Positions 1-64,000 of a stretch of 64,000 nucleotides of DNA are shown one piece after another; position 1 is the stretch's first letter; the number at the start of each line of letters is the position of its first letter. Source of the DNA: Clostridiales bacterium (GTDB lineage: Bacteria > Bacillota > Clostridia > Peptostreptococcales > Anaerovoracaceae); assembly GCA_022763735.1 (NCBI GenBank), contig JALEQY010000065.1, positions 5,662 to 69,661 of the forward strand, in the 5' to 3' direction. Both the position numbers and the translations under genes were made by a program. The notes beneath the pieces were generated by a model. It searched no databases and was not told where the DNA came from. It saw nothing but the letters and a program-made list of their open reading frames with translations.

Positions 1-1327
1 TATTGAGGCCTCCGCTGGATACACCTAAAGCCGCATCGGAAATTTTCTTGTTATCTTCTGTCTGGCCTATGCCTGAATCATAAAAATCACTGACATAATA
101 ATTCTTGTTTATCATATTTTCATTGATGTCATTATGATCATCGATATACCGGCCGACTACACCACCGGTCACGTCAGCTCCTGTAACTCCTTTTGCGGCA
201 TAACAGCTGTGAATGGTGATACCTTTGCAGCCTACAATACCTACTACACCGCCTACCCACGAATTTACAACTTCTTTCTGATTTCCCCTGATCACAATTT
301 CGCCGGTGCTGTAACAGCTTGTGATTGATGCACCTGCAGCATTCGTATATCCGACTACACCGCCGGTAGCTTCCGTATTAGATGTTATTTTGCCTATATT
401 ATATGATTCTGTAACGACTGAGTCTGCAGAAACCGAACGTCCTGCAACACCGCCGGTACCATATGTGGCAACCCCTCGCTGTGTCGAAGTTACATTACCC
501 ATATTGGCACATTGTTCTATTGTGCCTGCCCAGTTCTCTCCTACGACTCCTCCGACCTTATAGGTTCCGTAAACATTTCCCTTGTTTACGGACATCTCGA
601 TTTTACCGCCGTTATTGTATCCTACGATTCCGCCCGTCTTATCCCTGCCTTTAATAATGACTGATGAAGTACAGTTGACAATCCGGCTTTCTTTTTCTAT
701 CTGACCGGCAATTCCCCCTGTATTATCTGATTCAGAGGTGATCTGACCTTCGATATTGAGATTCTTCACCTGTCCTTTGAGATAACCGAAGAAACCTGAA
801 TACTCATAGTTTGGATCGACAACCATTCCACTGATAGTATGATTGTTCCCATCAAAAGTTCCTGCAAAATATGATGCTGAGCCTGAACCGACAGGAGTCC
901 ATTTGCCTGTCAGTTTTATATCATTCATAAGGATGAAAGTAACACCTTCAAAATTCTCAAGTCTTGAAGGTTTCCAGGATTCTGTCTGATTCTCGTTGAC
1001 AAGGCTTGCCAGACCCAGAAGTTGTGCCTCAGTCGTTATTTTATAGGTTTTAGCCGGTTTCTCATAATTAAACCATGTTGTATCTGTGCCTGAAACCAGA
1101 TCCGATTCCGTTCCAGTTCCTGTCGCATCCTGATATAAATCATCTTCTGTATAATCTGAATAAGTCTGATCTCCATCATCGGAGAACCCCTGCTCTTCAG
1201 AAGGAGCTTCGTTGCTGTGTCCGTGATTAAGGAAATCTGCTGCACCGGCTGCATAGGAAACAGGGGTGGATGCAATCGTCCCCATCATAAATACACATGC
1301 TGTCAGTAAAATAGTCGAGCGCTTCAT
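1..1327 (-). CDS. secreted GLUG-motif repeat surface protein, N-terminal part only (C-terminus beyond left edge)
   Basis: It is absent from the ORF track because it has no stop in the window. Hand translation from ATG 1327..1325 gives MKRSTILLTACVFMMGTIASTPVSYAAGAADF (signal-peptide-like). The frame was checked open for 1-120 and 1200-1327 and translated throughout. It contains repeated GG[IV][AV]G blocks (GGIAGQ, GGIVGYNNGG, GGVVGENW, GGVAGRS, GGVVGYTN, GGVVGRY). An AAGGAAG RBS lies inside the 3' end of the upstream recombinase gene. Confidence 0.7.
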   Translation of the reverse strand, partial: MKRSTILLTACVFMMGTIASTPVSYAAGAADFLNHGHSNEAPSEEQGFSDDGDQTYSDYTEDDLYQDATGTGTESDLVSGTDTTWFNYEKPAKTYKITTEAQLLGLASLVNENQTESWKPSRLENFEGVTFILMNDIKLTGKWTPVGSGSASYFAGTFDGNNHTISGMVVDPNYEYSGFFGYLKGQVKNLNIEGQITSESDNTGGIAGQIEKESRIVNCTSSVIIKGRDKTGGIVGYNNGGKIEMSVNKGNVYGTYKVGGVVGENWAGTIEQCANMGNVTSTQRGVATYGTGGVAGRSVSADSVVTESYNIGKITSNTEATGGVVGYTNAAGASITSCYSTGEIVIRGNQKEVVNSWVGGVVGIVGCKGITIHSCYAAKGVTGADVTGGVVGRYIDDHNDINENMINKNYYVSDFYDSGIGQTEDNKKISDAALGVSSGGLN

Positions 1328-1332
1328 TGCCG

Positions 1333-2466
1333 TTACTTCCTTTCTTTTCTTTCTAATTCCCACTCCATATCTCTTACCAGATCCCGTTTAACGTTCATTC
1401 TGTGGTTTGCATACAGCTGCGTTGTAGTTACCTGCTCGTGATCCATGAGAGCCTGTACGTCAAATATTGAATTGCCACGTCCAATCAGGCTTGTCGCAGC
1501 CGTTGCTCTGAGCTTATGAGGGCTGTATCCTGAATCCCTAGATGTCGACATACCTATCGAGGTATACTTTTTAACAAGCTCTCTGATCTGACGTTCAGTC
1601 ATCCGTTTCCCCTGAAGTGAAAGAAAGAGAGCATCTCTGTGGATTTCCTCCAGCTTATCGTCATGTGCACGTTCATTATCTATATAATCAGTCAGAACCT
1701 CTGTAACAGATACATTCAGAGGCATCATAACCTCCTTGTCCCTCTTCCTGTATATCCTGAATTCTCCTCTGCTGAAATTAAATGAGGAAACATTCAGCTG
1801 CTGAAGCTCAAACAATCTCAGACCGTATGTAAGAAACAGCATCAGTATGGCTTTATCTCTCTTCCTGGTTTTTTCCCAGTACTGTCTCTCCTTAGGTGTA
1901 AGGTGACTGCCTGTGGATACAGCGTCCAGCATTATCATGACTTCATCGTCCTGCAGAGCCTTAATCTCACGTTCGCTGGCTTTTGGAACCTTTATCGGAT
2001 CAAACCCGTCCGTAATATTCTTATCAATGAGTTCATCCCTGTAAAGCTGTTTGAACATGACAGACAGTGATGATTTTTTTCTTGCCAGAGTTTTGCTGCC
2101 GTTTTCGTATATCAGAATTTCAGAATCCTTTTCAACGGTATATTTCCTGCAGTAATCGATAAAAACATTAACATCCACTGCTTTAATTCTATTAAATTCC
2201 TCAAGTTTTATGTCAGATATTTCCGAAGCATCCGTCAGATTCGTCTCATCGATCAGATACCGGCAGAAAAACCTGATGTCATTCAGATACGACAGTCTGG
2301 TCATCGGCAGAACATTACCTTTGAGATACGCGAAAAATCCTCTCAGGAATCTAGGAAGCTGGTTCTGTATATCTTCGCATTTAGAAACGATTTCATGCTC
2401 TCTGAGCACTATATTGTCAGGCTTATCGCTTCTGTTATTGATTTTTACAGTTTTGTTGCCAGCCAT
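1333..2466 (-). CDS. tyrosine site-specific recombinase, XerC/XerD-like
   Basis: 377-aa ORF. The C-terminal catalytic region has HKLRATAATSL (HxxR) and MDHEQVTTTQLY (H...Y nucleophile). A GAGGA RBS precedes the ATG. It overlaps the miaA stop by 22 nt. Confidence 0.85.
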   Translation of the reverse strand: MAGNKTVKINNRSDKPDNIVLREHEIVSKCEDIQNQLPRFLRGFFAYLKGNVLPMTRLSYLNDIRFFCRYLIDETNLTDASEISDIKLEEFNRIKAVDVNVFIDYCRKYTVEKDSEILIYENGSKTLARKKSSLSVMFKQLYRDELIDKNITDGFDPIKVPKASEREIKALQDDEVMIMLDAVSTGSHLTPKERQYWEKTRKRDKAILMLFLTYGLRLFELQQLNVSSFNFSRGEFRIYRKRDKEVMMPLNVSVTEVLTDYIDNERAHDDKLEEIHRDALFLSLQGKRMTERQIRELVKKYTSIGMSTSRDSGYSPHKLRATAATSLIGRGNSIFDVQALMDHEQVTTTQLYANHRMNVKRDLVRDMEWELERKERK

Positions 2467-3374
2467 TTCACGATATCCTCTACAGCATCATTATCGCTGT
2501 CATACTCCGAAATATTGTACCAGTTCATTTTATCATATCTTCTGAACCACGTTAACTGTTTTTTAGCATAATGACGTGTATTTTTCTTCACAATCTCCAC
2601 AGCTTCTTCAAGGGTGCATTTTCCCAGGAAATGGTCCATTATTTCCTTATATCCGATACCCTTCATGGAAATATGCTCCGTTGTAAGCCCCATATTCATA
2701 AGGTTTCTGACTTCGTCCGCCAGACCTGCTTCCATAAGGATGTCAACACGCATGTTGATACGGTCATACAGTTCAGCTCTATCTCTGGTAAGACCTATCA
2801 GTATGATTTCATAATCTCTGTCAGCTTCCTTTATCGTGCTGAAGGGTCTGACGCTTCCTTCTCCTTCTCTGAGACGTTCAAGTGCTCTTATTATTTTTTT
2901 TGCATTATTGGGATGTATGCATGCAGCTGCTGCCTGATCCTTCTGTGCCAGAATATCGTGAAGCGCCTGACTGCCTTCCTTCTCAGCCAGTTCTGCAAGC
3001 TGGTTTCTGTAGGAAAAATCCTGCGGAACTGCTGAAAAATCCATATCATACAGGAGAGAATTCAGATACAGACCTGTACCTCCGGAAATGACAGGTATTT
3101 TACCTGCAGCGAAAATCTCATCTATTGTGCCGGTAGCCAGTTTCTGATACCGGGCCACCGAAAAATCCTCCCGGGGATCGAGAAAATCTACCAGATGGTG
3201 TTTCACCTGGGCCATTTCCTCAGGAGTAGGTTTGGCACTTCCTATATTCATATATTTATAAAGCTGCATGGAATCGCACGACACAATTTCTCCATCAAAG
3301 CTCCTGGCGATCTCTATGGCAAACTTTGTCTTTCCCACAGCCGTAGGTCCTGCTACTGCAATTGCTTTTTTCAT
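2445..3374 (-). CDS. miaA: tRNA dimethylallyltransferase
   Basis: 309 aa with a P-loop (GPTAVGKT) and the SCDSMQLYKYMNIGSAKP motif. It sits directly after mutL. Confidence 0.95.
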   Translation of the reverse strand: MKKAIAVAGPTAVGKTKFAIEIARSFDGEIVSCDSMQLYKYMNIGSAKPTPEEMAQVKHHLVDFLDPREDFSVARYQKLATGTIDEIFAAGKIPVISGGTGLYLNSLLYDMDFSAVPQDFSYRNQLAELAEKEGSQALHDILAQKDQAAAACIHPNNAKKIIRALERLREGEGSVRPFSTIKEADRDYEIILIGLTRDRAELYDRINMRVDILMEAGLADEVRNLMNMGLTTEHISMKGIGYKEIMDHFLGKCTLEEAVEIVKKNTRHYAKKQLTWFRRYDKMNWYNISEYDSDNDAVEDIVKWLATKL

Positions 3375-3389
3375 TGTATATGCCTTTTT

Positions 3390-5222
3390 TTAAACGCGCT
3401 TGAACATTTTTTCTATTTCATATCTTGTCATTCTCACGAAGGTAGGTCTGCCGTGAGGACACGAAAAAGGATTTATGCATGCCGCCAGATCCTTCATCAG
3501 AGCATCGATTTCTCTTCTGTCCAGAATATCCCCGCCTTTGACTGCACTTTTGCATGATCTGGTGATTATTCTGCTGACTGCTCTCTCGTCTGTAAAATCC
3601 GGTCTTCCTTCTGCTTCTGTAAAAAAATCCCTCAGAAACCCTTCTGCTTCAGACATATCCATAAAAGCAGGGATTTCTCTTATTCTGTATGTATTATTGC
3701 CGAAAAATTCAAGATAGTAACCCATGTTCACCAGCTGTCCCATCCATTCATCCTCAGTTGCTGTCACATCTGCCGGCACACCTAGATTAAGCGGCACCAG
3801 CAGCTGCTGACTGTTCTTCTCTCCGGTATTGTACTGGTTCAGCAGCTTTTCAAAAAATATTCTTTCATGGGCTGCATGCTGGTCGATCAGATAAAATGTA
3901 TCGCTGTCTGAAGCCAGAATGTATGTGTCAAAAACTGTACCGATCACTTTCAGTCCGTTAATATCAAATGGATTTTGCGACGGCCTGTCTAACTCGATTC
4001 TCATGACAGGCAGAACGGTATCAGTCGTACTGCTTTTATCAGTTTCCGGTTCATCTGGTTCCGGAGCTATTTCTGTCTCAGTATCCCGTTCACGCCTTAA
4101 TGTTGTCAATATGTTTTTTATGTCAACCTGTTCACTGTCCGATGCAAAAGGTATTTTTTCCTTCACCTGAGGTGGTTTTTCCGGGGCGGTATCATATTGC
4201 TTCCTTCTGATGTCCTCACTCCTTATCTGAGGAAGCGCTTCTTTCTGGGTGATAACATCTCTGACACTCCGTTTCACGAAATCCTCCACCTCAAAGCTGT
4301 CATCAAAACGTATTTCCTTCTTTGTAGGATGTATGTTCACATCAAGCTTCTCAGGCGGTATGGCAAGAAAAAGGAACGCTGCCGGAAACCTGCCGTGAAA
4401 CAGCTTTTCTCTGTAGGCTTCATCAAGTGCTCTTTCCATGACCTTGCTGGATATTACTCTGCCGTTGACACAGAAAACCTGTCTGCTTCTGGATGCCAGA
4501 GATGCTGCCGGGGATGATACGAAGCCCTTGAGAACAAATCCCCCTGCACTCCCTTCGACAGGCAGAAGGTCACGCCCTGTATCACTGCCGTAAATGCTGA
4601 TAATGCTGTCCAGTATCCGACCTTTACCTTTAGTCGAAAATACAACCTTTGAACCGTTTATCAGCGTAATTTTAACATCTCCGTATGAAAGAGCTATCCT
4701 TGAAACCATATCGACTATCCTTCTGGTTTCGGCGCTGTCGGATGCGAGAAATTTATGTCGGGCAGGGACATTATAAAACAGATCACGTACAGTTACCGTA
4801 GTTCCCTCAGGACATCCCACAGCTGTGTTTTCAATGGTACTGCTGCCTTCGACAACTACTTTCCGTCCTGCTTTGGAATCGTAGGTCTTTGTCACAAGCT
4901 CGACTCTGGCTACGGCACATATGCTGGCCAGAGCCTCACCTCTGAAACCCAGAGTTCTGATAGCATCAAGATCACGTTCCGATGTTATTTTGCTGGTGGC
5001 ATGGCGCATGAAAGCAAGCTCTGCTTCATCAGCCGGAATGCCGCACCCATTGTCTGTGACACGTATATAGCTTTTGCCGCCATTCCTGATTTCTACAGTA
5101 ATGGCCGTTGCTGCTGCATCAATGGAATTTTCCAGCAGCTCTTTGATTATTGAAACAGGTCTGTCAATGACTTCTCCGGCAGCTATTTTATCAGCTACAC
5201 TTTTTTCAAGTATCTTTATCAT
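3390..5222 (-). CDS. mutL: DNA mismatch repair protein MutL
   Basis: 610 aa. The N-terminal GHKL ATPase motifs are IAAGEVIDRP, ELLENSIDA and DNGCGI. The C-terminal FSCPHGRP matches the endonuclease-type MutL. There is a 4-nt ATGA overlap with mutS. Confidence 0.97.
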   Translation of the reverse strand: MIKILEKSVADKIAAGEVIDRPVSIIKELLENSIDAAATAITVEIRNGGKSYIRVTDNGCGIPADEAELAFMRHATSKITSERDLDAIRTLGFRGEALASICAVARVELVTKTYDSKAGRKVVVEGSSTIENTAVGCPEGTTVTVRDLFYNVPARHKFLASDSAETRRIVDMVSRIALSYGDVKITLINGSKVVFSTKGKGRILDSIISIYGSDTGRDLLPVEGSAGGFVLKGFVSSPAASLASRSRQVFCVNGRVISSKVMERALDEAYREKLFHGRFPAAFLFLAIPPEKLDVNIHPTKKEIRFDDSFEVEDFVKRSVRDVITQKEALPQIRSEDIRRKQYDTAPEKPPQVKEKIPFASDSEQVDIKNILTTLRRERDTETEIAPEPDEPETDKSSTTDTVLPVMRIELDRPSQNPFDINGLKVIGTVFDTYILASDSDTFYLIDQHAAHERIFFEKLLNQYNTGEKNSQQLLVPLNLGVPADVTATEDEWMGQLVNMGYYLEFFGNNTYRIREIPAFMDMSEAEGFLRDFFTEAEGRPDFTDERAVSRIITRSCKSAVKGGDILDRREIDALMKDLAACINPFSCPHGRPTFVRMTRYEIEKMFKRV

Positions 5223-7843
5223 AACAGTTCCTTAAGCTCCTCCAGTATTCTCAAAGCCTGCGACGGGGTGGTATCCATAAGATCAAGGTTCCTAAGCTTG
5301 GTAATCACCGGATCAGGAGCCAGCTCAAAAAACGAAAGCTGATGCTCCTCCTCTGATGCTGAATTATAATCTGTATCTTCAGGCCTGATTCCTGTAACCA
5401 CCTGATTCTGAGCACCTGCCTCCAGATCTCTCAGATGTTCTTCAGCTCTCTCAAGAAGTTCATAAGGTGCCCCTGCAAGCTTGGCAACATGTATCCCGTA
5501 GCTTCTGCTGGCACTTCCCCGCGCGATTTTATGCAGAAACACCACATCTCCATTTTCTTCTGCTACATCGACATTGAGGTTTTTTATTCCTTCCGTCGTA
5601 TCCTCCAGAGAAGTCATCTCGTGGTAATGGGTTGCGAATAAGGTTCTTATTCTGCGGTCCGGATCCGACAGATATTCCGCCGCCGCCCAGGCAATCGAAA
5701 GGCCGTCATAGGTACTTGTACCTCTGCCGATTTCATCAAGTATCACAAGACTTCTTCCGGTAGCTGTATTCAGAATATATGCCAGCTCGCTCATTTCAAC
5801 AAAAAATGTGCTCTGCCCCTGGGCCAGATTGTCTGATGCACCTATTCTGGTAAATATTCTGTCACAGATACCTATTTTTGCATTCTCACATGGTACAAAA
5901 CAGCCTGCCTGCGCCATCAGAACAATTAAAGCAGTCTGGCGCATATAAGTCGACTTTCCGGACATATTCGGCCCTGTAATAAGCAGCATACTTTCATCAC
6001 GTTTATTCAGATATGTATCATTGCTTACAAATATCCCGTCTCTTATAGTGCGTTCTATCACAGGGTGACGTCCTTTTTGTATCATTATCTCATCGCCGTC
6101 ATCAACTTCAGGTTTGATATAATTGTTTTTTTCACTTACCTCGGCAAATGCTGCCAGCACATCCAGAGAAGCAACCGCCTTGGAGGTTTCCTGTATCACA
6201 CTGGTATATTCCTGCAGCGTCTCTCTGATCTGTATAAAAAGCTCATACTCCATCTGGTTGATTTTCGCCTCTGCATTGAGAACAAGTCGTTCAGTCTCTT
6301 TGAGCTCCGGAGTTATGAATCTTTCGCAGTTTGCCAGAGTCTGTTTTCGTATATAATTATCGGGAATAAGCTCATAGTAGGATCTGGTGACTTCAAGGTA
6401 ATATCCGAAGACCTTGTTGAAACCTACCTTGAGGTTTTTTATTCCGGTACGTTCTCTTTCGGTTGTTTCAAGACCAGCTATCCACTCCTGCGCATCCTTG
6501 ATGGAATTCTTCAGCTCGTCCAGTTCCTGTGAATATCCTGCTTTGATAATTCCCCCTTCTTTTATCGTAAAAGGAGCGTCATCTACAATGCTTGCGGAGA
6601 TCAGGTCGAATACTTCATTTAAAGGATGTATCTGTCCGTTCAGTGTGTCGAGCAGAACAGCCGATGTATCCGACAGCTCGGTCTTTATTTCAGGAATCAC
6701 AAAGCAGGATGATTTCAGTGCAATAAGATCTTTGCCGTTGGCGGATCCGCAGGCTATTCTTCCTGTAAGCCGTTCAAAATCATATACTCTGCTCAGATGT
6801 TCCCTTATATTGTTTCTCTTCAGAATATCATCAGCCAGAACATCGACAGCATCAAGCCGGGCTCTGATCATTGCAACATTATTCAGCGGCTCCTTCAGCC
6901 ACTGCTTCATTTTTCTCGATCCCATGGCTGTACGTGTCTTATCAAGCACACCCAGCAGCGAGCCCTGGAGTTTCTTTTCAAAAAGTGTTTCAGTCAGTTC
7001 CAGATTTTTTATTGTAGATTTGTCCAGAGACATATGCTGTCCCATGGAATATGTATTCAGAGCCGCAATATGGCTCAGGCTGTTTTTCTGCGTCTCATGC
7101 AGATATATAAGCAGAGAGCCCAGGGCAGTTTCTGCCGCAGAGCCTTCTTCGACACCGAGACCTAAAAGTGCAGTGACATTGAACTGCCTCTTTATGGAAT
7201 TTTGCACAGCATCAGCTTTGTAATATTCATCGCCGAGCAAATTAAAATAAGCCTCTGTGACAGGCTTTATCTTATCTGTATCAATCGCTTCAGCAGTATT
7301 GCCGTCAAGAATAATCTCTCTGGCTTCTATCTTGACAAGTTCGTTTACGAGATCCTCAAGTCTGCTGCTCCCGCTGATGGAAGTAACATTTATCTCACCT
7401 GTTGAAACATCGCAGTATGACAGACCGATGGTACTTTTATCCATGAAAACTGAAGCAATATAATTATTCTCTTTTTCATTAAGCATAGCACTGCTAAGCA
7501 CAGTGCCGGGAGTCACTATCTGAATGACTTCCCGTTTCACAATACCTTTAGCCGTGGCAGGATCCTCCGTCTGTTCGCAGATTGCCACTTTGTGCCCTTT
7601 ATTAATGAGTCTGGCTATGTAAGTTTCAGCGGAATGAAAAGGAACACCGCACATCGGTGCCCTTTCCTCCATTCCGCAGTTTTTTCCTGTTAACGTAAGT
7701 TCCAGTTCACGGGAGACAAGTATGGCATCATCAAAAAACATTTCATAAAAATCTCCAAGCCTGAAAAACAGGATACAGTCCTGATATTCCGATTTTATTT
7801 CCATGTATTGTGTCATCATTGGTGATAGCCTGGATGCTGCCAT
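5219..7843 (-). CDS. mutS: DNA mismatch repair protein MutS
   Basis: 874 aa with an N-terminal SPMMTQY...FFRLGDFYE mismatch-binding motif, a Walker A (GPNMSGKST) and the DEIGRGTSTYDG motif. Confidence 0.97.
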   Translation of the reverse strand: MAASRLSPMMTQYMEIKSEYQDCILFFRLGDFYEMFFDDAILVSRELELTLTGKNCGMEERAPMCGVPFHSAETYIARLINKGHKVAICEQTEDPATAKGIVKREVIQIVTPGTVLSSAMLNEKENNYIASVFMDKSTIGLSYCDVSTGEINVTSISGSSRLEDLVNELVKIEAREIILDGNTAEAIDTDKIKPVTEAYFNLLGDEYYKADAVQNSIKRQFNVTALLGLGVEEGSAAETALGSLLIYLHETQKNSLSHIAALNTYSMGQHMSLDKSTIKNLELTETLFEKKLQGSLLGVLDKTRTAMGSRKMKQWLKEPLNNVAMIRARLDAVDVLADDILKRNNIREHLSRVYDFERLTGRIACGSANGKDLIALKSSCFVIPEIKTELSDTSAVLLDTLNGQIHPLNEVFDLISASIVDDAPFTIKEGGIIKAGYSQELDELKNSIKDAQEWIAGLETTERERTGIKNLKVGFNKVFGYYLEVTRSYYELIPDNYIRKQTLANCERFITPELKETERLVLNAEAKINQMEYELFIQIRETLQEYTSVIQETSKAVASLDVLAAFAEVSEKNNYIKPEVDDGDEIMIQKGRHPVIERTIRDGIFVSNDTYLNKRDESMLLITGPNMSGKSTYMRQTALIVLMAQAGCFVPCENAKIGICDRIFTRIGASDNLAQGQSTFFVEMSELAYILNTATGRSLVILDEIGRGTSTYDGLSIAWAAAEYLSDPDRRIRTLFATHYHEMTSLEDTTEGIKNLNVDVAEENGDVVFLHKIARGSASRSYGIHVAKLAGAPYELLERAEEHLRDLEAGAQNQVVTGIRPEDTDYNSASEEEHQLSFFELAPDPVITKLRNLDLMDTTPSQALRILEELKELL

Positions 7844-7869
7844 TATTCCTCTACCTTTCGTTTTCTTTT

Positions 7870-9069
7870 CTATTTTGCTTTTCTGGCGTTGTAGCTTTCC
7901 ATTCCCAGTCTGATAAGCTCAACAGCACGTCTCATATCCTCTTTCTTAAGCACATAAGCCATACGCATTTCATCGCTTCCCAGACCTTTTGTTCCGTAGA
8001 AGCCTTCTGCAGGTGTAAACATCGCTGTTTCACCATTATCTTCAAATTCAGTAAGCATATAAAGCAGGAAGTCTTCGATATCATCTACGGGAAGCTTGGC
8101 AGTCATATAAAATGCCCCGCCAGGTTTCTGGCAGATAACTCCCGGAATTTTCATAAGTTCCTCGTAAACCACGTCTCTTCTTGCTTCATATTCTGCTTTA
8201 ACTTCATCATAATATGATTTATCAAGATTATAAAGCGCTGCTGCACCTATCTGATCAAGTGTAGGACAGCATAATCTGCCCTGCGCGATCTTCATTATTC
8301 CGTCCATAAGACCTGCATTCCTGCTGACGATGCATCCTATTCTCGCTCCGCAGGCAGAGAATCTCTTTGAAACAGAGTCAACAATGATCACTCTGTCCTG
8401 AAGCTCAGGCAGCATGCCGAAAGAGGTGACAGGCCTGTTGTCGTAAGCGAATTCTCTGTACACTTCATCGGCTATTATCCACAGGTCATGTTTGATGGCA
8501 ATTTCACCTATGAGCTTCATATCTGCTAGAGTAAGAACCCTTCCTGTAGGATTGCCCGGACTGATACAGCATATTGCTTTTGTTCTGTCTGTTATTGCTG
8601 ACTCGATCAGGTCTTTCTTGGCGAAATCATAACCGTCTTCAGCTTTTGTCGTGAGAGGCACCACCTTGCCTCCTGACGCAGTGACAAAGGTATGATAGTT
8701 GGTGTAGAACGGCTCTGCAATAAGAACTTCATCTCCCGGATTGAGTATAGAGGTGAATATCATATTCAGGGCTTCTGATCCTCCGCTGGTTATGATAATG
8801 TCCTTTCTTTCAAAATCCATGTCATACTGACGGAAGTACTTTGATATAGCATCCTGCAGAACTGTTTCACCGCCTGATTCGGAATATGCCACCACTTTCT
8901 TGTCAAACTGACGGATGGCTTCCATGAAGCATGGCGGAGTTTCAATGTCCGGCTGACCGATATTCAGATGATAAACCTTTTTGCCCTTTTTCTCGGCTTC
9001 GATAGCATAAACATTGAATCTTCTGATCGGGGAATGCTGCATTGAGTTGACTCTGTCTGATAACTGCAT
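7870..9069 (-). CDS. class I/II pyridoxal-phosphate aminotransferase (aspartate/aromatic type)
   Basis: The ORF track gives 7870..9090. AAAGGAGAAAG sits directly before the internal ATG at 9069 (MQLSDRVNSMQHSPIRRF), which favours that start. The SVSKRFSACGARIG motif provides the PLP lysine. Confidence 0.9.
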   Translation of the reverse strand: MQLSDRVNSMQHSPIRRFNVYAIEAEKKGKKVYHLNIGQPDIETPPCFMEAIRQFDKKVVAYSESGGETVLQDAISKYFRQYDMDFERKDIIITSGGSEALNMIFTSILNPGDEVLIAEPFYTNYHTFVTASGGKVVPLTTKAEDGYDFAKKDLIESAITDRTKAICCISPGNPTGRVLTLADMKLIGEIAIKHDLWIIADEVYREFAYDNRPVTSFGMLPELQDRVIIVDSVSKRFSACGARIGCIVSRNAGLMDGIMKIAQGRLCCPTLDQIGAAALYNLDKSYYDEVKAEYEARRDVVYEELMKIPGVICQKPGGAFYMTAKLPVDDIEDFLLYMLTEFEDNGETAMFTPAEGFYGTKGLGSDEMRMAYVLKKEDMRRAVELIRLGMESYNARKAK

Positions 9070-9101
9070 CTTTCTTTCTCCTTTACTCATTAAATCATTT
9101 T

Positions 9102-9893
9102 TTATACTAACTCCTCGTGGGAGCTTCTGACCGTTCCCTCTATATTTATCTCTGTATCTGACGGCAGTTTCCTGAGAAACATCAGATACTCTATATTACC
9201 CTTTGTGCCGGTCACCGGTGAATACGTCAGACCATGACAGTACAGCCCGTTGTCTGCCGCATATCCTGCAACGTTTTCAATGACTTCTCTGTGCACTGCC
9301 GGGTCACGGACGATACCTTTCTTGCCCACCTGGCTCCTGCCTGCTTCAAACTGAGGTTTGACAAGGCATACAAGACTTCCGGTTTCCGCAAGCAGCTGAG
9401 CTGCAACAGGGAATACCAGCTTAAGGGATATGAATGAGACATCTATGCTGATAAAGTCGATATCCTTATCAACAGTATCCATATCCAGATATCTTATATT
9501 GACCTTCTCCATATTGACAACACGGGGATCATTTCTTAGCTTCCAGTCAAGCTGGCCATATCCTACATCTATTGCGAAAACCTTACGGGCGCCCTTCTGA
9601 AGCATACAGTCCGTGAATCCGCCTGTGGAAGCACCGATATCAACGGCCACCGCACCATCTAGAGTGAAATGAAACAGTTCAAGTGCCTTTTCAAGCTTGA
9701 GACCCCCTCTGCTGACATAGGGACAGAGAGCTTCTCTGACTGTTATTTCCGCATTATCATCTACAGGTGTGCCTGGTTTATCAATCCTCTGACCATCAAC
9801 ATATACAAGTCCCGCCATTATTGATGCCTTGGCCTTCTCTCTTGACGGGAACATGTTTTTTTCTGTCAGCATCACATCAAGCCTGTTTTTCAA
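9102..9893 (-). CDS. tlyA: TlyA-family rRNA 2'-O-methyltransferase (hemolysin A-like)
   Basis: 263 aa with an N-terminal S4 domain (RLDVMLTEKNMFPSREKA) followed by the FtsJ-type SAM motif DIGASTGGFTD. Confidence 0.9.
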   Translation of the reverse strand: MKNRLDVMLTEKNMFPSREKAKASIMAGLVYVDGQRIDKPGTPVDDNAEITVREALCPYVSRGGLKLEKALELFHFTLDGAVAVDIGASTGGFTDCMLQKGARKVFAIDVGYGQLDWKLRNDPRVVNMEKVNIRYLDMDTVDKDIDFISIDVSFISLKLVFPVAAQLLAETGSLVCLVKPQFEAGRSQVGKKGIVRDPAVHREVIENVAGYAADNGLYCHGLTYSPVTGTKGNIEYLMFLRKLPSDTEINIEGTVRSSHEELV

Positions 9894-11739
9894 GTTCCTC
9901 CACTATCCTTTCTGCTATGGAGTCCGCATCCATGCCGTATTTTCTGTAAAGCTCCTCGCATGTGCCGTGCTCGATAAATCTGCCCGGCCATCCGATATTT
10001 AACACTCTGACATCAGTATTTGTCAGAACTGATGATATTTCCTCTCCGATTCCGCCTGCCAGCAGGTTGTCCTCCAGGGTGACGATCAGCGGATATTTCT
10101 CGCCTGATTCAAGAAGCCTTGTACAGTCGAGGGGTTTGATTGAAGCTATATTGATAACACCTGCATCAATGCCCTGCTTCTCAAGTATCTCAGCAGCATC
10201 CAGGGCTTTTGTCACCATCGCACCGGCTGCCCATATCTCAGCATCCGCACCGTTCCTGAGCTGCTGTGCCCTGCCGGGCTCGAAGCTGCTATCAAAATCA
10301 AGCTGAGGTGCAGTCCCTCTTGGATATCTTATTGCACATGGCCCGTCCAGAGAAAGAGCATATTCCATCATCTCTTCCAGTTCTCTGCCGTCTTTTGGAG
10401 CCAGCACTGTCATATTCGGTATATTCCTGAGATAACTGAGGTCAAAAATACCATGATGAGTTTCACCGTCTGCACCTACTATTCCTGCTCGGTCAAGACA
10501 TAAAATCACCGGCAGATTCTGCAGACATACGTCCTCGATTATCTGATCATATGCCCTCTGAAGGAAAGTGGAATAAATTGCTACAAAAGGTCTGCATCCT
10601 GCTTTGGCAAGACCTGCCGCAAATGTGACTGCATGTCCCTCTGCAATTCCCACGTCAAATGTTCTGTCCGGGTATGTTCTGCTGAATTTATCGAGCCCCG
10701 TTCCTTCAATCATTGCGGCACTGACTGCTACAATTCTATCATTCTCCCGAGCCATTTCAATGAGTTTATTCCCGAATATTCTGGAATATGACGGGAGACT
10801 CGTCTTGCTTATGATCTGACCTGTCTCCATATCAAAAGGCCCTATGCCATGGAACACATTAGGGTTCAGTTCTGCCTTGCTGTACCCTTTACCCTTCTGT
10901 GTCATCACGTGAATAAATACAGGCCCCTCTGTATCTCTGGCAAGCCGGAGAGTCTCACACAGCTCACTGATATCATGGCCGTCCACAGGCCCGAAATATT
11001 TGAAACCGAGTTCCTCAAACATAACTCCATCTATCACAGCGTATTTTATGGTGTCCTTGGCATGATGTATCCCTGCCACGAGTTCATCACCTATCAGAGG
11101 CACCTTCGACATATTTTTCTTTATCTGAGCTTTCATGGAAATATATTTTCTCGAACTTCGCAATCTTCCCAGATATCTGGGAAATCCACCTGTATTCTGA
11201 GATATTGACATTCCGTTGTCGTTCAGTATGACAATTATTCTGGAGTTAAGGCTGTCCACGTTATTGAGGGCTTCAAAAGCCAGACCTCCTGTCATAGCTC
11301 CGTCACCGATAACAGATATCACTTCATAATCTTCACCGGCCAGATCTCTGGCAGCTGCCAGCCCAAGCCCTGCAGACACAGATGTACTGCTGTGTCCGGT
11401 ATCAAATACATCATATTCACTCTCATTGCATTTAGGGAATCCGCTCATGCCTCCCATCTGACGCAACGTCCCGAACCGTTCAGCTCTCCCGGTAAGAATC
11501 TTGTGAACATAACTCTGATGCCCTACATCCCATATTATTTTATCTTTCGGAGTATCAAATACTTTATGCAGAGCTACTGTCAGTTCCACAATACCAAGAT
11601 TTGAAGACAGATGACCACCAGTTTTTGAAATTTCTTCCACAAGAAAATCCCGTATCTCGTAGGTAAGCAGCTCCATTTCATCATAGCTCATATTTTTAAG
11701 ATCCTGCGGAAACTCATGTTTCGCCAGATATTTGTTCAT
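9877..11739 (-). CDS. dxs: 1-deoxy-D-xylulose-5-phosphate synthase
   Basis: 620 aa with GGHLSSNLG, the GDGAMTGG ThDP motif and the transketolase-like C-terminal half. Confidence 0.97.
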   Translation of the reverse strand: MNKYLAKHEFPQDLKNMSYDEMELLTYEIRDFLVEEISKTGGHLSSNLGIVELTVALHKVFDTPKDKIIWDVGHQSYVHKILTGRAERFGTLRQMGGMSGFPKCNESEYDVFDTGHSSTSVSAGLGLAAARDLAGEDYEVISVIGDGAMTGGLAFEALNNVDSLNSRIIVILNDNGMSISQNTGGFPRYLGRLRSSRKYISMKAQIKKNMSKVPLIGDELVAGIHHAKDTIKYAVIDGVMFEELGFKYFGPVDGHDISELCETLRLARDTEGPVFIHVMTQKGKGYSKAELNPNVFHGIGPFDMETGQIISKTSLPSYSRIFGNKLIEMARENDRIVAVSAAMIEGTGLDKFSRTYPDRTFDVGIAEGHAVTFAAGLAKAGCRPFVAIYSTFLQRAYDQIIEDVCLQNLPVILCLDRAGIVGADGETHHGIFDLSYLRNIPNMTVLAPKDGRELEEMMEYALSLDGPCAIRYPRGTAPQLDFDSSFEPGRAQQLRNGADAEIWAAGAMVTKALDAAEILEKQGIDAGVINIASIKPLDCTRLLESGEKYPLIVTLEDNLLAGGIGEEISSVLTNTDVRVLNIGWPGRFIEHGTCEELYRKYGMDADSIAERIVEELEKQA

Positions 11740-11740
11740 T

Positions 11741-12646
11741 TTATTTACCTCTTACTGCCAAATCTTTTGCTAGTCTGGTGAAAACCTCCGCATTATCATA
11801 ATACTGGGATAATGCATCAACAGCCGTATCAGTCAGATTGTTCAGGCGCTTCTTTGATTCTTCAAGCCCGTAAAGGCCGGGATATGTGGCTTTCTTGTTC
11901 ACACTGTCCATACCGGCTTTTTTGCCCATTTCCTCTTCTGAGCCCTCAACATCCAGTATATCATCACATATCTGGAATGCCAGTCCCAGGTTCTCGGCAT
12001 ATACAGTCAGATTTTCCAGGAGTTCATTGTCCGGATTGCCCAACTGAGCACCTGCTCTCACGGCTGCCACAATAAGAGCTGCAGTTTTCGTAAGGTGTAT
12101 ATAATCGAGCATTTCCTTTGAGCTGCTCTTGTTCTCTGCCTCCATATCCGCCACCTGTCCTGCGACAATACCGCGGCATCCTGATCCTTTGCAGATTTCA
12201 TAAGAAGCACGTATCCTTCGTTTCAGTGCATCGGGATCATCGAAATAAAGGAGCATGTCTCTGTTCATGGCCTCGAATGCCGCTGACTGCAGCCCGTCTC
12301 CAGCCAGAGTCGCCATAGCTTCTCCGTAAACTATGTGATTGGTCGGTCTGCCCCTTCTCAGTTCATCATTGTCCATACAAGGCAGGTCATCGTGTATCAG
12401 AGAATAAGTGTGAATATACTCTATCGCGCATGCATAAGGCAGAGCTTCTTCAACCTTGCCCCCGCAGAAATCGCATGCAGCCAGCAGAAGTATAGGACGT
12501 ATTCTCTTGCCCCCGGAGGAAAGACTGTATTTCATGGAGTCGTATAACGTAATACTTTTATGGTCAACATCCGGTATGAAATCCATCAGATGTTCTTCAA
12601 ACAGTTCTTTATAATCTTCAAATGTATATTCCTTCACAGCACACAC
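11741..12646 (-). CDS. ispA: polyprenyl (farnesyl/geranylgeranyl) diphosphate synthase
   Basis: Both aspartate-rich motifs are present (LIHDDLPCMDND and ICDDILD). The track start is a GTG immediately after GGAGG. A GTG 9 nt further in (12637) has better RBS spacing, so the start is uncertain by 3 codons. Confidence 0.9.
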   Translation of the reverse strand: MCAVKEYTFEDYKELFEEHLMDFIPDVDHKSITLYDSMKYSLSSGGKRIRPILLLAACDFCGGKVEEALPYACAIEYIHTYSLIHDDLPCMDNDELRRGRPTNHIVYGEAMATLAGDGLQSAAFEAMNRDMLLYFDDPDALKRRIRASYEICKGSGCRGIVAGQVADMEAENKSSSKEMLDYIHLTKTAALIVAAVRAGAQLGNPDNELLENLTVYAENLGLAFQICDDILDVEGSEEEMGKKAGMDSVNKKATYPGLYGLEESKKRLNNLTDTAVDALSQYYDNAEVFTRLAKDLAVRGK

Positions 12647-12650
12647 CTCC

Positions 12651-12839
12651 TCATTCTGTTAATGTTTCAATCTTCTGGTTCGCCTTTTCCAGTATATCGC
12701 TGCATTCCCTGTAATATCTGATTCCTTCCTCATAGCTTGATATGGCATCTTCAAGAGATATGTTATCTGATTTGAGTCTTGCTGATGCTTCCTCAAGCTT
12801 TTTTAGAGTTTCTTCAAAATTTTTTTTCTGTTCTGTCAT
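12651..12839 (-). CDS. xseB: exodeoxyribonuclease VII small subunit
   Basis: 62-aa helical protein (FEETLKKLEE...LEDAISSYEEG) directly after xseA. Confidence 0.9.
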   Translation of the reverse strand: MTEQKKNFEETLKKLEEASARLKSDNISLEDAISSYEEGIRYYRECSDILEKANQKIETLTE

Positions 12840-12842
12840 TTG

Positions 12843-14051
12843 TCAATCCCTCCTGGTGATGGTTATTCTGGCTTGTGCTGTGCCTGTAAATGCTCTGATA
12901 CTGACAAGCTCGTTCTCTCTGAGAGCCCCCGCATCTTTGACTATCACACCTGCTTCATCTGTCACGACAGAATAGCCCTTTTCCAGTATATTATCGGGAT
13001 TACAGGCTTCAAGACTTTCTCTTATAATATCAAGTCTGTGCCTGTAATCTCTGATTTTCGTTCTAAGCTGCTCTCCCATTTTCTGAGCAGTATTGTCAAG
13101 TCTCATATGATCCATGATAATCCTGCTTCGGATATCCCTGCCGAAAGCTTCGGGATCAAGAAGCTCCAGCCTCTTTCTCCTGTCCTCAACTATCATCTTC
13201 AGATTACGTTTCATTTCTTTATTAATTGTTTCCAGAGTTTCTCTAATTAGAAATGTATCCGGAACAGCACGTTCTGCTGCCGCTGTAGGTGTCTCCGCCC
13301 TGAGATCAGCGACAAAATCTGCTATGGTGAAGTCTGTTTCATGGCCGACTGCAGATATAACCGGTATCTCGGATTCATATATACTCCTGGCCACGATTTC
13401 TTCATTAAAAGCCCATAGCTCTTCCATGGATCCTCCGCCTCTGCCGGCTATTATGATATCCACATCGCCATGATGCAGATTCAGATCTTCTATGGCTGCC
13501 GATATCTCCCCTGCTGCACCGGGTCCCTGTACAAGCACTGGGTAAATGAGAATATCTGTGAAACTGTTTTTTCTTTTTATTGTTTTAACTATATCTCTGA
13601 CTGCAGCACCTGTTTCAGATGTTACAACCGCAACCTTGCGGGGAAAAGCCGGGATTGCTTTCTTATGCTCTGTATCGAAGAGTCCTTCCTTCTCAAGCTT
13701 TACCTTCAGCTTCTGAAACTCTGCAGCAAGATTACCCTGACCGGACACCTGTATATCTCTTATATTCAGAGAATAGCTTCCTCCTCTTTCATACAGGTAA
13801 ATATATCCGCTTGCTGTTACCTCCAGACCTTCTTCGAGCTCGCACGCCAGTACCGCGAATTTATCAGCAGGAAGGAAACAGCTGACTTTGCTGTTTTCAT
13901 CCTTGAGAGAAAAATACACATGACCGGAACCGTGAAATTTAAGATTTGAAATTTCTCCGATCACCGACACATTGCCAAGTATGGGATCCGTCTGAAGTAT
14001 TCTCTTGATATAACTGTTGAGCTGTGATACTCGTACTGGTTTCAAAGCCAT
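12843..14051 (-). CDS. xseA: exodeoxyribonuclease VII large subunit
   Basis: 402 aa with an N-terminal OB fold (VRVSQLNSYIKRIL...GEISNLKFHGSGHVYFSLKD) and the GRGGGSMEELWAFN motif. Confidence 0.95.
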   Translation of the reverse strand: MALKPVRVSQLNSYIKRILQTDPILGNVSVIGEISNLKFHGSGHVYFSLKDENSKVSCFLPADKFAVLACELEEGLEVTASGYIYLYERGGSYSLNIRDIQVSGQGNLAAEFQKLKVKLEKEGLFDTEHKKAIPAFPRKVAVVTSETGAAVRDIVKTIKRKNSFTDILIYPVLVQGPGAAGEISAAIEDLNLHHGDVDIIIAGRGGGSMEELWAFNEEIVARSIYESEIPVISAVGHETDFTIADFVADLRAETPTAAAERAVPDTFLIRETLETINKEMKRNLKMIVEDRRKRLELLDPEAFGRDIRSRIIMDHMRLDNTAQKMGEQLRTKIRDYRHRLDIIRESLEACNPDNILEKGYSVVTDEAGVIVKDAGALRENELVSIRAFTGTAQARITITRRD

Positions 14052-15001
14052 AGTTTTTTTCCTCCGAGAAGTGCGGTTCCTACAGCATTGTCCTGTGACA
14101 GACCGTTGTTTTCGAACACTGCACTGATACCGTTTTTCTCAAGCTTCGACGATACTGCCTGTCTTATAAACATGCTTGAAGAAACCCCTCCTGCCATAAG
14201 TATATCGGTTATACCTGTCATCTGTGAGCCCTGTATGAGCATTAAGGCAACAGCATCTGAAAGTTTACCGAAAATTTCCCGTATGAACTTCGGTCTGATA
14301 TCACTGCTGCCCATCAGTATATTCTTTATCTGAGTATCGATTCCCGACAGATTGAGCCAGCTGTCTTTCACTCTGATGGAAGTAAGCAGCTCCGTTTCAT
14401 CATCGGCTTCCACCGCAAGCCTGTCCATTTCTTCCCCTGCCGGGAATTCCATTCCCATGGCAACACCTGCTCTATCTATTACCTGTCCCAGCGAAATATC
14501 TTTTGTTCCACCTATTATTTTAACATCATAGCCTGCGCACTCTGACGTCACATCAAGAAGCTCACATGTGCCGCCCGAAAAATGACAGGCAAGAAATCTG
14601 TTCTGGTTTTTCAGCGGGGAATACGCTCTGATAGCTTCAATATGTCCCTCCTGATGTGAAAAGGAAAAGGACGGTATGTCCATAGCTGACGCCAGACTTG
14701 CAGCAAGGCTTTCTCCTGCGAGAAAAACAGGCATATACGACCCTTCAACAGGCCGGGGCCTTGATGAATATGCAACAGCATCAAAACGTCCGTCAAACTT
14801 ATGACGTACATCCTTCATAAGTTCCGGCAGATTCTTTACATGCTGAAAAAGGGCGTCAGATTGTCTCAGACCTCTCTCGCCCCGTTTTACTTTCAGAAAC
14901 CTGCGTAAATCGCAGATAATATTACCGTTTCTGTCTGTTACGGCAACCGATGTTTTGTAGTTGCTCGTATCTACCCCTAAAATATATCCGCTGTTATTCA
15001 T
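14042..15001 (-). CDS. Kae1/TsaD-like (ASKHA fold, peptidase M22 family) protein
   Basis: The track ORF (to 15118) would overlap nusB by 125 nt. The ATG at 15001 (MNNSGYILGVDTSNYKTS) overlaps the nusB stop by only 8 nt. It has the GVDTS phosphate-1 motif and an HQEGH metal motif like TsaD. Confidence 0.7.
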   Translation of the reverse strand: MNNSGYILGVDTSNYKTSVAVTDRNGNIICDLRRFLKVKRGERGLRQSDALFQHVKNLPELMKDVRHKFDGRFDAVAYSSRPRPVEGSYMPVFLAGESLAASLASAMDIPSFSFSHQEGHIEAIRAYSPLKNQNRFLACHFSGGTCELLDVTSECAGYDVKIIGGTKDISLGQVIDRAGVAMGMEFPAGEEMDRLAVEADDETELLTSIRVKDSWLNLSGIDTQIKNILMGSSDIRPKFIREIFGKLSDAVALMLIQGSQMTGITDILMAGGVSSSMFIRQAVSSKLEKNGISAVFENNGLSQDNAVGTALLGGKKLWL

Positions 15002-15392
15002 CTTCTTTAAAAATTGAACCAAGTACACCGTGAATATATCTGGACGACTGAGGAGTACTGTATTTCCTGGCAAGATTGATTGCTTCATTAACGGAAACGG
15101 CAGTAGGTATATCTTCACATGCCCGTACCTCGCCTATGCTCAGTCTCATTATCGCCAGGTCCACCTTGGGCATTCTTCCTGTCTTCCATGCTCTGCTGTG
15201 GGTATTGATTTCCTGGTCTATATCTTCAATATGTTCAGTGATATATGTCAGCAGATCTTTTCCTCTGACAATATGATTTCCCGAAAGTCTGTCTTCTGCC
15301 AGTTTCACTGCTGTTTCAGCATTCATTGTTCTGGCTGATTCCATTTCAAACATTATCTGCATCAGTATCTCACGTGCTTCATTTCTCGTCAT
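14994..15392 (-). CDS. nusB: transcription antitermination factor NusB
   Basis: The start was trimmed to MTRNEAREILMQIMF (ATG 15392, with GGAGGAA upstream). The C-terminal INEAINLARKYS...YIHGVLG matches NusB. Confidence 0.9.
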   Translation of the reverse strand: MTRNEAREILMQIMFEMESARTMNAETAVKLAEDRLSGNHIVRGKDLLTYITEHIEDIDQEINTHSRAWKTGRMPKVDLAIMRLSIGEVRACEDIPTAVSVNEAINLARKYSTPQSSRYIHGVLGSIFKEDE

Positions 15393-15762
15393 TTGTCTCT
15401 GGTTCCTCCGATGGTATTTCAACGCCCTGTACATGGATATTAACTGCTGTAACATCTATATCGGTCATAGATCTGACTTCATTTCTGACATTTTCCTGTA
15501 TATCCCATGCAACAGCCGGTATTCTGGCATGATACTTCACATTTATAAATACGTCTATCTGAACAACACCGTCTGACTGTGACACTCTAACACCTTTTGA
15601 AAGAAGCTCCTTGCCCAGCAGGCTCTTTGACAATGTGTTTGAAATACCTCCTGCAAGTCCTGCAACGCCTTCGGTTTTGAGGGTAGCATTGACAGCACAC
15701 ACTGCAATAACCTCGTCAGAGATTTTAACCGTTCCCTCAGCATGTTCCTTTGATGTACTCAT
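15379..15762 (-). CDS. Asp23/Gls24-family alkaline shock protein
   Basis: 127 aa. GTVKISDEVIAVCA...GVAGL...GVRV is typical of the family, and the conserved position between spoIIIA and nusB fits. Confidence 0.85.
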   Translation of the reverse strand: MSTSKEHAEGTVKISDEVIAVCAVNATLKTEGVAGLAGGISNTLSKSLLGKELLSKGVRVSQSDGVVQIDVFINVKYHARIPAVAWDIQENVRNEVRSMTDIDVTAVNIHVQGVEIPSEEPETNDEK

Positions 15763-15835
15763 AAAATCACCTCTGACAGCATTATATCAAAATATGTCTG
15801 AAAACACAATGTCTTTAACATTTCCGCCGATAATC

Positions 15836-16447
15836 TCATCCCGCCTTCTGTATCACAAGTTCACCGGCACTCCTGTCTGTCTCTCTCATTATAATCTCGC
15901 TGATCTTGGTAACCGTAGACTGATCCAGCTCTGTGGAGTTTACCGTAACGTTCACTCCACTGTCGGTAATAACAACGAAACATTCCGGCAGACCTTTATT
16001 CTTTATCAGAGCTTCTATGGTTTTTTCCTGTTCCATATAATTCAGAAGCCTCATCTTCTCAGCAGATGCTTCTTCTTTCTCTGCTTCTGATGATGCAGAG
16101 TTTTCTGCATCAGTAAGCATCGAAATAATTCTGTTCCTATCCATATCAAGTGTTGCTCTCATTTCCTGGAAATATGCATCACTGTTCTCAAGCTCCGATA
16201 CATCATCAGATGTCACCAGCTCAGATTCATCAGCACTTCCTTCTGACGGTTCTCCCTCATCCTGGACATTGAGACTGTCCACAAGAACATCGCCGTCGTG
16301 AATCGGAATATCTTCACTGGCGGTTTTATCAGAGGATATGCCGCCAATAGCTGTATACACCCCCAGGCATATCACCAGCATCATAAGGCCCGCTGCCTTT
16401 CTGCGGTTATTTCTGATAAAAGTGAAAAACGATTTTTTACTGCTCAT
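15836..16447 (-). CDS. spoIIIAH: stage III sporulation protein AH
   Basis: 203 aa with an N-terminal TM segment, an acidic linker and a C-terminal IEALIKNKGLPECFVVITDSGVNVTV ring-building-motif region. It is the last gene of the spoIIIA operon. Confidence 0.8.
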   Translation of the reverse strand: MSSKKSFFTFIRNNRRKAAGLMMLVICLGVYTAIGGISSDKTASEDIPIHDGDVLVDSLNVQDEGEPSEGSADESELVTSDDVSELENSDAYFQEMRATLDMDRNRIISMLTDAENSASSEAEKEEASAEKMRLLNYMEQEKTIEALIKNKGLPECFVVITDSGVNVTVNSTELDQSTVTKISEIIMRETDRSAGELVIQKAG

Positions 16448-16841
16448 CCTCTATTTCCTCCTCATTATTCCCTGCAGCTTTTTTCTCAAATACTTCGACA
16501 CTTGATGACGGTATATTGAAAACCGCCATCACCGCATTTATAAGATTGTTTTTTACAACCGGATTCCCGGCACCTTCTGCAGTTACGATAGCTCCTGTTA
16601 TTTTTTCATCTTCTCCGTACTGCAGCATAACATCAACATCACCTGCTCCATTTATATCTGACAGAATCATACACAGCTCGCTTTCTGTACCTCCATCCTC
16701 ATCAATTATCTGTCGCCTGCCATCCCTGCTCTGTGTAAACACGTCAAAGGACAGTATCACCACTGCCAGTATTATCATCAGAGCGATTATTTTAAGTGCT
16801 TTATCCCTGCAGGAAGGGTCATTTTTCCATTTTTCCAGCAA
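16437..16841 (-). CDS. spoIIIAG: stage III sporulation protein AG (short form)
   Basis: 134 aa with one TM segment, then ILSDINGAGDVDVML...GAIVTAEGAGNPVVKNNLINAVMAVFNI, which matches the SpoIIIAG core. Its operon position also fits. Confidence 0.75.
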   Translation of the reverse strand: MLEKWKNDPSCRDKALKIIALMIILAVVILSFDVFTQSRDGRRQIIDEDGGTESELCMILSDINGAGDVDVMLQYGEDEKITGAIVTAEGAGNPVVKNNLINAVMAVFNIPSSSVEVFEKKAAGNNEEEIEDEQ

Positions 16842-16879
16842 AACGGTTCCTCCTTAAATATATTTCACCTGGTATACTA

Positions 16880-17050
16880 TTATTCCTGCACAAGATAAAT
16901 TACCGGATACAGTATCGTTGCCATGATGACAAGGGAAAACACGAATTTAAGATATTTTCCCATTGAACTGTCCGGCAGCAGGATTTCAATAAACGTCACT
17001 GCCGAAATTATGATGAACAGGTTACTGACCCACTGTTTGACTATTTCCAA
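16880..17050 (-). CDS. spoIIIAF: stage III sporulation protein AF, membrane-segment-only mini form (56 codons)
   Basis: It is absent from the ORF track because it is under 60 aa. The TTG at 17050 is preceded by GGAGGAGGAAG. Translation gives (M)EIVKQWVSNLFIIISAVTFIEILLPDSSMGKYLKFVFSLVIMATILYPVIYLVQE, then TAA at 16880-16882. This is two hydrophobic segments with the LLP...KY signature of SpoIIIAF N-termini, located between spoIIIAE and spoIIIAG. Confidence 0.55.
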   Translation of the reverse strand: MEIVKQWVSNLFIIISAVTFIEILLPDSSMGKYLKFVFSLVIMATILYPVIYLVQE

Positions 17051-18129
17051 AGACTTCCTCCTCCTATCCCCATCAGTACAGTTATAAATACCAGGAACAT
17101 CATTGCTGCAGCTGCCAGAATGACTGCCATAGTGACAGCTGCGTTTCCTATTTCACTGAGACTGTCCGATATATTTTTAGATGCGACCGGTTCAGCTGCA
17201 ATGGCGGTTATTTTATAAATGACGGCAATGGCGGCAACCTTTATCACCGGCATTGCAATAACTGTTATTACTGCTATTATGCCTATAATACCGACAGCAT
17301 TCTTGATCAGTCCTATGCAGCTTATCACCATCTCCAGAGAGTCTGCTGCAAAACCACCTATGATCGGTACAAAATTATCGATGGAAAATCTTGCTGTATT
17401 AATCAGTATTCCGTCAGCGGATTTTGTTATTAACCCCTGTACAGCTGTAATCCCAGAAAAAATTGTGATGCACAGTCCGACTGTGAATAAGGCGCATCTC
17501 CTGAGAAACACTGACAGCTTACTGATATAATCCTTTTCTGTAATGCTGTTTATCATAACAAAGATTGCCGAAAGAAACACCAGAGGCAGCACAATGTGCT
17601 GCATTATGAAATCGAAACCGGTCACTGCCCCCATTATCACAGGATCAAGTATACTTCCAGACGAAATACCTCCCATCGAAACAAGCAGCGGTATCATGAC
17701 AGGAAGAAGAATCAGCATCGTTGATGACATGGTATTCACAGCATCACAGCAGTAGCCGTATGTCTGGTAAAAGCTGCCTATACACAATGCTATCACCACA
17801 AAACTGCATATTACAGTACCCAGCGAAGATACAGTGCTTTTTCCAAAAGAACCGGAAAAGTTTGTGAGAAGTCCTATGACAATGCAGACAGTCAGTATTT
17901 CACAGCCCAGAAGTACAGATGATTTCACTTCCATGATAAAGAGCTGCATCAGATCATCCAGTATTCTATCTGAATCAAATATCGGTCTGCCCTTCAGCAG
18001 ATCATCCACAATCTGCGCCACAGTCACATCTTCAAAAGTACTGCCGGCGCCGGCATCCCGTGTAAGCTCCTCAAGCTCAGATAAATCCATGGAGCTCAGC
18101 TGATCATGTATTATTGTTTCATAATCCAT
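17041..18129 (-). CDS. spoIIIAE: stage III sporulation protein AE
   Basis: 362-aa polytopic membrane protein in the expected operon position. Confidence 0.9.
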   Translation of the reverse strand: MDYETIIHDQLSSMDLSELEELTRDAGAGSTFEDVTVAQIVDDLLKGRPIFDSDRILDDLMQLFIMEVKSSVLLGCEILTVCIVIGLLTNFSGSFGKSTVSSLGTVICSFVVIALCIGSFYQTYGYCCDAVNTMSSTMLILLPVMIPLLVSMGGISSGSILDPVIMGAVTGFDFIMQHIVLPLVFLSAIFVMINSITEKDYISKLSVFLRRCALFTVGLCITIFSGITAVQGLITKSADGILINTARFSIDNFVPIIGGFAADSLEMVISCIGLIKNAVGIIGIIAVITVIAMPVIKVAAIAVIYKITAIAAEPVASKNISDSLSEIGNAAVTMAVILAAAAMMFLVFITVLMGIGGGSLWK

Positions 18130-18141
18130 TTTTTCTCCCCG

Positions 18142-18528
18142 TCAGTCAAGCAGCGAACTTATAAGCTCAAGTATTGCACTGAGAACAGGCATCGCCAGAT
18201 AAAAAATCATCACTTTACCTGCCAGCTCAACCTTGCTTCCAATGGCATTTTCACCGGAATCCCTGCACAGCTGAGCTGTAAAATCTGTGATGTATGCCAC
18301 TGCAAGGACTTTGATTATCACAGGGAAAAAGGACCTGCCATATGTCACATTATCGTATATTCCTTCAAGAAATCTGAAGGCTTCCCAGAGTTTGTCGATT
18401 ATCGACAGAAAAAGTATGATTACAGTAGCTAATATTATGTAAATCGTAATTTCTTTGTTTACGGTCTTCATCACAGATGCCAGTATGACTCCTGTCAGTG
18501 CAACTGCGGCAATCTTCAGTATCTCCAT
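18142..18528 (-). CDS. spoIIIAD: stage III sporulation protein AD
   Basis: 128-aa membrane protein (MEILKIAAVALTGVILASVMK...) in the expected operon position. Confidence 0.9.
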   Translation of the reverse strand: MEILKIAAVALTGVILASVMKTVNKEITIYIILATVIILFLSIIDKLWEAFRFLEGIYDNVTYGRSFFPVIIKVLAVAYITDFTAQLCRDSGENAIGSKVELAGKVMIFYLAMPVLSAILELISSLLD

Positions 18529-18536
18529 AAGCTCAC

Positions 18537-18731
18537 CTAGAATGTAAGAAAGGTTTTAACCGTATCAAAAAATTCGGTTATCATCTGTATGATAAGCATC
18601 AGAACCACTATGACTCCCGCCAGTGTCGTCATCATAGCCTGTTCTTCCCTGCCTGCCTTTATCAGTACCTGGTTCAGCACTGCAATTGCGATACCGATAG
18701 CAGCTATTTTGAATATGATATCTATATCCAT
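18537..18731 (-). CDS. spoIIIAC: stage III sporulation protein AC
   Basis: 64 aa with two TM segments (IFKIAAIGIAIAVLNQVLIKAGREEQA). Confidence 0.9.
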   Translation of the reverse strand: MDIDIIFKIAAIGIAIAVLNQVLIKAGREEQAMMTTLAGVIVVLMLIIQMITEFFDTVKTFLTF

Positions 18732-18740
18732 GTACCTACC

Positions 18741-19259
18741 TCACAAAAATAAAATAACTATCACAAGCCCTGCTGATATTCCCAGGCTTCTGTACATACG
18801 CCCCTGCTTTTTTTCCTGCTCTGATGCTTCATGCAGTGCCGATGTCAGTCTCAGCAGTGCCGGCTCAAACACACTGCTCTGTCCTGTCGTGTCACTTTTG
18901 CCAAGGCCCATGGCAAGATCCTTCAATACCTCCAGATCGTCACAGCATAAAGGGCACATGGCCATGCTTCTTTCGATTGATGTCCGCCATGCTTCCTCTA
19001 TCGTCATGTGCAGTGCCAGCAGGTCACTGCAGCTTATGAGCAGATCTGAAAACCAGCACTCCTTAAGATCTGCTGTTTTAACAAAGGTTTTCTGCAATGA
19101 ATCTTTTCTGTAGGTGATATCCATCTGCAGCATACGGAGAAGTTCTATGGTGTTCTCCAGTTCTGTACGCCTTGATTTGTATGAAGCGGATTTAAGCAGC
19201 CCGATGCACGTGCTTCCTGCAAAAATCATAATACAGCCAAGTATCTTAAACATCGTCAT
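18741..19259 (-). CDS. spoIIIAB: stage III sporulation protein AB
   Basis: 172 aa with an N-terminal TM segment and a helical domain. It has a 4-nt overlap with spoIIIAA. Confidence 0.85.
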   Translation of the reverse strand: MTMFKILGCIMIFAGSTCIGLLKSASYKSRRTELENTIELLRMLQMDITYRKDSLQKTFVKTADLKECWFSDLLISCSDLLALHMTIEEAWRTSIERSMAMCPLCCDDLEVLKDLAMGLGKSDTTGQSSVFEPALLRLTSALHEASEQEKKQGRMYRSLGISAGLVIVILFL

Positions 19260-20167
19260 GCTCCTTTTTTCATTCCTGCAAGCTTCATTATACGTTTGAC
19301 TGTTCCTGTCTCAGGTGTTGCAGTCAGGAATACAAGGGTATCGAACACCTGATTTTCCACAAGTTCGCCGATGGATGAACATGCGATATCTTCGTAGCTG
19401 CTTCCGTGAATCGTTGTGATAATTCCTACTCCTGCACACAAAGCGGCCTCGATAGCCTTCACGTCTTCTTTTTTACCGATTTCATCTGTTATTATCACAT
19501 CAGGAGACATGGCTCTGATCAGCATCAGTATACCTTCTGCCTTCGGGCAGCCGTCCAGAACATCTGTCCTGTCACCCAGATCATAACTTGTTTCACCATT
19601 GTAACAGCCTGCAATTTCTGAACGTTCGTCACAGATGCCTACCTTGAAGCCTTTGTTGCTGAGAACTCTTGCAAGATCCCTAAGTATCGTGGTCTTGCCG
19701 CATTTCGGCGGCGATATTATCAGTGTATTGCTGATGGTATGGCGGCTGTCATCACACACTGCTCTGATAACCTTGCCTGATGCTCCGATTATCTGCCTGC
19801 TGCGTCTTATGTTGAGAGAGGAAATATCCTTGATAAGATGAACCTTGTCCTCTCGCAGCGTTACTCTGCCGCAGATTCCTACACGATGACCTCCCTCTAT
19901 GGTTATGTAGCCTTTTGAAAGCTCATCTTCATAAGCATAGTAAGAATAATCCAGCAGCCTGTTAAGGGTCTCCTCCAGTATATCCGGCGTGATTTCTGAT
20001 GCATCGTGAAGACTTATCTCCCTGCCTCCGCTTATGATAAGTGTATCCCGTCGTGATCTTATTCTTATTTCCTCGAAGTTGTCAGTCACCTCCGGCGGCA
20101 TTCCTTTAATAGTCTTCTGCATGAAATCAGGCAGGCGCCTGAATATTTTTTCTGTATTGCTGTCCAT
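19256..20167 (-). CDS. spoIIIAA: stage III sporulation protein AA (secretion-type ATPase)
   Basis: 303 aa with a Walker A (SPPKCGKTT) and a Walker B (VIITDEIG). It is the first gene of the operon. Confidence 0.92.
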   Translation of the reverse strand: MDSNTEKIFRRLPDFMQKTIKGMPPEVTDNFEEIRIRSRRDTLIISGGREISLHDASEITPDILEETLNRLLDYSYYAYEDELSKGYITIEGGHRVGICGRVTLREDKVHLIKDISSLNIRRSRQIIGASGKVIRAVCDDSRHTISNTLIISPPKCGKTTILRDLARVLSNKGFKVGICDERSEIAGCYNGETSYDLGDRTDVLDGCPKAEGILMLIRAMSPDVIITDEIGKKEDVKAIEAALCAGVGIITTIHGSSYEDIACSSIGELVENQVFDTLVFLTATPETGTVKRIMKLAGMKKGA

Positions 20168-20248
20168 AAATGCACCCCTTTTCTTCTGTTTGTCTTATTA
20201 AAGGATATTCCTTGTCCCAGGAAATATTACTTTAATATTATCCGGAGA

Positions 20249-20277
20249 CAAAAAAAACGCCTGAAATTATCAGGCGT
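20249..20277 (-). terminator. rho-independent terminator after the GRE gene
   Basis: On the minus strand the sequence reads ACGCCTGA-TAATT-TCAGGCGT followed by TTTTTTT, starting 15 nt after the stop codon at 20292. Confidence 0.8.
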
Positions 20278-20291
20278 AGTATAGTCAGTAT

Positions 20292-22835
20292 TTAGAAATG
20301 AAGCTCTGTCCTCTGGATCAGATCTTTCTGAAGTGCTTTTCCCAGATCAACGAAGTAAGCGCTGTAGCCTGCCACACGCACCAGCATATCCTTGTAGTTT
20401 TCAGGCTTTTTCTGTGCGGCTCGCATTGTATCTGCACTCATGATGTTGAACTGTACATGCATTGCACCCTTGGCCAGGTATTCATCAATGAAGCTGATGA
20501 GATTGTCCCTGCCTTCTGTACCGGCAACAGCTTCCTGAGGAAATTTCATATTCAGCAGTGTTCCGTTGGTTGCAATGCTGTGGTCTACCTTTGTAACGGA
20601 ATTTGCCAGAGCTGTAGGTCCTTCTGTATCGTGAGAGCCTCTGTCGGTATGGACAGGTCCCAGATTGTCGGAAATCGCTTCACCATTTTTTCGTCCATCG
20701 AGGGATGCATTGGTGTTGAGACCCATACCCACGTTGGCACTTACAGAATAAACACCCGGGTTGAATTCCCCTCCTCTTACAGTAGGTCTGCCGGCAACAT
20801 GTCTGCAATAGCACTCGAACATATATTTAAACAGTTCGTCAGCGTAATCGTCATCGTTGCCGTAGTGATGCACCTTAGGACCATTGACCAGCGCATATAG
20901 AACCTCGTGCCCTTTCCAGTTGTCCTTCACTGCCTGCAGCAGCTGACTGCCGGTAAAACGTTTCTCTTCGAATACCAGCTGCTTTATTACTGCCAGAGTA
21001 TCTGCGCATGTGGCAAGACCGCTGGCCTGGGGTCCTATACCGTTATACTCAGCTCCGCCTTCGGTCAGATCCACACCAGTATTCATGCAGTCTTCAAAGA
21101 ATGCGGAAACATAAGGCAGCGGTTTGAGAGCCCTGTGCGCCTTATCTATAATGTTCAGGCTGCTGCACATCTGGTCTGCCCAGTATTCGAACTGTGCATC
21201 GACGCTTGCCAGAACCTCGTCAAAGTTTTCATAGGTATCCAGACTTCCTGTATCTGGACCAAGATGTTCGCCCAGAGCACCGCATTTTTCCCATCTTGCA
21301 CAGTGAGGGCCGCAGTCAAGACATCTGCCGCCGTTAATAACCATTTCCATCATTTTAGCGGCATTCACATACGCTGCATCGTGCCACCCGTACTCTTTGC
21401 CCGGAAGATCCGGCTCTACACATCCTACTACTGCATAATCGCGGGCTTCCTCAAGACTCATTCCCTTTTTCATCATCGCTCTGATTGTGGGAGCATCGTT
21501 GAAAATTTTAGGATGACCGTAACCGGCACGGATACATTCGACTGTTTTTACCTTGAGCTCGTACGGTGTATTCTCGTGCATTCGTACCAGCAGCCATGGA
21601 TTCATCATTCTCGTGTGAGCAGAAGCTTCCAGCATGAGCATTGTCAGGTCATTTGTCACATCGTTGCCTGCTCTGTCGACACCTCCGATGGTCAGACACT
21701 CACCGCCGAAACCGCGGCCCTGACGTACCTTTACAGTTCCTCCGTCTTTGAGCTTTGTCGGATTATTCATCTTGACATACAGCACTTCGATAAGCTCCAG
21801 TGCGAATTCCTTGGTGATGGTGCCTGCCTGGATATCAGCCTCATAATACGGGTACAGCCACTGATCCATACGACCGTAGGAGATGGAATGACCATTCCCC
21901 TCAATCTGTGTAAGTGTGGTTGCGAAGTTGAACAGCTGTATCGCCTGCCAGAAGTTTCGTGCCGGTCCTGCGGCGATCTGACGGCAGTTTTCTGCCATAG
22001 CTTCCAGTTCCTTTTTTCTCTGCGGGTCAGCTTCTGCAGCAGCACGTTCGTCAGCCAGCGCACTGTAACGCAGAATATATCTCACCGAAGCCTTCAGAGA
22101 GATTATCATAGCTTCGTAAAAGTCACGTTTATCGGCATAATCAGGGTCTCTCTTGGTCAGCTTTGACAGATTGGCTTCAGCTTCTTCAATCAGACCGTTA
22201 AAACCAGTTCTCATCAGCTTGGCATAATCCATTACCAGATGGCCTACGCCGGCATAATGATACAGATTCGTCTGAAAAATCTTCTTACCAGCTTCTGAGC
22301 CTTTGAGCTGGTCTTCATCAAGCCCTGCATTGATAAGATCGTCAACTGTTTTTCCTTCCCAGTATCGGCACAGCTCTACGATTTCTTTTCTCTCTTCATC
22401 GTTTCTGATATAGAACTGATCGTGTTCCCTTTCCTCAAAGGGCTCATTGAGGACCTCATTAATTATCCAGCTGACGGAAAACTCCGGGTAAATAGGTGAT
22501 GCCTTGGCAGGGGCTGCTATCTCACCCAGCACCAGATCCTCGTCATAGATGTCCAGAGTCACATGATCCAGAATGTTTTCAAAGGCCCTGGCGCATTTGA
22601 TCTTGATTGTACAGCTGTCATATTTTTTATAGGCTTCTGTTACCAGACGCAGTCTTTCTACGTCGACATCGTACTGTCTGTCGAGAAAAGTCTGTCTCAG
22701 ATGGTTGACTCTCGGATAAGGCGACCAGTCGCCGTGGTTCACCTGATATCCCAGACTGTATGTATGATCATATTTTTCTGTACCGCAGGCGCTGCAGTGC
22801 ACCTGATCGTGTTCATTACTGTTCATAAAACCCAT
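20292..22835 (-). CDS. glycyl radical enzyme (PFL superfamily, eliminase-type Cys loop), substrate unknown
   Basis: The start was trimmed to ATG 22835 (MGFMNSNE) behind AAGGAGGAAT, because the track ORF to 22928 overlaps the activase. The C-terminal glycyl motif is VRVAGYSAYF and the Cys loop is VVGCVEPDLPG. The protein is ~847 aa. Confidence 0.93.
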   Translation of the reverse strand: MGFMNSNEHDQVHCSACGTEKYDHTYSLGYQVNHGDWSPYPRVNHLRQTFLDRQYDVDVERLRLVTEAYKKYDSCTIKIKCARAFENILDHVTLDIYDEDLVLGEIAAPAKASPIYPEFSVSWIINEVLNEPFEEREHDQFYIRNDEERKEIVELCRYWEGKTVDDLINAGLDEDQLKGSEAGKKIFQTNLYHYAGVGHLVMDYAKLMRTGFNGLIEEAEANLSKLTKRDPDYADKRDFYEAMIISLKASVRYILRYSALADERAAAEADPQRKKELEAMAENCRQIAAGPARNFWQAIQLFNFATTLTQIEGNGHSISYGRMDQWLYPYYEADIQAGTITKEFALELIEVLYVKMNNPTKLKDGGTVKVRQGRGFGGECLTIGGVDRAGNDVTNDLTMLMLEASAHTRMMNPWLLVRMHENTPYELKVKTVECIRAGYGHPKIFNDAPTIRAMMKKGMSLEEARDYAVVGCVEPDLPGKEYGWHDAAYVNAAKMMEMVINGGRCLDCGPHCARWEKCGALGEHLGPDTGSLDTYENFDEVLASVDAQFEYWADQMCSSLNIIDKAHRALKPLPYVSAFFEDCMNTGVDLTEGGAEYNGIGPQASGLATCADTLAVIKQLVFEEKRFTGSQLLQAVKDNWKGHEVLYALVNGPKVHHYGNDDDYADELFKYMFECYCRHVAGRPTVRGGEFNPGVYSVSANVGMGLNTNASLDGRKNGEAISDNLGPVHTDRGSHDTEGPTALANSVTKVDHSIATNGTLLNMKFPQEAVAGTEGRDNLISFIDEYLAKGAMHVQFNIMSADTMRAAQKKPENYKDMLVRVAGYSAYFVDLGKALQKDLIQRTELHF

Positions 22836-22860
22836 TCTATATTCCTCCTTCACGGTTGAT

Positions 22861-23811
22861 CTACTCTTTTTCTCTGGTACCCACGAGACAGTGGATGTCT
22901 CTGCTGTTGAAATAGTCAGCCAGCTCATTTATATGCTTCTGCAGTGATCTTCTGTTGAACTTAACGTCCTCCATCTCGTACGGCATGCCCAGAGACTGGT
23001 ACTTCTCCACTCCCAGCCGCATGAAGCTGAGCAGCTGCAGAGTCCTGACACTGTCTTTCAGCTCGTTTATGATAAAATCTGCCGTTGCCTCCATATTCTC
23101 CATATCATCGTTGACACCCGGAATAACCGGAATCCTCAGTATAAGCTCACGTCCTACCTCTGCAAGATGTCTGAGATTGTCAAGGATCCTGCGGTTGTCC
23201 ACACCGGTGTACTGTTTATGCTTTTGAGGATCCATGTGCTTTATGTCGGATATCAGCAGATCTGTAACCGGAAGTATCTTCTCGATTTCCTGCCATTCTG
23301 TATGGAAAGTGGACTCGCAGCACGTGTGGATGTTCTCAGCTCTGCAGGCTGCGAAAAGCTCTGCCACAAAGTCGCTCTGCATCAGAGGATCACCGCCGGA
23401 TACAGTCACGCCTCCACCGGAGCGCTCATAATATCCTCTGTCCCTGAGAATTGCTTTCATGCATTCCTCGACCGTCATGGCTTTGCCCCACTGTCTGATA
23501 GCCTCAGACGGACACATATCAGAGCACTCCAAACAGTTTGTGCACTTAACCCTATCTATGCTGACAAGTTTCTGTCTGTAAAACTGTAGCGTGTCTTCCT
23601 GGGGACATGCCTGTTCACATATTCCGCAGTTTTTATGTGAAATGCATTTTTTCCTGTAGACGCCCGGCTGAATATAAGGCTTCATGCCTTCCGGGTTGCT
23701 GCACCATCTGCATCTCAGTGGACAGCCCTTGAGGAAAATCTCTGTCCGCATTCCCGGTCCGTCATGAATTGTGAATCTCTGTATGTTGAATACGATACCC
23801 TGAACTGACAA
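22861..23811 (-). CDS. glycyl-radical enzyme activating protein (radical SAM)
   Basis: 316 aa with a TTG start behind AGGAGG. The CPLRCRWCSNPE (CxxxCxxC) motif follows GPGMR. Two extra ferredoxin-like motifs are present, CISHKNCGICEQACP and CTNCLECSDMCP. Confidence 0.93.
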   Translation of the reverse strand: MSVQGIVFNIQRFTIHDGPGMRTEIFLKGCPLRCRWCSNPEGMKPYIQPGVYRKKCISHKNCGICEQACPQEDTLQFYRQKLVSIDRVKCTNCLECSDMCPSEAIRQWGKAMTVEECMKAILRDRGYYERSGGGVTVSGGDPLMQSDFVAELFAACRAENIHTCCESTFHTEWQEIEKILPVTDLLISDIKHMDPQKHKQYTGVDNRRILDNLRHLAEVGRELILRIPVIPGVNDDMENMEATADFIINELKDSVRTLQLLSFMRLGVEKYQSLGMPYEMEDVKFNRRSLQKHINELADYFNSRDIHCLVGTREKE

Positions 23812-23841
23812 TTCCGCTTCCTCCTTTTATATCATGACAAT

Positions 23842-23850
23842 ATTATATCA
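23842..23850 (-). promoter_or_regulatory. candidate extended -10 element (TGATATAAT) for the activase-GRE operon
   Basis: The minus strand reads ...CCCTGATATAATATTG..., ~31 nt upstream of the activase TTG start. No good -35 hexamer occurs at 16-18 nt spacing, which suggests an activator-dependent promoter. Confidence 0.35.
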
Positions 23851-23886
23851 GGGAAATTCCGTGTAATATAGTAGCCATTCTACCTA

Positions 23887-23902
23887 TTTTTTGTACAAAA
23901 AA
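23887..23902. promoter_or_regulatory. perfect 16-bp palindrome TTTTTTGTACAAAAAA
   Basis: Read directly from the sequence. Its centre lies ~50 nt upstream of the candidate -10 element. One half doubles as the U-tract of the LuxR-gene terminator. Confidence 0.3.
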
Positions 23903-23935
23903 GCTTCCGTGACGAGATGATTCTGTTACGGAAGC
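23897..23935 (-). terminator. rho-independent terminator after the LuxR-type regulator gene
   Basis: The minus strand reads GCTTCCGT-(17-nt loop)-ACGGAAGC followed by TTTTTT, beginning 10 nt after the stop at 23946. Confidence 0.7.
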
Positions 23936-23945
23936 GTTAAAATTG

Positions 23946-25067
23946 CTATTGTTTTGTACGATCCAGCAGGCTCTGGAGCTGGTATCTGCTTTTGACGCCA
24001 CATTTGGAATAAATGTTCTGCACATGCTTTTTGACTGTATGATAGCTTATTATCAGTTCGTCAGCTATCGCCTGATAGGTGAGTCCCTGATACAGCAGCT
24101 CTGCCACACGATGCTCCGCATGGGTCAGTGGAAGCTCTTCGCCGATTTTCTCCGGAAGCTGATGTTCCTCTTTTTCGGAAATAGTAATCCAGTGATACCT
24201 GTCGATGATGCCGTGAGAATAGCTCTGATCATAGGTGTAGATCTTGAATATGTATCCTCTGATGACTTTTGTTCTGACACGGGTCTGTGCAGAATCCTCC
24301 CGATCTGCAGGTTCACCGCCTTCGATAAGAAAAGGAAGCCATGCGCACGGCGTACTGCTGTCGATCTGGTTTTCGGCTTCCGGTCCCAGTATCTCTATGA
24401 GATAATTCAGCGCCAGTCTGTTATAACTCATGATGTGCATGAAATCATCGGTCACCAGATAAGCCTTCTCACCGGATGAAATAATCTCATCCTGAATACT
24501 GGAAATGATTTTTTCCTGCTCATGCTTCTTGAAATTCTTATATGAACTGGCCACGTAGACATAGATGTTTTCCAGTTCCTTCATTTCGTCATCGGTGAAA
24601 TCTCCATCAGTCAGGCTTTTGAAAAAATATATCCTGATATATGCATTGATGCCGAAGGCCAGGGTCACACTGTAATGCATCCCGAAATTCTTCTGTATAA
24701 AATGAACGTATTCCGAATCGTCGTACTCATCCTCAGGTATGAGGTCCGTGGATTTGTATATTCTGGGTTCCACATTGAAATAGTCAAGCCTGTCCCTCAC
24801 TGCTTCTTCATAGATAGTTCTGCTTATTATGTCATCTGCCGCAAATTTCGAGTATGGATGATTTTCACTGCCGATGGTGATGCCGCTTCTGTCCGTCCAT
24901 GACAGGAAGCCGTTTGTGGTATCAAAACAGAGAATCAGCACGTGATCCAGCCCGAAATTCCTGTATAACGAATCCAGCAGCACATTGCTGAAGAATTCTC
25001 TCGCTGATATCTGACGTTCAGACATCTCCGAAAAAAATGCCATCTGCCCACTGTCAATATCCTTCAT
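23946..25067 (-). CDS. LuxR-family transcriptional regulator with a large uncharacterised N-terminal domain
   Basis: The start was trimmed to ATG 25067 (MKDIDSGQ) behind CAGGAGG. The C-terminal HTH is LTHAEHRVAELLYQGLTYQAIADELIISYHTVKKHVQNIYSKCGV. Confidence 0.85.
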   Translation of the reverse strand: MKDIDSGQMAFFSEMSERQISAREFFSNVLLDSLYRNFGLDHVLILCFDTTNGFLSWTDRSGITIGSENHPYSKFAADDIISRTIYEEAVRDRLDYFNVEPRIYKSTDLIPEDEYDDSEYVHFIQKNFGMHYSVTLAFGINAYIRIYFFKSLTDGDFTDDEMKELENIYVYVASSYKNFKKHEQEKIISSIQDEIISSGEKAYLVTDDFMHIMSYNRLALNYLIEILGPEAENQIDSSTPCAWLPFLIEGGEPADREDSAQTRVRTKVIRGYIFKIYTYDQSYSHGIIDRYHWITISEKEEHQLPEKIGEELPLTHAEHRVAELLYQGLTYQAIADELIISYHTVKKHVQNIYSKCGVKSRYQLQSLLDRTKQ

Positions 25068-25092
25068 AACCGCCTCCTGAAAAACACATACT

Positions 25093-25944
25093 CTACGGTC
25101 TTCTGTCCATGCACGGCACCTTGCTCTGACACAGACCGCATCCGACTTCCCTGTATTCTGAAGTATCAATTCTGTCACTCAGCTCATCAAAACACGTCAG
25201 TAGATGAGACGCGCACTTCTCCTTATCGTGTCCTCTTTCCGAAATCGCCCGCTTCGGGCATCTGCGTATACATGCACCGCATATACCGCTCCTGAAATAC
25301 AGACACCAGTCATAGTGACCGCGATCGCCTCTGGAAGTGACATCCATATCAGCCTCAACAATCAACGAAGTAAATCTGACTGCCATTCCTTTTTCTGTGA
25401 TAAACCCGTCACTGAGTCCAAAGGTTCCCATGCCGCAGGCAAACGCATTATGCCTGTGGGACCATCTCGATGCTCTGCCGTAATCACCCGAATCCATCAG
25501 CGAAAACTCAGGCAGCAGTTCAGGTGCAGCCCACCTGACACCCATCGCATCAAGTTTTTTACCAACCACTGACAGGTATTCCCTGATAAGCTTATCCCAC
25601 TCACCACGGGAAACAGCCCAGCTGGCACATGGAAATTCGCGTTCTCTGCTCTGCATCATTCTCGTTTCTTCAGCCATCGGAAAGACTATGGAAATCGCAC
25701 GAAGTCTGCTGCTGTCAGGCATTTCATCATATTTCAGTGCGAAGACTTCAGCAGGAGTCCAGTGGAATTCTCCTATATGCTCTTTGAGGAAACCATAGTA
25801 GTCATCATCACCGGCAGCTGTTCCAGCCAGCGGATTTTCCCACATGGGAACATCCGGTTTTCCCAGTACCGCAAAATTATTAGACTGAAGCTCATTAAAA
25901 GCTTCAGTCACTGCATTATATACCTTATCAGTAATATTGTTCAT
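25093..25944 (-). CDS. QueG/reductive-dehalogenase-like Fe-S protein (4Fe-4S dicluster domain)
   Basis: 283 aa. WSHRHNAFACGMGTFGLSDGFITEKGMAVRFTSLIV resembles the QueG/RdhA core. It is followed by CGACIRRCPKRAIS and GCGLCQSKVPC. There is no gap to the upstream CNNM gene. Confidence 0.65.
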   Translation of the reverse strand: MNNITDKVYNAVTEAFNELQSNNFAVLGKPDVPMWENPLAGTAAGDDDYYGFLKEHIGEFHWTPAEVFALKYDEMPDSSRLRAISIVFPMAEETRMMQSREREFPCASWAVSRGEWDKLIREYLSVVGKKLDAMGVRWAAPELLPEFSLMDSGDYGRASRWSHRHNAFACGMGTFGLSDGFITEKGMAVRFTSLIVEADMDVTSRGDRGHYDWCLYFRSGICGACIRRCPKRAISERGHDKEKCASHLLTCFDELSDRIDTSEYREVGCGLCQSKVPCMDRRP

Positions 25945-27312
25945 TCAGTCACCCTTTTCTTCGGATCTGTCATCATCCTTCTCATCACCGTTTCCGCTGT
26001 CCGGCGTCATGATATTCATAGTTATCTGCTCGATCCTTCTCTCTCGGATGGAATCAATCCTGAATCTGTAATTCTCAAAATCGATTTCTTTACCCACATC
26101 ATTCTCATCAGGGATTTCTCCGAGAATGTCGATGATAAATCCACCTATAGTCTCACTGTTATCTGATTCCAGATTTATACCTATTTCTTCATCTATATCG
26201 TCAAGATCCATTCTGCCGTCCATGACATAGGTCATATCGTCTATCTTCTGGATTTCCGGCTCCTCTTTATCATATTCATCATCTATATCACCCATTACCT
26301 CTTCAATAATGTCCTCCATAGTGACAATACCCGAAAAACCTCCGTATTCGTCTATAAGTATCGCTATATGCTGCTTCGTGGTCTGCAGTTCAAAGAAAAG
26401 TGAATCTATCTTCTTGGTTTCAGGTACGAAATACGGCTTCCTGAGAATTGATCTGAAATCCACATTGTCAAATCCGTCTTCTCTGGCTTTGATGAGATAG
26501 TCTTTTATATAGAGTATACCTATGATATTATCACTGTCATCCTCATAAACAGGTATACGGGAATATCTCAGTTCCATAAGTTCGTCGATATATTCTTCTG
26601 TAGGCGCATTGATATCAATAGAAAAGACATCTGTACGCGGAGTCATCACCTCATAAGCCAGCATGTCATCAAAGGCAAATACACCAGTAATCATTTTCTT
26701 GCCTTCTTCCTTAAGTTCACCGCTTTCCTGGCCTGCTTCAAGCATTGAAACAATATCGTCCTCTGAATACTCCACATATGTCACATCTGTTCGCTGTCTG
26801 CAGATTTTAAGCATAATCGTCACCGTAATCGACAGCAGCCAGACAAACGGCTTGAAAACAGCCGAAATGAACAATATAGGTTTTACCACTCCCATTGCAA
26901 TAGCATCCGCATGGAGCATTGCGAGCCTCTTAGGAAACAGTTCCCCGAATACCAGCGTGAAAAATGACAATATCAGAGTCACGATTACCACTGAAATCTC
27001 CTGACCGTACGGAATTCCGAAACTCTCCAGAAAAACACCCATATCATCAGAAAAACTTACTGCGGCTTCCGCACTTGTGAGAAAACCCGCCAGAGTAATA
27101 ACAACCTGGATCGCAGAAAGGAACTTGTTGGGATCATCAATAAGTTTTAACAGAGCCTCCGCTTTCCTGTTTCCCTCCTGAGCTATCGTTCGTATCCTGT
27201 TCTTATTAACGGATACTATAGCCATTTCGGCCGCAGCAAAATATGCATTCACTGCGATAAGTACTGCCAGTAAAATTATTTGTCCCCATAAGGGCCCAGC
27301 ATCAGATGACAT
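25945..27312 (-). CDS. CNNM/TlyC-family hemolysin-like protein (DUF21-CBS pair-CorC_HlyC)
   Basis: 455 aa with an N-terminal 4-TM DUF21 domain (AAEMAIVSVNKNRI), a CBS pair and a CorC C-terminal domain. Confidence 0.9.
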   Translation of the reverse strand: MSSDAGPLWGQIILLAVLIAVNAYFAAAEMAIVSVNKNRIRTIAQEGNRKAEALLKLIDDPNKFLSAIQVVITLAGFLTSAEAAVSFSDDMGVFLESFGIPYGQEISVVIVTLILSFFTLVFGELFPKRLAMLHADAIAMGVVKPILFISAVFKPFVWLLSITVTIMLKICRQRTDVTYVEYSEDDIVSMLEAGQESGELKEEGKKMITGVFAFDDMLAYEVMTPRTDVFSIDINAPTEEYIDELMELRYSRIPVYEDDSDNIIGILYIKDYLIKAREDGFDNVDFRSILRKPYFVPETKKIDSLFFELQTTKQHIAILIDEYGGFSGIVTMEDIIEEVMGDIDDEYDKEEPEIQKIDDMTYVMDGRMDLDDIDEEIGINLESDNSETIGGFIIDILGEIPDENDVGKEIDFENYRFRIDSIRERRIEQITMNIMTPDSGNGDEKDDDRSEEKGD

Positions 27313-27342
27313 CTTTTTCTCCTTTCACATCTAACAATTGAA

Positions 27343-28566
27343 TTATTTTCTTTTTCTTAATATATATTTCTCAGCCACCGGCTGATCCATTCTGATATGC
27401 ACTATCTGCTGCGGATGCGGAGCTGCCTCTATGGGTTCTTTTTCTTCATCCAGAAGTACCTCGAGCTTCTGTGTGAAGAAATCTCTGCCGGGTCCGAACA
27501 CCTCAATCTCATCACCGACAACCATCTTGTTCCGCTGTTCTACAACTGCCATATGCGTCTTGGAATCATAGCTCTTTACCATCCCGATAAAGCTGTAATC
27601 TCTGGTGTATGCACTGGTCTGATAGTTCTGATCCTCATTTGTCGGTCTGTCAAAATAGAATCCTGTTGTAAATTCTCTGTGACTTGCCTTCTTGAGCTCC
27701 CTCATCCATTCAGGATCATATTCGTAATTCTCAGGATCCTTATAATATGCATCGATAGCCCGCCTGTAGGCACTCACGATTGTTGCGACATAGAACACGC
27801 TCTTCATGCGACCTTCAATTTTTACCGAAGAAATACCTGCCTGAACAAGTTCCGGAATGTGCTCCAGCATGCAGAGATCCTTGGAATTGAGGATATAAGT
27901 TCCTCTCCCGTCCTCCTCTACAGGATAGTATTCTCCCGGGCGCTTCTCCTCTACGAGCTTGTATTTCCATCTGCATGGATGGGCACACTGTCCTCTGTTG
28001 GCATCCCGATCTATCATAAAGTTGCTGAGAAGACATCTCCCTGAATATGATATGCACATTGCCCCATGTACGAAAGCTTCTATCTCCATATCCTCAGGTA
28101 TCATATCTCTTACCTGCCTGATCTCATTCATAGTAAGCTCTCTTGCCAGCACAAGGCGTTTTATTCCCTGTTCATACCAGAATCTTGCAGTCATATAATT
28201 GGTCATATTAGCCTGAGTAGAAAGATGCAGCTCAGCATCCGGTATGATTTTCTTTACCATACATATCACACCAGGATCCGAGACAATAAAAGCATCAATC
28301 GGAATATCCTTTATACTGTACAGATACTCTCTCAGCGGCTCAATATCCTCATTATGAGCAAATATATTGAGAGTCATATGGCATTTAACACTCCGTTCAT
28401 GGGCATAAGCGACACCTTCTCGAATCTCTTCAACAGTGAGATTTCCTGCGCCTGCTCTCAGGCTGAACATCTCTCCTCCGAAATAAACAGCATCCGCACC
28501 ATAATCTACGGCAATTTTCAGTTTTTCAATATCTCCCGCAGGAGCAAGCAATTCTATTTTCTTCAT
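27343..28566 (-). CDS. U32-family peptidase-like protein (YrrO/TrhP type)
   Basis: 407 aa. It starts MKKIELLAPAG and has the E..VHGAMCISYSGRCLLSN signature. It sits in the conserved mltG-OMT-U32 cluster. Confidence 0.9.
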   Translation of the reverse strand: MKKIELLAPAGDIEKLKIAVDYGADAVYFGGEMFSLRAGAGNLTVEEIREGVAYAHERSVKCHMTLNIFAHNEDIEPLREYLYSIKDIPIDAFIVSDPGVICMVKKIIPDAELHLSTQANMTNYMTARFWYEQGIKRLVLARELTMNEIRQVRDMIPEDMEIEAFVHGAMCISYSGRCLLSNFMIDRDANRGQCAHPCRWKYKLVEEKRPGEYYPVEEDGRGTYILNSKDLCMLEHIPELVQAGISSVKIEGRMKSVFYVATIVSAYRRAIDAYYKDPENYEYDPEWMRELKKASHREFTTGFYFDRPTNEDQNYQTSAYTRDYSFIGMVKSYDSKTHMAVVEQRNKMVVGDEIEVFGPGRDFFTQKLEVLLDEEKEPIEAAPHPQQIVHIRMDQPVAEKYILRKRK

Positions 28567-29228
28567 ATTGTCATTAACTCTTTATCTATAACACTGAGTG
28601 AAACACCATCTCCCACAGGAAGCACACATGTTTCTGCATAATTGAGATTGGTAATATATTCTATAAATTCACGCATTTTCCGTATGCTGGTCTTATATTT
28701 CCTGCCGGGATCACACTCGTCAGATACGGTCATACCCTTCATCAGTACATTATCGCATATCACAAGGGCATCATCAGTGCAAAGTGGCATCGCCAGATCC
28801 CAGAATGCTCTGTAATGGCTCTTGGCAGCGTCAATAAATACCACATCGAATCTTTCCGGCTCCTGAACCAGCTTTTCCAGAACATCTCTGGCATCACCAT
28901 GAAGCACTCTGATCCTATCATCCAATTCTAAAGCTTTAATGTTGTTTCTCGCAATATTATATGAATTTTCATCAGACTCTACAGTTGTGACACGGCATCC
29001 GCATGCATCTGCAAATACTGATGCCGAGTAGCCGACAGCCGCTCCAATCTCGAGTATATGCTCAGGTTTTCTGATTTTAAGAAGATTTGTCAGAAGCATC
29101 TCGGTACTTCGCAGAATGATCGGAACCTTTCTGTCCTCGGCAAAACTCCTCAGTTCCTTCAGTTTCTCATTATCACACGTATACAGTTCATCGATATACG
29201 CAGCTATAATCCTGTTGGTTATATCCAT
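28563..29228 (-). CDS. class I SAM-dependent O-methyltransferase (YrrM/TrmR-like)
   Basis: 221 aa with the SAM motif ILEIGAAVGYS and the FIDAAK motif. It has a 4-nt overlap with the U32 gene. Confidence 0.88.
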   Translation of the reverse strand: MDITNRIIAAYIDELYTCDNEKLKELRSFAEDRKVPIILRSTEMLLTNLLKIRKPEHILEIGAAVGYSASVFADACGCRVTTVESDENSYNIARNNIKALELDDRIRVLHGDARDVLEKLVQEPERFDVVFIDAAKSHYRAFWDLAMPLCTDDALVICDNVLMKGMTVSDECDPGRKYKTSIRKMREFIEYITNLNYAETCVLPVGDGVSLSVIDKELMTI

Positions 29229-29255
29229 TTTATGTCCGCCTTCCTGAAGGATGTT

Positions 29256-30314
29256 TTAATACCATACATTTTCTTCAACAACTTTATTATGCTCTTCTAT
29301 TGTTTTCGAGTAAATCACTTTACCATCCTGGGTTGCAAAGAAATAGAGATAATCAGTCTTCTCATAATCGAGCACATCATCCATGGTATGTCCCGGAACT
29401 GCACATACCGGTCCTACAGGCAGCCCTGCATGTTTATATGTGTTGTATTCCGAGTCAACCTCAAGGTCCGCATATGTCACGTCAACCCTTTTTTCCTGCA
29501 GAGCATACAGTACAGTGATATCGCTCTGCAAAGGCATGTCTTTATTGAGCCTGTTGATAAACACTCCTGCAATGACAGGCCTGTCTTTCTCAAACAGCGA
29601 TTCATTCTCTACAATTGAAGCCAGCGTCAGAAATTCATGCACTGATCGTCCGGATGCACTGATCCCGGATTTACGGGCAGTCAGTTCATCATCAGTTTTA
29701 CTGAGTATCATTGCTGTCACTTCTTCAATAGTAGGAGACTCACTGGTGACAAAATATGTTTCCGGATATATATATCCTTCAAGCGGATACAGTATATCAT
29801 CATCAAGTATATCGTCAGAAAGAAACCAGTATTCATCAATAAGCTCCTTAAGATATTTTTTATCTGACCACTTCTTTATTATTTCATCAGAAGTAAAAGG
29901 CAGCTCGGCAGCCATTGATTCAGCAGCCTGAGGTACAGTTGCACCTTCAATTATCGTGAATTTATTCTTTGAAATATAATTAAAATCACCTGTATTTATT
30001 GCATCCATGATTTCAGGCAGAGACATTGATCTAGTGAACATATAACTGTTTGCCTGCAACGAATTATAACCGCCGATACGTGCATGAATCCTGGCACATA
30101 AATTATTTTTCACAAGTCCTTTCTGACCAAGTATCTCTATGATATATGACGCACCGCTTCCTTCAGGTATCTCTACAGTTACAGTTTCTGTATCGTCAGG
30201 ATCTGCTGCTCCCAGACCGCTGAGATACAGCATGGAACCACCTGTTATCACAACAACCGCTACTATAACTGCTATCAGAATGATTCTGAATCTGCTGCTT
30301 TTGCTTTTTGCCAT
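29256..30314 (-). CDS. mltG: endolytic murein transglycosylase MltG (YceG-like)
   Basis: 352 aa with an N-terminal TM segment and a C-terminal LQSDITVLYAL...YNTYKHAGLPVGPVCAVPG signature. Confidence 0.92.
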   Translation of the reverse strand: MAKSKSSRFRIILIAVIVAVVVITGGSMLYLSGLGAADPDDTETVTVEIPEGSGASYIIEILGQKGLVKNNLCARIHARIGGYNSLQANSYMFTRSMSLPEIMDAINTGDFNYISKNKFTIIEGATVPQAAESMAAELPFTSDEIIKKWSDKKYLKELIDEYWFLSDDILDDDILYPLEGYIYPETYFVTSESPTIEEVTAMILSKTDDELTARKSGISASGRSVHEFLTLASIVENESLFEKDRPVIAGVFINRLNKDMPLQSDITVLYALQEKRVDVTYADLEVDSEYNTYKHAGLPVGPVCAVPGHTMDDVLDYEKTDYLYFFATQDGKVIYSKTIEEHNKVVEENVWY

Positions 30315-30376
30315 TAATTACCTCTTTTCTTCCATATGCAGGAAAAACATAAACACTAGTTTCAGGTGTTATAAAT

Positions 30377-30400
30377 CAAGGGACGCATTCACGTCCCTTG
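30377..30400 (-). terminator. hairpin after efp (probable terminator, weak U-tract)
   Basis: CAAGGGACG-loop-CGTCCCTTG begins 9 nt after the efp stop. The following minus-strand sequence ATTTATAA is only moderately T-rich. Confidence 0.5.
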
Positions 30401-30408
30401 CTGTTCTG

Positions 30409-30969
30409 TTATTTAGCTCTGCCCAGATATTCACCTGTTCTTGTATCAATCTGGATTTTCTCGCCTTCTTCAATAAAAATAGGAACCTGTATAACCGCAC
30501 CTGTTTCAACTGTTGCAGCTTTAGTAACATTTGTTGCTGTATCTCCCTTGACACCAGGTTCTGTCTCGATTACTGTCAGATCCACGAAGTTAGGAGCTTC
30601 AACCATGAAAGCATTTCCCTTGTAGAACTTGATAGTAGCTTCATCGTTTTCTCTCAGGTATTTCATAGCATCTTCAACCTGGTCATAGCTCAGCGGAACC
30701 TGATCATATGTTTCCTGATCCATGAAGTAGTAAAGCTCGCCATCATTGTACAGATACTGCATAACCTTTGTCTCTATGTGAGCCTTAGGGAATTTGGCAT
30801 CAGGGTTAAATGATTCTTCCTTGATGGCTCCTGTCAGAATGTTCTTATGCTTTGTTCTTACAAATGCAGCTCCCTTGCCCGGCTTAACGTGCTGGAAGTC
30901 TATTACAACATGTGGAGCTCCGTCAATTTCAAATGTCATACCTTTTCTAAAATCGCCTGCGTAAATCAT
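30409..30969 (-). CDS. efp: elongation factor P
   Basis: 186 aa ([17 protein letters not shown]...[17 protein letters not shown]). Confidence 0.97.
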
Positions 30970-30992
30970 AAATCTATCGTCCTCTCTTAATT

Positions 30993-31688
30993 CTAAATAA
31001 TTATTAACTCTTTTTCAGACTTTACAGTATTTATTATACCAAATTCTGTAATGATTGCCAAGTCCTCAATACGAACTCCGAACTCATTTGGGATATAAAT
31101 TCCAGGTTCCACTGTCACCGGCATAAATTCTGCCAGAATTTCATCGCTTCTGCTGTTCAGAGTAGGAGCTTCGTGTACTTCAGTGCCTACACCGTGACCT
31201 GTTCCATGGATATAGAACTCGCCATATCCTGCATCTTCTATTATGTTCCTCGAAACAGCATCTATGTCTCTGCATCTGACACCTGCCCGGCAGGCATCAA
31301 GTCCGGCCAGCTGTGAACGTAGAACCACATCATACACCTCACGCTGTTTTTCCGAAACATGACCGACTGCTATTGTCCTCGTCATATCTCCGCAGTAGCC
31401 TTCAACCACTGCACCGAAATCCATTGTGACGAAATCGCCGTCCTCAATCACCTTGTCTGTAGGTTCTCCATGGGGCTGTGTCGTATTGACACCTGAAACA
31501 CAGATTGTTGGAAATGACAGACCCTCTGCACCGAGACTCATCAAGGTTCTCTCAATCTCATCAGATACCTGCAGTTCCGTCATACCAGGTCTGATATACT
31601 CAAGAATATGTGAGAAACATATATCTCCCATTGCAGCTGCCTTCATTATCCTGAGTATCTCGTCCGGTGTTTTTATCATATTACTCAT
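30993..31688 (-). CDS. M24-family Xaa-Pro aminopeptidase, catalytic domain only
   Basis: 231 aa. The pita-bread metal ligands appear in order ([32 protein letters not shown]). The creatinase-like N-terminal domain is missing. It sits in the conserved position upstream of efp. Confidence 0.85.
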
Positions 31689-32037
31689 TGCCGCCTCCGA
31701 ATGGTCCGAAATCGAAGTCAGCTGCTTCTCCGATTATCTTGTAGACATCTGCCATCATCATGGAAAATCTCATCTGACACTGCAGATACTGTGCAGCTGA
31801 AGGGTCCTGCATCAGCACTGCCGAAAGCTGCTGTATCTGCTGCATCATATCCGAACCGACCTCCTGTCCAGACATCTGAGCCATCTGCATTTCCATCTGT
31901 CTTTTCATGAAATCGTTTATAGCATCTCTGATCTGAGGATTTGCATCTATCACCTGCTTTTTCTCCTCATACTGCTTGAATTCTTCTGACGCCTTTATTG
32001 CTGCTGCCAGAGAATGCGCCTGATCATATACATTCAT
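31681..32037 (-). CDS. YlbF/YmcA-family regulatory protein
   Basis: 118-aa helical protein (AHSLAAAIKASEEFKQYEEKK...INDFM). Confidence 0.7.
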   Translation of the reverse strand: MNVYDQAHSLAAAIKASEEFKQYEEKKQVIDANPQIRDAINDFMKRQMEMQMAQMSGQEVGSDMMQQIQQLSAVLMQDPSAAQYLQCQMRFSMMMADVYKIIGEAADFDFGPFGGGNE

Positions 32038-32054
32038 AATTCTGCTCCTTTCCT

Positions 32055-33914
32055 TTATACTTCCAGGAAAATAGGAAGTATAACAGGACTTCTCTGAGTT
32101 TTAGCGTAAATAAATCTGCTCAATCCGTCTCTGACGGCTGTCTTCATGCCGTTCCAGTCCTTCATGTTCTTTTCCATGCAGTCCTCAAGGATTTCCTCAG
32201 CCCTCCTGCATGCTTCATCTATCAGGTCCTCGTTTTCTCTGACATAGACAAACCCTCTCGAAATGATATCAGGGCCTGATGCTATGGTGTTGGAATACTT
32301 GTCTATAGCCGCCACCAGAATAATAAGACCGGATTCCGAAAGCAGTCTTCTGTCTCTGAGCACGATATTACCTACATCTCCTACGCCGAGACCATCGACC
32401 ATTATGCCTTCTGCTTCTGCCACAGCCTCTGTTTTGTATGCCTCCTTCTGGGATACTGTCAGGCAATCTCCGTTACTAAGGAGAAAAATGTTTTCCATCG
32501 GCATCCCCAGGGTATGGGCAAGCTCGGCATGTGTGCTCAGATGCCTGTACTCGCCATGTACAGGCATAAAGTATTTCGGCCTGATCAGCGAATGCATCAG
32601 CTTCAGCTCCTCACGACATGCGTGTCCCGATACATGAATATCTGCGATATCCGAGTATATTACCTCGGCACCTTTCTGTATCAGCTGATTTACAACATTT
32701 GACACTGTAAGTTCATTGCCCGGAACAGGAGTCGATGACAGAATTACCATATCACCACGTTTGATATTAATGGATTTATGGTCATTGGATGCCATTCTGG
32801 CAAGTGCCGACATTGGCTCACCTTGGCTGCCTGTAGTGATTACCACCAGTTCCTTATCAGGGATATTCTTGGTTTTATTGATATCCACCAGAGTATTGGC
32901 CGGGATTTTGATATATCCCAGATCAACAGCCAGGTCGACTACATTCACCATGCTCCTTCCTGATATGGCAACTTTCCTGTTGCAGAGTCTGGCAATGTCT
33001 ATTATCTTCTGTATCCTGTGCACATTAGACGAGAATGTCGCTATTATAATACGACGCTCCGCACTCCTGAAAATGTTTTCCAGAGTTTTGCCTACGACAC
33101 GCTCCGATTGTGTATATCCCGGTCTGAGTACATTTGTACTGTCTGCCATCATCAGCAGCACACCCTGAGAACCGATCTGAGCCAGTCTGGCGAAATCTAT
33201 CGGGTCTCCATCCACCGGTGTGTAGTCTATCTTGAAATCACCGGTATGAAAAATGCACCCTGCCGGTGTATTTATCGCCAGACATATAGAGTCAGCAATG
33301 GAATGTGTTATTCTCAGAGCTTCAATAGTGAAATGCTTTCCTATTTTGAAGGTTTCTCCCGCCGTCACCGTATTCATTCTGGCTTTAAGATTATGCTCCT
33401 TAAGCTTGTTTTCAATCAGCCCAAGGGGAAGCCTCGTGCCGTATATAGGAACATTGAGCTCCTTGATAAGATACGGCACAGCTCCGATGTGATCCTCGTG
33501 CCCGTGAGTTATGACAAGGCCTCTGATTTTACTGCTGTTGTATTTCAGATAAGAAAAATCCGGTATTACCTTATCTATTCCGAACATATCGTCGTCAGGG
33601 AAAGACAGACCGCAGTCGATAATCAATATTTCGTCCTCAAATTCGATGGCTGTCATGTTTTTCCCTATTTCATGAAGTCCGCCCAGCGGTATTATTTTCA
33701 CCCTTGCAGGCAGACGTTTCTTTTTTGATGCGGATGGTTTCTTCCCGCTTTTCTTCTGTGAAGCGGGTTCCTGCGCTTTTTTCACTGCAGCAGCATTGTT
33801 ATTTTTCGTTCCTCTGCTGCGGCTGCCATTCCTGCTGCCGCTCTGAGCTCTTCCGCGTGAAGCTCTGGCAGCTGCTGATGGCCTGCTCTGCGCTGTAGTT
33901 TTATTTTCGCTCAT
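32055..33914 (-). CDS. rnj: ribonuclease J with a basic low-complexity N-terminal extension
   Basis: 619 aa. It has the metallo-beta-lactamase motif VITHGHEDHIGA, a beta-CASP domain and a C-terminal domain. The first ~70 aa are rich in R, K, S and A. Confidence 0.93.
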   Translation of the reverse strand: MSENKTTAQSRPSAAARASRGRAQSGSRNGSRSRGTKNNNAAAVKKAQEPASQKKSGKKPSASKKKRLPARVKIIPLGGLHEIGKNMTAIEFEDEILIIDCGLSFPDDDMFGIDKVIPDFSYLKYNSSKIRGLVITHGHEDHIGAVPYLIKELNVPIYGTRLPLGLIENKLKEHNLKARMNTVTAGETFKIGKHFTIEALRITHSIADSICLAINTPAGCIFHTGDFKIDYTPVDGDPIDFARLAQIGSQGVLLMMADSTNVLRPGYTQSERVVGKTLENIFRSAERRIIIATFSSNVHRIQKIIDIARLCNRKVAISGRSMVNVVDLAVDLGYIKIPANTLVDINKTKNIPDKELVVITTGSQGEPMSALARMASNDHKSINIKRGDMVILSSTPVPGNELTVSNVVNQLIQKGAEVIYSDIADIHVSGHACREELKLMHSLIRPKYFMPVHGEYRHLSTHAELAHTLGMPMENIFLLSNGDCLTVSQKEAYKTEAVAEAEGIMVDGLGVGDVGNIVLRDRRLLSESGLIILVAAIDKYSNTIASGPDIISRGFVYVRENEDLIDEACRRAEEILEDCMEKNMKDWNGMKTAVRDGLSRFIYAKTQRSPVILPIFLEV

Positions 33915-33936
33915 AAATATCCTTTCTTAAGGGCAT

Positions 33937-36405
33937 TTATTTAACTACGATGTTTATAAGTTTACCAGGTACTGCAATTACCTTTACAACATTTTTACCA
34001 TCAATAAGCCCTTTTACTTTGTCATTCTCCATTGCGGTCTTTTCCATCTCTTCTCTGGACAGGTCTCCTGCAATATTGATTTTCTCCTTTATTTTACCAT
34101 TGATCTGTACAACGATTTCAACAGTGTCTTTTACAAGGGCGCTTTCATCATATTCCGGCCATGACTGATCATGAACTGATCCGCCGTATCCGAGGTGTTC
34201 CCACATTTCTTCAGTCACGTGAGGCACAAACGGTGCAAGCATGATAATGAGATTTCTGATAGCTGCAGCATAAAGTCCGGTATTCACTTCACCTTCCTTG
34301 TATCTGTACATTTCATTCACCATTTCCATTATGGTGCTGATGGCTGTATTGAAATTGAACCTTTCCCCGATGTCATCAGAAACCTTCTTGATCGCATAGT
34401 TCATCCAGTATGCCATGCTCTTGTCAGCCTCTGTCTTTATCTCATAATCATCCGGTGCATCACTGTATTTCTGTGAGAATTCGTATACCATTCTGTATAC
34501 TCTGTTGATAAATCTGTAACTTCCTTCTACTCCTTTGTCCGACCAGTCAAGCTCTCTCTCAGGAGGTGCGGCGAATAGAATAAACAGTCTTGCTGTATCT
34601 GCACCGTACTTCTCGATGATTTCCTTAGGACTGACAACATTGCCCAGTGATTTGCTCATCTTGGCGCCGTCTTTGATTACCATGCCCTGTGTGAGAAGAT
34701 TTTTAAACGGCTCCTCATCACTTACCAGTCCCAGATCATAAAGTGCCATCTGGAAGAATCTCGCATACATCAGATGAAGAATCGCATGCTCCACACCACC
34801 GATGTACTGGTCTACATTCATCCAGTAGTCAGTCTTCTCTTTGCTGAAAGCTTCATCCTTGTTCTGAGCATCGCAGTATCTCAGGAAATACCATGATGAA
34901 TCCAGGAACGTATCCATTGTATCCAGCTCTCTCTTTGCAGGTTTACCACATACAGGACATACTGTATCTACAAATGTCCTGCTGGTTGCAAGCGGTGATT
35001 CACCTTTACCTGTAAACTCAACATCTGTAGGCAGCATTACAGGCAGGTTCTCTTCTTTTTCAGGCACCCAGCCGCAGTCCTCACAGTATATCATCGGAAT
35101 CGGAGTTCCCCAGTATCTCTGTCTTGAAATGAGCCAGTCTCGCAGCTTGTAGTTTACAGTTTTCCTGCCTATACCTTCCTCTTCCAGATATTCGATAACT
35201 TTTTCGATAGCTTCCTTATTGTTCATGCCATCGAATTTGCCTGAGTTTATCATCCTGCCTTCTGCTGCGAAAGCTTCTTTGAGATTATAGAGATCCACTT
35301 CAGGATCTTCAGGATCAACTACCGGTATTATTTCAAGATCAAATGCCTTGGCGAACTCAAAGTCACGCTGATCGTGAGCCGGCACTGCCATGATAGCACC
35401 GGTTCCGTAATCCATGAGAACATAATCGGAGATGAAAACAGGCACTTTCTTACCGTTAAGCGGATTGATGCAGTATCTTCCGATGAATACACCGGTCTTT
35501 TCCTTCGTTGTCGAAGTTCTTTCGATGTCGCTCAGGTGCTGCACTTCATCAAGATACTTATCTACTTCAGCTTCATATTCACTGCCTGCAACAAGATCTC
35601 TGAGATAAGGATGCTCCGGAGCCAGTACCATGTATGTCACGCCGTAAAGCGTATCCGCTCTTGTCGTGAAGATATCAAGTCCCTTATCGTAACCTTCAAT
35701 TTCAAAAGTAACTTCAGCACCTATACTCTTGCCTATCCAGTTTTTCTGCATCAGTTTGACTTTGTTCGGCCAGCCCGGAAGTTTATCAAGGTTGTCAAGG
35801 AGACGTTCTGCATAATCAGTGATTTTGAAATACCACTGGGAAAGTTCCTTTTTTCCAACCAGAGTTCCGCAGCGCTCACACTTGCCGTCAACCACCTGTT
35901 CATTGGCAAGCACGGTCTGACAGCTCGGACACCAGTTTACAGGATTTTCTTTCTTGTATGCCAGTCCTTTGTTGTAGAACTGAATGAAAATCCACTGCAT
36001 CCACTTGTAATAATCAGGATGGCAGGTTGCAACTTCCCTTTCCCAGTCATATGAAAGACCCAGCTCCTTGAGCTGTTTTCTCATTTCATCGATATTGTTC
36101 CATGTCCATACACTTGGTTCCACGTTATTCTTGATTGCGGCATTCTCCGCAGGCAGTCCGAAAGAATCCCATCCCATCGGATGAAGAACATTATAACCTT
36201 TCATTTTTTTGAATCTTGCAAGCACGTCACCTATGGAATAGTTTCTGACATGCCCCATGTGAAGCTTTCCTGACGGATACGGAAACATTTCAAGAACATA
36301 GTATTTCTCTTTGTCCTTGTCTTCCACTACCTTGAATACATTTTCATCTTCCCATTTTTTCTGCCATTTTGCTTCGATTTCGCTGAAATTGTACCTGTCT
36401 AACAT
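33937..36405 (-). CDS. leuS: leucyl-tRNA synthetase
   Basis: 822 aa with the HIGH-type motif [13 protein letters not shown] and the KMSKS motif. Confidence 0.98.
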
Positions 36406-36419
36406 TATTCGTCCTCCAA

Positions 36420-36764
36420 TTAATTGATCCTCTGGATGTCACAGTCTCCCCAGATTTTTTCAATACTATATTTATCTCTCATTTCCATAGTCATTATATT
36501 GACTATAATATCGCCATAATCCATGAGTATCCAGCCTGATGCTTTTTTACCTTCCACACTCTTAGGGAATATACCTTCAGGTTCAAGGGCATCTTCAACA
36601 TTATCGACAAGCGCACCCATCTGTCTCTCGCTGTTTGTAGATGCCAGTACGAAATAATCTGCGAATGCAGCTTTTCCTGAAATGTCTATAAGCACTACAT
36701 CAAGTGCCTTTTTATCATCCAGAATTTCGGCAACCTTAGCTGCTAAATCTTTAGGTTCCATCAT
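36420..36764 (-). CDS. rsfS: ribosome silencing factor RsfS
   Basis: 114 aa with ...[14 protein letters not shown]...[14 protein letters not shown]. Confidence 0.92.
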
Positions 36765-37372
36765 AATTTCAAATTCTCCTTTAAATCATCTCTTGCTTCT
36801 ATTGTATCAGGATCCAGATAACCACCTGTCCCTTCAATAAATTCAATCGTTCGTTCCAGTGAATTTATGCATGCTCTGTCAAGGTCAACATATGCCAGTG
36901 CACGTGTTTCATCTACCGTAGGATATGTTCTTCCCGGTTCTATAGCGTCAGCCAGAAAAATGATTTTTTCGAAAACCGACATTCCCGCCCTTCCGGTTGT
37001 ATGATAGGAGACTGCATTGATTATCTCCTCATCATCTATGCCGTAATCCTTTTTCAGTATTTCTGCGGCCACTTTACCATGTGACAGATTAGGTCTGTCG
37101 ATAAGTGCTTTCGGCAGTCCCAGCTGTCTTATATACATGTTGAGTACCGCTGTACTCATACCTCTGCACATGTCATGGCACAATGCTGCAAATCTGGCTT
37201 TTTCTGCATCCTGACCGTATTTTTCCGCCAGTTTACCTGCTTCCTGAACCACAGAATACGTATGTGTTATACGTTTTTCTTTGAGGTTGCATTCAAGATA
37301 TGCTTTTATTCTCTCCGTCAGTTCACTGAAACTGTATTCAGGGATAGTATGTTCAGTTTCTGTAAAGACCAT
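36761..37372 (-). CDS. yqeK: YqeK-type HD-domain phosphohydrolase
   Basis: The HD motif (ALCHDMCR) is present, and it lies between nadD and rsfS. The start was trimmed to ATG 37372 to limit overlap with nadD, but the RBS spacing there is poor, so the start is uncertain. Confidence 0.8.
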   Translation of the reverse strand: MVFTETEHTIPEYSFSELTERIKAYLECNLKEKRITHTYSVVQEAGKLAEKYGQDAEKARFAALCHDMCRGMSTAVLNMYIRQLGLPKALIDRPNLSHGKVAAEILKKDYGIDDEEIINAVSYHTTGRAGMSVFEKIIFLADAIEPGRTYPTVDETRALAYVDLDRACINSLERTIEFIEGTGGYLDPDTIEARDDLKENLKL

Positions 37373-38006
37373 GCTCCGTAATATACCTTTCCACTTCAGC
37401 AGGGATAAGGTCTCCGGATGGAATGCCCCGCTCAAGTCGTTCTCTGATTTCTGTAGATGATATGTCAAGCTGTGTATTATTTAGAAAAAGAATTTCCGTA
37501 TTATAGATATCTCTTATCCTGCTTACACATTCATCCAGTTCTTCCTGTCTGTATCCCGGTCTCGTACCTATGATATAGGAGAACTCCCGGAGCAGCTCAG
37601 AAGAATTTTTCCATTTTTCTATTTTCAAGAAGGAATCTGTACCTGTGATAAAGTACAGTCTGGCATCTTTGCCCAGAAGCCTTCTCATTGCTCTCATTGT
37701 AAGATAAGTATATGAAATTCCTTTTTCCTGTAGCTCATATTCTGAAATTTCAAACCCCCGCCTGTCCTTCACAGCAAGCTTCAGCATTTCAAGTCTGTGT
37801 TCTCCTGAAGCAGTTTTCCTGTCAAGCTTAAAAGGCTGCTGAGCTGCCGGGATAAAAATCACCCTGTCGAGCCCGATCTGTTCCAGAGCATCCTGAGCCA
37901 GACTTATGTGCCCCAGATGTACAGGATCGAAAGTTCCTCCCAAAATACCTGTCTTTTCTGATACAGTTTCTGCTACCACTTTATCGGTCGCCCTTCCTTT
38001 TTCCAT
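37353..38006 (-). CDS. nadD: nicotinate-nucleotide adenylyltransferase
   Basis: It has the [14 protein letters not shown] motif. The track start overlaps sstT by 34 nt. An in-frame GTG at 37979 is an alternative start. Confidence 0.9.
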
Positions 38007-39202
38007 CGTCTGAATTCTGCTGTAGCTGTAAATATCGCATCGGAAGATGAGTTGAGAGCTGTTTCACAGGAATCCTGTACAACACCTATGATAAACCCTA
38101 CACCAACCACCTGCATAGCTATATCGTTGGATATTCCGAACAGACTGCACGCTAGAGGAATGAGAAGCAGGGAACCGCCTGCAACACCGGATGCACCACA
38201 TGCCGAAACAGCTGCTATGAAGCTGAGCAGCAGTGCAGTGGCGAAATCCACCTGAATGTCAAGTGTGTTTACTGTAGCAAGAGTAAGCACTGTAATCGTT
38301 ATTGCAGCTCCCGCCATATTTATCGTAGCCCCCAGAGGTATAGAAACTGAATACTGTTTCTCATCCAACCCCAGACTCTCACACAGCGACATATTTACCG
38401 GAATATTTGCAGCTGAACTTCTTGTAAAAAAAGCCATTATACCGCTGTCCTTGATACATTTAAGGACGAGAGGATATGGATTCTGTCTTATGTTGATGAA
38501 AACGATAATCGGATTCAGAATAAAAGCAACAAAAAGCATGCATCCCACAAGCACAAGAATAATATGTCCATAAGAGAGCAGTGCCTTTATTCCAGTTTCT
38601 GATACTGTGACAAATACAAGTCCCAGAATGCCGAAAGGTGCGAAATTTATTATCCATCTGATAGCTGCAGCAAAAGCATCGGAAATGTTGCCGATAACTC
38701 CGATTGTAGTATCACCGGCTTTTCTGAGTGCCAGACCGAGAATTACCGCCCATGCCAGAACTCCGATATAATTGGCATTCATAAGAGCAGAAACAGGGTT
38801 GTCCACTACATTCATCAGTAATGTCTGTATTACTTCACCTATACCTTCAGGCGCAGTTCCCTCTGCAGTTTCCGTCAGAGTCAGAACTGAAGGGAAGATG
38901 AAGCTTGCGGCAACAGCTGTCAGTGCTGCCATAAAAGTACTGACAATATATAGAATTATAACAGTTCTCATATTGCTTTCCGCAGAATCCTGCTTATTGG
39001 AAAGCGAATGCATTACAAGAAAGAAAACAAGCAGAGGTGCTATAGCTTTTAATGCCCCTACAAACAGATCTCCCAGAATGCTGAGAACAGAAGCTTCAGG
39101 TACTGCAATTCCTAAAACTGCACCTACAATAAGACCTGCTATGATTCTTTTGATAAGACTAATCTCAGTCCATTTTTTTACAATATTCATTTTACCATTC
39201 AT
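37973..39202 (-). CDS. sstT: serine/threonine:sodium symporter (DAACS family, SstT-like)
   Basis: 409-aa polytopic protein. [12 protein letters not shown] and [11 protein letters not shown] are typical of the DAACS family. Confidence 0.85.
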
Positions 39203-39234
39203 CCCTTAATATATTCCACAAATTCATACAACTG

Positions 39235-40995
39235 TTATTTAAGCCTGATACCCAGTTCATCCAGCTGCTGCTCCTCAACCACACCAGGAGCTTCACTCAC
39301 CATACACTGAGCGTTCTGATTCTTAGGGAAGGCTATCACTTCTCTGATAGATTTTTCTCCGGTAAGAAGCATGACAAGTCTGTCGAGGCCATATGCCAGC
39401 CCTCCATGAGGAGGAGTTCCGTATTTGAAGGCTTCCACCAGGAAACCGAATTTCTCGTCAATTTCCTCCTGGGACATATCGAGGGCTCTGAACATATCCT
39501 CCTGCATATCTCTGTCATGAATTCTTATACTTCCTCCACCCAGTTCTACACCATTTAGAACGATATCATATGCGTTGGCCTTGGCTTTTGTCGGCTCTGT
39601 TTTAAGCAGATGAGCATCCTCAGCCTTTGGTGATGTGAACGGGTGATGCATTGCATGATAGGAATCAGTTTCCTCATCATACTCGAAAAGAGGGAAATCA
39701 ACTACCCACAGCAAGTTGTACTGATTATCATCCAGAAGTCCCAGTTCTCCTGCGATATGTCTTCTCAGGAATCCCAGACTGTCAAATACCACTTTGTTCT
39801 TATCCGAAACAATAAGAATGAGGTCTCCGGATTCCGCTTTCATCGCATCAGCTATTTCCTGCAGCTGTTCCTGCGAGAAAAATTTATTTACAGATGAAGT
39901 GACCTCGCTATCGTTCACTTTCATCCATACCATGCCTTTTGCGCCATAGCTTCTTACAGCTTCTGTAAGCTTATCTATCTTTTTTCTTGTGTATTTATCT
40001 GCTGCTCCTGTGATGCATATACCACGTACGCTGCCGCCGGCTGCAATGGCATCTGTAAACACCTTGAAATCACAATTTTTTACAAGTCCTGTAATATCAT
40101 TGAGCTCAAATCCGACTCTTGTATCAGGTTTATCACTGCCATATCGCTCCATTGCTTCGTCGTACGTGATTCTTGGGAACGGTGTTTCTATGTCCACTCC
40201 CTTCATTTCCCTGAAAACCCGCTTGAGGTATCCTTCCTGAATTTCAATCACATCGTCAACATCAACAAATGACATCTCAAGGTCTATCTGTGTGAACTCA
40301 GGCTGTCTGTCTGCACGAAGGTCTTCATCTCTGAAGCATTTCACCACCTGCATATATCTGTCGGTTCCTCCAACCATCAGAAGCTGCTTGAACATCTGCG
40401 GTGACTGAGGAAGTGCATAGAATTTCCCATTATTCACCCTGCTTGGTACAAGATAGTCTCTGGCACCTTCAGGTGTGGATTTGATAAGCATAGGTGTCTC
40501 GACCTCTGTGAAACCGTTTTCCGAGAAGTAATCTCTTGTCAGCTTCACAAGATTATGGCGAAAAGTCAGATTGTCCTGCATCTTCTTTTTCCTGAGATCA
40601 AGATATCTGTACCTGAGTCTGAGATTATCATCTACATTGTCATCATCCTTGATGTAAATAGGTGGTGTATCCGCTTCCGAATATATGATGAGATCATCAG
40701 CAAAAACTTCTATTTCACCTGTCGGCAGTTCCATGTTCTTGGACTCCCTTTCAAGAACCTCACCTTTGATTCCTACAACATATTCACTTCTTAATTTATC
40801 AGCTCGCTCAAATAGCTCCTGAGGTATCTTGTCATTGAAAACCACCTGGGTAATACCTGTCTTATCCCTGACATCACAGAAAATAAGACCTCCAAGATTC
40901 CTTCTCTTCTGAATCCAGCCGTTAAGAACGACTTTTTCTCCTATATTTTCTTTTCTCAGATCTCCACACATGTGAGTTCTTTTAAAAATTCTCAT
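39235..40995 (-). CDS. aspS: aspartyl-tRNA synthetase
   Basis: 586 aa with an OB-fold N-terminus and class II motifs ([31 protein letters not shown]). Confidence 0.98.
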
Positions 40996-41025
40996 TCCAC
41001 TTCTCCTGTATTAAAAATAATGTAT

Positions 41026-42279
41026 CTATTTCATAAGCTCTTCAACTATACTTTCCATAGGGACATTGACCTGCTGGGAGGTTGCCATGTCCTTAATGGC
41101 AAAGCTGTTTTTCTCCAGCTCATCCTGTCCTATTACAACGGTTTTTCTGGCATTAATTCTGTTGGCATACTTGAACTGGTTCTTGATGTTTCTGCCCATG
41201 ATATCCATCTGCACAGCGATACCCTGCTTTCTTAACTCTCTCATGAGTTTCAGACCTGCAGCCTTTGCCTCATCTCCCATTACTGCGATAAACACATCTG
41301 CTCCGGAAGGCTCAGGAATCTCCACACCGCAGGCTTCCATAGTCAGCAGCAGACGCTCTTTACCAAGTCCGAATCCGACACCTGGTGTAGATGGACCGCC
41401 GACTTCTTCCACCAGCTTGTCATATCTGCCGCCGCCGCATACGGTTCCCTGTGCGCCGATCTTAGTTGTAACAAATTCAAAAGCGGTCTTGGTATAATAA
41501 TCCAGCCCTCTGACAATTCCAGGATCGACAACATATTCTATGCCCATGGCATCAAGGTTTGCCTTTAACTGTTCAAATGCATCTCTGCAGTCATCACAGA
41601 GATAATCGATCATCATTGGCGCACCTGCAACAAGCTCCTGGCAGATCGGGGATTTACAGTCTATAATTCTCATCGGATTGCGGTCAAATCTGTCCTTGCA
41701 TGTATCACAGAGTTCATCATACTTAGGCTTCAGGAATTCCCTCAGTGCTTCTCTGTGCTTTTTCCTGCATTCCGGACATCCGACACTGTTTATTCGAAGC
41801 TCCACATCCGTAATTCCCATTTCCTGCAGAAAATCATATCCCAGACTTATACACTCAGCATCCGCCATCATATCCATTGTTCCGAAGGTTTCAATACCGA
41901 ACTGATGGAATTCTCTGAGTCTTCCCGACTGAGGTTTCTCGTATCTGAAGCACGGTATATTATAGTAGAATTTATTAGGCTGAACACCTGCATACAGTTT
42001 ATGCTCTGTAAATGCACGAACAACCGGGGATGTACCCTCAGGCTTCAGTGTGATGCTTCTCTTGCCGTAATCCTGGAAAGTGTACATTTCCTTCTGGACA
42101 ATATCTGTTGTATCACCTACGCCTCTCTGAAAAAGCTCCGTATGTTCAAAGACCGGTGTTCTTATTTCCTGAAATCCGTATCTTCTGCAAATATCTGCAA
42201 AGGCTTCCTCAATGTAGTGCCACTTGTATGCCTGATCAGGCAGCATATCCTTGGTTCCCTTAGGTGCATTAGTTAACAT
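41026..42279 (-). CDS. hisS: histidyl-tRNA synthetase
   Basis: 417 aa with GTKDMLP, CFRYEKPQSGRLREFHQ and GGGRYD. Confidence 0.98.
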   Translation of the reverse strand: MLTNAPKGTKDMLPDQAYKWHYIEEAFADICRRYGFQEIRTPVFEHTELFQRGVGDTTDIVQKEMYTFQDYGKRSITLKPEGTSPVVRAFTEHKLYAGVQPNKFYYNIPCFRYEKPQSGRLREFHQFGIETFGTMDMMADAECISLGYDFLQEMGITDVELRINSVGCPECRKKHREALREFLKPKYDELCDTCKDRFDRNPMRIIDCKSPICQELVAGAPMMIDYLCDDCRDAFEQLKANLDAMGIEYVVDPGIVRGLDYYTKTAFEFVTTKIGAQGTVCGGGRYDKLVEEVGGPSTPGVGFGLGKERLLLTMEACGVEIPEPSGADVFIAVMGDEAKAAGLKLMRELRKQGIAVQMDIMGRNIKNQFKYANRINARKTVVIGQDELEKNSFAIKDMATSQQVNVPMESIVEELMK

Positions 42280-42283
42280 TCTT

Positions 42284-43639
42284 CTACCTCCAAAAGTTTT
42301 TTTCTTTTCTCTGAGTCATTTCTTCGATCCGGTCGATATATATTTCGTAATTTGAAACATTAGCCACTCGTTCAAGCCTGTTTTCTTCAGGGAAATAAAC
42401 CTTGCTTATACCCCCTGCTCCCATTGCCAGGATGGACTGGGCCTCTTCCATTATTCTTATATTATAGACGGAAACCGCATCATTTCTGCAGTATCCGATG
42501 TTTTCAGTATTACCTGATGTATGCTTCTGCCGGTAAAGATAGTAGGGTCTGTAGCCAGCAGTTCTCAATGCCTCTTCAGCATATCCGAGCATCTGCTCAC
42601 GCAGCTCTTCATCTTTGTAATTGAATTCCTCATCTATTTCTTTCAGTCTTGAAGCTCTTTTTACAGCCAGTGTATGAAGCGTTATATTATCCGCTCCATA
42701 TGCGATAATTCTGTCAAGACTGTTTCTGAAGTCATCAAAGCTTTCTTCAGGAAGTCCTGCAATCAGATCAGCATTTACTGAACCATCCCAGATCGACCGT
42801 GCCATGTCAAAGGCTTTATCAGTCTCTTCTACAGTATGCTTTCTTCCTATCAGGTCAAGTGTCTGCTGCTTCATTGTCTGCGGATTTATGCTTATTCTCG
42901 TAACGCCGTACTGCTTCAGTATACGGAGTTTTTCTTCCGTTATTGTATCAGGTCGTCCTGCTTCCACAGTGAATTCACATAGTGTACTCAGATCAAAAGA
43001 AAGACTTATGTGTTCCAGCAGTTTTTCAAGCTGTACGGCATCAAGGGTTGTAGGTGTGCCTCCTCCTATGTAAAAGGACTCCAGCCTGTAGTTCCCTTCT
43101 CTGACTTTATGTCCGCAATACTCTATTTCCCTGTGCAGTGCTTCCAGATATCTGTCGATTTCTGTCTTTTTAACCTGATTGGATGTAAAGGAGCAGTACA
43201 GACATCTGGTCGGGCAGAACGGAATGCCAAGGTAAACAGACATACTCTTTTCCTGTGGCGTTCCTGCTGTCTTCAGCTGATATTCAAGTATCTCTGCTGT
43301 CAGAGAACTTTTGGAATGATCCAGCAGATAATCCCGTTCAAGGTCCTTTTCCACCTGTCTCAGGTCGCCGCACCTTCTGTACATTTCACCGGCAAGCTTT
43401 ACCGGCCTGATTCCCGTAAGGATTCCCCATTTAGGTGATTTCCCCGTATGCTTCTCAAGGTCTCTGTACAGACAGCGTTTCAATTCGTTCCTGTCTCCAT
43501 CATATGCAAAAATGCTGCAGTCACATACTTCATCTGTACTGTCAGTCAGAAGTCTGTAATTTCTATCCGGCATAAAAACACGGATAAGTTCTTCATATTG
43601 ATTTGTATTATCTGTTCCAGTTAGTCTACATGTGTACAA
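42284..43639 (-). CDS. HemN/HemZ-family radical SAM coproporphyrinogen-dehydrogenase-like protein
   Basis: It has the CPTRCLYCSF radical SAM motif. The track start (43699) overlaps the upstream gene by 74 nt. The in-frame TTG at 43639 follows AAGAGGA at ~10 nt, but the start remains uncertain. Confidence 0.85.
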   Translation of the reverse strand: MYTCRLTGTDNTNQYEELIRVFMPDRNYRLLTDSTDEVCDCSIFAYDGDRNELKRCLYRDLEKHTGKSPKWGILTGIRPVKLAGEMYRRCGDLRQVEKDLERDYLLDHSKSSLTAEILEYQLKTAGTPQEKSMSVYLGIPFCPTRCLYCSFTSNQVKKTEIDRYLEALHREIEYCGHKVREGNYRLESFYIGGGTPTTLDAVQLEKLLEHISLSFDLSTLCEFTVEAGRPDTITEEKLRILKQYGVTRISINPQTMKQQTLDLIGRKHTVEETDKAFDMARSIWDGSVNADLIAGLPEESFDDFRNSLDRIIAYGADNITLHTLAVKRASRLKEIDEEFNYKDEELREQMLGYAEEALRTAGYRPYYLYRQKHTSGNTENIGYCRNDAVSVYNIRIMEEAQSILAMGAGGISKVYFPEENRLERVANVSNYEIYIDRIEEMTQRKEKNFWR

Positions 43640-44255
43640 AAGGATTGTTCCTCTTTTCAAATTCAATTGTGGTAGGATCCATATGTCCCGGAAAAACATT
43701 TGTGCTGTCAGGAAGTGTAAACAGTTTCTCCCTTATTGATGTCATCAGATCACTGAATGAGCATCCCGGGAAATCAGTCCTGCCGACCGACTGACGGAAT
43801 AATGTATCGCCGCAGAAAACAACATTATCCTTAGCAGAGTATATGCACATTCCTCCAGGTGAATGTCCCGGTGTATGTAAGAACTCAAGTGTTGTATTTC
43901 CAACCTGCAGTGTATCTCCGTCATTTACAAATATATCTGCTCTGACTGTATCAGGTGTTCCGAACTGAGCACTCATATTGAAATTTTCATCCGTCAGCAT
44001 AGCCTCCTCAGCTGAATCCGCAACAATACGGGCTTCCGGGAAATCACGATGATGCGCATTCACTCCGCATATATGATCCGCATGTCCATGAGTGATTATT
44101 ATATATTCGATGTCAATACCATCATCCTGTATTTTTTTTGTAAGCATCGGATTATAACCGCCGGGATCAACTATGAATCCTTTATTCGTATCATCATCCA
44201 CTGCCAGGTAGGTATTTACACCCAGCATGCCGCTGGGCATACATGTAATCTGCAT
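43626..44255 (-). CDS. MBL-fold metallo-hydrolase (glyoxalase II-like)
   Basis: 209 aa with the ITHGHADH motif and a downstream HTPGHSPG. Confidence 0.85.
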   Translation of the reverse strand: MQITCMPSGMLGVNTYLAVDDDTNKGFIVDPGGYNPMLTKKIQDDGIDIEYIIITHGHADHICGVNAHHRDFPEARIVADSAEEAMLTDENFNMSAQFGTPDTVRADIFVNDGDTLQVGNTTLEFLHTPGHSPGGMCIYSAKDNVVFCGDTLFRQSVGRTDFPGCSFSDLMTSIREKLFTLPDSTNVFPGHMDPTTIEFEKRNNPFVHM

Positions 44256-44267
44256 TTTCTGATCTCC

Positions 44268-44717
44268 TTAAAATAATTTTCTGCTGTCAAGCAGTATAGT
44301 CACCGGTCCATCATTCTGAATATCAACTACCATATGGGTCTGAAAAACACCTTCTTCTACGTTAATGCCTCTGCTGCTGATAAATTCAATGACTTTACGG
44401 TAGAGTGAATCAGCTTCATCAGGCCGTGCTGCTCTGGTGAAACTCGGTCTTTTTCCCTTTCTGACATCTCCGAGAAGTGTGAACTGTGAAACTGCCAGAA
44501 TCTCACCTCCGACGTCTGTGACGGACAGGTTCATCTTGTCGTTCTCATCTTCAAATATCCTTAATCCGGCAACCTTTTCCGCGATGTATTCAGCATCCTT
44601 AACTGTATCTCCATCTTCAACGCCGACAAGAACCATCAGTCCACGACCTATTTTCCCTGTTGTCTCTGAATTCACTGCAACACTGCTTTTCGTGACACGC
44701 TGTATTACTGCTCTCAT
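44268..44717 (-). CDS. dtd: D-aminoacyl-tRNA deacylase
   Basis: 149 aa (MRAVIQRV...SQFTLLGD...GKRPSF). Confidence 0.95.
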
Positions 44718-46924
44718 ATTTTTGTTCTGTATGCCTCCATTATGCCGGGCACATTCTTAAGTGAGCGACATATTTTTTCCATCTGAATTTTATCCTGTAT
44801 AGCAAGAGTAAGGTTTATCCTTACTGTTTCATCCTTGTCAGCTTTTGCGTTGAGGCCTGCTATATGAACATCCATATCTTCACAGACTTTAGAAATATTA
44901 CTCAGCATTCCTTTCTGATCCTTTGCTATAAGACTGATCTCTGCATTGAATGACCTTTCAGGTTGCTGAGTATCCCAGCTGACTTTGATACATCTTGCTT
45001 TTTCGCTTTCCGGAAGTGATTTAAGATTGTCACAATCTGTTCTGTGTACGGATATTCCTCTTCCCTTTGTGATAAAGCCAATGATATCATCCCCGGGAAC
45101 AGGACTGCAGCATCTGGCAATCCTGATCATCAGATTATCGACACCTTCGACTATAACTCCCGAATTATCATCATTTTTATGTCTGTTTTTATCGTGCTGG
45201 ACACGTTTCTGAGTCTTTTCACTTATCTCATTGAGGTTCTCCAGCAGTGTCTTTTCTTTCTCTGCTTCTTCAGCTCTCGTTTCTGCATCATATTTCAGCA
45301 GCATATTTGTGAACTTGGTCTGTATCGACCCGCCGTTGCTGAGCTGAGTATAAAGCTCGTCCGTATTTCTGAAATTGAGTTCCTTAGCAGCTCTGTTGAT
45401 ATACGCATTTTTCAGCAGAGTTCTCGGATCATAACCCTTCTTGCGTATATATTTATCTATAAGATCTTTACCCTTATCGATATTATCTGTCTTGTTTTCT
45501 TTTTTCAGCCACTGCCTGATTTTATTTCTGGCAGAACTGCTCTTTGCAATTTTGAGCCAGTCAATGCTCGGACCTGCTGCATTTGGAGATGTTATGATTT
45601 CAATTATATCGCCATTTTCAAGAATATGGTCTATTGTGACCATTTTACCGTTGATCTTGGCACCTACACATTTGCATCCCACGTCAGAATGGATTTTAAA
45701 TGCAAAATCCAGCGGTGTTGATCCTGCCGGCAGTTCTATAACATCGCCCTGAGGAGTAAAGACAAATACCTGACTCGAAAAAAGATCCATCTTGAGTGAC
45801 TCCATAAACTCCTTGGGATCCTTGACATCCTTCTGCCATTCAAGGGCCTGTCTGAGCCAGGAAAGCTTAACCTCCTCCTTGTCCGAAGTTATGCCTTCTT
45901 TGTATTTCCAGTGAGCCGCAATACCATATTCGGCAATTCTGTGCATTTCATAAGTTCTGATCTGGATTTCAAACGGTTTGCCGCTTTCTCCCATCACAGT
46001 TGTATGAAGTGACTGATACATATTCGGTTTTGGCATTGCTATATAGTCTTTAAATCTTCCAGGTATAGGTGTCCACATAGTATGAACCAGACCCAGAACA
46101 GCATAACAGTCACGTATTGAATCCACAATTATCCTGACAGCCATCAGATCAAAAATCTCATCCAGATTCTTATGCTGGTATTTCATTTTCTTGTATATGC
46201 TGTAAAAATGCTTTGACCGTCCGTAAATATCAAAGTTTATATCTATCTCTTCAAGTGAGCTTCGTATTTTATCAACTACATTGTTGATCGCATCTTCTCT
46301 TTCTCCCTTGCGCTGACTTACCTGTTCAGCAAGATCATAATATGCTTCAGGCTCCAGAAACTTGAGTGCTATATCCTCCAGTTCCATTTTCATGGCATAA
46401 ATACCCAGTCTTGCTGCCAGCGGAGCATAAATATCAAGCGTCTCACGACATTTTTCTATTATTTTATCATGAGTCATATAATTTATGGTTCTCAGGTTGT
46501 GCAGCCTGTCCGAAAGTTTGATAATCAGCACACGTATATCTTTTGACATTGCAAGAAACATCTTTCTCAGATTCTCAGCCTGACGTTCCTCCTTGCTTTC
46601 AAACTTCAGGGATCCCAGCTTCGTTACACCATCCACAAGCAGCTCGACTTCGTCACCGAAATCAGAAGCGAGTTCCTCTGATGTATACGGAGTATCCTCA
46701 ACAACATCGTGAAGCAGACCCGCTATGATCGTTTCTTCATCCATGCCCAGATCAGCCAGTATCTCCGCCACCGCCATAGGGTGGATGAGATACGGCTCTC
46801 CTGATTTTCTCAGCTGACCGCGATGCATCTCTTCAGCCACATCGTATGCCCTGCCGATAAGGTCTATATCGTACTTTGAATTGTATTCAAGTATTGTATT
46901 TAAAAACTCACTTCTTTTCTTCAT
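44714..46924 (-). CDS. relA: bifunctional (p)ppGpp synthetase/hydrolase
   Basis: 736 aa with an HD hydrolase domain (HPMAVA...LLHDVVEDT), a synthetase domain, and TGS and ACT domains. Confidence 0.97.
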
Positions 46925-49145
46925 CGTTCTTTAACTTCTTATTCTTTTTCTTGTTTTTCTTTACTTCTTTTTCATATTTTGATACACTTGCCGGTCTGGC
47001 AAATTCATAGTACAGAGGGCTACAGATTGTTATTGACGAGTAGGCACCTGCAATTACACCTACCATCAGAGGCAGTACAAACTCTCTGATCGCTTCTCCT
47101 GCCATTATCAGCAGAGGTACCATTACTATAAGGGTAGTTACAGATGTCATCAGAGAACGTCCCAGAGTCTGGGTAATGCTCTTGTCGATAATCTCCTCTG
47201 TATTTCCTTTTCTGAGATATCTGATGTTTTCTCGTATTCTGTCAAATATTACAATGGTATCATTGATTGAATAACCTACTACAGTAAGTATTCCGGCAAT
47301 GAACGGATTGTTCACTGTCACATTGAATATCGCATAGAATGCTATCACGATCAGTACATCATGGACTACTCCAAGCAATGCAGCTCCACCGAATTTCCAC
47401 TGTGAGAATCTGAATCTGATATATATCAGCATACATATTGATGCTATCAATATAGCCAGTATGGCATTGTTTCTGAGCTCTTTTCCTACTGACGGTCCGA
47501 ACAGTTCCTCGGCTACAACATCGTCATCAGTCGTTCCGAATTCCTGATTTATCGTTTCAATAACCTCAGCTCTCTTATCACTGTCAAGCGATTCTATTGT
47601 CCTGATTACAATCTGTTCATTGTCTTCACCGGAGTATATTATTTCAGGGGAAAGATCATATTTTTTAATAGCTTTTTCCACATCAGTCACTTTGACCTGT
47701 TTGCCCATATCCATCTGTATCATGGTACCGCCTGTAAAGTCTATACCGTAATTCAGGCCTCTGACCAGACCAAATACAAGTCCTGCAACCAGTATAATAA
47801 CTGATATAATATAGAATACTTTCCTGTGTCTGATAAAATGCAGTTCTTTCCTGATAGTGAATACAGCTGTATTGTCTGCTCTGATTCCAAAGAAAGATCT
47901 TTTGCTGAATTTTCTGCTTTCTGAGATAATTCCGACATAAAGCTGTGTAACCACTACAGCAGTAAAGATACTTACTATAATACCTATCATGAAAGTAAAT
48001 GCGAACCCTTTTACCGCACTGGTACCTATCTGATACAGTATAACCGCAGCAATCAGCGTAGTAACCTGTGAATCCACTACAGTCTTCATAGCCCGCTTGA
48101 AACCTGTCTGTACAGCCACTCTGACTGTTTTGCCGCTTTCTATTTCCTCCCTGATTCTGGAGAAGATTACAACATTGGCATCGACAGCCATACCTACCGA
48201 CAGTATGATACCTGCGATCCCAGGCAATGTCAGAACGCTTCCCATAGCAGACATGATATTGAGCACAATTATCACATATAACAGCAGTGCCAGGTCAGCA
48301 GCAATACCCATTGCTCTGTATGCCACCAGCATTATTATCAATATTATAGCCAGACCTATTATTCCTGCATACACACTCATTTCCAGAGCGTTGTATCCGA
48401 TCTTGGCAGACTGCACTGATGAGTTTATTTCCTCAAGTTCCAGAGGCAGAGCACCGCCTCTGATAAGTGCTGCCAGATTCGAAGCTTCCTCCTGACTGAA
48501 ACCTCCTGTAATAGAGCACTGACCTCCGCTTATCGGCTCATTTACCCTAGGTGCTGAAATTATCTGCCCGTCAAGTATAATCATTATTGCCTTATTATCG
48601 ACACCTTCTATTGCTGAAGTTACAGCTCCGCTGTATGCCTGACTGGTCGCCTGATGAAACAGATCCGAACCTTCACTGTCAAACTCAAGCGCAACGGCAT
48701 ATCCGGCTGATTCATTATCTGTAGCTATAGTCGCATCCTTGACATTGCCTCCATCAAGTACTATCGTCCCGTCAGCCAGAGCAAACTGCAGCTGTGCGGT
48801 TCTGCCGATCTGATCAATAGCCTCCTGCGCATCTTCAGCTCCCGGCAGCTCTACTCTTATCCTTTTTTCACCTTCTATAGTGACAACGGGTTCTGCCAGC
48901 CCCATCTGATTGACACGTTCTTCGATAACGGCCTGTGTCTGCTCCATTGCTTCTCTCAGGTCATCACCTTTGAGGTCTGTCTTGGCTTCCATTACAACAT
49001 AAACTCCACCCTTGACATCAAGCCCCAGTTTCATCCTGTCCTTCAATGGCTGTATCGGGCCGGCACCGACAAGTGTCAGATACCATCCTGCAACTATTAT
49101 TATCACGAATAATACCGCGAATACACGTTTCAACTTGTAATTCAT
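46908..49145 (-). CDS. secDF: protein translocase subunit SecDF (fusion)
   Basis: 745 aa with two 6-TM blocks and periplasmic-type domains. LGLDVKGG is the SecD signature. Confidence 0.95.
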   Translation of the reverse strand: MNYKLKRVFAVLFVIIIVAGWYLTLVGAGPIQPLKDRMKLGLDVKGGVYVVMEAKTDLKGDDLREAMEQTQAVIEERVNQMGLAEPVVTIEGEKRIRVELPGAEDAQEAIDQIGRTAQLQFALADGTIVLDGGNVKDATIATDNESAGYAVALEFDSEGSDLFHQATSQAYSGAVTSAIEGVDNKAIMIILDGQIISAPRVNEPISGGQCSITGGFSQEEASNLAALIRGGALPLELEEINSSVQSAKIGYNALEMSVYAGIIGLAIILIIMLVAYRAMGIAADLALLLYVIIVLNIMSAMGSVLTLPGIAGIILSVGMAVDANVVIFSRIREEIESGKTVRVAVQTGFKRAMKTVVDSQVTTLIAAVILYQIGTSAVKGFAFTFMIGIIVSIFTAVVVTQLYVGIISESRKFSKRSFFGIRADNTAVFTIRKELHFIRHRKVFYIISVIILVAGLVFGLVRGLNYGIDFTGGTMIQMDMGKQVKVTDVEKAIKKYDLSPEIIYSGEDNEQIVIRTIESLDSDKRAEVIETINQEFGTTDDDVVAEELFGPSVGKELRNNAILAILIASICMLIYIRFRFSQWKFGGAALLGVVHDVLIVIAFYAIFNVTVNNPFIAGILTVVGYSINDTIVIFDRIRENIRYLRKGNTEEIIDKSITQTLGRSLMTSVTTLIVMVPLLIMAGEAIREFVLPLMVGVIAGAYSSITICSPLYYEFARPASVSKYEKEVKKNKKKNKKLKNDEEKK

Positions 49146-49259
49146 CTGTTCCTCCTGTAGATATTCCTCTTCAGCAGACTATAAATGTCCATCAAATCAT
49201 ACTGTTTATATTTTACTACTTTTTTGTACTCTAAACAAGGGCAAATGCATTGATTTACT

Positions 49260-49625
49260 CTATTTGTTGCTGTTTGTGCCTGCGATTGCGCCTATTGTTC
49301 CTGTCAATAATGGTATCAGATACATGATATCAAATGAATCAGGGCCAAAAGATTCTGCAAAAGCACTTCCTGCTGCAGCTATTATTATCACTATAAACAA
49401 AACTGATGAAAACAATCCTGTGATCAGGCCGCGCCTGCCTGTTATCCTGCCTTCCATCACCCCCAGAAACATAGATGATATCGACAAAGCCACAATCAGT
49501 CCTGCATAAGACCACTCTTCCGGAAAAGCTGTAAATCTGATAACTGCAGCCAGAAGCAGAGTCAGCATCAGAAACAGTATTAAAGCAAAACCATATGCTT
49601 TTAAAGACTTTCTTACAATTTCCAT
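49260..49625 (-). CDS. small multi-pass membrane protein (possibly TIGR04086/YrzE-like)
   Basis: The start was trimmed to ATG 49625 behind GGGAGGT. It has four hydrophobic segments. The family assignment is tentative. Confidence 0.55.
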   Translation of the reverse strand: MEIVRKSLKAYGFALILFLMLTLLLAAVIRFTAFPEEWSYAGLIVALSISSMFLGVMEGRITGRRGLITGLFSSVLFIVIIIAAAGSAFAESFGPDSFDIMYLIPLLTGTIGAIAGTNSNK

Positions 49626-49687
49626 ATTGCACCTCCCGTACATTTTATTTTAACAGCAGCTGCAATAGAACGATATCGCATGTTTTG

Positions 49688-49720
49688 GCAAAAACAAAAG
49701 AGATGGTTTCCCATCTCTTT
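49688..49720 (-). terminator. rho-independent terminator after yajC
   Basis: The minus strand reads AAAGAGATGG-GAAA-CCATCTCTTT followed by TGTTTTTG, ~20 nt after the stop. Confidence 0.7.
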
Positions 49721-49741
49721 ATCGTTCATTCCGTCTGTTTA

Positions 49742-50170
49742 CTATTTTTCTTCGGATGCTGCTTCTGCAGGTTCAGCTTCCGGTGTAGCTTCTTCCTGTT
49801 TAACTTCTTCTGCAGGAGCTTCTTCAACAGGAGCAGCTTTCTTGATTCTCTTAGGTTTTCTGGCAGCCTTAGGCTCCTCATCCTCTGCAGCCTTTGCCGG
49901 TCTCTTGCTCTGTTCAACAACCTTTGACACAGCCCATCTCATAATTTCAAACTTGACTTTATCAGCACCTACCTGAATTACAAGCGACTCATCCTTAGTT
50001 TTGACAATCTTACCGCAGATTCCTCCTATTGTAATGATTTCATCACCTACCTGAACGCTGCTTCTCATTGCGTTCACTTCCTTCTCTCTCTTTTTCTGAG
50101 GTCTTATGAGCAGGAAATACATAATACCTATCAATAATATCAAAGGCAGTATAGTGGTTACAGTATTCAT
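49742..50170 (-). CDS. yajC: preprotein translocase subunit YajC with a charged C-terminal tail
   Basis: 142 aa. The core is LILLIGIMYFLLIRPQKKREKE...VGDEIITIGGICGKIV. The last ~50 aa are low-complexity and rich in A, E, P and K. Confidence 0.9.
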   Translation of the reverse strand: MNTVTTILPLILLIGIMYFLLIRPQKKREKEVNAMRSSVQVGDEIITIGGICGKIVKTKDESLVIQVGADKVKFEIMRWAVSKVVEQSKRPAKAAEDEEPKAARKPKRIKKAAPVEEAPAEEVKQEEATPEAEPAEAASEEK

Positions 50171-50221
50171 TAATGGTTCCTCCTAATAGAAATATATTTG
50201 TCAATCATAATGTTATTATAA

Positions 50222-50308
50222 TGGTGCCGGCGATGGGGGTCGAACCCATACGGTGTCGCCACCACGGGATTTTGAGTCCCGCACGTCTGCCAATTCCATC
50301 ACGCCGGC
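50222..50308 (-). tRNA. tRNA-Leu (anticodon CAA), CCA encoded
   Basis: The minus strand reads GCCGGCGTGATGGAATTGGCAGACGTGCGGGACTCAAAATCCCGTGGTGGCGACACCGTATGGGTTCGACCCCCATCGCCGGCACCA. It folds with a 7-bp acceptor stem, an anticodon stem-loop CGGGA-CTCAAAA-TCCCG, a long variable arm and a T arm ATGGG-TTCGACC-CCCAT. Confidence 0.93.
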
Positions 50309-50328
50309 GTAACACTATGATTATAGCA

Positions 50329-53300
50329 TCAAGCGGATACTATTTCAAGTTCTTCTTGCTCTATTTTCACCATAGTTTTCCTGGCAAAAATCCTGTACAT
50401 CACAGGTATTATTATAAGTGTTGTCAGCGTAGCATATATGAGTCCTCCAATACACACAAGCGCAACAGGCTGTACCATTTCAGCACCTGTTCCCAGCCCG
50501 ACTGCCAGTGGCAGTAGACCGAGAACAGTTGTCACAGCTGTCATTATTACAGGTCTCATTCTGGCTGAACCGGCACCGATGATAGCCTCCTCCATATCCA
50601 TGCCTTCGAGCCTGAATCTGTTGATACAGTCAACCAGTACAATAGCATTGTTTACAACTATACCCATCAGCATTACAAATCCCATCATGGACACAACGCT
50701 CACTTCCTTGCCGCATATGAACAATGCCATCATGCCTCCGGTAAATGCCAGCGGAATTGTGAAAATAACAATGAGCGGAGACCTGAGAGACTGGAACTGT
50801 GCCACCATGATAAGGTATACGAGAATAAAACCTACAACCATCATGAGCAGCATCTGCTGCATTGCATCTGTGATCTCTTTGTTTTCTCCTCCGTATTCAA
50901 TCTCCACACCATCGGGAACAAGCCTGCTTTCTTTTATCATTTCTTTAATTCTGCCGGTGACTATAGTAACATTGCTGCCGTCCTTTACACCTGCGGTTAT
51001 CTGAAGGGTTCTCTTCTGGTTATTATGCTCTATGTCGTTCAGAGAAGCATCACTCTTAATCGACGCTATTGAAGATAATGTCACTTTTTCCTTAGTGCCA
51101 TCCTGTTTATCAACTGTCAGCCTGAAATTCTTAAGATCTTCCTTATCAAAAGTATCATTATTTGCATTCTCAACGACAACATCCAGACTTCCTCCGGTAT
51201 GATTCAGTGTAGTAGCAGTGGTATCCTTGGCTATTTTCTCTGATATCTGCTGATATACCTGAGCTGTTGTCAGACCATATTTCATTGCCTGATTCTTATC
51301 AACTACAACCCTGAGTTCCTCAGTGCTGCCTTCGTTAACATCTGATATTTCTTCAAGTGAATCCATTTTGCTAAGCTCGCGTTCAATGTTTGATGCGGTT
51401 TTTCGCAGAAGATCAAGATCATCGCTGTACAATCTGATATCCACATCTGAACCGCCCATCATCGACGACATATCCATATCTGCAGAAGTCGTAATTTCAC
51501 AATTGTATTCTTCGGCAAGCCTCTCCAGTCTGCTGCTGATAAGTTTGCCGTTTTCCGCTTTATCTTCGTCAAGAATAATATAAAGCATTGTGGACGTCAC
51601 ATCCTGTTCAGCAGAGGACATTCCCATCATCCCCATCGTATCGCTTGAAAGCATCGCACCTACAGTTTCAACTCCATCGATTTTTTCTATTTCACCGGTT
51701 ATCTTATCTGTAACATCCGATGTTTCCTCCAGAGTGCTTTCGTCAGGCATCTGTACCGTAGCAGAAATCTGAGGAGTACTCATCGAAGGCATGAATGAAA
51801 ATCCTCTGACTAATGCAAGCCCGGAAAATGCAAACAGAAGTACAACTGCACATATTATCACAGTTTTCTTGTGGCCAAGACTCCATGTCACAACTTTTTT
51901 ATATTTTTCCAGTACCCTGCTTCCTTTACCGAGCACTGACTTCTTAGGATTTCGGACAAGCATTCCCTTTGCCATGGCAGGCACCAGTGTAAGGGCAACA
52001 ATAAGGCTCGCTATCAGCGAGTATGCTATAGTGAGAGCAAGATCAAGGAAGATATCTTTTGTCATTCCATCCACGAAAACAATCGGTACAAATACGCATA
52101 TCGTAGTAAGCGTCGATGCTGTGATAGCGCCTGCAACCTGAACAGCCCCTGATACAGCCGCCTGTGTCCTGCTGTATCCCAGCTCCCTCAGTCTGTAAAT
52201 GTTTTCTATAACAACGATGGAGTTGTCCACAAGCATGCCTACACCCACCGCAAGACCAGACAGAGAAATCATGTTCAGAGTCACTCCGCTGAAATACATC
52301 AGAGCAACTGCAAAAATCACACTTATGGGAATGCTTACTGCTGTTATCACGGTCGGCCTGATATCTCTAAGGAAAAACAGCAGAATAAGAATTGCCAGCA
52401 GTGCCCCCAGAGCCAGATTCTGAAGCACTGAATTGATAACTATATGAATATATTCCCCCTGATCAGACAGCATTGTAAACTCAAGTCCATCATGTTCACT
52501 TTCGAGTGTTTCAAATGCTTCCGATATATTTTCTGAAACCACTGCCGTGGCATAGCTTGACTGCTTCGTGAAGCTGAGAAGCACGCCGTTTTCTCCGTTT
52601 ATTTTCGCATAAGTATCTTCGCCTTTGTTTGAATACGTCACCGTGGCTATGTCCGAAAGTCTGACGGGGTCCACGCCATCAATATCCATATCCACCAGAA
52701 CAAGATTCTCCAGTTCTGATTTATTGCTGATTTTATCGCCTACACTTACAAGCACATCAGCTTTGCCGTCACTTATATATCCTGCCGGCATTGAAAAATT
52801 CTGTGCGTTGAGTATGGCCGTAATGTTGTTCATGGTAAGTACGCCTGTCATATCGGCACTTGCCAGAGCTGCCTCTTCGGATCCTTTGACCTCTTCAAGC
52901 GCACTCTGAAGCTGGTTGACTGTAGATGTCAGAGTACTCTCAGCTGCTGCAAGATCAGAATATTTCGTGCCTAACTCAAATGTAGTCTGCTGACTCTGCT
53001 GATCCAGATTCTTTATTGCATCATCTATCGCTTCAAGCTGTGCATCGATTGTACCCAGCTGTGCATATGTCTTTTCAAATTCATCGATACTGGAAAATCC
53101 TGCAGCCTTTATCGCTTCTTCACATTGCTCTGTTACGGCCTCGATTCCGCTGTTCTTAGCAGCCTGATACTGTTCATAAAGCTGGCTGATACTATCCTGA
53201 TTCTCCTTAAGGGTCTCAAGCTGTTTACGACTTTCTTCAAGCTTTCTCTTCGCTGCACTTATCTGCTTGGCAGCCTGCTTCTGGCCATCAGTCACGGCTT

Positions 53301-53997
53301 CTTTGCCTTCTTCTACCTTGGCCTTGCCTTCTTCAGCCGCATTGATACCGCTGCTTATCTGACCTTTTGCTGAAGCCATCTGCCCAGATATTGCAGATGA
53401 TATTTCTTCATTGATTTCATCGATTTTATCCTGCGACAGCACGATCTGAATGTTATCCTCTACCATGCCCATCGTGTTGAGAGCTGCCACACCTTCTACT
53501 CCTTCAAGGGTGCTTTCCAGATTTTCCTTAGTGAACTCCGACACCTCACCCGGTGATTTGCCTTCCATGCCTACCGCAGCTGTAACTACAGGAACCATAT
53601 CCAGATTTATCTTCATAACAACCGGAGTGCCTGAATTCTCCGGAAAATTTCCTTCAATCTGGTCGATTTTATCTCTTATATCTACGGAAATAGCATCCAT
53701 ATTGACATCATCCGAGAATTCTATCTGTATGACAGAATAATTTGCCGAAGATACAGACATGATGTTTTTAAGATTACTCAAAGTAGCAAGCTGTTTTTCC
53801 ATGGGCTCGCTGATCTCTGTCTCTATTTCCTCCGGACTTGCTCCAGGATAGGTTGTCATTACAATTACATACGGTGTATTTATCTTAGGAAAAAGATCCG
53901 GGGTCATCTTCATGAAAGAAATAACTCCGAAAACAAGAACAATGACAACTGCAACAAATACTGTAAATGGTTTCTTCACGCTGAATTTTGATAGCAT
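50329..53997 (-). CDS. RND-superfamily efflux permease (AcrB/AcrD/AcrF family) with a large coiled-coil insertion
   Basis: 1222 aa. The N-terminus MLSKFSVKKPFTVFVAVVIVLVFG is typical for the family, and there are two 6-TM bundles. Residues ~185-395 are heptad-like and rich in A, E, K and Q. Confidence 0.9.
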   Translation of the reverse strand: MLSKFSVKKPFTVFVAVVIVLVFGVISFMKMTPDLFPKINTPYVIVMTTYPGASPEEIETEISEPMEKQLATLSNLKNIMSVSSANYSVIQIEFSDDVNMDAISVDIRDKIDQIEGNFPENSGTPVVMKINLDMVPVVTAAVGMEGKSPGEVSEFTKENLESTLEGVEGVAALNTMGMVEDNIQIVLSQDKIDEINEEISSAISGQMASAKGQISSGINAAEEGKAKVEEGKEAVTDGQKQAAKQISAAKRKLEESRKQLETLKENQDSISQLYEQYQAAKNSGIEAVTEQCEEAIKAAGFSSIDEFEKTYAQLGTIDAQLEAIDDAIKNLDQQSQQTTFELGTKYSDLAAAESTLTSTVNQLQSALEEVKGSEEAALASADMTGVLTMNNITAILNAQNFSMPAGYISDGKADVLVSVGDKISNKSELENLVLVDMDIDGVDPVRLSDIATVTYSNKGEDTYAKINGENGVLLSFTKQSSYATAVVSENISEAFETLESEHDGLEFTMLSDQGEYIHIVINSVLQNLALGALLAILILLFFLRDIRPTVITAVSIPISVIFAVALMYFSGVTLNMISLSGLAVGVGMLVDNSIVVIENIYRLRELGYSRTQAAVSGAVQVAGAITASTLTTICVFVPIVFVDGMTKDIFLDLALTIAYSLIASLIVALTLVPAMAKGMLVRNPKKSVLGKGSRVLEKYKKVVTWSLGHKKTVIICAVVLLFAFSGLALVRGFSFMPSMSTPQISATVQMPDESTLEETSDVTDKITGEIEKIDGVETVGAMLSSDTMGMMGMSSAEQDVTSTMLYIILDEDKAENGKLISSRLERLAEEYNCEITTSADMDMSSMMGGSDVDIRLYSDDLDLLRKTASNIERELSKMDSLEEISDVNEGSTEELRVVVDKNQAMKYGLTTAQVYQQISEKIAKDTTATTLNHTGGSLDVVVENANNDTFDKEDLKNFRLTVDKQDGTKEKVTLSSIASIKSDASLNDIEHNNQKRTLQITAGVKDGSNVTIVTGRIKEMIKESRLVPDGVEIEYGGENKEITDAMQQMLLMMVVGFILVYLIMVAQFQSLRSPLIVIFTIPLAFTGGMMALFICGKEVSVVSMMGFVMLMGIVVNNAIVLVDCINRFRLEGMDMEEAIIGAGSARMRPVIMTAVTTVLGLLPLAVGLGTGAEMVQPVALVCIGGLIYATLTTLIIIPVMYRIFARKTMVKIEQEELEIVSA

Positions 53998-54070
53998 CCC
54001 GTTTCTCCTTTTCCTGGATCTGATAATAATCTATTGCATTATACTATATCCGTATTTTAAATCAAGTATG

Positions 54071-54110
54071 CAAAAACCTGACAAGGTATCCCGCAGCATA
54101 CCTGCAGGTT
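54071..54110 (-). terminator. imperfect hairpin plus U-tract after the lysozyme gene
   Basis: The minus strand pairs AACCTG.AGGTAT with ATACCT..CAGGTT and is followed by TTTTTG. It overlaps the stop codon by 2 nt. Confidence 0.45.
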
Positions 54111-54912
54111 ACCTGCCGCTGTATTTTCTGAATTCCCACTCGCTGCCGTTAAACACATTGAGATCCACATACTTCTCACCACCGGCAATGTTTTCTGACA
54201 CACCTCTGAAGGTATACTGACAGAACAGCCAGTCTCTGCCGTCAGGAAGAGTATCAGAAATTTCCGGGTCACTTATCCATACAGGATAATCATCATATCT
54301 TCCCGAAATATAACTGCTGTATATATATGAGTTGGTATAGATTATGGGTTTCCTGTCATATCGTTTTTCAAGCAGCTCAAGCATTACATCAAGAACTTCA
54401 TAAACCTTAACATGTTCCGGATGTTTCTCATTATAGATGCCGTAAAACTCCACATCAATTGCAGGAGGCATCATGCCACGCTTCTTTTCAACGTTATTAA
54501 TATAATTCTCCGCCTGGGTGACTCCTGATGAATCATAGCTGAGAAAGTGATATGCACTTATTTTCATATCTGTTCTGCCGGCTTCTTTCCAGTTGTATTC
54601 GAAATTACTGTCTGTGAGGGAACTTCCTTCAGTTGCCTTGATAAAAGCGAACCGATAGCCTTCTTTTTCAAGTCCTTTCCAGTCTATTTCCTTCTGGAAT
54701 TCCGAAACATCCACCCCTTTTACCGGATACGGATTACTGCTGTCGATCCGGGAACCTGTAATATAATAGTATATATTCTGCGACACAGTAAAAACAGCAA
54801 TAATAATAACAGCAAAAAGCACAAGTGCAATCATCCTGCCCATGAAACCTGCACTCTTTCTCTTTTTAACTGTTCTCCTGCGTTGTCTTCTGATTCTTTT
54901 ATTTCCTGCCAT
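54109..54912 (-). CDS. GH25-family lysozyme (muramidase) with an N-terminal membrane anchor
   Basis: 267 aa. GVDVSEFQKEIDWKGL...FAFIKATEG...AYHF is the GH25 signature. The N-terminus is basic and is followed by a TM segment. Confidence 0.88.
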   Translation of the reverse strand: MAGNKRIRRQRRRTVKKRKSAGFMGRMIALVLFAVIIIAVFTVSQNIYYYITGSRIDSSNPYPVKGVDVSEFQKEIDWKGLEKEGYRFAFIKATEGSSLTDSNFEYNWKEAGRTDMKISAYHFLSYDSSGVTQAENYINNVEKKRGMMPPAIDVEFYGIYNEKHPEHVKVYEVLDVMLELLEKRYDRKPIIYTNSYIYSSYISGRYDDYPVWISDPEISDTLPDGRDWLFCQYTFRGVSENIAGGEKYVDLNVFNGSEWEFRKYSGR

Positions 54913-55016
54913 ATTCAGAGTTACTGCTTTAAAACAATAAATATACCTTGTTAAGTATATATTTTATCAGAATTTATTTCAAGAAAATAAAAATATATTC
55001 ACAGAATGTTCAATTT

Positions 55017-55062
55017 AACAGAAAACGTGTATAAATCATAAGTCTGTATGATTCATACACGT
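55017..55062 (-). terminator. rho-independent terminator after the alcohol dehydrogenase gene
   Basis: The minus strand reads ACGTGTATGAATCATA-loop-TATGATTTATACACGT followed by TTTTC, 15 nt after the stop at 55077. Confidence 0.65.
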
Positions 55063-55076
55063 CCTGTCGTATCATA

Positions 55077-56204
55077 TCAGAAAGGAGTGACTTCACTCAG
55101 TATTGCTGCTATGTCTTCAGCTCCGGCTGCCCTCGGGTTTGTGGCAGTACAGGTGTCTGCAAGTGCTGCCTGAACCATTTCATCTTTAATGTTTTTCACA
55201 GCCTCCGGATCAACATCCAGTCTCTTTAACGTATCAGGGATTCCGAATGCACGTTTCATCTCTTCAATTCTTCGTATAAGGCTGTTGACTGCTACTACTG
55301 TATTAGCATACGGAAGCCCTATGAGTTTAGACATGCGCTGATATTTCCTGGCGCTCAGAGTCTTCTCACAGGCACCTGTATCAGCATTAAAAGCAATTAC
55401 GTGAGGCAGTACCAGAGCATTTGCCCTGCCGTGGGATATATGAAACTTACCTCCTATTGTATGGGCAATGCTGTGACATATACCCAGTCCCGCAGTATTA
55501 AAAGCCATGCCGGCGAGGCAGGATGCATTATGTACCTTTTCCCTAGCCAGCAGATCGTCCCCGTTCTTATATGCCTGAGGCAGGAATCTCATCAGAAGTG
55601 TTACTGCTTTCTCTGCCAGCGCGTCAGTGAAATCGGTAGCCTCTGTTGAAACATACGCCTCAAGAGCATGTGCCAGCGCATCCATCCCTGTATCTGCCGT
55701 AATGGCCGGCGGCACTGTCCTTACCAGTTCCGGGTCGAGTATCGCCACCATCGGCTGCAGTGCTTCACTCACCAGGGGGTATTTGACACCCTCCTGAGCA
55801 TTCGTAATTACAGAGAATTTCGTCACCTCAGAACCTGTACCGCTTGTGGTCGGAATGGCGAAGCATTCTTCCACCTTTACCATTCCAAGCTGGCACGACA
55901 GTTCTCTTATGGCTTTGGCTGCATCTATCGATGATCCTCCGCCTACCGCAATCATGACTTCGGCCCTGCATTCGTCAAGGCATCTGATACCTTCTGCCAC
56001 CACCTCAACCGGAGGATCCGGCACTATGCTGCTGAACACATATACATCACACGTGTCCAGATATCCTTTTATCCTGTCAACAACACCTGAATTTTTCATG
56101 AATTCATCGCACACTATCAGAACACGCTTGTTATTAAGCTGCTGAAGTCTGCCCAGTGAATTTTCACCAAAAAACACATTTGTGCTGATACTGAATTCCT
56201 TCAT
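55077..56204 (-). CDS. iron-containing (group III) alcohol dehydrogenase, EutG/PduQ-like
   Basis: The start was trimmed to ATG 56204 ([13 protein letters not shown]) behind AGAGGA. It has the [10 protein letters not shown] motif and the metal-binding His cluster [17 protein letters not shown]. Confidence 0.9.
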
Positions 56205-56220
56205 TTTCTTGTCCTCTTTC

Positions 56221-56544
56221 CTAATGTGATGTCCCTGCAACATTCAGGATCACAACACCTGCCAGTATAAGCAGAATCCCGAAAATACCCGCCGGAGTTA
56301 TACCTTCTTTAAAAATCAGTACAGATACCAGGGTGGATACAACTATACCAAGTCCTGACCATAATGCATATGCGAAGCTGAGATTGATTCCTTCAAGAGA
56401 TCTTGAAAAGCTGTAAAAACAGATTACATACGATATTATCACTATGATCGAAGGTCCGAGTCTGGTGAATCCCTCCGTTGATTTCAGAAAACTGGTGCCC
56501 ACAAGCTCACCTGCTATAGCAGCTGCCAGAAACAAATTGTGCAT
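56221..56544 (-). CDS. small multidrug resistance (SMR/EmrE-Gdx) family transporter
   Basis: 107 aa with four TM segments. The conserved membrane Glu is in [10 protein letters not shown], and the AYALWSGLG motif is present. Confidence 0.9.
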
Positions 56545-56565
56545 TGTGCATTCAGCCCCTTTCTG

Positions 56566-57876
56566 TCATCGTCTGTTATAGCCAGTGTGGAGAAGTCTGT
56601 GAGAAAGCTCACCCAAAGGCTTACCATAAAATTCACTGTATACGCGTGCAATTTCCGGATTATCAGTTGAATTTCGCAGTGTCATTCTCTCATCTTCAGA
56701 ATACATACTTTTAATTCTGCTCTTTCTTATATCATCGGTTACTGGTATTGTGTGCATCTGAGGCTGTCCTGCACCGCTTATACAGCCTCCCGGGCATGTC
56801 ATCACTTCTATAAAATGATAATCGGAAATATCTCCATCAAGGAATTGAGCTGCATTGGCAGTCCCATATATTACAGCCACCTTGATAATGCTGTCGCCAA
56901 TATTCAAAGATGCTTCTTTTATACCTTTCATACCTCGCACATCTTCGAAATGCAGCAGACTGTCAGGAGCTTTTTCTCCCGTCAGGCTCTGGTATGCCAT
57001 TCTGAGTGCAGCTTCCATGACACCGCCTGTATTACCGAATATCACACCGGCCCCGCTGCCTTTACCAAGAATAGAATCAAATGGCATATCCGGCAGGCTT
57101 GCAAAATCAATATTCTTCTCTTCCATCAGCTGAGCCAGTTCCTTAGTGGTAATAACATAGTCATTATCGCGTATTTCCGGTTTTCCCAGAAGAATTCCTG
57201 CATCATTGAGCTCAGGTCTTCTGATTTCTGCCTTTTTTGCAGTACAAGGTGTCACGTTGACTGTTATGATAGAAGAAGGATCCAGCCCGGCTTTTGCTGC
57301 AAAATAAGATTTTATTGTTGCACCCTGCATACCGATAGGGCTTTTGGCAGTGGACAAATGCGGTAGCATTTCGGGATAGAATTTTTCTACATATTTTACC
57401 CAGGCAGGACAGCAGCTGGTGAACTGTGGCAGAGGACCGCTGCCGGTCAGGATTCTGCTGAGAAGCTCACATCCCTCTTCTATTATTGTCAGGTCAGCTG
57501 AAAAAGTCACATCGAACACATAATCTGCTCCAAGTGTCTTAATTGCAGCAACCATTTTTCCTTCTGAATACACGCCTGCTTTGTCAAGAAAAGCATCTCC
57601 TATACCAACTCTCACAGAAGGTGATGTGGAAAAAACTACGATCTTTGACTTGTCAGTCAGCGCATCCTTAACCTGTTGAATTTCAGGCTTTACACGTATG
57701 GCCTGCTCCGGGCATGCTGCACTGCACTGCCCGCAATTTATACATATATAACCGTCTACTCCTGTATTCTCATCACATGCAGCCAGACAGTGTCCGCACT
57801 CGACGCATAAACTGTCATCTTTTATTATTGCAGGATTATCGGGTTTTACAGAGATACAGCGTTCATATCTTTCCAT
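56566..57876 (-). CDS. hydA: [FeFe]-hydrogenase, monomeric, with an N-terminal 2x[4Fe-4S] ferredoxin domain
   Basis: The start was trimmed to ATG 57876 behind AAAGGAG. The H-cluster motifs are FTSCCPAW, VTPCTAKKAE and VMTCPGGCISGAGQP. The ferredoxin motifs are CVECGHCLAAC and CINCGQCSAACP. Confidence 0.92.
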   Translation of the reverse strand: MERYERCISVKPDNPAIIKDDSLCVECGHCLAACDENTGVDGYICINCGQCSAACPEQAIRVKPEIQQVKDALTDKSKIVVFSTSPSVRVGIGDAFLDKAGVYSEGKMVAAIKTLGADYVFDVTFSADLTIIEEGCELLSRILTGSGPLPQFTSCCPAWVKYVEKFYPEMLPHLSTAKSPIGMQGATIKSYFAAKAGLDPSSIITVNVTPCTAKKAEIRRPELNDAGILLGKPEIRDNDYVITTKELAQLMEEKNIDFASLPDMPFDSILGKGSGAGVIFGNTGGVMEAALRMAYQSLTGEKAPDSLLHFEDVRGMKGIKEASLNIGDSIIKVAVIYGTANAAQFLDGDISDYHFIEVMTCPGGCISGAGQPQMHTIPVTDDIRKSRIKSMYSEDERMTLRNSTDNPEIARVYSEFYGKPLGELSHRLLHTGYNRR

Positions 57877-57901
57877 ATATATGCTCCTTTCTCTCTGTAC
57901 T

Positions 57902-59896
57902 TTACAGCCCAAGACCTGAGCGTTTTTCCATAATTACAGCTTCGAGTGTATCAGCAGATGTTTCAATATCTGTATCTATAATCAGCTGTCCGCCAGTTAT
58001 ATCCTTCATCTTATCTGTCAGGATATCAACAGCAACAGGGCTTCCTGTTACAAAAGGCGGAAGTCCGAGATGAACAGTGAATCCAAGTGCCAGAGCAAAT
58101 GCACCATCAGCTAGAGCCTGTTCCTCAAGCCACTGCGGCGCAGACATAACTATTGGAAGTTGCGGGATATCAACTCCCAGATCTGCGGCAATTTCTCCTG
58201 CTACAAGCTCCATACGGCCAATAGCCAGACACGGCCCGAAATTTAGAACCGGCGGGATTCTCAGAGATTTACATACTTCTTTAAGACTGTCACCGGCCAG
58301 CTCTGCGGCTTCAGGGCTCATAAGTCCGCAGTTTTCAAGACCACCACATGTACAGCCGGCAGAAAGTACAAGTATGTTCTTTTTTATCAGCTGTTTTGTA
58401 AGCTCTACAGTATAAACATCGTGCCCTTTAGCACGCAGGTTTGAACACCCCACTACTCCTGCTATTCCTTTGATTTTACCTTGCTTAATAAGGTCGATAA
58501 GCGGTCCATAGCTTCCGCCAAGGAACTGTTTCAGTGTTACCTCAGTGACACCGGTAATTGCATTATGTACACCATGTGATGCCATTGGATTTATTCTGTT
58601 TTTGCTCTGCGATACCATTTGAGTCAGAGCATTCTGCAGGTCAGTCATATCAGCTTCTCCACCAGCAAGGCAGCGACTCAATGCACTAACCAGCTTCTGA
58701 GTATTATCCGGTGTCATGCTGCTGCGTCTGGATCTGTATGAGTCAATTGCCTTGTCAACGATGCTTCTACTGATTTCGCTTCTGTCTTCCCATGTAAAAT
58801 GAACGTAATCAGCATTGCGTTTCTTGGCAACATCGTCCAAGCAGATCTGTGGTATTTCAAGATTATCACATATAGGTTCAATTCCCGGCAGTGTACAGTT
58901 GAATTCAGATACGATAAGATCTATGCAGCCTGTTGCCAGCACAGCCTCGCTTGTATAGTTGTTTCCCGCATGACCACAGAACGCATCGGTTCCGGCAGCT
59001 TTCCTCAACTGAAAATCCTGACCGACACATGTACATCCAACAAGCTTTACAGCTTTCGCACCTGCTGCTTCAGCCCTGTTAATTACATCTTCAGAAACCA
59101 GATATTCCTGAAGATCACTGAAAAATGCATGCTGATGTCCTGTTATCATAATATTGACGCATTCCGGATCGACCACCTGGATTCCAACAGGTTCAAAACT
59201 TATTTCTCCTTCTCCCATCAATACGTCGTTAATCAGGTTTGTCAGAACCAGTCCGTAAACGCCCGTAGAAATACCAAGTCTCAGACATTGATGAAGCATA
59301 TTGACAGGGTCTGAATTCAAGTTAGTTGAGGATTTTACAACTGCATTGAAGATTTCATCCTTCGCACCACCAGGGAGAATATCAATTTTCTCCCATGCCT
59401 GACTTCTCAATGGATAAGCTATTTCTTTCACCAGCTCCATTTTTTCATCAGCAGGTCTGTATAAATCCTGAAGCACTTTGTCAGCTATTTTCTCCGCTTT
59501 GTCCCAGTCGCTGCCACCTTTTACATCCAGCATGTCAGCAAGTCTCAAAAGGGCGTTTTTGCTCCTTATTCCTGTCTTGGCCTGTGCAGATTTCTTTAAC
59601 TGTTTTGCAGCATTTTCCACTACATGGATATAGCATCCGGAGCCTGCGGCAACAGAGCGCAGAAAATTTCTGACAGCGATAGTATCTGCATCCGCTCCGC
59701 ATACACCTCTGGGTCTTGCAGGCGAAATACGACAAGGACCGTTGGAGCATAATCTGCAGCATATACCCTGAAGTCCATATCCGCATTTATTTTCCTGATT
59801 TATCATTCTATGGTGAGACGTTTCAATGTCCAGTTCCTTTATGAAATTTTCCAGTACTTTGTCTGCATCATTGCAGATAGTTATCTTCTTATCCAT
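57902..59896 (-). CDS. cooS: anaerobic Ni-dependent carbon monoxide dehydrogenase catalytic subunit
   Basis: 664 aa. The N-terminal CGYGLQGICCRLCSNGPCRI...GVCGA gives C-x7-CC-x2-C-x4-C for the D/B clusters. Later segments with candidate C-cluster ligands are ITGHQHA, VGCTCVG, EFNCTLPG, VVGCSN, SAGCTCGG and FGPCLA. Confidence 0.9.
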   Translation of the reverse strand: MDKKITICNDADKVLENFIKELDIETSHHRMINQENKCGYGLQGICCRLCSNGPCRISPARPRGVCGADADTIAVRNFLRSVAAGSGCYIHVVENAAKQLKKSAQAKTGIRSKNALLRLADMLDVKGGSDWDKAEKIADKVLQDLYRPADEKMELVKEIAYPLRSQAWEKIDILPGGAKDEIFNAVVKSSTNLNSDPVNMLHQCLRLGISTGVYGLVLTNLINDVLMGEGEISFEPVGIQVVDPECVNIMITGHQHAFFSDLQEYLVSEDVINRAEAAGAKAVKLVGCTCVGQDFQLRKAAGTDAFCGHAGNNYTSEAVLATGCIDLIVSEFNCTLPGIEPICDNLEIPQICLDDVAKKRNADYVHFTWEDRSEISRSIVDKAIDSYRSRRSSMTPDNTQKLVSALSRCLAGGEADMTDLQNALTQMVSQSKNRINPMASHGVHNAITGVTEVTLKQFLGGSYGPLIDLIKQGKIKGIAGVVGCSNLRAKGHDVYTVELTKQLIKKNILVLSAGCTCGGLENCGLMSPEAAELAGDSLKEVCKSLRIPPVLNFGPCLAIGRMELVAGEIAADLGVDIPQLPIVMSAPQWLEEQALADGAFALALGFTVHLGLPPFVTGSPVAVDILTDKMKDITGGQLIIDTDIETSADTLEAVIMEKRSGLGL

Positions 59897-59924
59897 AACA
59901 TAACCTCATAACTTCTGTTAAATA

Positions 59925-59954
59925 CAGGGGTGGGCATACATACACCCACCCCTG
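59925..59954 (-). terminator. 10-bp GC-rich hairpin between BMC-H and cooS (terminator or attenuator)
   Basis: The minus strand reads CAGGGGTGGG-TGTATGTATG-CCCACCCCTG followed by TATTTAAC. It lies 20 nt after the BMC-H stop and 28 nt before the cooS ATG. Confidence 0.55.
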
Positions 59955-59973
59955 CATTTACAAGTGTTATAAT

Positions 59974-60264
59974 TTATTTTGCTTCTTTCTTTGCAGGCAG
60001 AATGTCTTCAACTTCTGCATGTGGTCTAGGGATTACATGAACTGAAATCAGTTCTCCAACCCTCTGAGCTGCAGCAGCACCTGCATCTGTAGCAGCCTTT
60101 ACTGCACCTACGTCTCCTCTAACCATTACAGTTACGAGTCCGCCACCAACGTGTTCCTTACCGATAAGGTAAACATTAGCTGCCTTAACCATAGCATCTG
60201 CTGCTTCGATTGAACCTACTAAACCTTTTGTTTCGATCATTCCCAGTGCATCATACTTTGTCAT
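59974..60264 (-). CDS. BMC-H shell protein (PduA/EutM type)
   Basis: 96 aa ([26 protein letters not shown]...[23 protein letters not shown]...VHVIPRPH). Confidence 0.95.
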
Positions 60265-60306
60265 CTTTTTTTCCTCCTAAAGATTTTTTAATTTTGAATT
60301 TTAACT

Positions 60307-60960
60307 TTATTTTTTAATTTTAATTTTTGTTGATGAATTAATGTTCATAGCATTGGCTTCTTCTGTGTCAACATGACATTCCAGTGCCGATGCATCATTA
60401 GCCCTTACAGCTACATTTGCATATACTCCGCCTCGAGGACCTTCGATTTCGATATCTACTATCTGCCCGTCATGAACACCGTAGTTTACGGCATCCTGAG
60501 GTGTCATATGTATATGTCTCTGTGCCACTATCAGCCCTTCCTTTGTCTGAACTGATCCTTTCGGACCGATTATCGTTATTCCCGGACTTCCTGCCAGATC
60601 CCCTGACAGCCTTGCCGGTGCTGTGACACCAAGCTTGAAACCGTCACCTGTAAGTATCTCAACCTGTGTTTTACTTCTAACAGGTCCCAGCACTCTTACT
60701 TTTTCTATAGCGCCTTTCGGTCCGCATATAGTTACTGTTTCTTTACATGCGAACTGTCCCGGCTGCGACAGATCCTTTATCGGCGTAAGCTTATAGCCTG
60801 TTCCGAACAGAATATCCAGATCTGTCTGTGAAAGATGCAGATGGCGATTTGAAACTCCTACCGGTATTCCCTCCGGTTTCTGAGTATCTGATGATGCAGA
60901 ATTTGACTGCATTGCTTCAAGAAGCAATCTCAGAACAGCTTCATAATTTTCATTTGCCAT
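60307..60960 (-). CDS. pduL: phosphate acyltransferase PduL
   Basis: 217 aa with two PduL repeats (VGVSNRHLHLSQ and AQRHIHMTPQDA). There is an N-terminal amphipathic helix, YEAVLRLLLEAMQ. Confidence 0.93.
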   Translation of the reverse strand: MANENYEAVLRLLLEAMQSNSASSDTQKPEGIPVGVSNRHLHLSQTDLDILFGTGYKLTPIKDLSQPGQFACKETVTICGPKGAIEKVRVLGPVRSKTQVEILTGDGFKLGVTAPARLSGDLAGSPGITIIGPKGSVQTKEGLIVAQRHIHMTPQDAVNYGVHDGQIVDIEIEGPRGGVYANVAVRANDASALECHVDTEEANAMNINSSTKIKIKK

Positions 60961-60966
60961 CTGTTC

Positions 60967-62634
60967 TTATTCTCCTTTCATTGCTTTTACCAGCGCATTG
61001 ATCATGTCAGTCAGCTGTGCAGCATCGATTGGCTGATCGCTTGCTGACGGTGCTGCCGCATTGGTGCTTCCGCAGCCGCATCCTGTGCCATATGTGATGC
61101 CACAGTTACCATTCTGATATTCTGCTGGTGACAGATATTTGGCACTGCTGCCGCATGATGGTGATGCAGGTGGTACCGGAACCGGTGTTCCGCAGCTTGT
61201 AGTTGTCATACATGGTGCTGCTGCTGAGCATCCGGAATTGAGTTCAGGATGATTGAATGTCGGATCATCAGCTGCCAGAGTCGAACAATTCTTTGTTCCG
61301 TATGCAACCTTCTTGATATTTATAAGATGGAGTGGGCTTACATTCTCTGAAACTGAGCTTCCTCCCCATGTTCCGCATCCAAGTGTGAATGATGGGAGCA
61401 GACCTGTGCTTGCTCCTGTTCCACCCATGCTGCTTCCTGTATTGACAAGAATCCTTGATGCCGGCTTTCTCGTAAACTCTAAAACAACATTTCTGTCTTC
61501 TGTGTGCAGACTCATAGTATGTCCTATACCGTTCTGTAACAGTTCAATACTGAGTTCACAGGCTTCATGCCAGTCTTTTACAACATAGAATCCCAGAACA
61601 CTTGTCAGTTTTTCAAATGAAAGCGGATAACCATCACCTACACCACCCTGAGGTCCGATGAGAACCTTGGTGTTTTCAGGAATGGCAATTCCTGCTGCTG
61701 ATGCAATTACAAACGGTGAACGTCCTACGAATTTAGCATTCATTGCATGTCCGTTTTTGAAAAGCAGTTTGCAGACCTTGTCAGTTTCTTCCGGTGTCAT
61801 GAAGTAGCCGCCCTGACGCTTAAGTTCAGCAATAACGGCTTCTTTGTTGCATTCTTCACATATAATCGACTGCTCTGAAGCACAGATAGTACCATAGTCA
61901 AATGTTTTGCTTGCTATGATATTAGTAACTGCCTGTCTTACATCAGCTGTACGTTCAATGTATGCAGGTGAATTTCCGGCTCCTACACCCAGCGCAGGCT
62001 TTCCGGCGCTGTATGCAGCTTTTACCATTCCAGGTCCGCCTGTCGCGATAATCATCTTAACTTCTTTGCTGTGCATCAGTTCATTAGTAGCCTGCATTGA
62101 AGGCATTGTGATGCATCCGATGATGTTGGCAGGTGCTCCTGCTTCCACTGCAGCTTCGTACATGAGCTGAGCAGCTTTCTGTGTACATTTTGCTGCTGAA
62201 GGATGAGGTGAGAACACGATAGCATTACGTGCTTTAATTGCAATTATTGATTTGAAAATCGCAGTCGATGTAGGGTTTGTCGAAGGAACGATTCCCATCA
62301 GCAGTCCTACAGGATCTGCAACATCCATTGTTCTGGCAACAGGATCTTCACTTATGATACCGCATGTTTTCATATCTTTGATTGCATCATAGAGCAAAGT
62401 GGACGCCATATGATTCTTGTAAGTCTTGTCCTCTACCTTGCCGAAGCCTGTTTCCTCAACAGCCATCTGTGCCAGAGAAACAGCATTTGCTTCTGCTGCT
62501 CTGACCATATTTCGAATGATTCTGTCTATCTGATCTTCATTGTATGTTGCGATCTGTTCTGTTGCAATCTGACCGAGTCTGGCCAGATTTCTCGCTTCTT
62601 GTACAGATCTTAAATCATAATCCATGTTTTCCAT
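60967..62634 (-). CDS. CoA-acylating aldehyde dehydrogenase (EutE/PduP type) with a ~100-aa Cys-rich C-terminal tail
   Basis: The start was trimmed to ATG 62634 (MENMDYDLRSVQEAR) behind AGGAGG. The catalytic Cys lies in DYGTICASEQS. The tail carries 8 Cys and ends in IDAAQLTDMINALVKAMKGE. Confidence 0.92.
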   Translation of the reverse strand: MENMDYDLRSVQEARNLARLGQIATEQIATYNEDQIDRIIRNMVRAAEANAVSLAQMAVEETGFGKVEDKTYKNHMASTLLYDAIKDMKTCGIISEDPVARTMDVADPVGLLMGIVPSTNPTSTAIFKSIIAIKARNAIVFSPHPSAAKCTQKAAQLMYEAAVEAGAPANIIGCITMPSMQATNELMHSKEVKMIIATGGPGMVKAAYSAGKPALGVGAGNSPAYIERTADVRQAVTNIIASKTFDYGTICASEQSIICEECNKEAVIAELKRQGGYFMTPEETDKVCKLLFKNGHAMNAKFVGRSPFVIASAAGIAIPENTKVLIGPQGGVGDGYPLSFEKLTSVLGFYVVKDWHEACELSIELLQNGIGHTMSLHTEDRNVVLEFTRKPASRILVNTGSSMGGTGASTGLLPSFTLGCGTWGGSSVSENVSPLHLINIKKVAYGTKNCSTLAADDPTFNHPELNSGCSAAAPCMTTTSCGTPVPVPPASPSCGSSAKYLSPAEYQNGNCGITYGTGCGCGSTNAAAPSASDQPIDAAQLTDMINALVKAMKGE

Positions 62635-62672
62635 AATTATGGCACCTCCTTTATTTTTTATAATATGCTGCA

Positions 62673-63293
62673 TCAGCTGTAGTATTTTCTGAATTCCTCA
62701 ATCAGAGCTGTTTTGTTTGCTTTTGATACATCTCTTCCTGAAATTCCAAAGTCTTTGTATTCTCTGGCAAGATTTCGCAGTTTTACAACCTTGCATCTGT
62801 TGATGATTTCGACAGCCTTGTCAATACCCTTTTCGGCTACCAGTCTGTCCATATCATCCTTGTGCATCTCAGCAGCATCCTTGATTTCATCAGTTTCTGC
62901 CGGCATTGCAGTTTCCTGCAGCTCAGCAGTTTCAGATGGTTCATTATTATCTGTATCCGGTTCTTCTGCTATTTCATTGAACTCCTCTGTTTTTTCCGAG
63001 TGAAGCTCTGCCAGAGGTACTGGTGATATAATGGTTTCACCCAGTTCGCTATGAGGTCTTGGAATTACATGCTGAGAAACAAGCAGTTCTGCCCCGAGTC
63101 TGTTAACGGCTGCAGCTGCTGCATCTATCGATGCTTTAACTGCGGCAACATCACCTGTAATAGTTACAGTTACAAGTCCACCTCCAACGAAGGTCCTTTC
63201 AAGAAGTCTCACTTCCGCCGCCTTCATCATAGCATCGGCACTTTCTATAGCAGCAAGAAGACCTCTGGTTTCTATCATTCCAAGTGCTTCCAT
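62673..63293 (-). CDS. BMC-H shell protein with a 114-aa C-terminal extension
   Basis: 206 aa. The BMC domain (ALGMIETRGLLAAIESADAMMKAAEV...GGGLVTVTITGDVAAVKASIDA...QHVIPRPH) is followed by an acidic linker and a basic helical C-terminus. AAGGAGG lies upstream. Confidence 0.9.
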   Translation of the reverse strand: MEALGMIETRGLLAAIESADAMMKAAEVRLLERTFVGGGLVTVTITGDVAAVKASIDAAAAAVNRLGAELLVSQHVIPRPHSELGETIISPVPLAELHSEKTEEFNEIAEEPDTDNNEPSETAELQETAMPAETDEIKDAAEMHKDDMDRLVAEKGIDKAVEIINRCKVVKLRNLAREYKDFGISGRDVSKANKTALIEEFRKYYS

Positions 63294-63308
63294 TGGTCAA
63301 CCTCCTTA

Positions 63309-63953
63309 TTAGTGGGTAGCGTAGAATACCTTCACTTTGTCAGGTGAGCCGAAAGAAAGCTTAGCGCCGTTCTGGAAGAAAAGTGCGTCTCCAGGGTGAG
63401 CAGTAAATACTGTTCCATCCTTTTCTACAGTCAGTGTGCCTTCAACAACATAATAGATTTCTTCACATGCTACATCCCATGGGAAGCTGCATTTTTCTAT
63501 AGTCATGAAACCTGCATTCATCGAAGAACCATCAGATGAGCCGATAAGTTCATTATAGAACACTTTGTCTGAAGGATTCCCAGTGTCAAGAGGTTCCCAT
63601 TTTGCAGTATTGCCTCTTACAAGCTTTACGTAACCTTCGGGATCTTTCTCTGATACATATGGTACATCCTGACATGCAGCCATTACATTGCCAAGCATTC
63701 CTTTTTCCATCAGCGCAGTCAGTGCTTTATAAATCAGTTCACTGTCTATACCGCTCTGGCTCTGGGCTGCCGGCTTTTCTGCAGTATTATCACTGCAGCA
63801 TTTGCATGGTGCATCAGTAGAGAATTCAATACCACGTTCAGCAGCTGCATCTTTGGCAGATGGTGTGATTAAAGTATCTGCATCAATATACATTACCTTT
63901 TCACCTTTTTGAGCTAAAGCTTCAACTTCTTTAGCACAAATCAGCTTTTTCAT
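63309..63953 (-). CDS. EutQ-like cupin protein
   Basis: The ATG at 63953 (MKKLICAKEV) has an AAGGA RBS, whereas the track start at 63971 has none. The C-terminal cupin is EIYYVVEGTLTVEKDGTVFTAHPGDALFFQNGAKLSF. The N-terminus carries an LITPSAKDAAAERGIEF motif. Confidence 0.8.
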   Translation of the reverse strand: MKKLICAKEVEALAQKGEKVMYIDADTLITPSAKDAAAERGIEFSTDAPCKCCSDNTAEKPAAQSQSGIDSELIYKALTALMEKGMLGNVMAACQDVPYVSEKDPEGYVKLVRGNTAKWEPLDTGNPSDKVFYNELIGSSDGSSMNAGFMTIEKCSFPWDVACEEIYYVVEGTLTVEKDGTVFTAHPGDALFFQNGAKLSFGSPDKVKVFYATH

Positions 63954-64000
63954 GCCGTCACATCCTTTCATATTATTTTGTATGACCTGTATTATTCATC

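Follow-up and report, generated by a model that had tools for sequence, protein, structure and literature searches.

The described GRM1 (cut) locus for choline utilisation encodes CutC, CutD, two aldehyde dehydrogenases, PduL and an Fe-ADH (Craciun & Balskus; Axen 2014; Ferlez 2019), a set shared by the locus described here, with an MDR transporter also listed among its components (Axen 2014). No mention of a CODH or a hydrogenase in GRM1 was found in the literature searched. The genes cooS and hydA are known together from another setting: in the 'Fe-only hydrogenase type' cooS context described from genomes of the human gut (Katayama 2024, PMC11338639) and in structural group C-4 (Inoue 2019, PMC6344411), known from Lachnospirales, Oscillospirales and Peptostreptococcales, the catalytic subunit of an [FeFe]-hydrogenase is encoded directly 3' of cooS, as in the locus described here, and 'pflAB', a glycyl-radical enzyme (GRE) with its activase, lies nearby in 17/24 cases. 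Neither study mentions microcompartments or choline; there the neighbour is PFL, whereas here it is CutC inside a microcompartment operon. The initial annotation of this locus knew of no described bacterial microcompartment (BMC) locus of such content, which stands insofar as neither a BMC locus with cooS-hydA nor the embedding of the pair with CutC was found in the searched literature; however, cooS next to an [FeFe] hydrogenase gene, frequently with 'pflAB' close by, had already been catalogued in gut genomes.

The window, by which we mean the whole 64-kb stretch of DNA analysed, covers the distal part of an operon for a GRM1 choline-utilisation microcompartment in a gut Lentihominibacter (Anaerovoracaceae), the identity of which was established through metagenome contigs that match the window identically (L001-L006). 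Upstream of where the window ends, these carry CutC (TIGR04394, 1672 bits; cutoff 1050) and CutD (TIGR04395, 553 bits; cutoff 360), as well as shell genes, PduS, PduT, EutJ, EutQ and PduV; this remainder of the operon, which takes in shell genes and PduS/PduT as well as cutC and cutD, lies beyond position 64000. A GRM1 shell (BMC-H, plus BMC-T and BMC-P) and the core enzymes AldDH, PduL and ADH were all found for the locus, in which PduS, PduT, EutJ, EutQ, PduV and the SMR/MDR transporter follow the order of related GRM1 loci, and the PduT-like protein has the FeS-cluster shell-pore motif CPGKY. The features within the window are listed in Table 1. The gene caller starts the acetaldehyde dehydrogenase at 62634, giving 555 aa; its C-terminus consists of a Cys/Pro/Ser-rich linker and then an amphipathic helix, QLTDMINALVKAMK, as judged from sequence and hydrophobic moment, which looks like an encapsulation peptide. 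A similar encapsulation-peptide-like helix, YEAVLRLLLEAMQS, is found at the N-terminus of the PduL-type phosphotransacylase. Downstream of the operon come housekeeping genes, which encode a GH25 lysozyme, an RND pump, YajC and SecDF.

Table 1. Features at the distal end of the GRM1 operon, in window coordinates
Feature	Position	Strand	Support
EutQ-like cupin, GRM1 accessory	63309..63971	-	Pfam EutQ, E 6e-26; window end ~30 nt upstream
BMC-H shell protein, 206 aa, long acidic C-terminal extension	62673..63293	-	Pfam BMC, E 2e-26, residues 3-80
CoA-acylating acetaldehyde dehydrogenase	60967..62673	-	TIGR02518, 761 bits (cutoff 620)
PduL-type phosphotransacylase	60307..60960	-	Pfam PTAC, E 1e-79, residues 33-207
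BMC-H (EutM-like) major shell protein, 96 aa	59974..60264	-	Pfam BMC, E 3e-29; NF012018, 137 bits (cutoff 133)
GC-rich hairpin, BMC-H/cooS gap	59915..59963	-	-37.9 kcal/mol, z = -6.1; weak U tail UAUUUAAC
cooS, clade C CooS-type Ni-CODH homologue, 664 aa	57902..59896	-	Pfam Prismane PF03063, E 2e-144; TIGR01702, 743 bits (cutoff 478)
hydA, M2-type group A [FeFe]-hydrogenase, 436 aa	56566..57876	-	TIGR02512, 441 bits (cutoff 406)
SMR (QacC/EmrE-like) transporter, 107 aa	56221..56544	-	Pfam Multi_Drug_Res, E 2e-25
Fe-ADH (CutO/PduQ-like), 375 aa	55077..56204	-	Pfam Fe-ADH + ADH_Fe_C
Intrinsic-terminator-like hairpin after ADH, operon end	55017..55068	-	-25.5 kcal/mol, z = -6.7

The difference from the described GRM1 loci is the presence of cooS-hydA, which follows the last BMC-H gene and precedes SMR and ADH. 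The initial annotation was accurate on this layout: the pair is inside the BMC operon, the four genes from cooS to ADH, all on the minus strand, lie where it had placed them, and the sequence gives gaps of 77 nt (BMC-H/cooS), 25 nt (cooS/hydA), 21 nt (hydA/SMR) and 16 nt (SMR/ADH). It had presented all four genes as a block fused onto the microcompartment operon, which needs correcting: only cooS-hydA is anomalous, SMR and ADH being ordinary GRM1 (cut) parts. The arrangement of the pair within a BMC operon is shared by Lentihominibacter, Hominibacterium faecale, Zhenpiania hominis, Anaerovorax odorimutans, 'Clostridiales bacterium 16' and several MAGs, the CooS proteins of which are 69-86% identical to that of the window, and the spacing of cooS and hydA is always tight, at about -7 to +28 nt. 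Conservation of this linkage had been named beforehand as a point on which the proposal might fail, and the adjacency proved to be kept in these Anaerovoracaceae relatives. Loss of C- or H-cluster ligands was another such point, and both sets of ligands are in place.

A neighbour-joining tree of around 80 CooS sequences splits cleanly into a HydA-linked branch, lacking a CooF neighbour, and a branch with an N-terminal Cys motif, in which a CooF/FNOR context was seen in the single locus whose neighbours were annotated. The BMC-embedded CooS sequences are monophyletic, forming a sub-branch within the HydA-linked branch that is found in at least nine Anaerovoracaceae lineages. Two related loci (L091 and L093) carry CooS-HydA-ADH, whilst a third, L092, has the GRM1 order PduL-BMC-H-hairpin-ADH without cooS-hydA. 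Since the pair is absent from this one related GRM1 locus, it is an accessory insertion: a two-gene redox module that already existed entered the operon between the hairpin that follows the last BMC-H gene and the ADH gene.

This hairpin is kept in position in all relatives, including L092, in which ADH lies directly 3' of it; it is an ancestral feature on the 3' side of the BMC-H gene, and probably acts as an attenuating, partial terminator. It had been noticed at the outset, as had the good terminator after ADH, where the hairpin is followed by a U-rich tail (TTTTCTGTT), and folding upheld both. A sigma-70 consensus scan likewise agreed that the 77-nt gap has no convincing promoter. We infer from this arrangement, as the initial annotation had done, that cooS-hydA may be transcribed together with the cut genes, and the position of the core enzyme ADH, itself downstream of the hairpin, counts for read-through. 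Against read-through, a hairpin of -37.9 kcal/mol could stop most transcripts. In relatives, the stretch between hairpin and cooS, of up to 417 nt, could hide a non-consensus promoter.

The N-terminus of the window CooS reads C38-x7-C46C47-x2-C50-x4-C55...C66, and these six B-/D-cluster cysteines align with C39, C47, C48, C51, C56 and C70 of CODH-II and are invariant in a 57-sequence CooS alignment. All six C-cluster ligands are also kept (H254, C290, C334, C484, C515 and C556, corresponding to CODH-II H261, C295, C333, C446, C476 and C526), so that the motif and ligands originally reported are all present on alignment. However, the acid/base catalysts are changed, with Tyr89 in the place of His93 and Gln593 in that of Lys563, and the resulting Y/H/5xC/Q pattern is invariant in 80/80 related CooS sequences. 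The signature residues and the C-x7-C (type II D-cluster) spacing place the protein, at the level of sequence, in clade C of the Ni-CODHs (Inoue 2019), and with Tyr and Gln in place of His93 and Lys563 it is not a canonical fast CODH. In canonical CODHs these two residues support CO oxidation, and their replacement counts against the valve proposed below. The protein has a helical insertion of ~40-45 aa at about residues 393-440, and its AlphaFold model has pLDDT 85.9 and TM 0.83-0.88 against solved CODHs. The Cys x4 insertion, located between the Tyr and the C-cluster His, that marks structural group C-4 (Inoue 2019) is absent from the window CooS; the Anaerobutyricum-group CooS has INCCGNCGPDCHNSC at this site.

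The clade C CooS-CooF(-FNOR) systems (T. kivui CooSF1; C. autoethanogenum cooS1) have the same active-site signature and no adjacent CooC, and homologues in a CooF/FNOR context, such as L087 rather than the T. kivui or C. autoethanogenum proteins themselves, are ~60% identical to the window CooS. In contrast to these systems, the partner in the window is a hydrogenase, the N-terminal CxxCxxC motif is missing and the protein falls on a separate branch. A clade C CooS-CooF complex has low but measurable CO:ferredoxin activity (PMC8683389), whilst the eLife 2026 survey argues for low or no CO activity in clades C and D. Nickel loading and CO activity of the window protein are uncertain, as there is no CooC in the window. 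The absence from the 64-kb window of cooC, cooF, acsB and Ech genes was confirmed, and hydEFG were not found there either; the lack of CooC and CooF had been thought odd, but their absence nearby is typical of this CooS branch.

Genetic coupling of a CODH to a hydrogenase is also a property of the CooS-CooF-Ech/Coo systems of R. rubrum and C. hydrogenoformans, and the reaction CO + H2O -> CO2 + H2 would be possible in principle for the window pair too. Those systems comprise a clade F CooS with His/Lys, a CooF mediator, CooC/CooT/CooJ maturases and a membrane-bound, energy-conserving [NiFe] hydrogenase, none of which is present here. A hydrogenogenic CooS-CooF-Ech system was rejected, as neither CooF, a membrane [NiFe] Ech/Coo nor a clade F CooS is present in the window or in the related loci examined. 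The clade D hybrid-cluster protein CooS-V was likewise rejected as an identity for the window CooS, which has Cys290 and Gln593 in place of the Cys295->Glu change and retained Lys563 of that enzyme.

HydA comprises a 2x[4Fe-4S] domain with two CxxCxxCxxxC motifs, the H-domain (Fe_hyd_lg_C) and a fused small-subunit domain, and is predicted to be cytoplasmic. The three H-cluster motifs first described are present, as is the 2x[4Fe-4S] domain, with the correction that L2 reads TPC rather than MPC: L1 is TSCCPAW, L2 is TPCTAKK, with T where M is usual, and L3 is EVMTCPGGCISGAGQP, with A where G is usual. The L1/L2/L3 motifs and the proton-path residues are those of a group A [FeFe]-hydrogenase, and 22 partner hydrogenases keep the H-cluster motifs along with eight cysteines of the ferredoxin domain. 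A soluble [FeFe]-hydrogenase wired directly to a C1 oxidoreductase is known from HDCR (FdhF-HycB-HydA2), the HydA2 of which (7qv7_D) strongly matches the window HydA (E 3e-103). The likeness of the two systems is nonetheless one of analogy, not homology: the C1 enzyme of HDCR is a Mo/W formate dehydrogenase linked by HycB-type FeS subunits.

The initial annotation had tied the pair to microcompartments as such, but association with GREs in general is the stronger pattern, as cooS-hydA recurs beside these enzymes in other gut Firmicutes. A GRE or activase lies within 10 kb in 18/34 HydA-linked loci, a tally that includes CutD matches at the flank edge in L007-L014, against 0/47 HydA-less loci; the GRE itself is within the flank in 10/34 and 0/47 respectively (Fisher p = 7e-5, kinship not accounted for). 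Outside the GRM1 loci, the GRE is a second, uncharacterised PFL2-family enzyme, here termed GREx, which is one orthologous group and is accompanied by its own activase and variously by MetK, DJ-1, an aldehyde dehydrogenase, a PocR sensor kinase/regulator pair, or PduS/PduT. This recurrence points to an unstudied hydrogen-linked redox helper for radical enzymes.

A tentative reading, to which we would give slightly less than an even chance, is that cooS-hydA forms a hydrogen-linked, low-potential redox valve inserted in the GRM1 cut operon. The two genes would be expressed with the cut genes through attenuated read-through of the hairpin, and the CooS dimer would exchange electrons directly with the ferredoxin-like domain of HydA, without CooF. 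Such direct transfer, already proposed in the initial annotation, fits a branch without a CooF neighbour, and stays a matter of inference. The chemistry of the Ni-Fe-S C-cluster, most likely a slow CO/CO2 interconversion, would thereby be coupled to 2H+/H2 in the cytosol; the shell probably does not enclose the pair, since no encapsulation peptides were found at the termini of CooS or HydA. Its role would be that of an H2-linked valve for aldehyde-generating glycyl-radical pathways, not CO-based growth. Counting against this, we know of no CO source or sink in the choline pathway. The cluster of PduT has a reported potential of +99 mV (PMC6325248), which argues against electron export to H2 by way of PduT. 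Some HydA-linked pairs (L015-L018 and L088) stand alone, with no GRE within 10 kb, which also counts against a valve serving these enzymes.

Electrons might instead flow towards the activase, with HydA oxidising gut H2 and the FeS chain of CooS, possibly through PduT/PduS, feeding the radical-SAM activase (CutD or that of GREx). This would supply the 'missing' electron source of glycyl-radical microcompartments, and would suit the clustering of the pair with GRE, activase and the SAM supplier MetK, the proximity of PduS and PduT in several architectures, and the FeS pore motif of the PduT-like protein. The potential of the H2/H+ couple is low enough for the purpose. The electron source of the activase is itself an open question in the GRM review (Ferlez 2019). 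We nevertheless consider this explanation unlikely, as it leaves the retention of an intact, invariant C-cluster unexplained, a dedicated hydrogenase and CODH seem excessive for one electron per activation event, neither protein carries an encapsulation peptide and one related GRM1 locus does without the pair. CooS might also not act on CO but, like CooS-V and hybrid-cluster proteins, reduce NO, hydroxylamine or peroxide with H2-derived electrons, shielding the O2-/NO-sensitive glycyl radical. CooS-V (clade D, C. hydrogenoformans, PDB 7b7q) is the top PDB match by structure and sequence (E 7e-103, TM 0.88), and clade D shares Tyr at the His93 position; thioredoxin reductase and thioredoxin adjoin a stand-alone pair, an AhpC-glutaredoxin fusion is near the pair in L025, and the survey cited above doubts CO activity in both clades. 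Yet identity to CooS-V is only 32%, its hallmark substitution is absent with Cys290 and all Ni-Fe-S ligands invariant, and a clade C enzyme does oxidise CO (PMC8683389), making a non-CO reductase rather improbable.

The adjacency could also be devoid of functional meaning, an independent cooS-hydA unit having landed in a permissive site after a terminator and then been inherited vertically in the Anaerovoracaceae. The hairpin is strong, conserved and, in two relatives (L014 and L009), terminator-like by score, its distance to cooS is 235-417 nt in some relatives, and the pair is known elsewhere as a stand-alone operon and is missing from one GRM1 locus. However, the pair is flanked by operon genes on the same strand, with the core ADH (and SMR) downstream and no promoter-like site detected in the gap, and has been kept across lineages divergent enough for CooS identity to fall to 69%; together with the independent tie to a second GRE family in other orders, this renders mere adjacency distinctly improbable.

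The genes downstream of the pair are conventional for the locus type. ADH homologues of 67-79% identity occupy the same position in related GRM1 loci, and the Fe-ADH is the predicted core reductive enzyme of the metabolosome. The SMR protein, found in most but not all related loci, corresponds by predicted family to the usual 'MDR efflux transporter' of GRM1 loci, and may plausibly be a carrier of a quaternary amine or trimethylamine.

All four genes that the initial annotation had proposed at the distal end of the microcompartment operon were recovered exactly where it had placed them, on the minus strand, which carries all the genes of the window, and the assignments of their products to the CooS, HydA, SMR and ADH families are unambiguous. 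The spacing read from the sequence is 77 nt between the last BMC-H gene and cooS, followed by gaps of 25 nt (cooS/hydA), 21 nt (hydA/SMR) and 16 nt (SMR/ADH), the length of HydA being counted from the ATG downstream of an AGGAG ribosome-binding site. The remaining content of the window is housekeeping, comprising SecDF, RelA, tRNA synthetases, MutS/MutL and spoIIIA genes. Searches of the 64 kb window bore out the proposed absence of cooF, cooC, acsB and Ech genes, and likewise found no hydEFG.

Features of the cooS-hydA region and other elements of the window
Feature	Position	Strand	Size or residues	Family match or remark
cooS	59896..57902	-	664 aa	Prismane/CODH, E 2e-144; TIGR01702, 743 bits (cutoff 478)
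hydA	57876..56566	-	436 aa	Fe_hyd_lg_C and Fe_hyd_SSU; TIGR02512, 441 bits (cutoff 406)
SMR gene	56544..56221	-	107 aa	Multi_Drug_Res
Fe-ADH gene	56204..55077	-	375 aa	Fe-ADH and ADH_Fe_C
CooS helical insertion	58577-58720		residues ~393-440	
HydA inter-motif segment	57700-57800		residues ~25-60	
AldDH linker	60967-61260		residues ~470-568	
BMC-H C-terminal half	62673-63000			
Phage-type integrase gene	1333-2466	-		close to window start
Single tRNA gene	50225-50308	-		between YajC and RND transporter genes
Second glycyl-radical system	20292-25178	-		without shell genes
HpfH activase gene	22861-23811			

The end of the window cuts the operon, and the whole locus is visible on identical gut metagenome contigs (L001-L006), where the order is AldDH - GRE (glycyl-radical enzyme) - activase - BMC - PduV - 222-aa protein - EutJ - BMC - EutN - PduS - PduT-like BMC-T - EutQ - BMC-H - AldDH - PduL - BMC-H - CooS - HydA - SMR - ADH. 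On these contigs the GRE was identified as the choline trimethylamine-lyase CutC (TIGR04394, 1672 bits; cutoff 1050) and the activase as CutD (TIGR04395, 553 bits; cutoff 360); the architecture of the operon is GRM1. Typical GRM1 content includes two aldehyde dehydrogenases, PduS, PduV, EutQ, EutJ and an MDR efflux transporter (Axen 2014). Hence, of the four genes originally singled out as an unusual block, the SMR and ADH genes are ordinary operon members, and only cooS-hydA is unusual. The host, a Lentihominibacter sp. (Anaerovoracaceae), is represented by MAGs, and its proteins recur unchanged on 58 to ~200 public contigs apiece. In some otherwise identical strains the PduS call is shortened to 235 or 347 aa (L001:8014-8721 and L005:7678-8721), as against 442 aa (L002:7393-8721), which suggests either strain-level disruption of PduS or assembly errors.

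Relatives were collected by a CooS profile scan using one genome per species, which gave 80 loci, and these were then compared by tblastn with the proteins of the operon. GRM1 operons in which CooS-HydA follows the last BMC-H gene are carried by a Lentihominibacter MAG, 'Clostridiales bacterium 16', three further MAGs, Hominibacterium faecale, Zhenpiania hominis and Anaerovorax odorimutans, with CooS proteins 72-86% identical to that of the window. Two further contigs, L091 and L093, have a GRM1 operon with CooS-HydA in which CooS is ~69% identical and the SMR gene is missing. The linkage of cooS and hydA to shell genes is therefore conserved among the Anaerovoracaceae relatives and these two contigs. 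Beyond the GRM1 carriers, the pair is present in Lachnospiraceae (including Anaerobutyricum hallii), Oscillospiraceae, Butyricicoccus, Enterocloster, Megasphaera and Pseudoramibacter. In a neighbour-joining tree, the HydA-linked CooS proteins form a branch apart from a HydA-less branch, which has an N-terminal CxxCxxC motif and one annotated locus of which (L087) has CooF/FNOR neighbours. Within this tree the microcompartment-embedded proteins are monophyletic, and their sister is a stand-alone pair adjoining thioredoxin reductase and thioredoxin genes. The cooS and hydA genes are a tightly linked pair, always ~-7 to +28 nt apart, whose CooS members all fall on one branch of the CooS tree, and the accessory module that they make up is genuine and conserved. 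In Enterocloster and [Clostridium] clostridioforme loci the pair is directly followed by two genes (L025:13346-15554 and L079:13343-15551), which in L025 are pta (phosphotransacetylase) and ackA (acetate kinase) and in L079 resemble these by size and position alone; this direct succession ties the pair to the branch of acetyl-CoA metabolism that yields ATP.

The hairpin proposed in the gap between BMC-H and cooS is present (-37.9 kcal/mol, z = -6.1), as is a predicted terminator after the ADH gene, where a hairpin of -25.5 kcal/mol (z = -6.7) precedes a U-rich tail. Every relative has a GC-rich hairpin just after the stop codon of BMC-H, varying in sequence but keeping its position and strength; in A. 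odorimutans and H. faecale it scores as terminator-like and lies 235-417 nt from cooS. A consensus scan, itself a weak negative, found no sigma-70-like promoter between the hairpin and cooS in the window, in agreement with the initial reading of the 77 nt gap, or in the relatives L008, L009 and L014; in the gap of L008 the sole plus strand promoter-like site overlaps with the hairpin. The long gaps of the relatives had no Rfam match to a riboswitch or other known RNA, and Rfam matched one tRNA only over the whole window. A 232 nt gap in contig L003 is not biological: it is a run of Ns from assembly, and its flanks are duplicated. The related GRM1 locus L092 lacks cooS-hydA and the SMR gene (...PduL-BMC-H-ADH), yet the same hairpin separates its BMC-H gene from the ribosome-binding site of ADH; hence cooS-hydA was inserted as an accessory pair immediately after a hairpin of ancestral origin. 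As the core ADH gene lies downstream of the hairpin both with and without this insertion, the simplest reading would be partial termination, by which the distal genes are expressed less than the abundant shell protein.

Alignment of the window CooS to solved CODHs found all the B- and D-cluster cysteines and six of six C-cluster ligands, so that none of the ligands expected of the proposed C-cluster is missing. The acid/base positions corresponding to CODH-II His93 and Lys563 are occupied by Tyr89 and Gln593. Clade C 'CODHs' are abundant in gut Firmicutes. Their signature is a full C-cluster, Tyr/Gln and a type II D-cluster (Inoue 2019, PMC6344411), which the window CooS matches exactly at the sequence level, and the full C-cluster with Tyr/Gln is invariant in 80/80 of the relatives collected. 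The best solved match is the clade D enzyme CooS-V (E 7e-103, 32% identity, TM 0.88), there being no clade C structure among the PDB matches; however, CooS-V has Glu at the Cys295 position and retains Lys563, whereas the window protein has Cys290 and Gln593, and so it is not of the CooS-V type. Clade C enzymes lack adjacent maturases and their CO activity is probably low (2026 eLife survey), yet the Thermoanaerobacter kivui clade C CooS-CooF1 complex does have CO:ferredoxin activity, albeit low, and is required for growth on CO (PMC8683389).

The hydrogenase has two CxxCxxCxxxC motifs, the H-cluster motifs TSCCPAW, TPCTAKK and EVMTCPGGCISGAGQP, and a small-subunit domain fused at its C terminus; its closest PDB relatives are Desulfovibrio HydAB, HDCR HydA2 and CpI. 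In 22/22 partner hydrogenases, Thr replaces the usual Met of L2 (TPC for MPC) and Ala replaces Gly in L3 (GAGQP for GGGQP). In the window HydA and its closest MAG relative, L007, the spacer between the two [4Fe-4S] motifs is ~12 residues shorter than in all other partner hydrogenases. Neither the window HydA nor the aligned partners have an N-terminal extension, and HydA may therefore be read as cytoplasmic.

Typical encapsulation-peptide-like helices are predicted at the C terminus of the aldehyde dehydrogenase (QLTDMINALVKAMK, after a Cys/Pro-rich linker) and the N terminus of PduL (YEAVLRLLLEAMQS). CooS, HydA and ADH have no terminal extensions compared with homologues outside microcompartment loci. 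CooS does contain an insertion of ~40-45 aa, predicted at low confidence (pLDDT 55-65) to form two amphipathic helices, the sequence of which is similar to the C-terminal peptide of the aldehyde dehydrogenase. A role as an encapsulation peptide is not supported, as the insertion is absent from the embedded CooS of L091 and L093, yet present in the stand-alone pairs L015-L018, and in hydrophobic moment it is unexceptional among CooS helices. Given the lack of terminal extensions and the independence of this insertion from microcompartment context, the pair is assigned to the cytosol, where it may lie against the shell; the FeS pore motif CPGKY is present in the PduT-like protein. The insertion is a variable helical hairpin within one surface loop, which seems to be a hot spot, holding unrelated helical insertions in L015-L018, Clostridium aciditolerans (L048/L049) and Aminipila (L080). 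The AldDH linker has eight Cys among Pro/Ser/Gly (e.g. GCGCGS), atypical for encapsulation-peptide linkers, and could bind metal. The 206-aa BMC-H has an acidic low-complexity spacer followed by a basic helical tail of ~60 aa (…KLRNLAREYKDFGISGRDVSKANKTALIEEFRKYYS), which has no Pfam match and by eye is like small Rho-N/SAP-like helix-extended-helix domains.

HydA-linked CooS loci repeatedly adjoin GREs, either CutC or a second enzyme, GREx. The latter is one orthologous PFL2-family enzyme, its members being 56-91% identical to one another and 33-34% identical to CutC; its neighbours are its own activase and, variously, MetK, DJ-1/PfpI, an aldehyde dehydrogenase, a PocR sensor kinase with an AraC-type regulator, or PduS/PduT/BMC/PduV. 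GREx is found in L020, L022, L023, L030, L034, L035 (7655-12476), L050, L059 and L079, in every case beside cooS-hydA; it is 859-872 aa long, ~80 residues more than the family profile. It scores under every NCBIfam equivalog cutoff and belongs to the PFL2/eliminase family, and the PFL label used in KEGG-based papers was accordingly rejected. By a strict count, a GRE lies within 10 kb of 10/34 HydA-linked and 0/47 HydA-less loci (Fisher p = 7e-5, not corrected for phylogeny); the former becomes 18/34 once CutD hits at the flank edge of L007-L014, tallied from the tblastn comparison, are included. The pair has been recruited into GRE loci more than once.

The metal-cluster ligands of both CooS and HydA are all intact. 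Electrons would be exchanged without a mediator between the D/B clusters of CooS and the F-clusters of HydA, and C-cluster chemistry would thereby be coupled to 2H+/H2. The substrate pair is most likely CO/CO2, as the Ni-Fe-S ligands are invariant and one clade C enzyme is active on CO; the Tyr/Gln pocket may also admit other substrates. Our leading interpretation, held tentatively, is that the pair acts as a hydrogen-linked, low-potential redox valve serving aldehyde-generating radical pathways. An H2-driven supply of reductant to the activase is an unlikely alternative to such a valve. An identity as a hybrid-cluster protein, or as a CooS-V-like one, was rejected in view of Cys290 and the family scores, and an HCP-like function as a protective reductase appears improbable. 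That cooS-hydA merely lies next to the operon genes, with no functional tie to them, is very doubtful.

A more specific proposal, to which we give little credence, is that the HydA-coupled branch of clade C CooS would be a dedicated partner of aldehyde-generating GREs, with no environmental CO metabolism. In one version a low-potential electron route may run from H2 to the activase, possibly via the PduT pore cluster into the microcompartment; in the other, the Tyr/Gln C-cluster pocket may oxidise CO or a small aldehyde from radical side reactions, the electrons leaving as H2.

Adjacency of cooS and an [FeFe] hydrogenase has already been reported for structural group C-4 (Inoue 2019, PMC6344411), and a 'Fe-only hydrogenase type' context, with 'pflAB' nearby in 17/24 cases and no function ascribed, in gut genomes (Katayama 2024, PMC11338639); the eLife 2026 survey gives hydrogenase association as almost exclusive to clades E and F. 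No CODH or hydrogenase in GRM1 loci was found in the searched literature and supplements, the only near precedent being an iron-hydrogenase homologue in one atypical PDU locus (Axen 2014 supplement). The suggestion that no microcompartment locus of this content had been described hence holds, within the searched literature, for the embedding of cooS-hydA in a CutC operon, but not for the adjacency itself. Also not found described in this literature were the identity of the neighbouring 'pfl' genes as CutC or a distinct eliminase-type GRE, some of these genomes having PduS/PduT and BMC shell genes too, and the finding that HydA-coupled CooS proteins are monophyletic beyond group C-4.

The locus joins two questions, the role of clade C 'CODHs' and the source or disposal of low-potential electrons in glycyl-radical microcompartments. 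Microbial trimethylamine, which is linked to cardiovascular risk, comes mainly from the cleavage of choline by CutC, and a hydrogen-linked redox module in the cut operon of common gut Anaerovoracaceae could affect both trimethylamine output and gut H2 flux. As Hominibacterium faecale, Zhenpiania hominis and Anaerovorax odorimutans are cultured carriers of the pair, the hypothesis is directly testable, and the module makes both questions accessible in gut isolates. The second glycyl-radical system in the window comprises an HpfG-type (2S)-3-sulfopropanediol dehydratase (878 aa; NF048009, 1677 bits; cutoff 1000) and its activase HpfH, adjoined by a 410-aa LuxR/GerE-type regulator.
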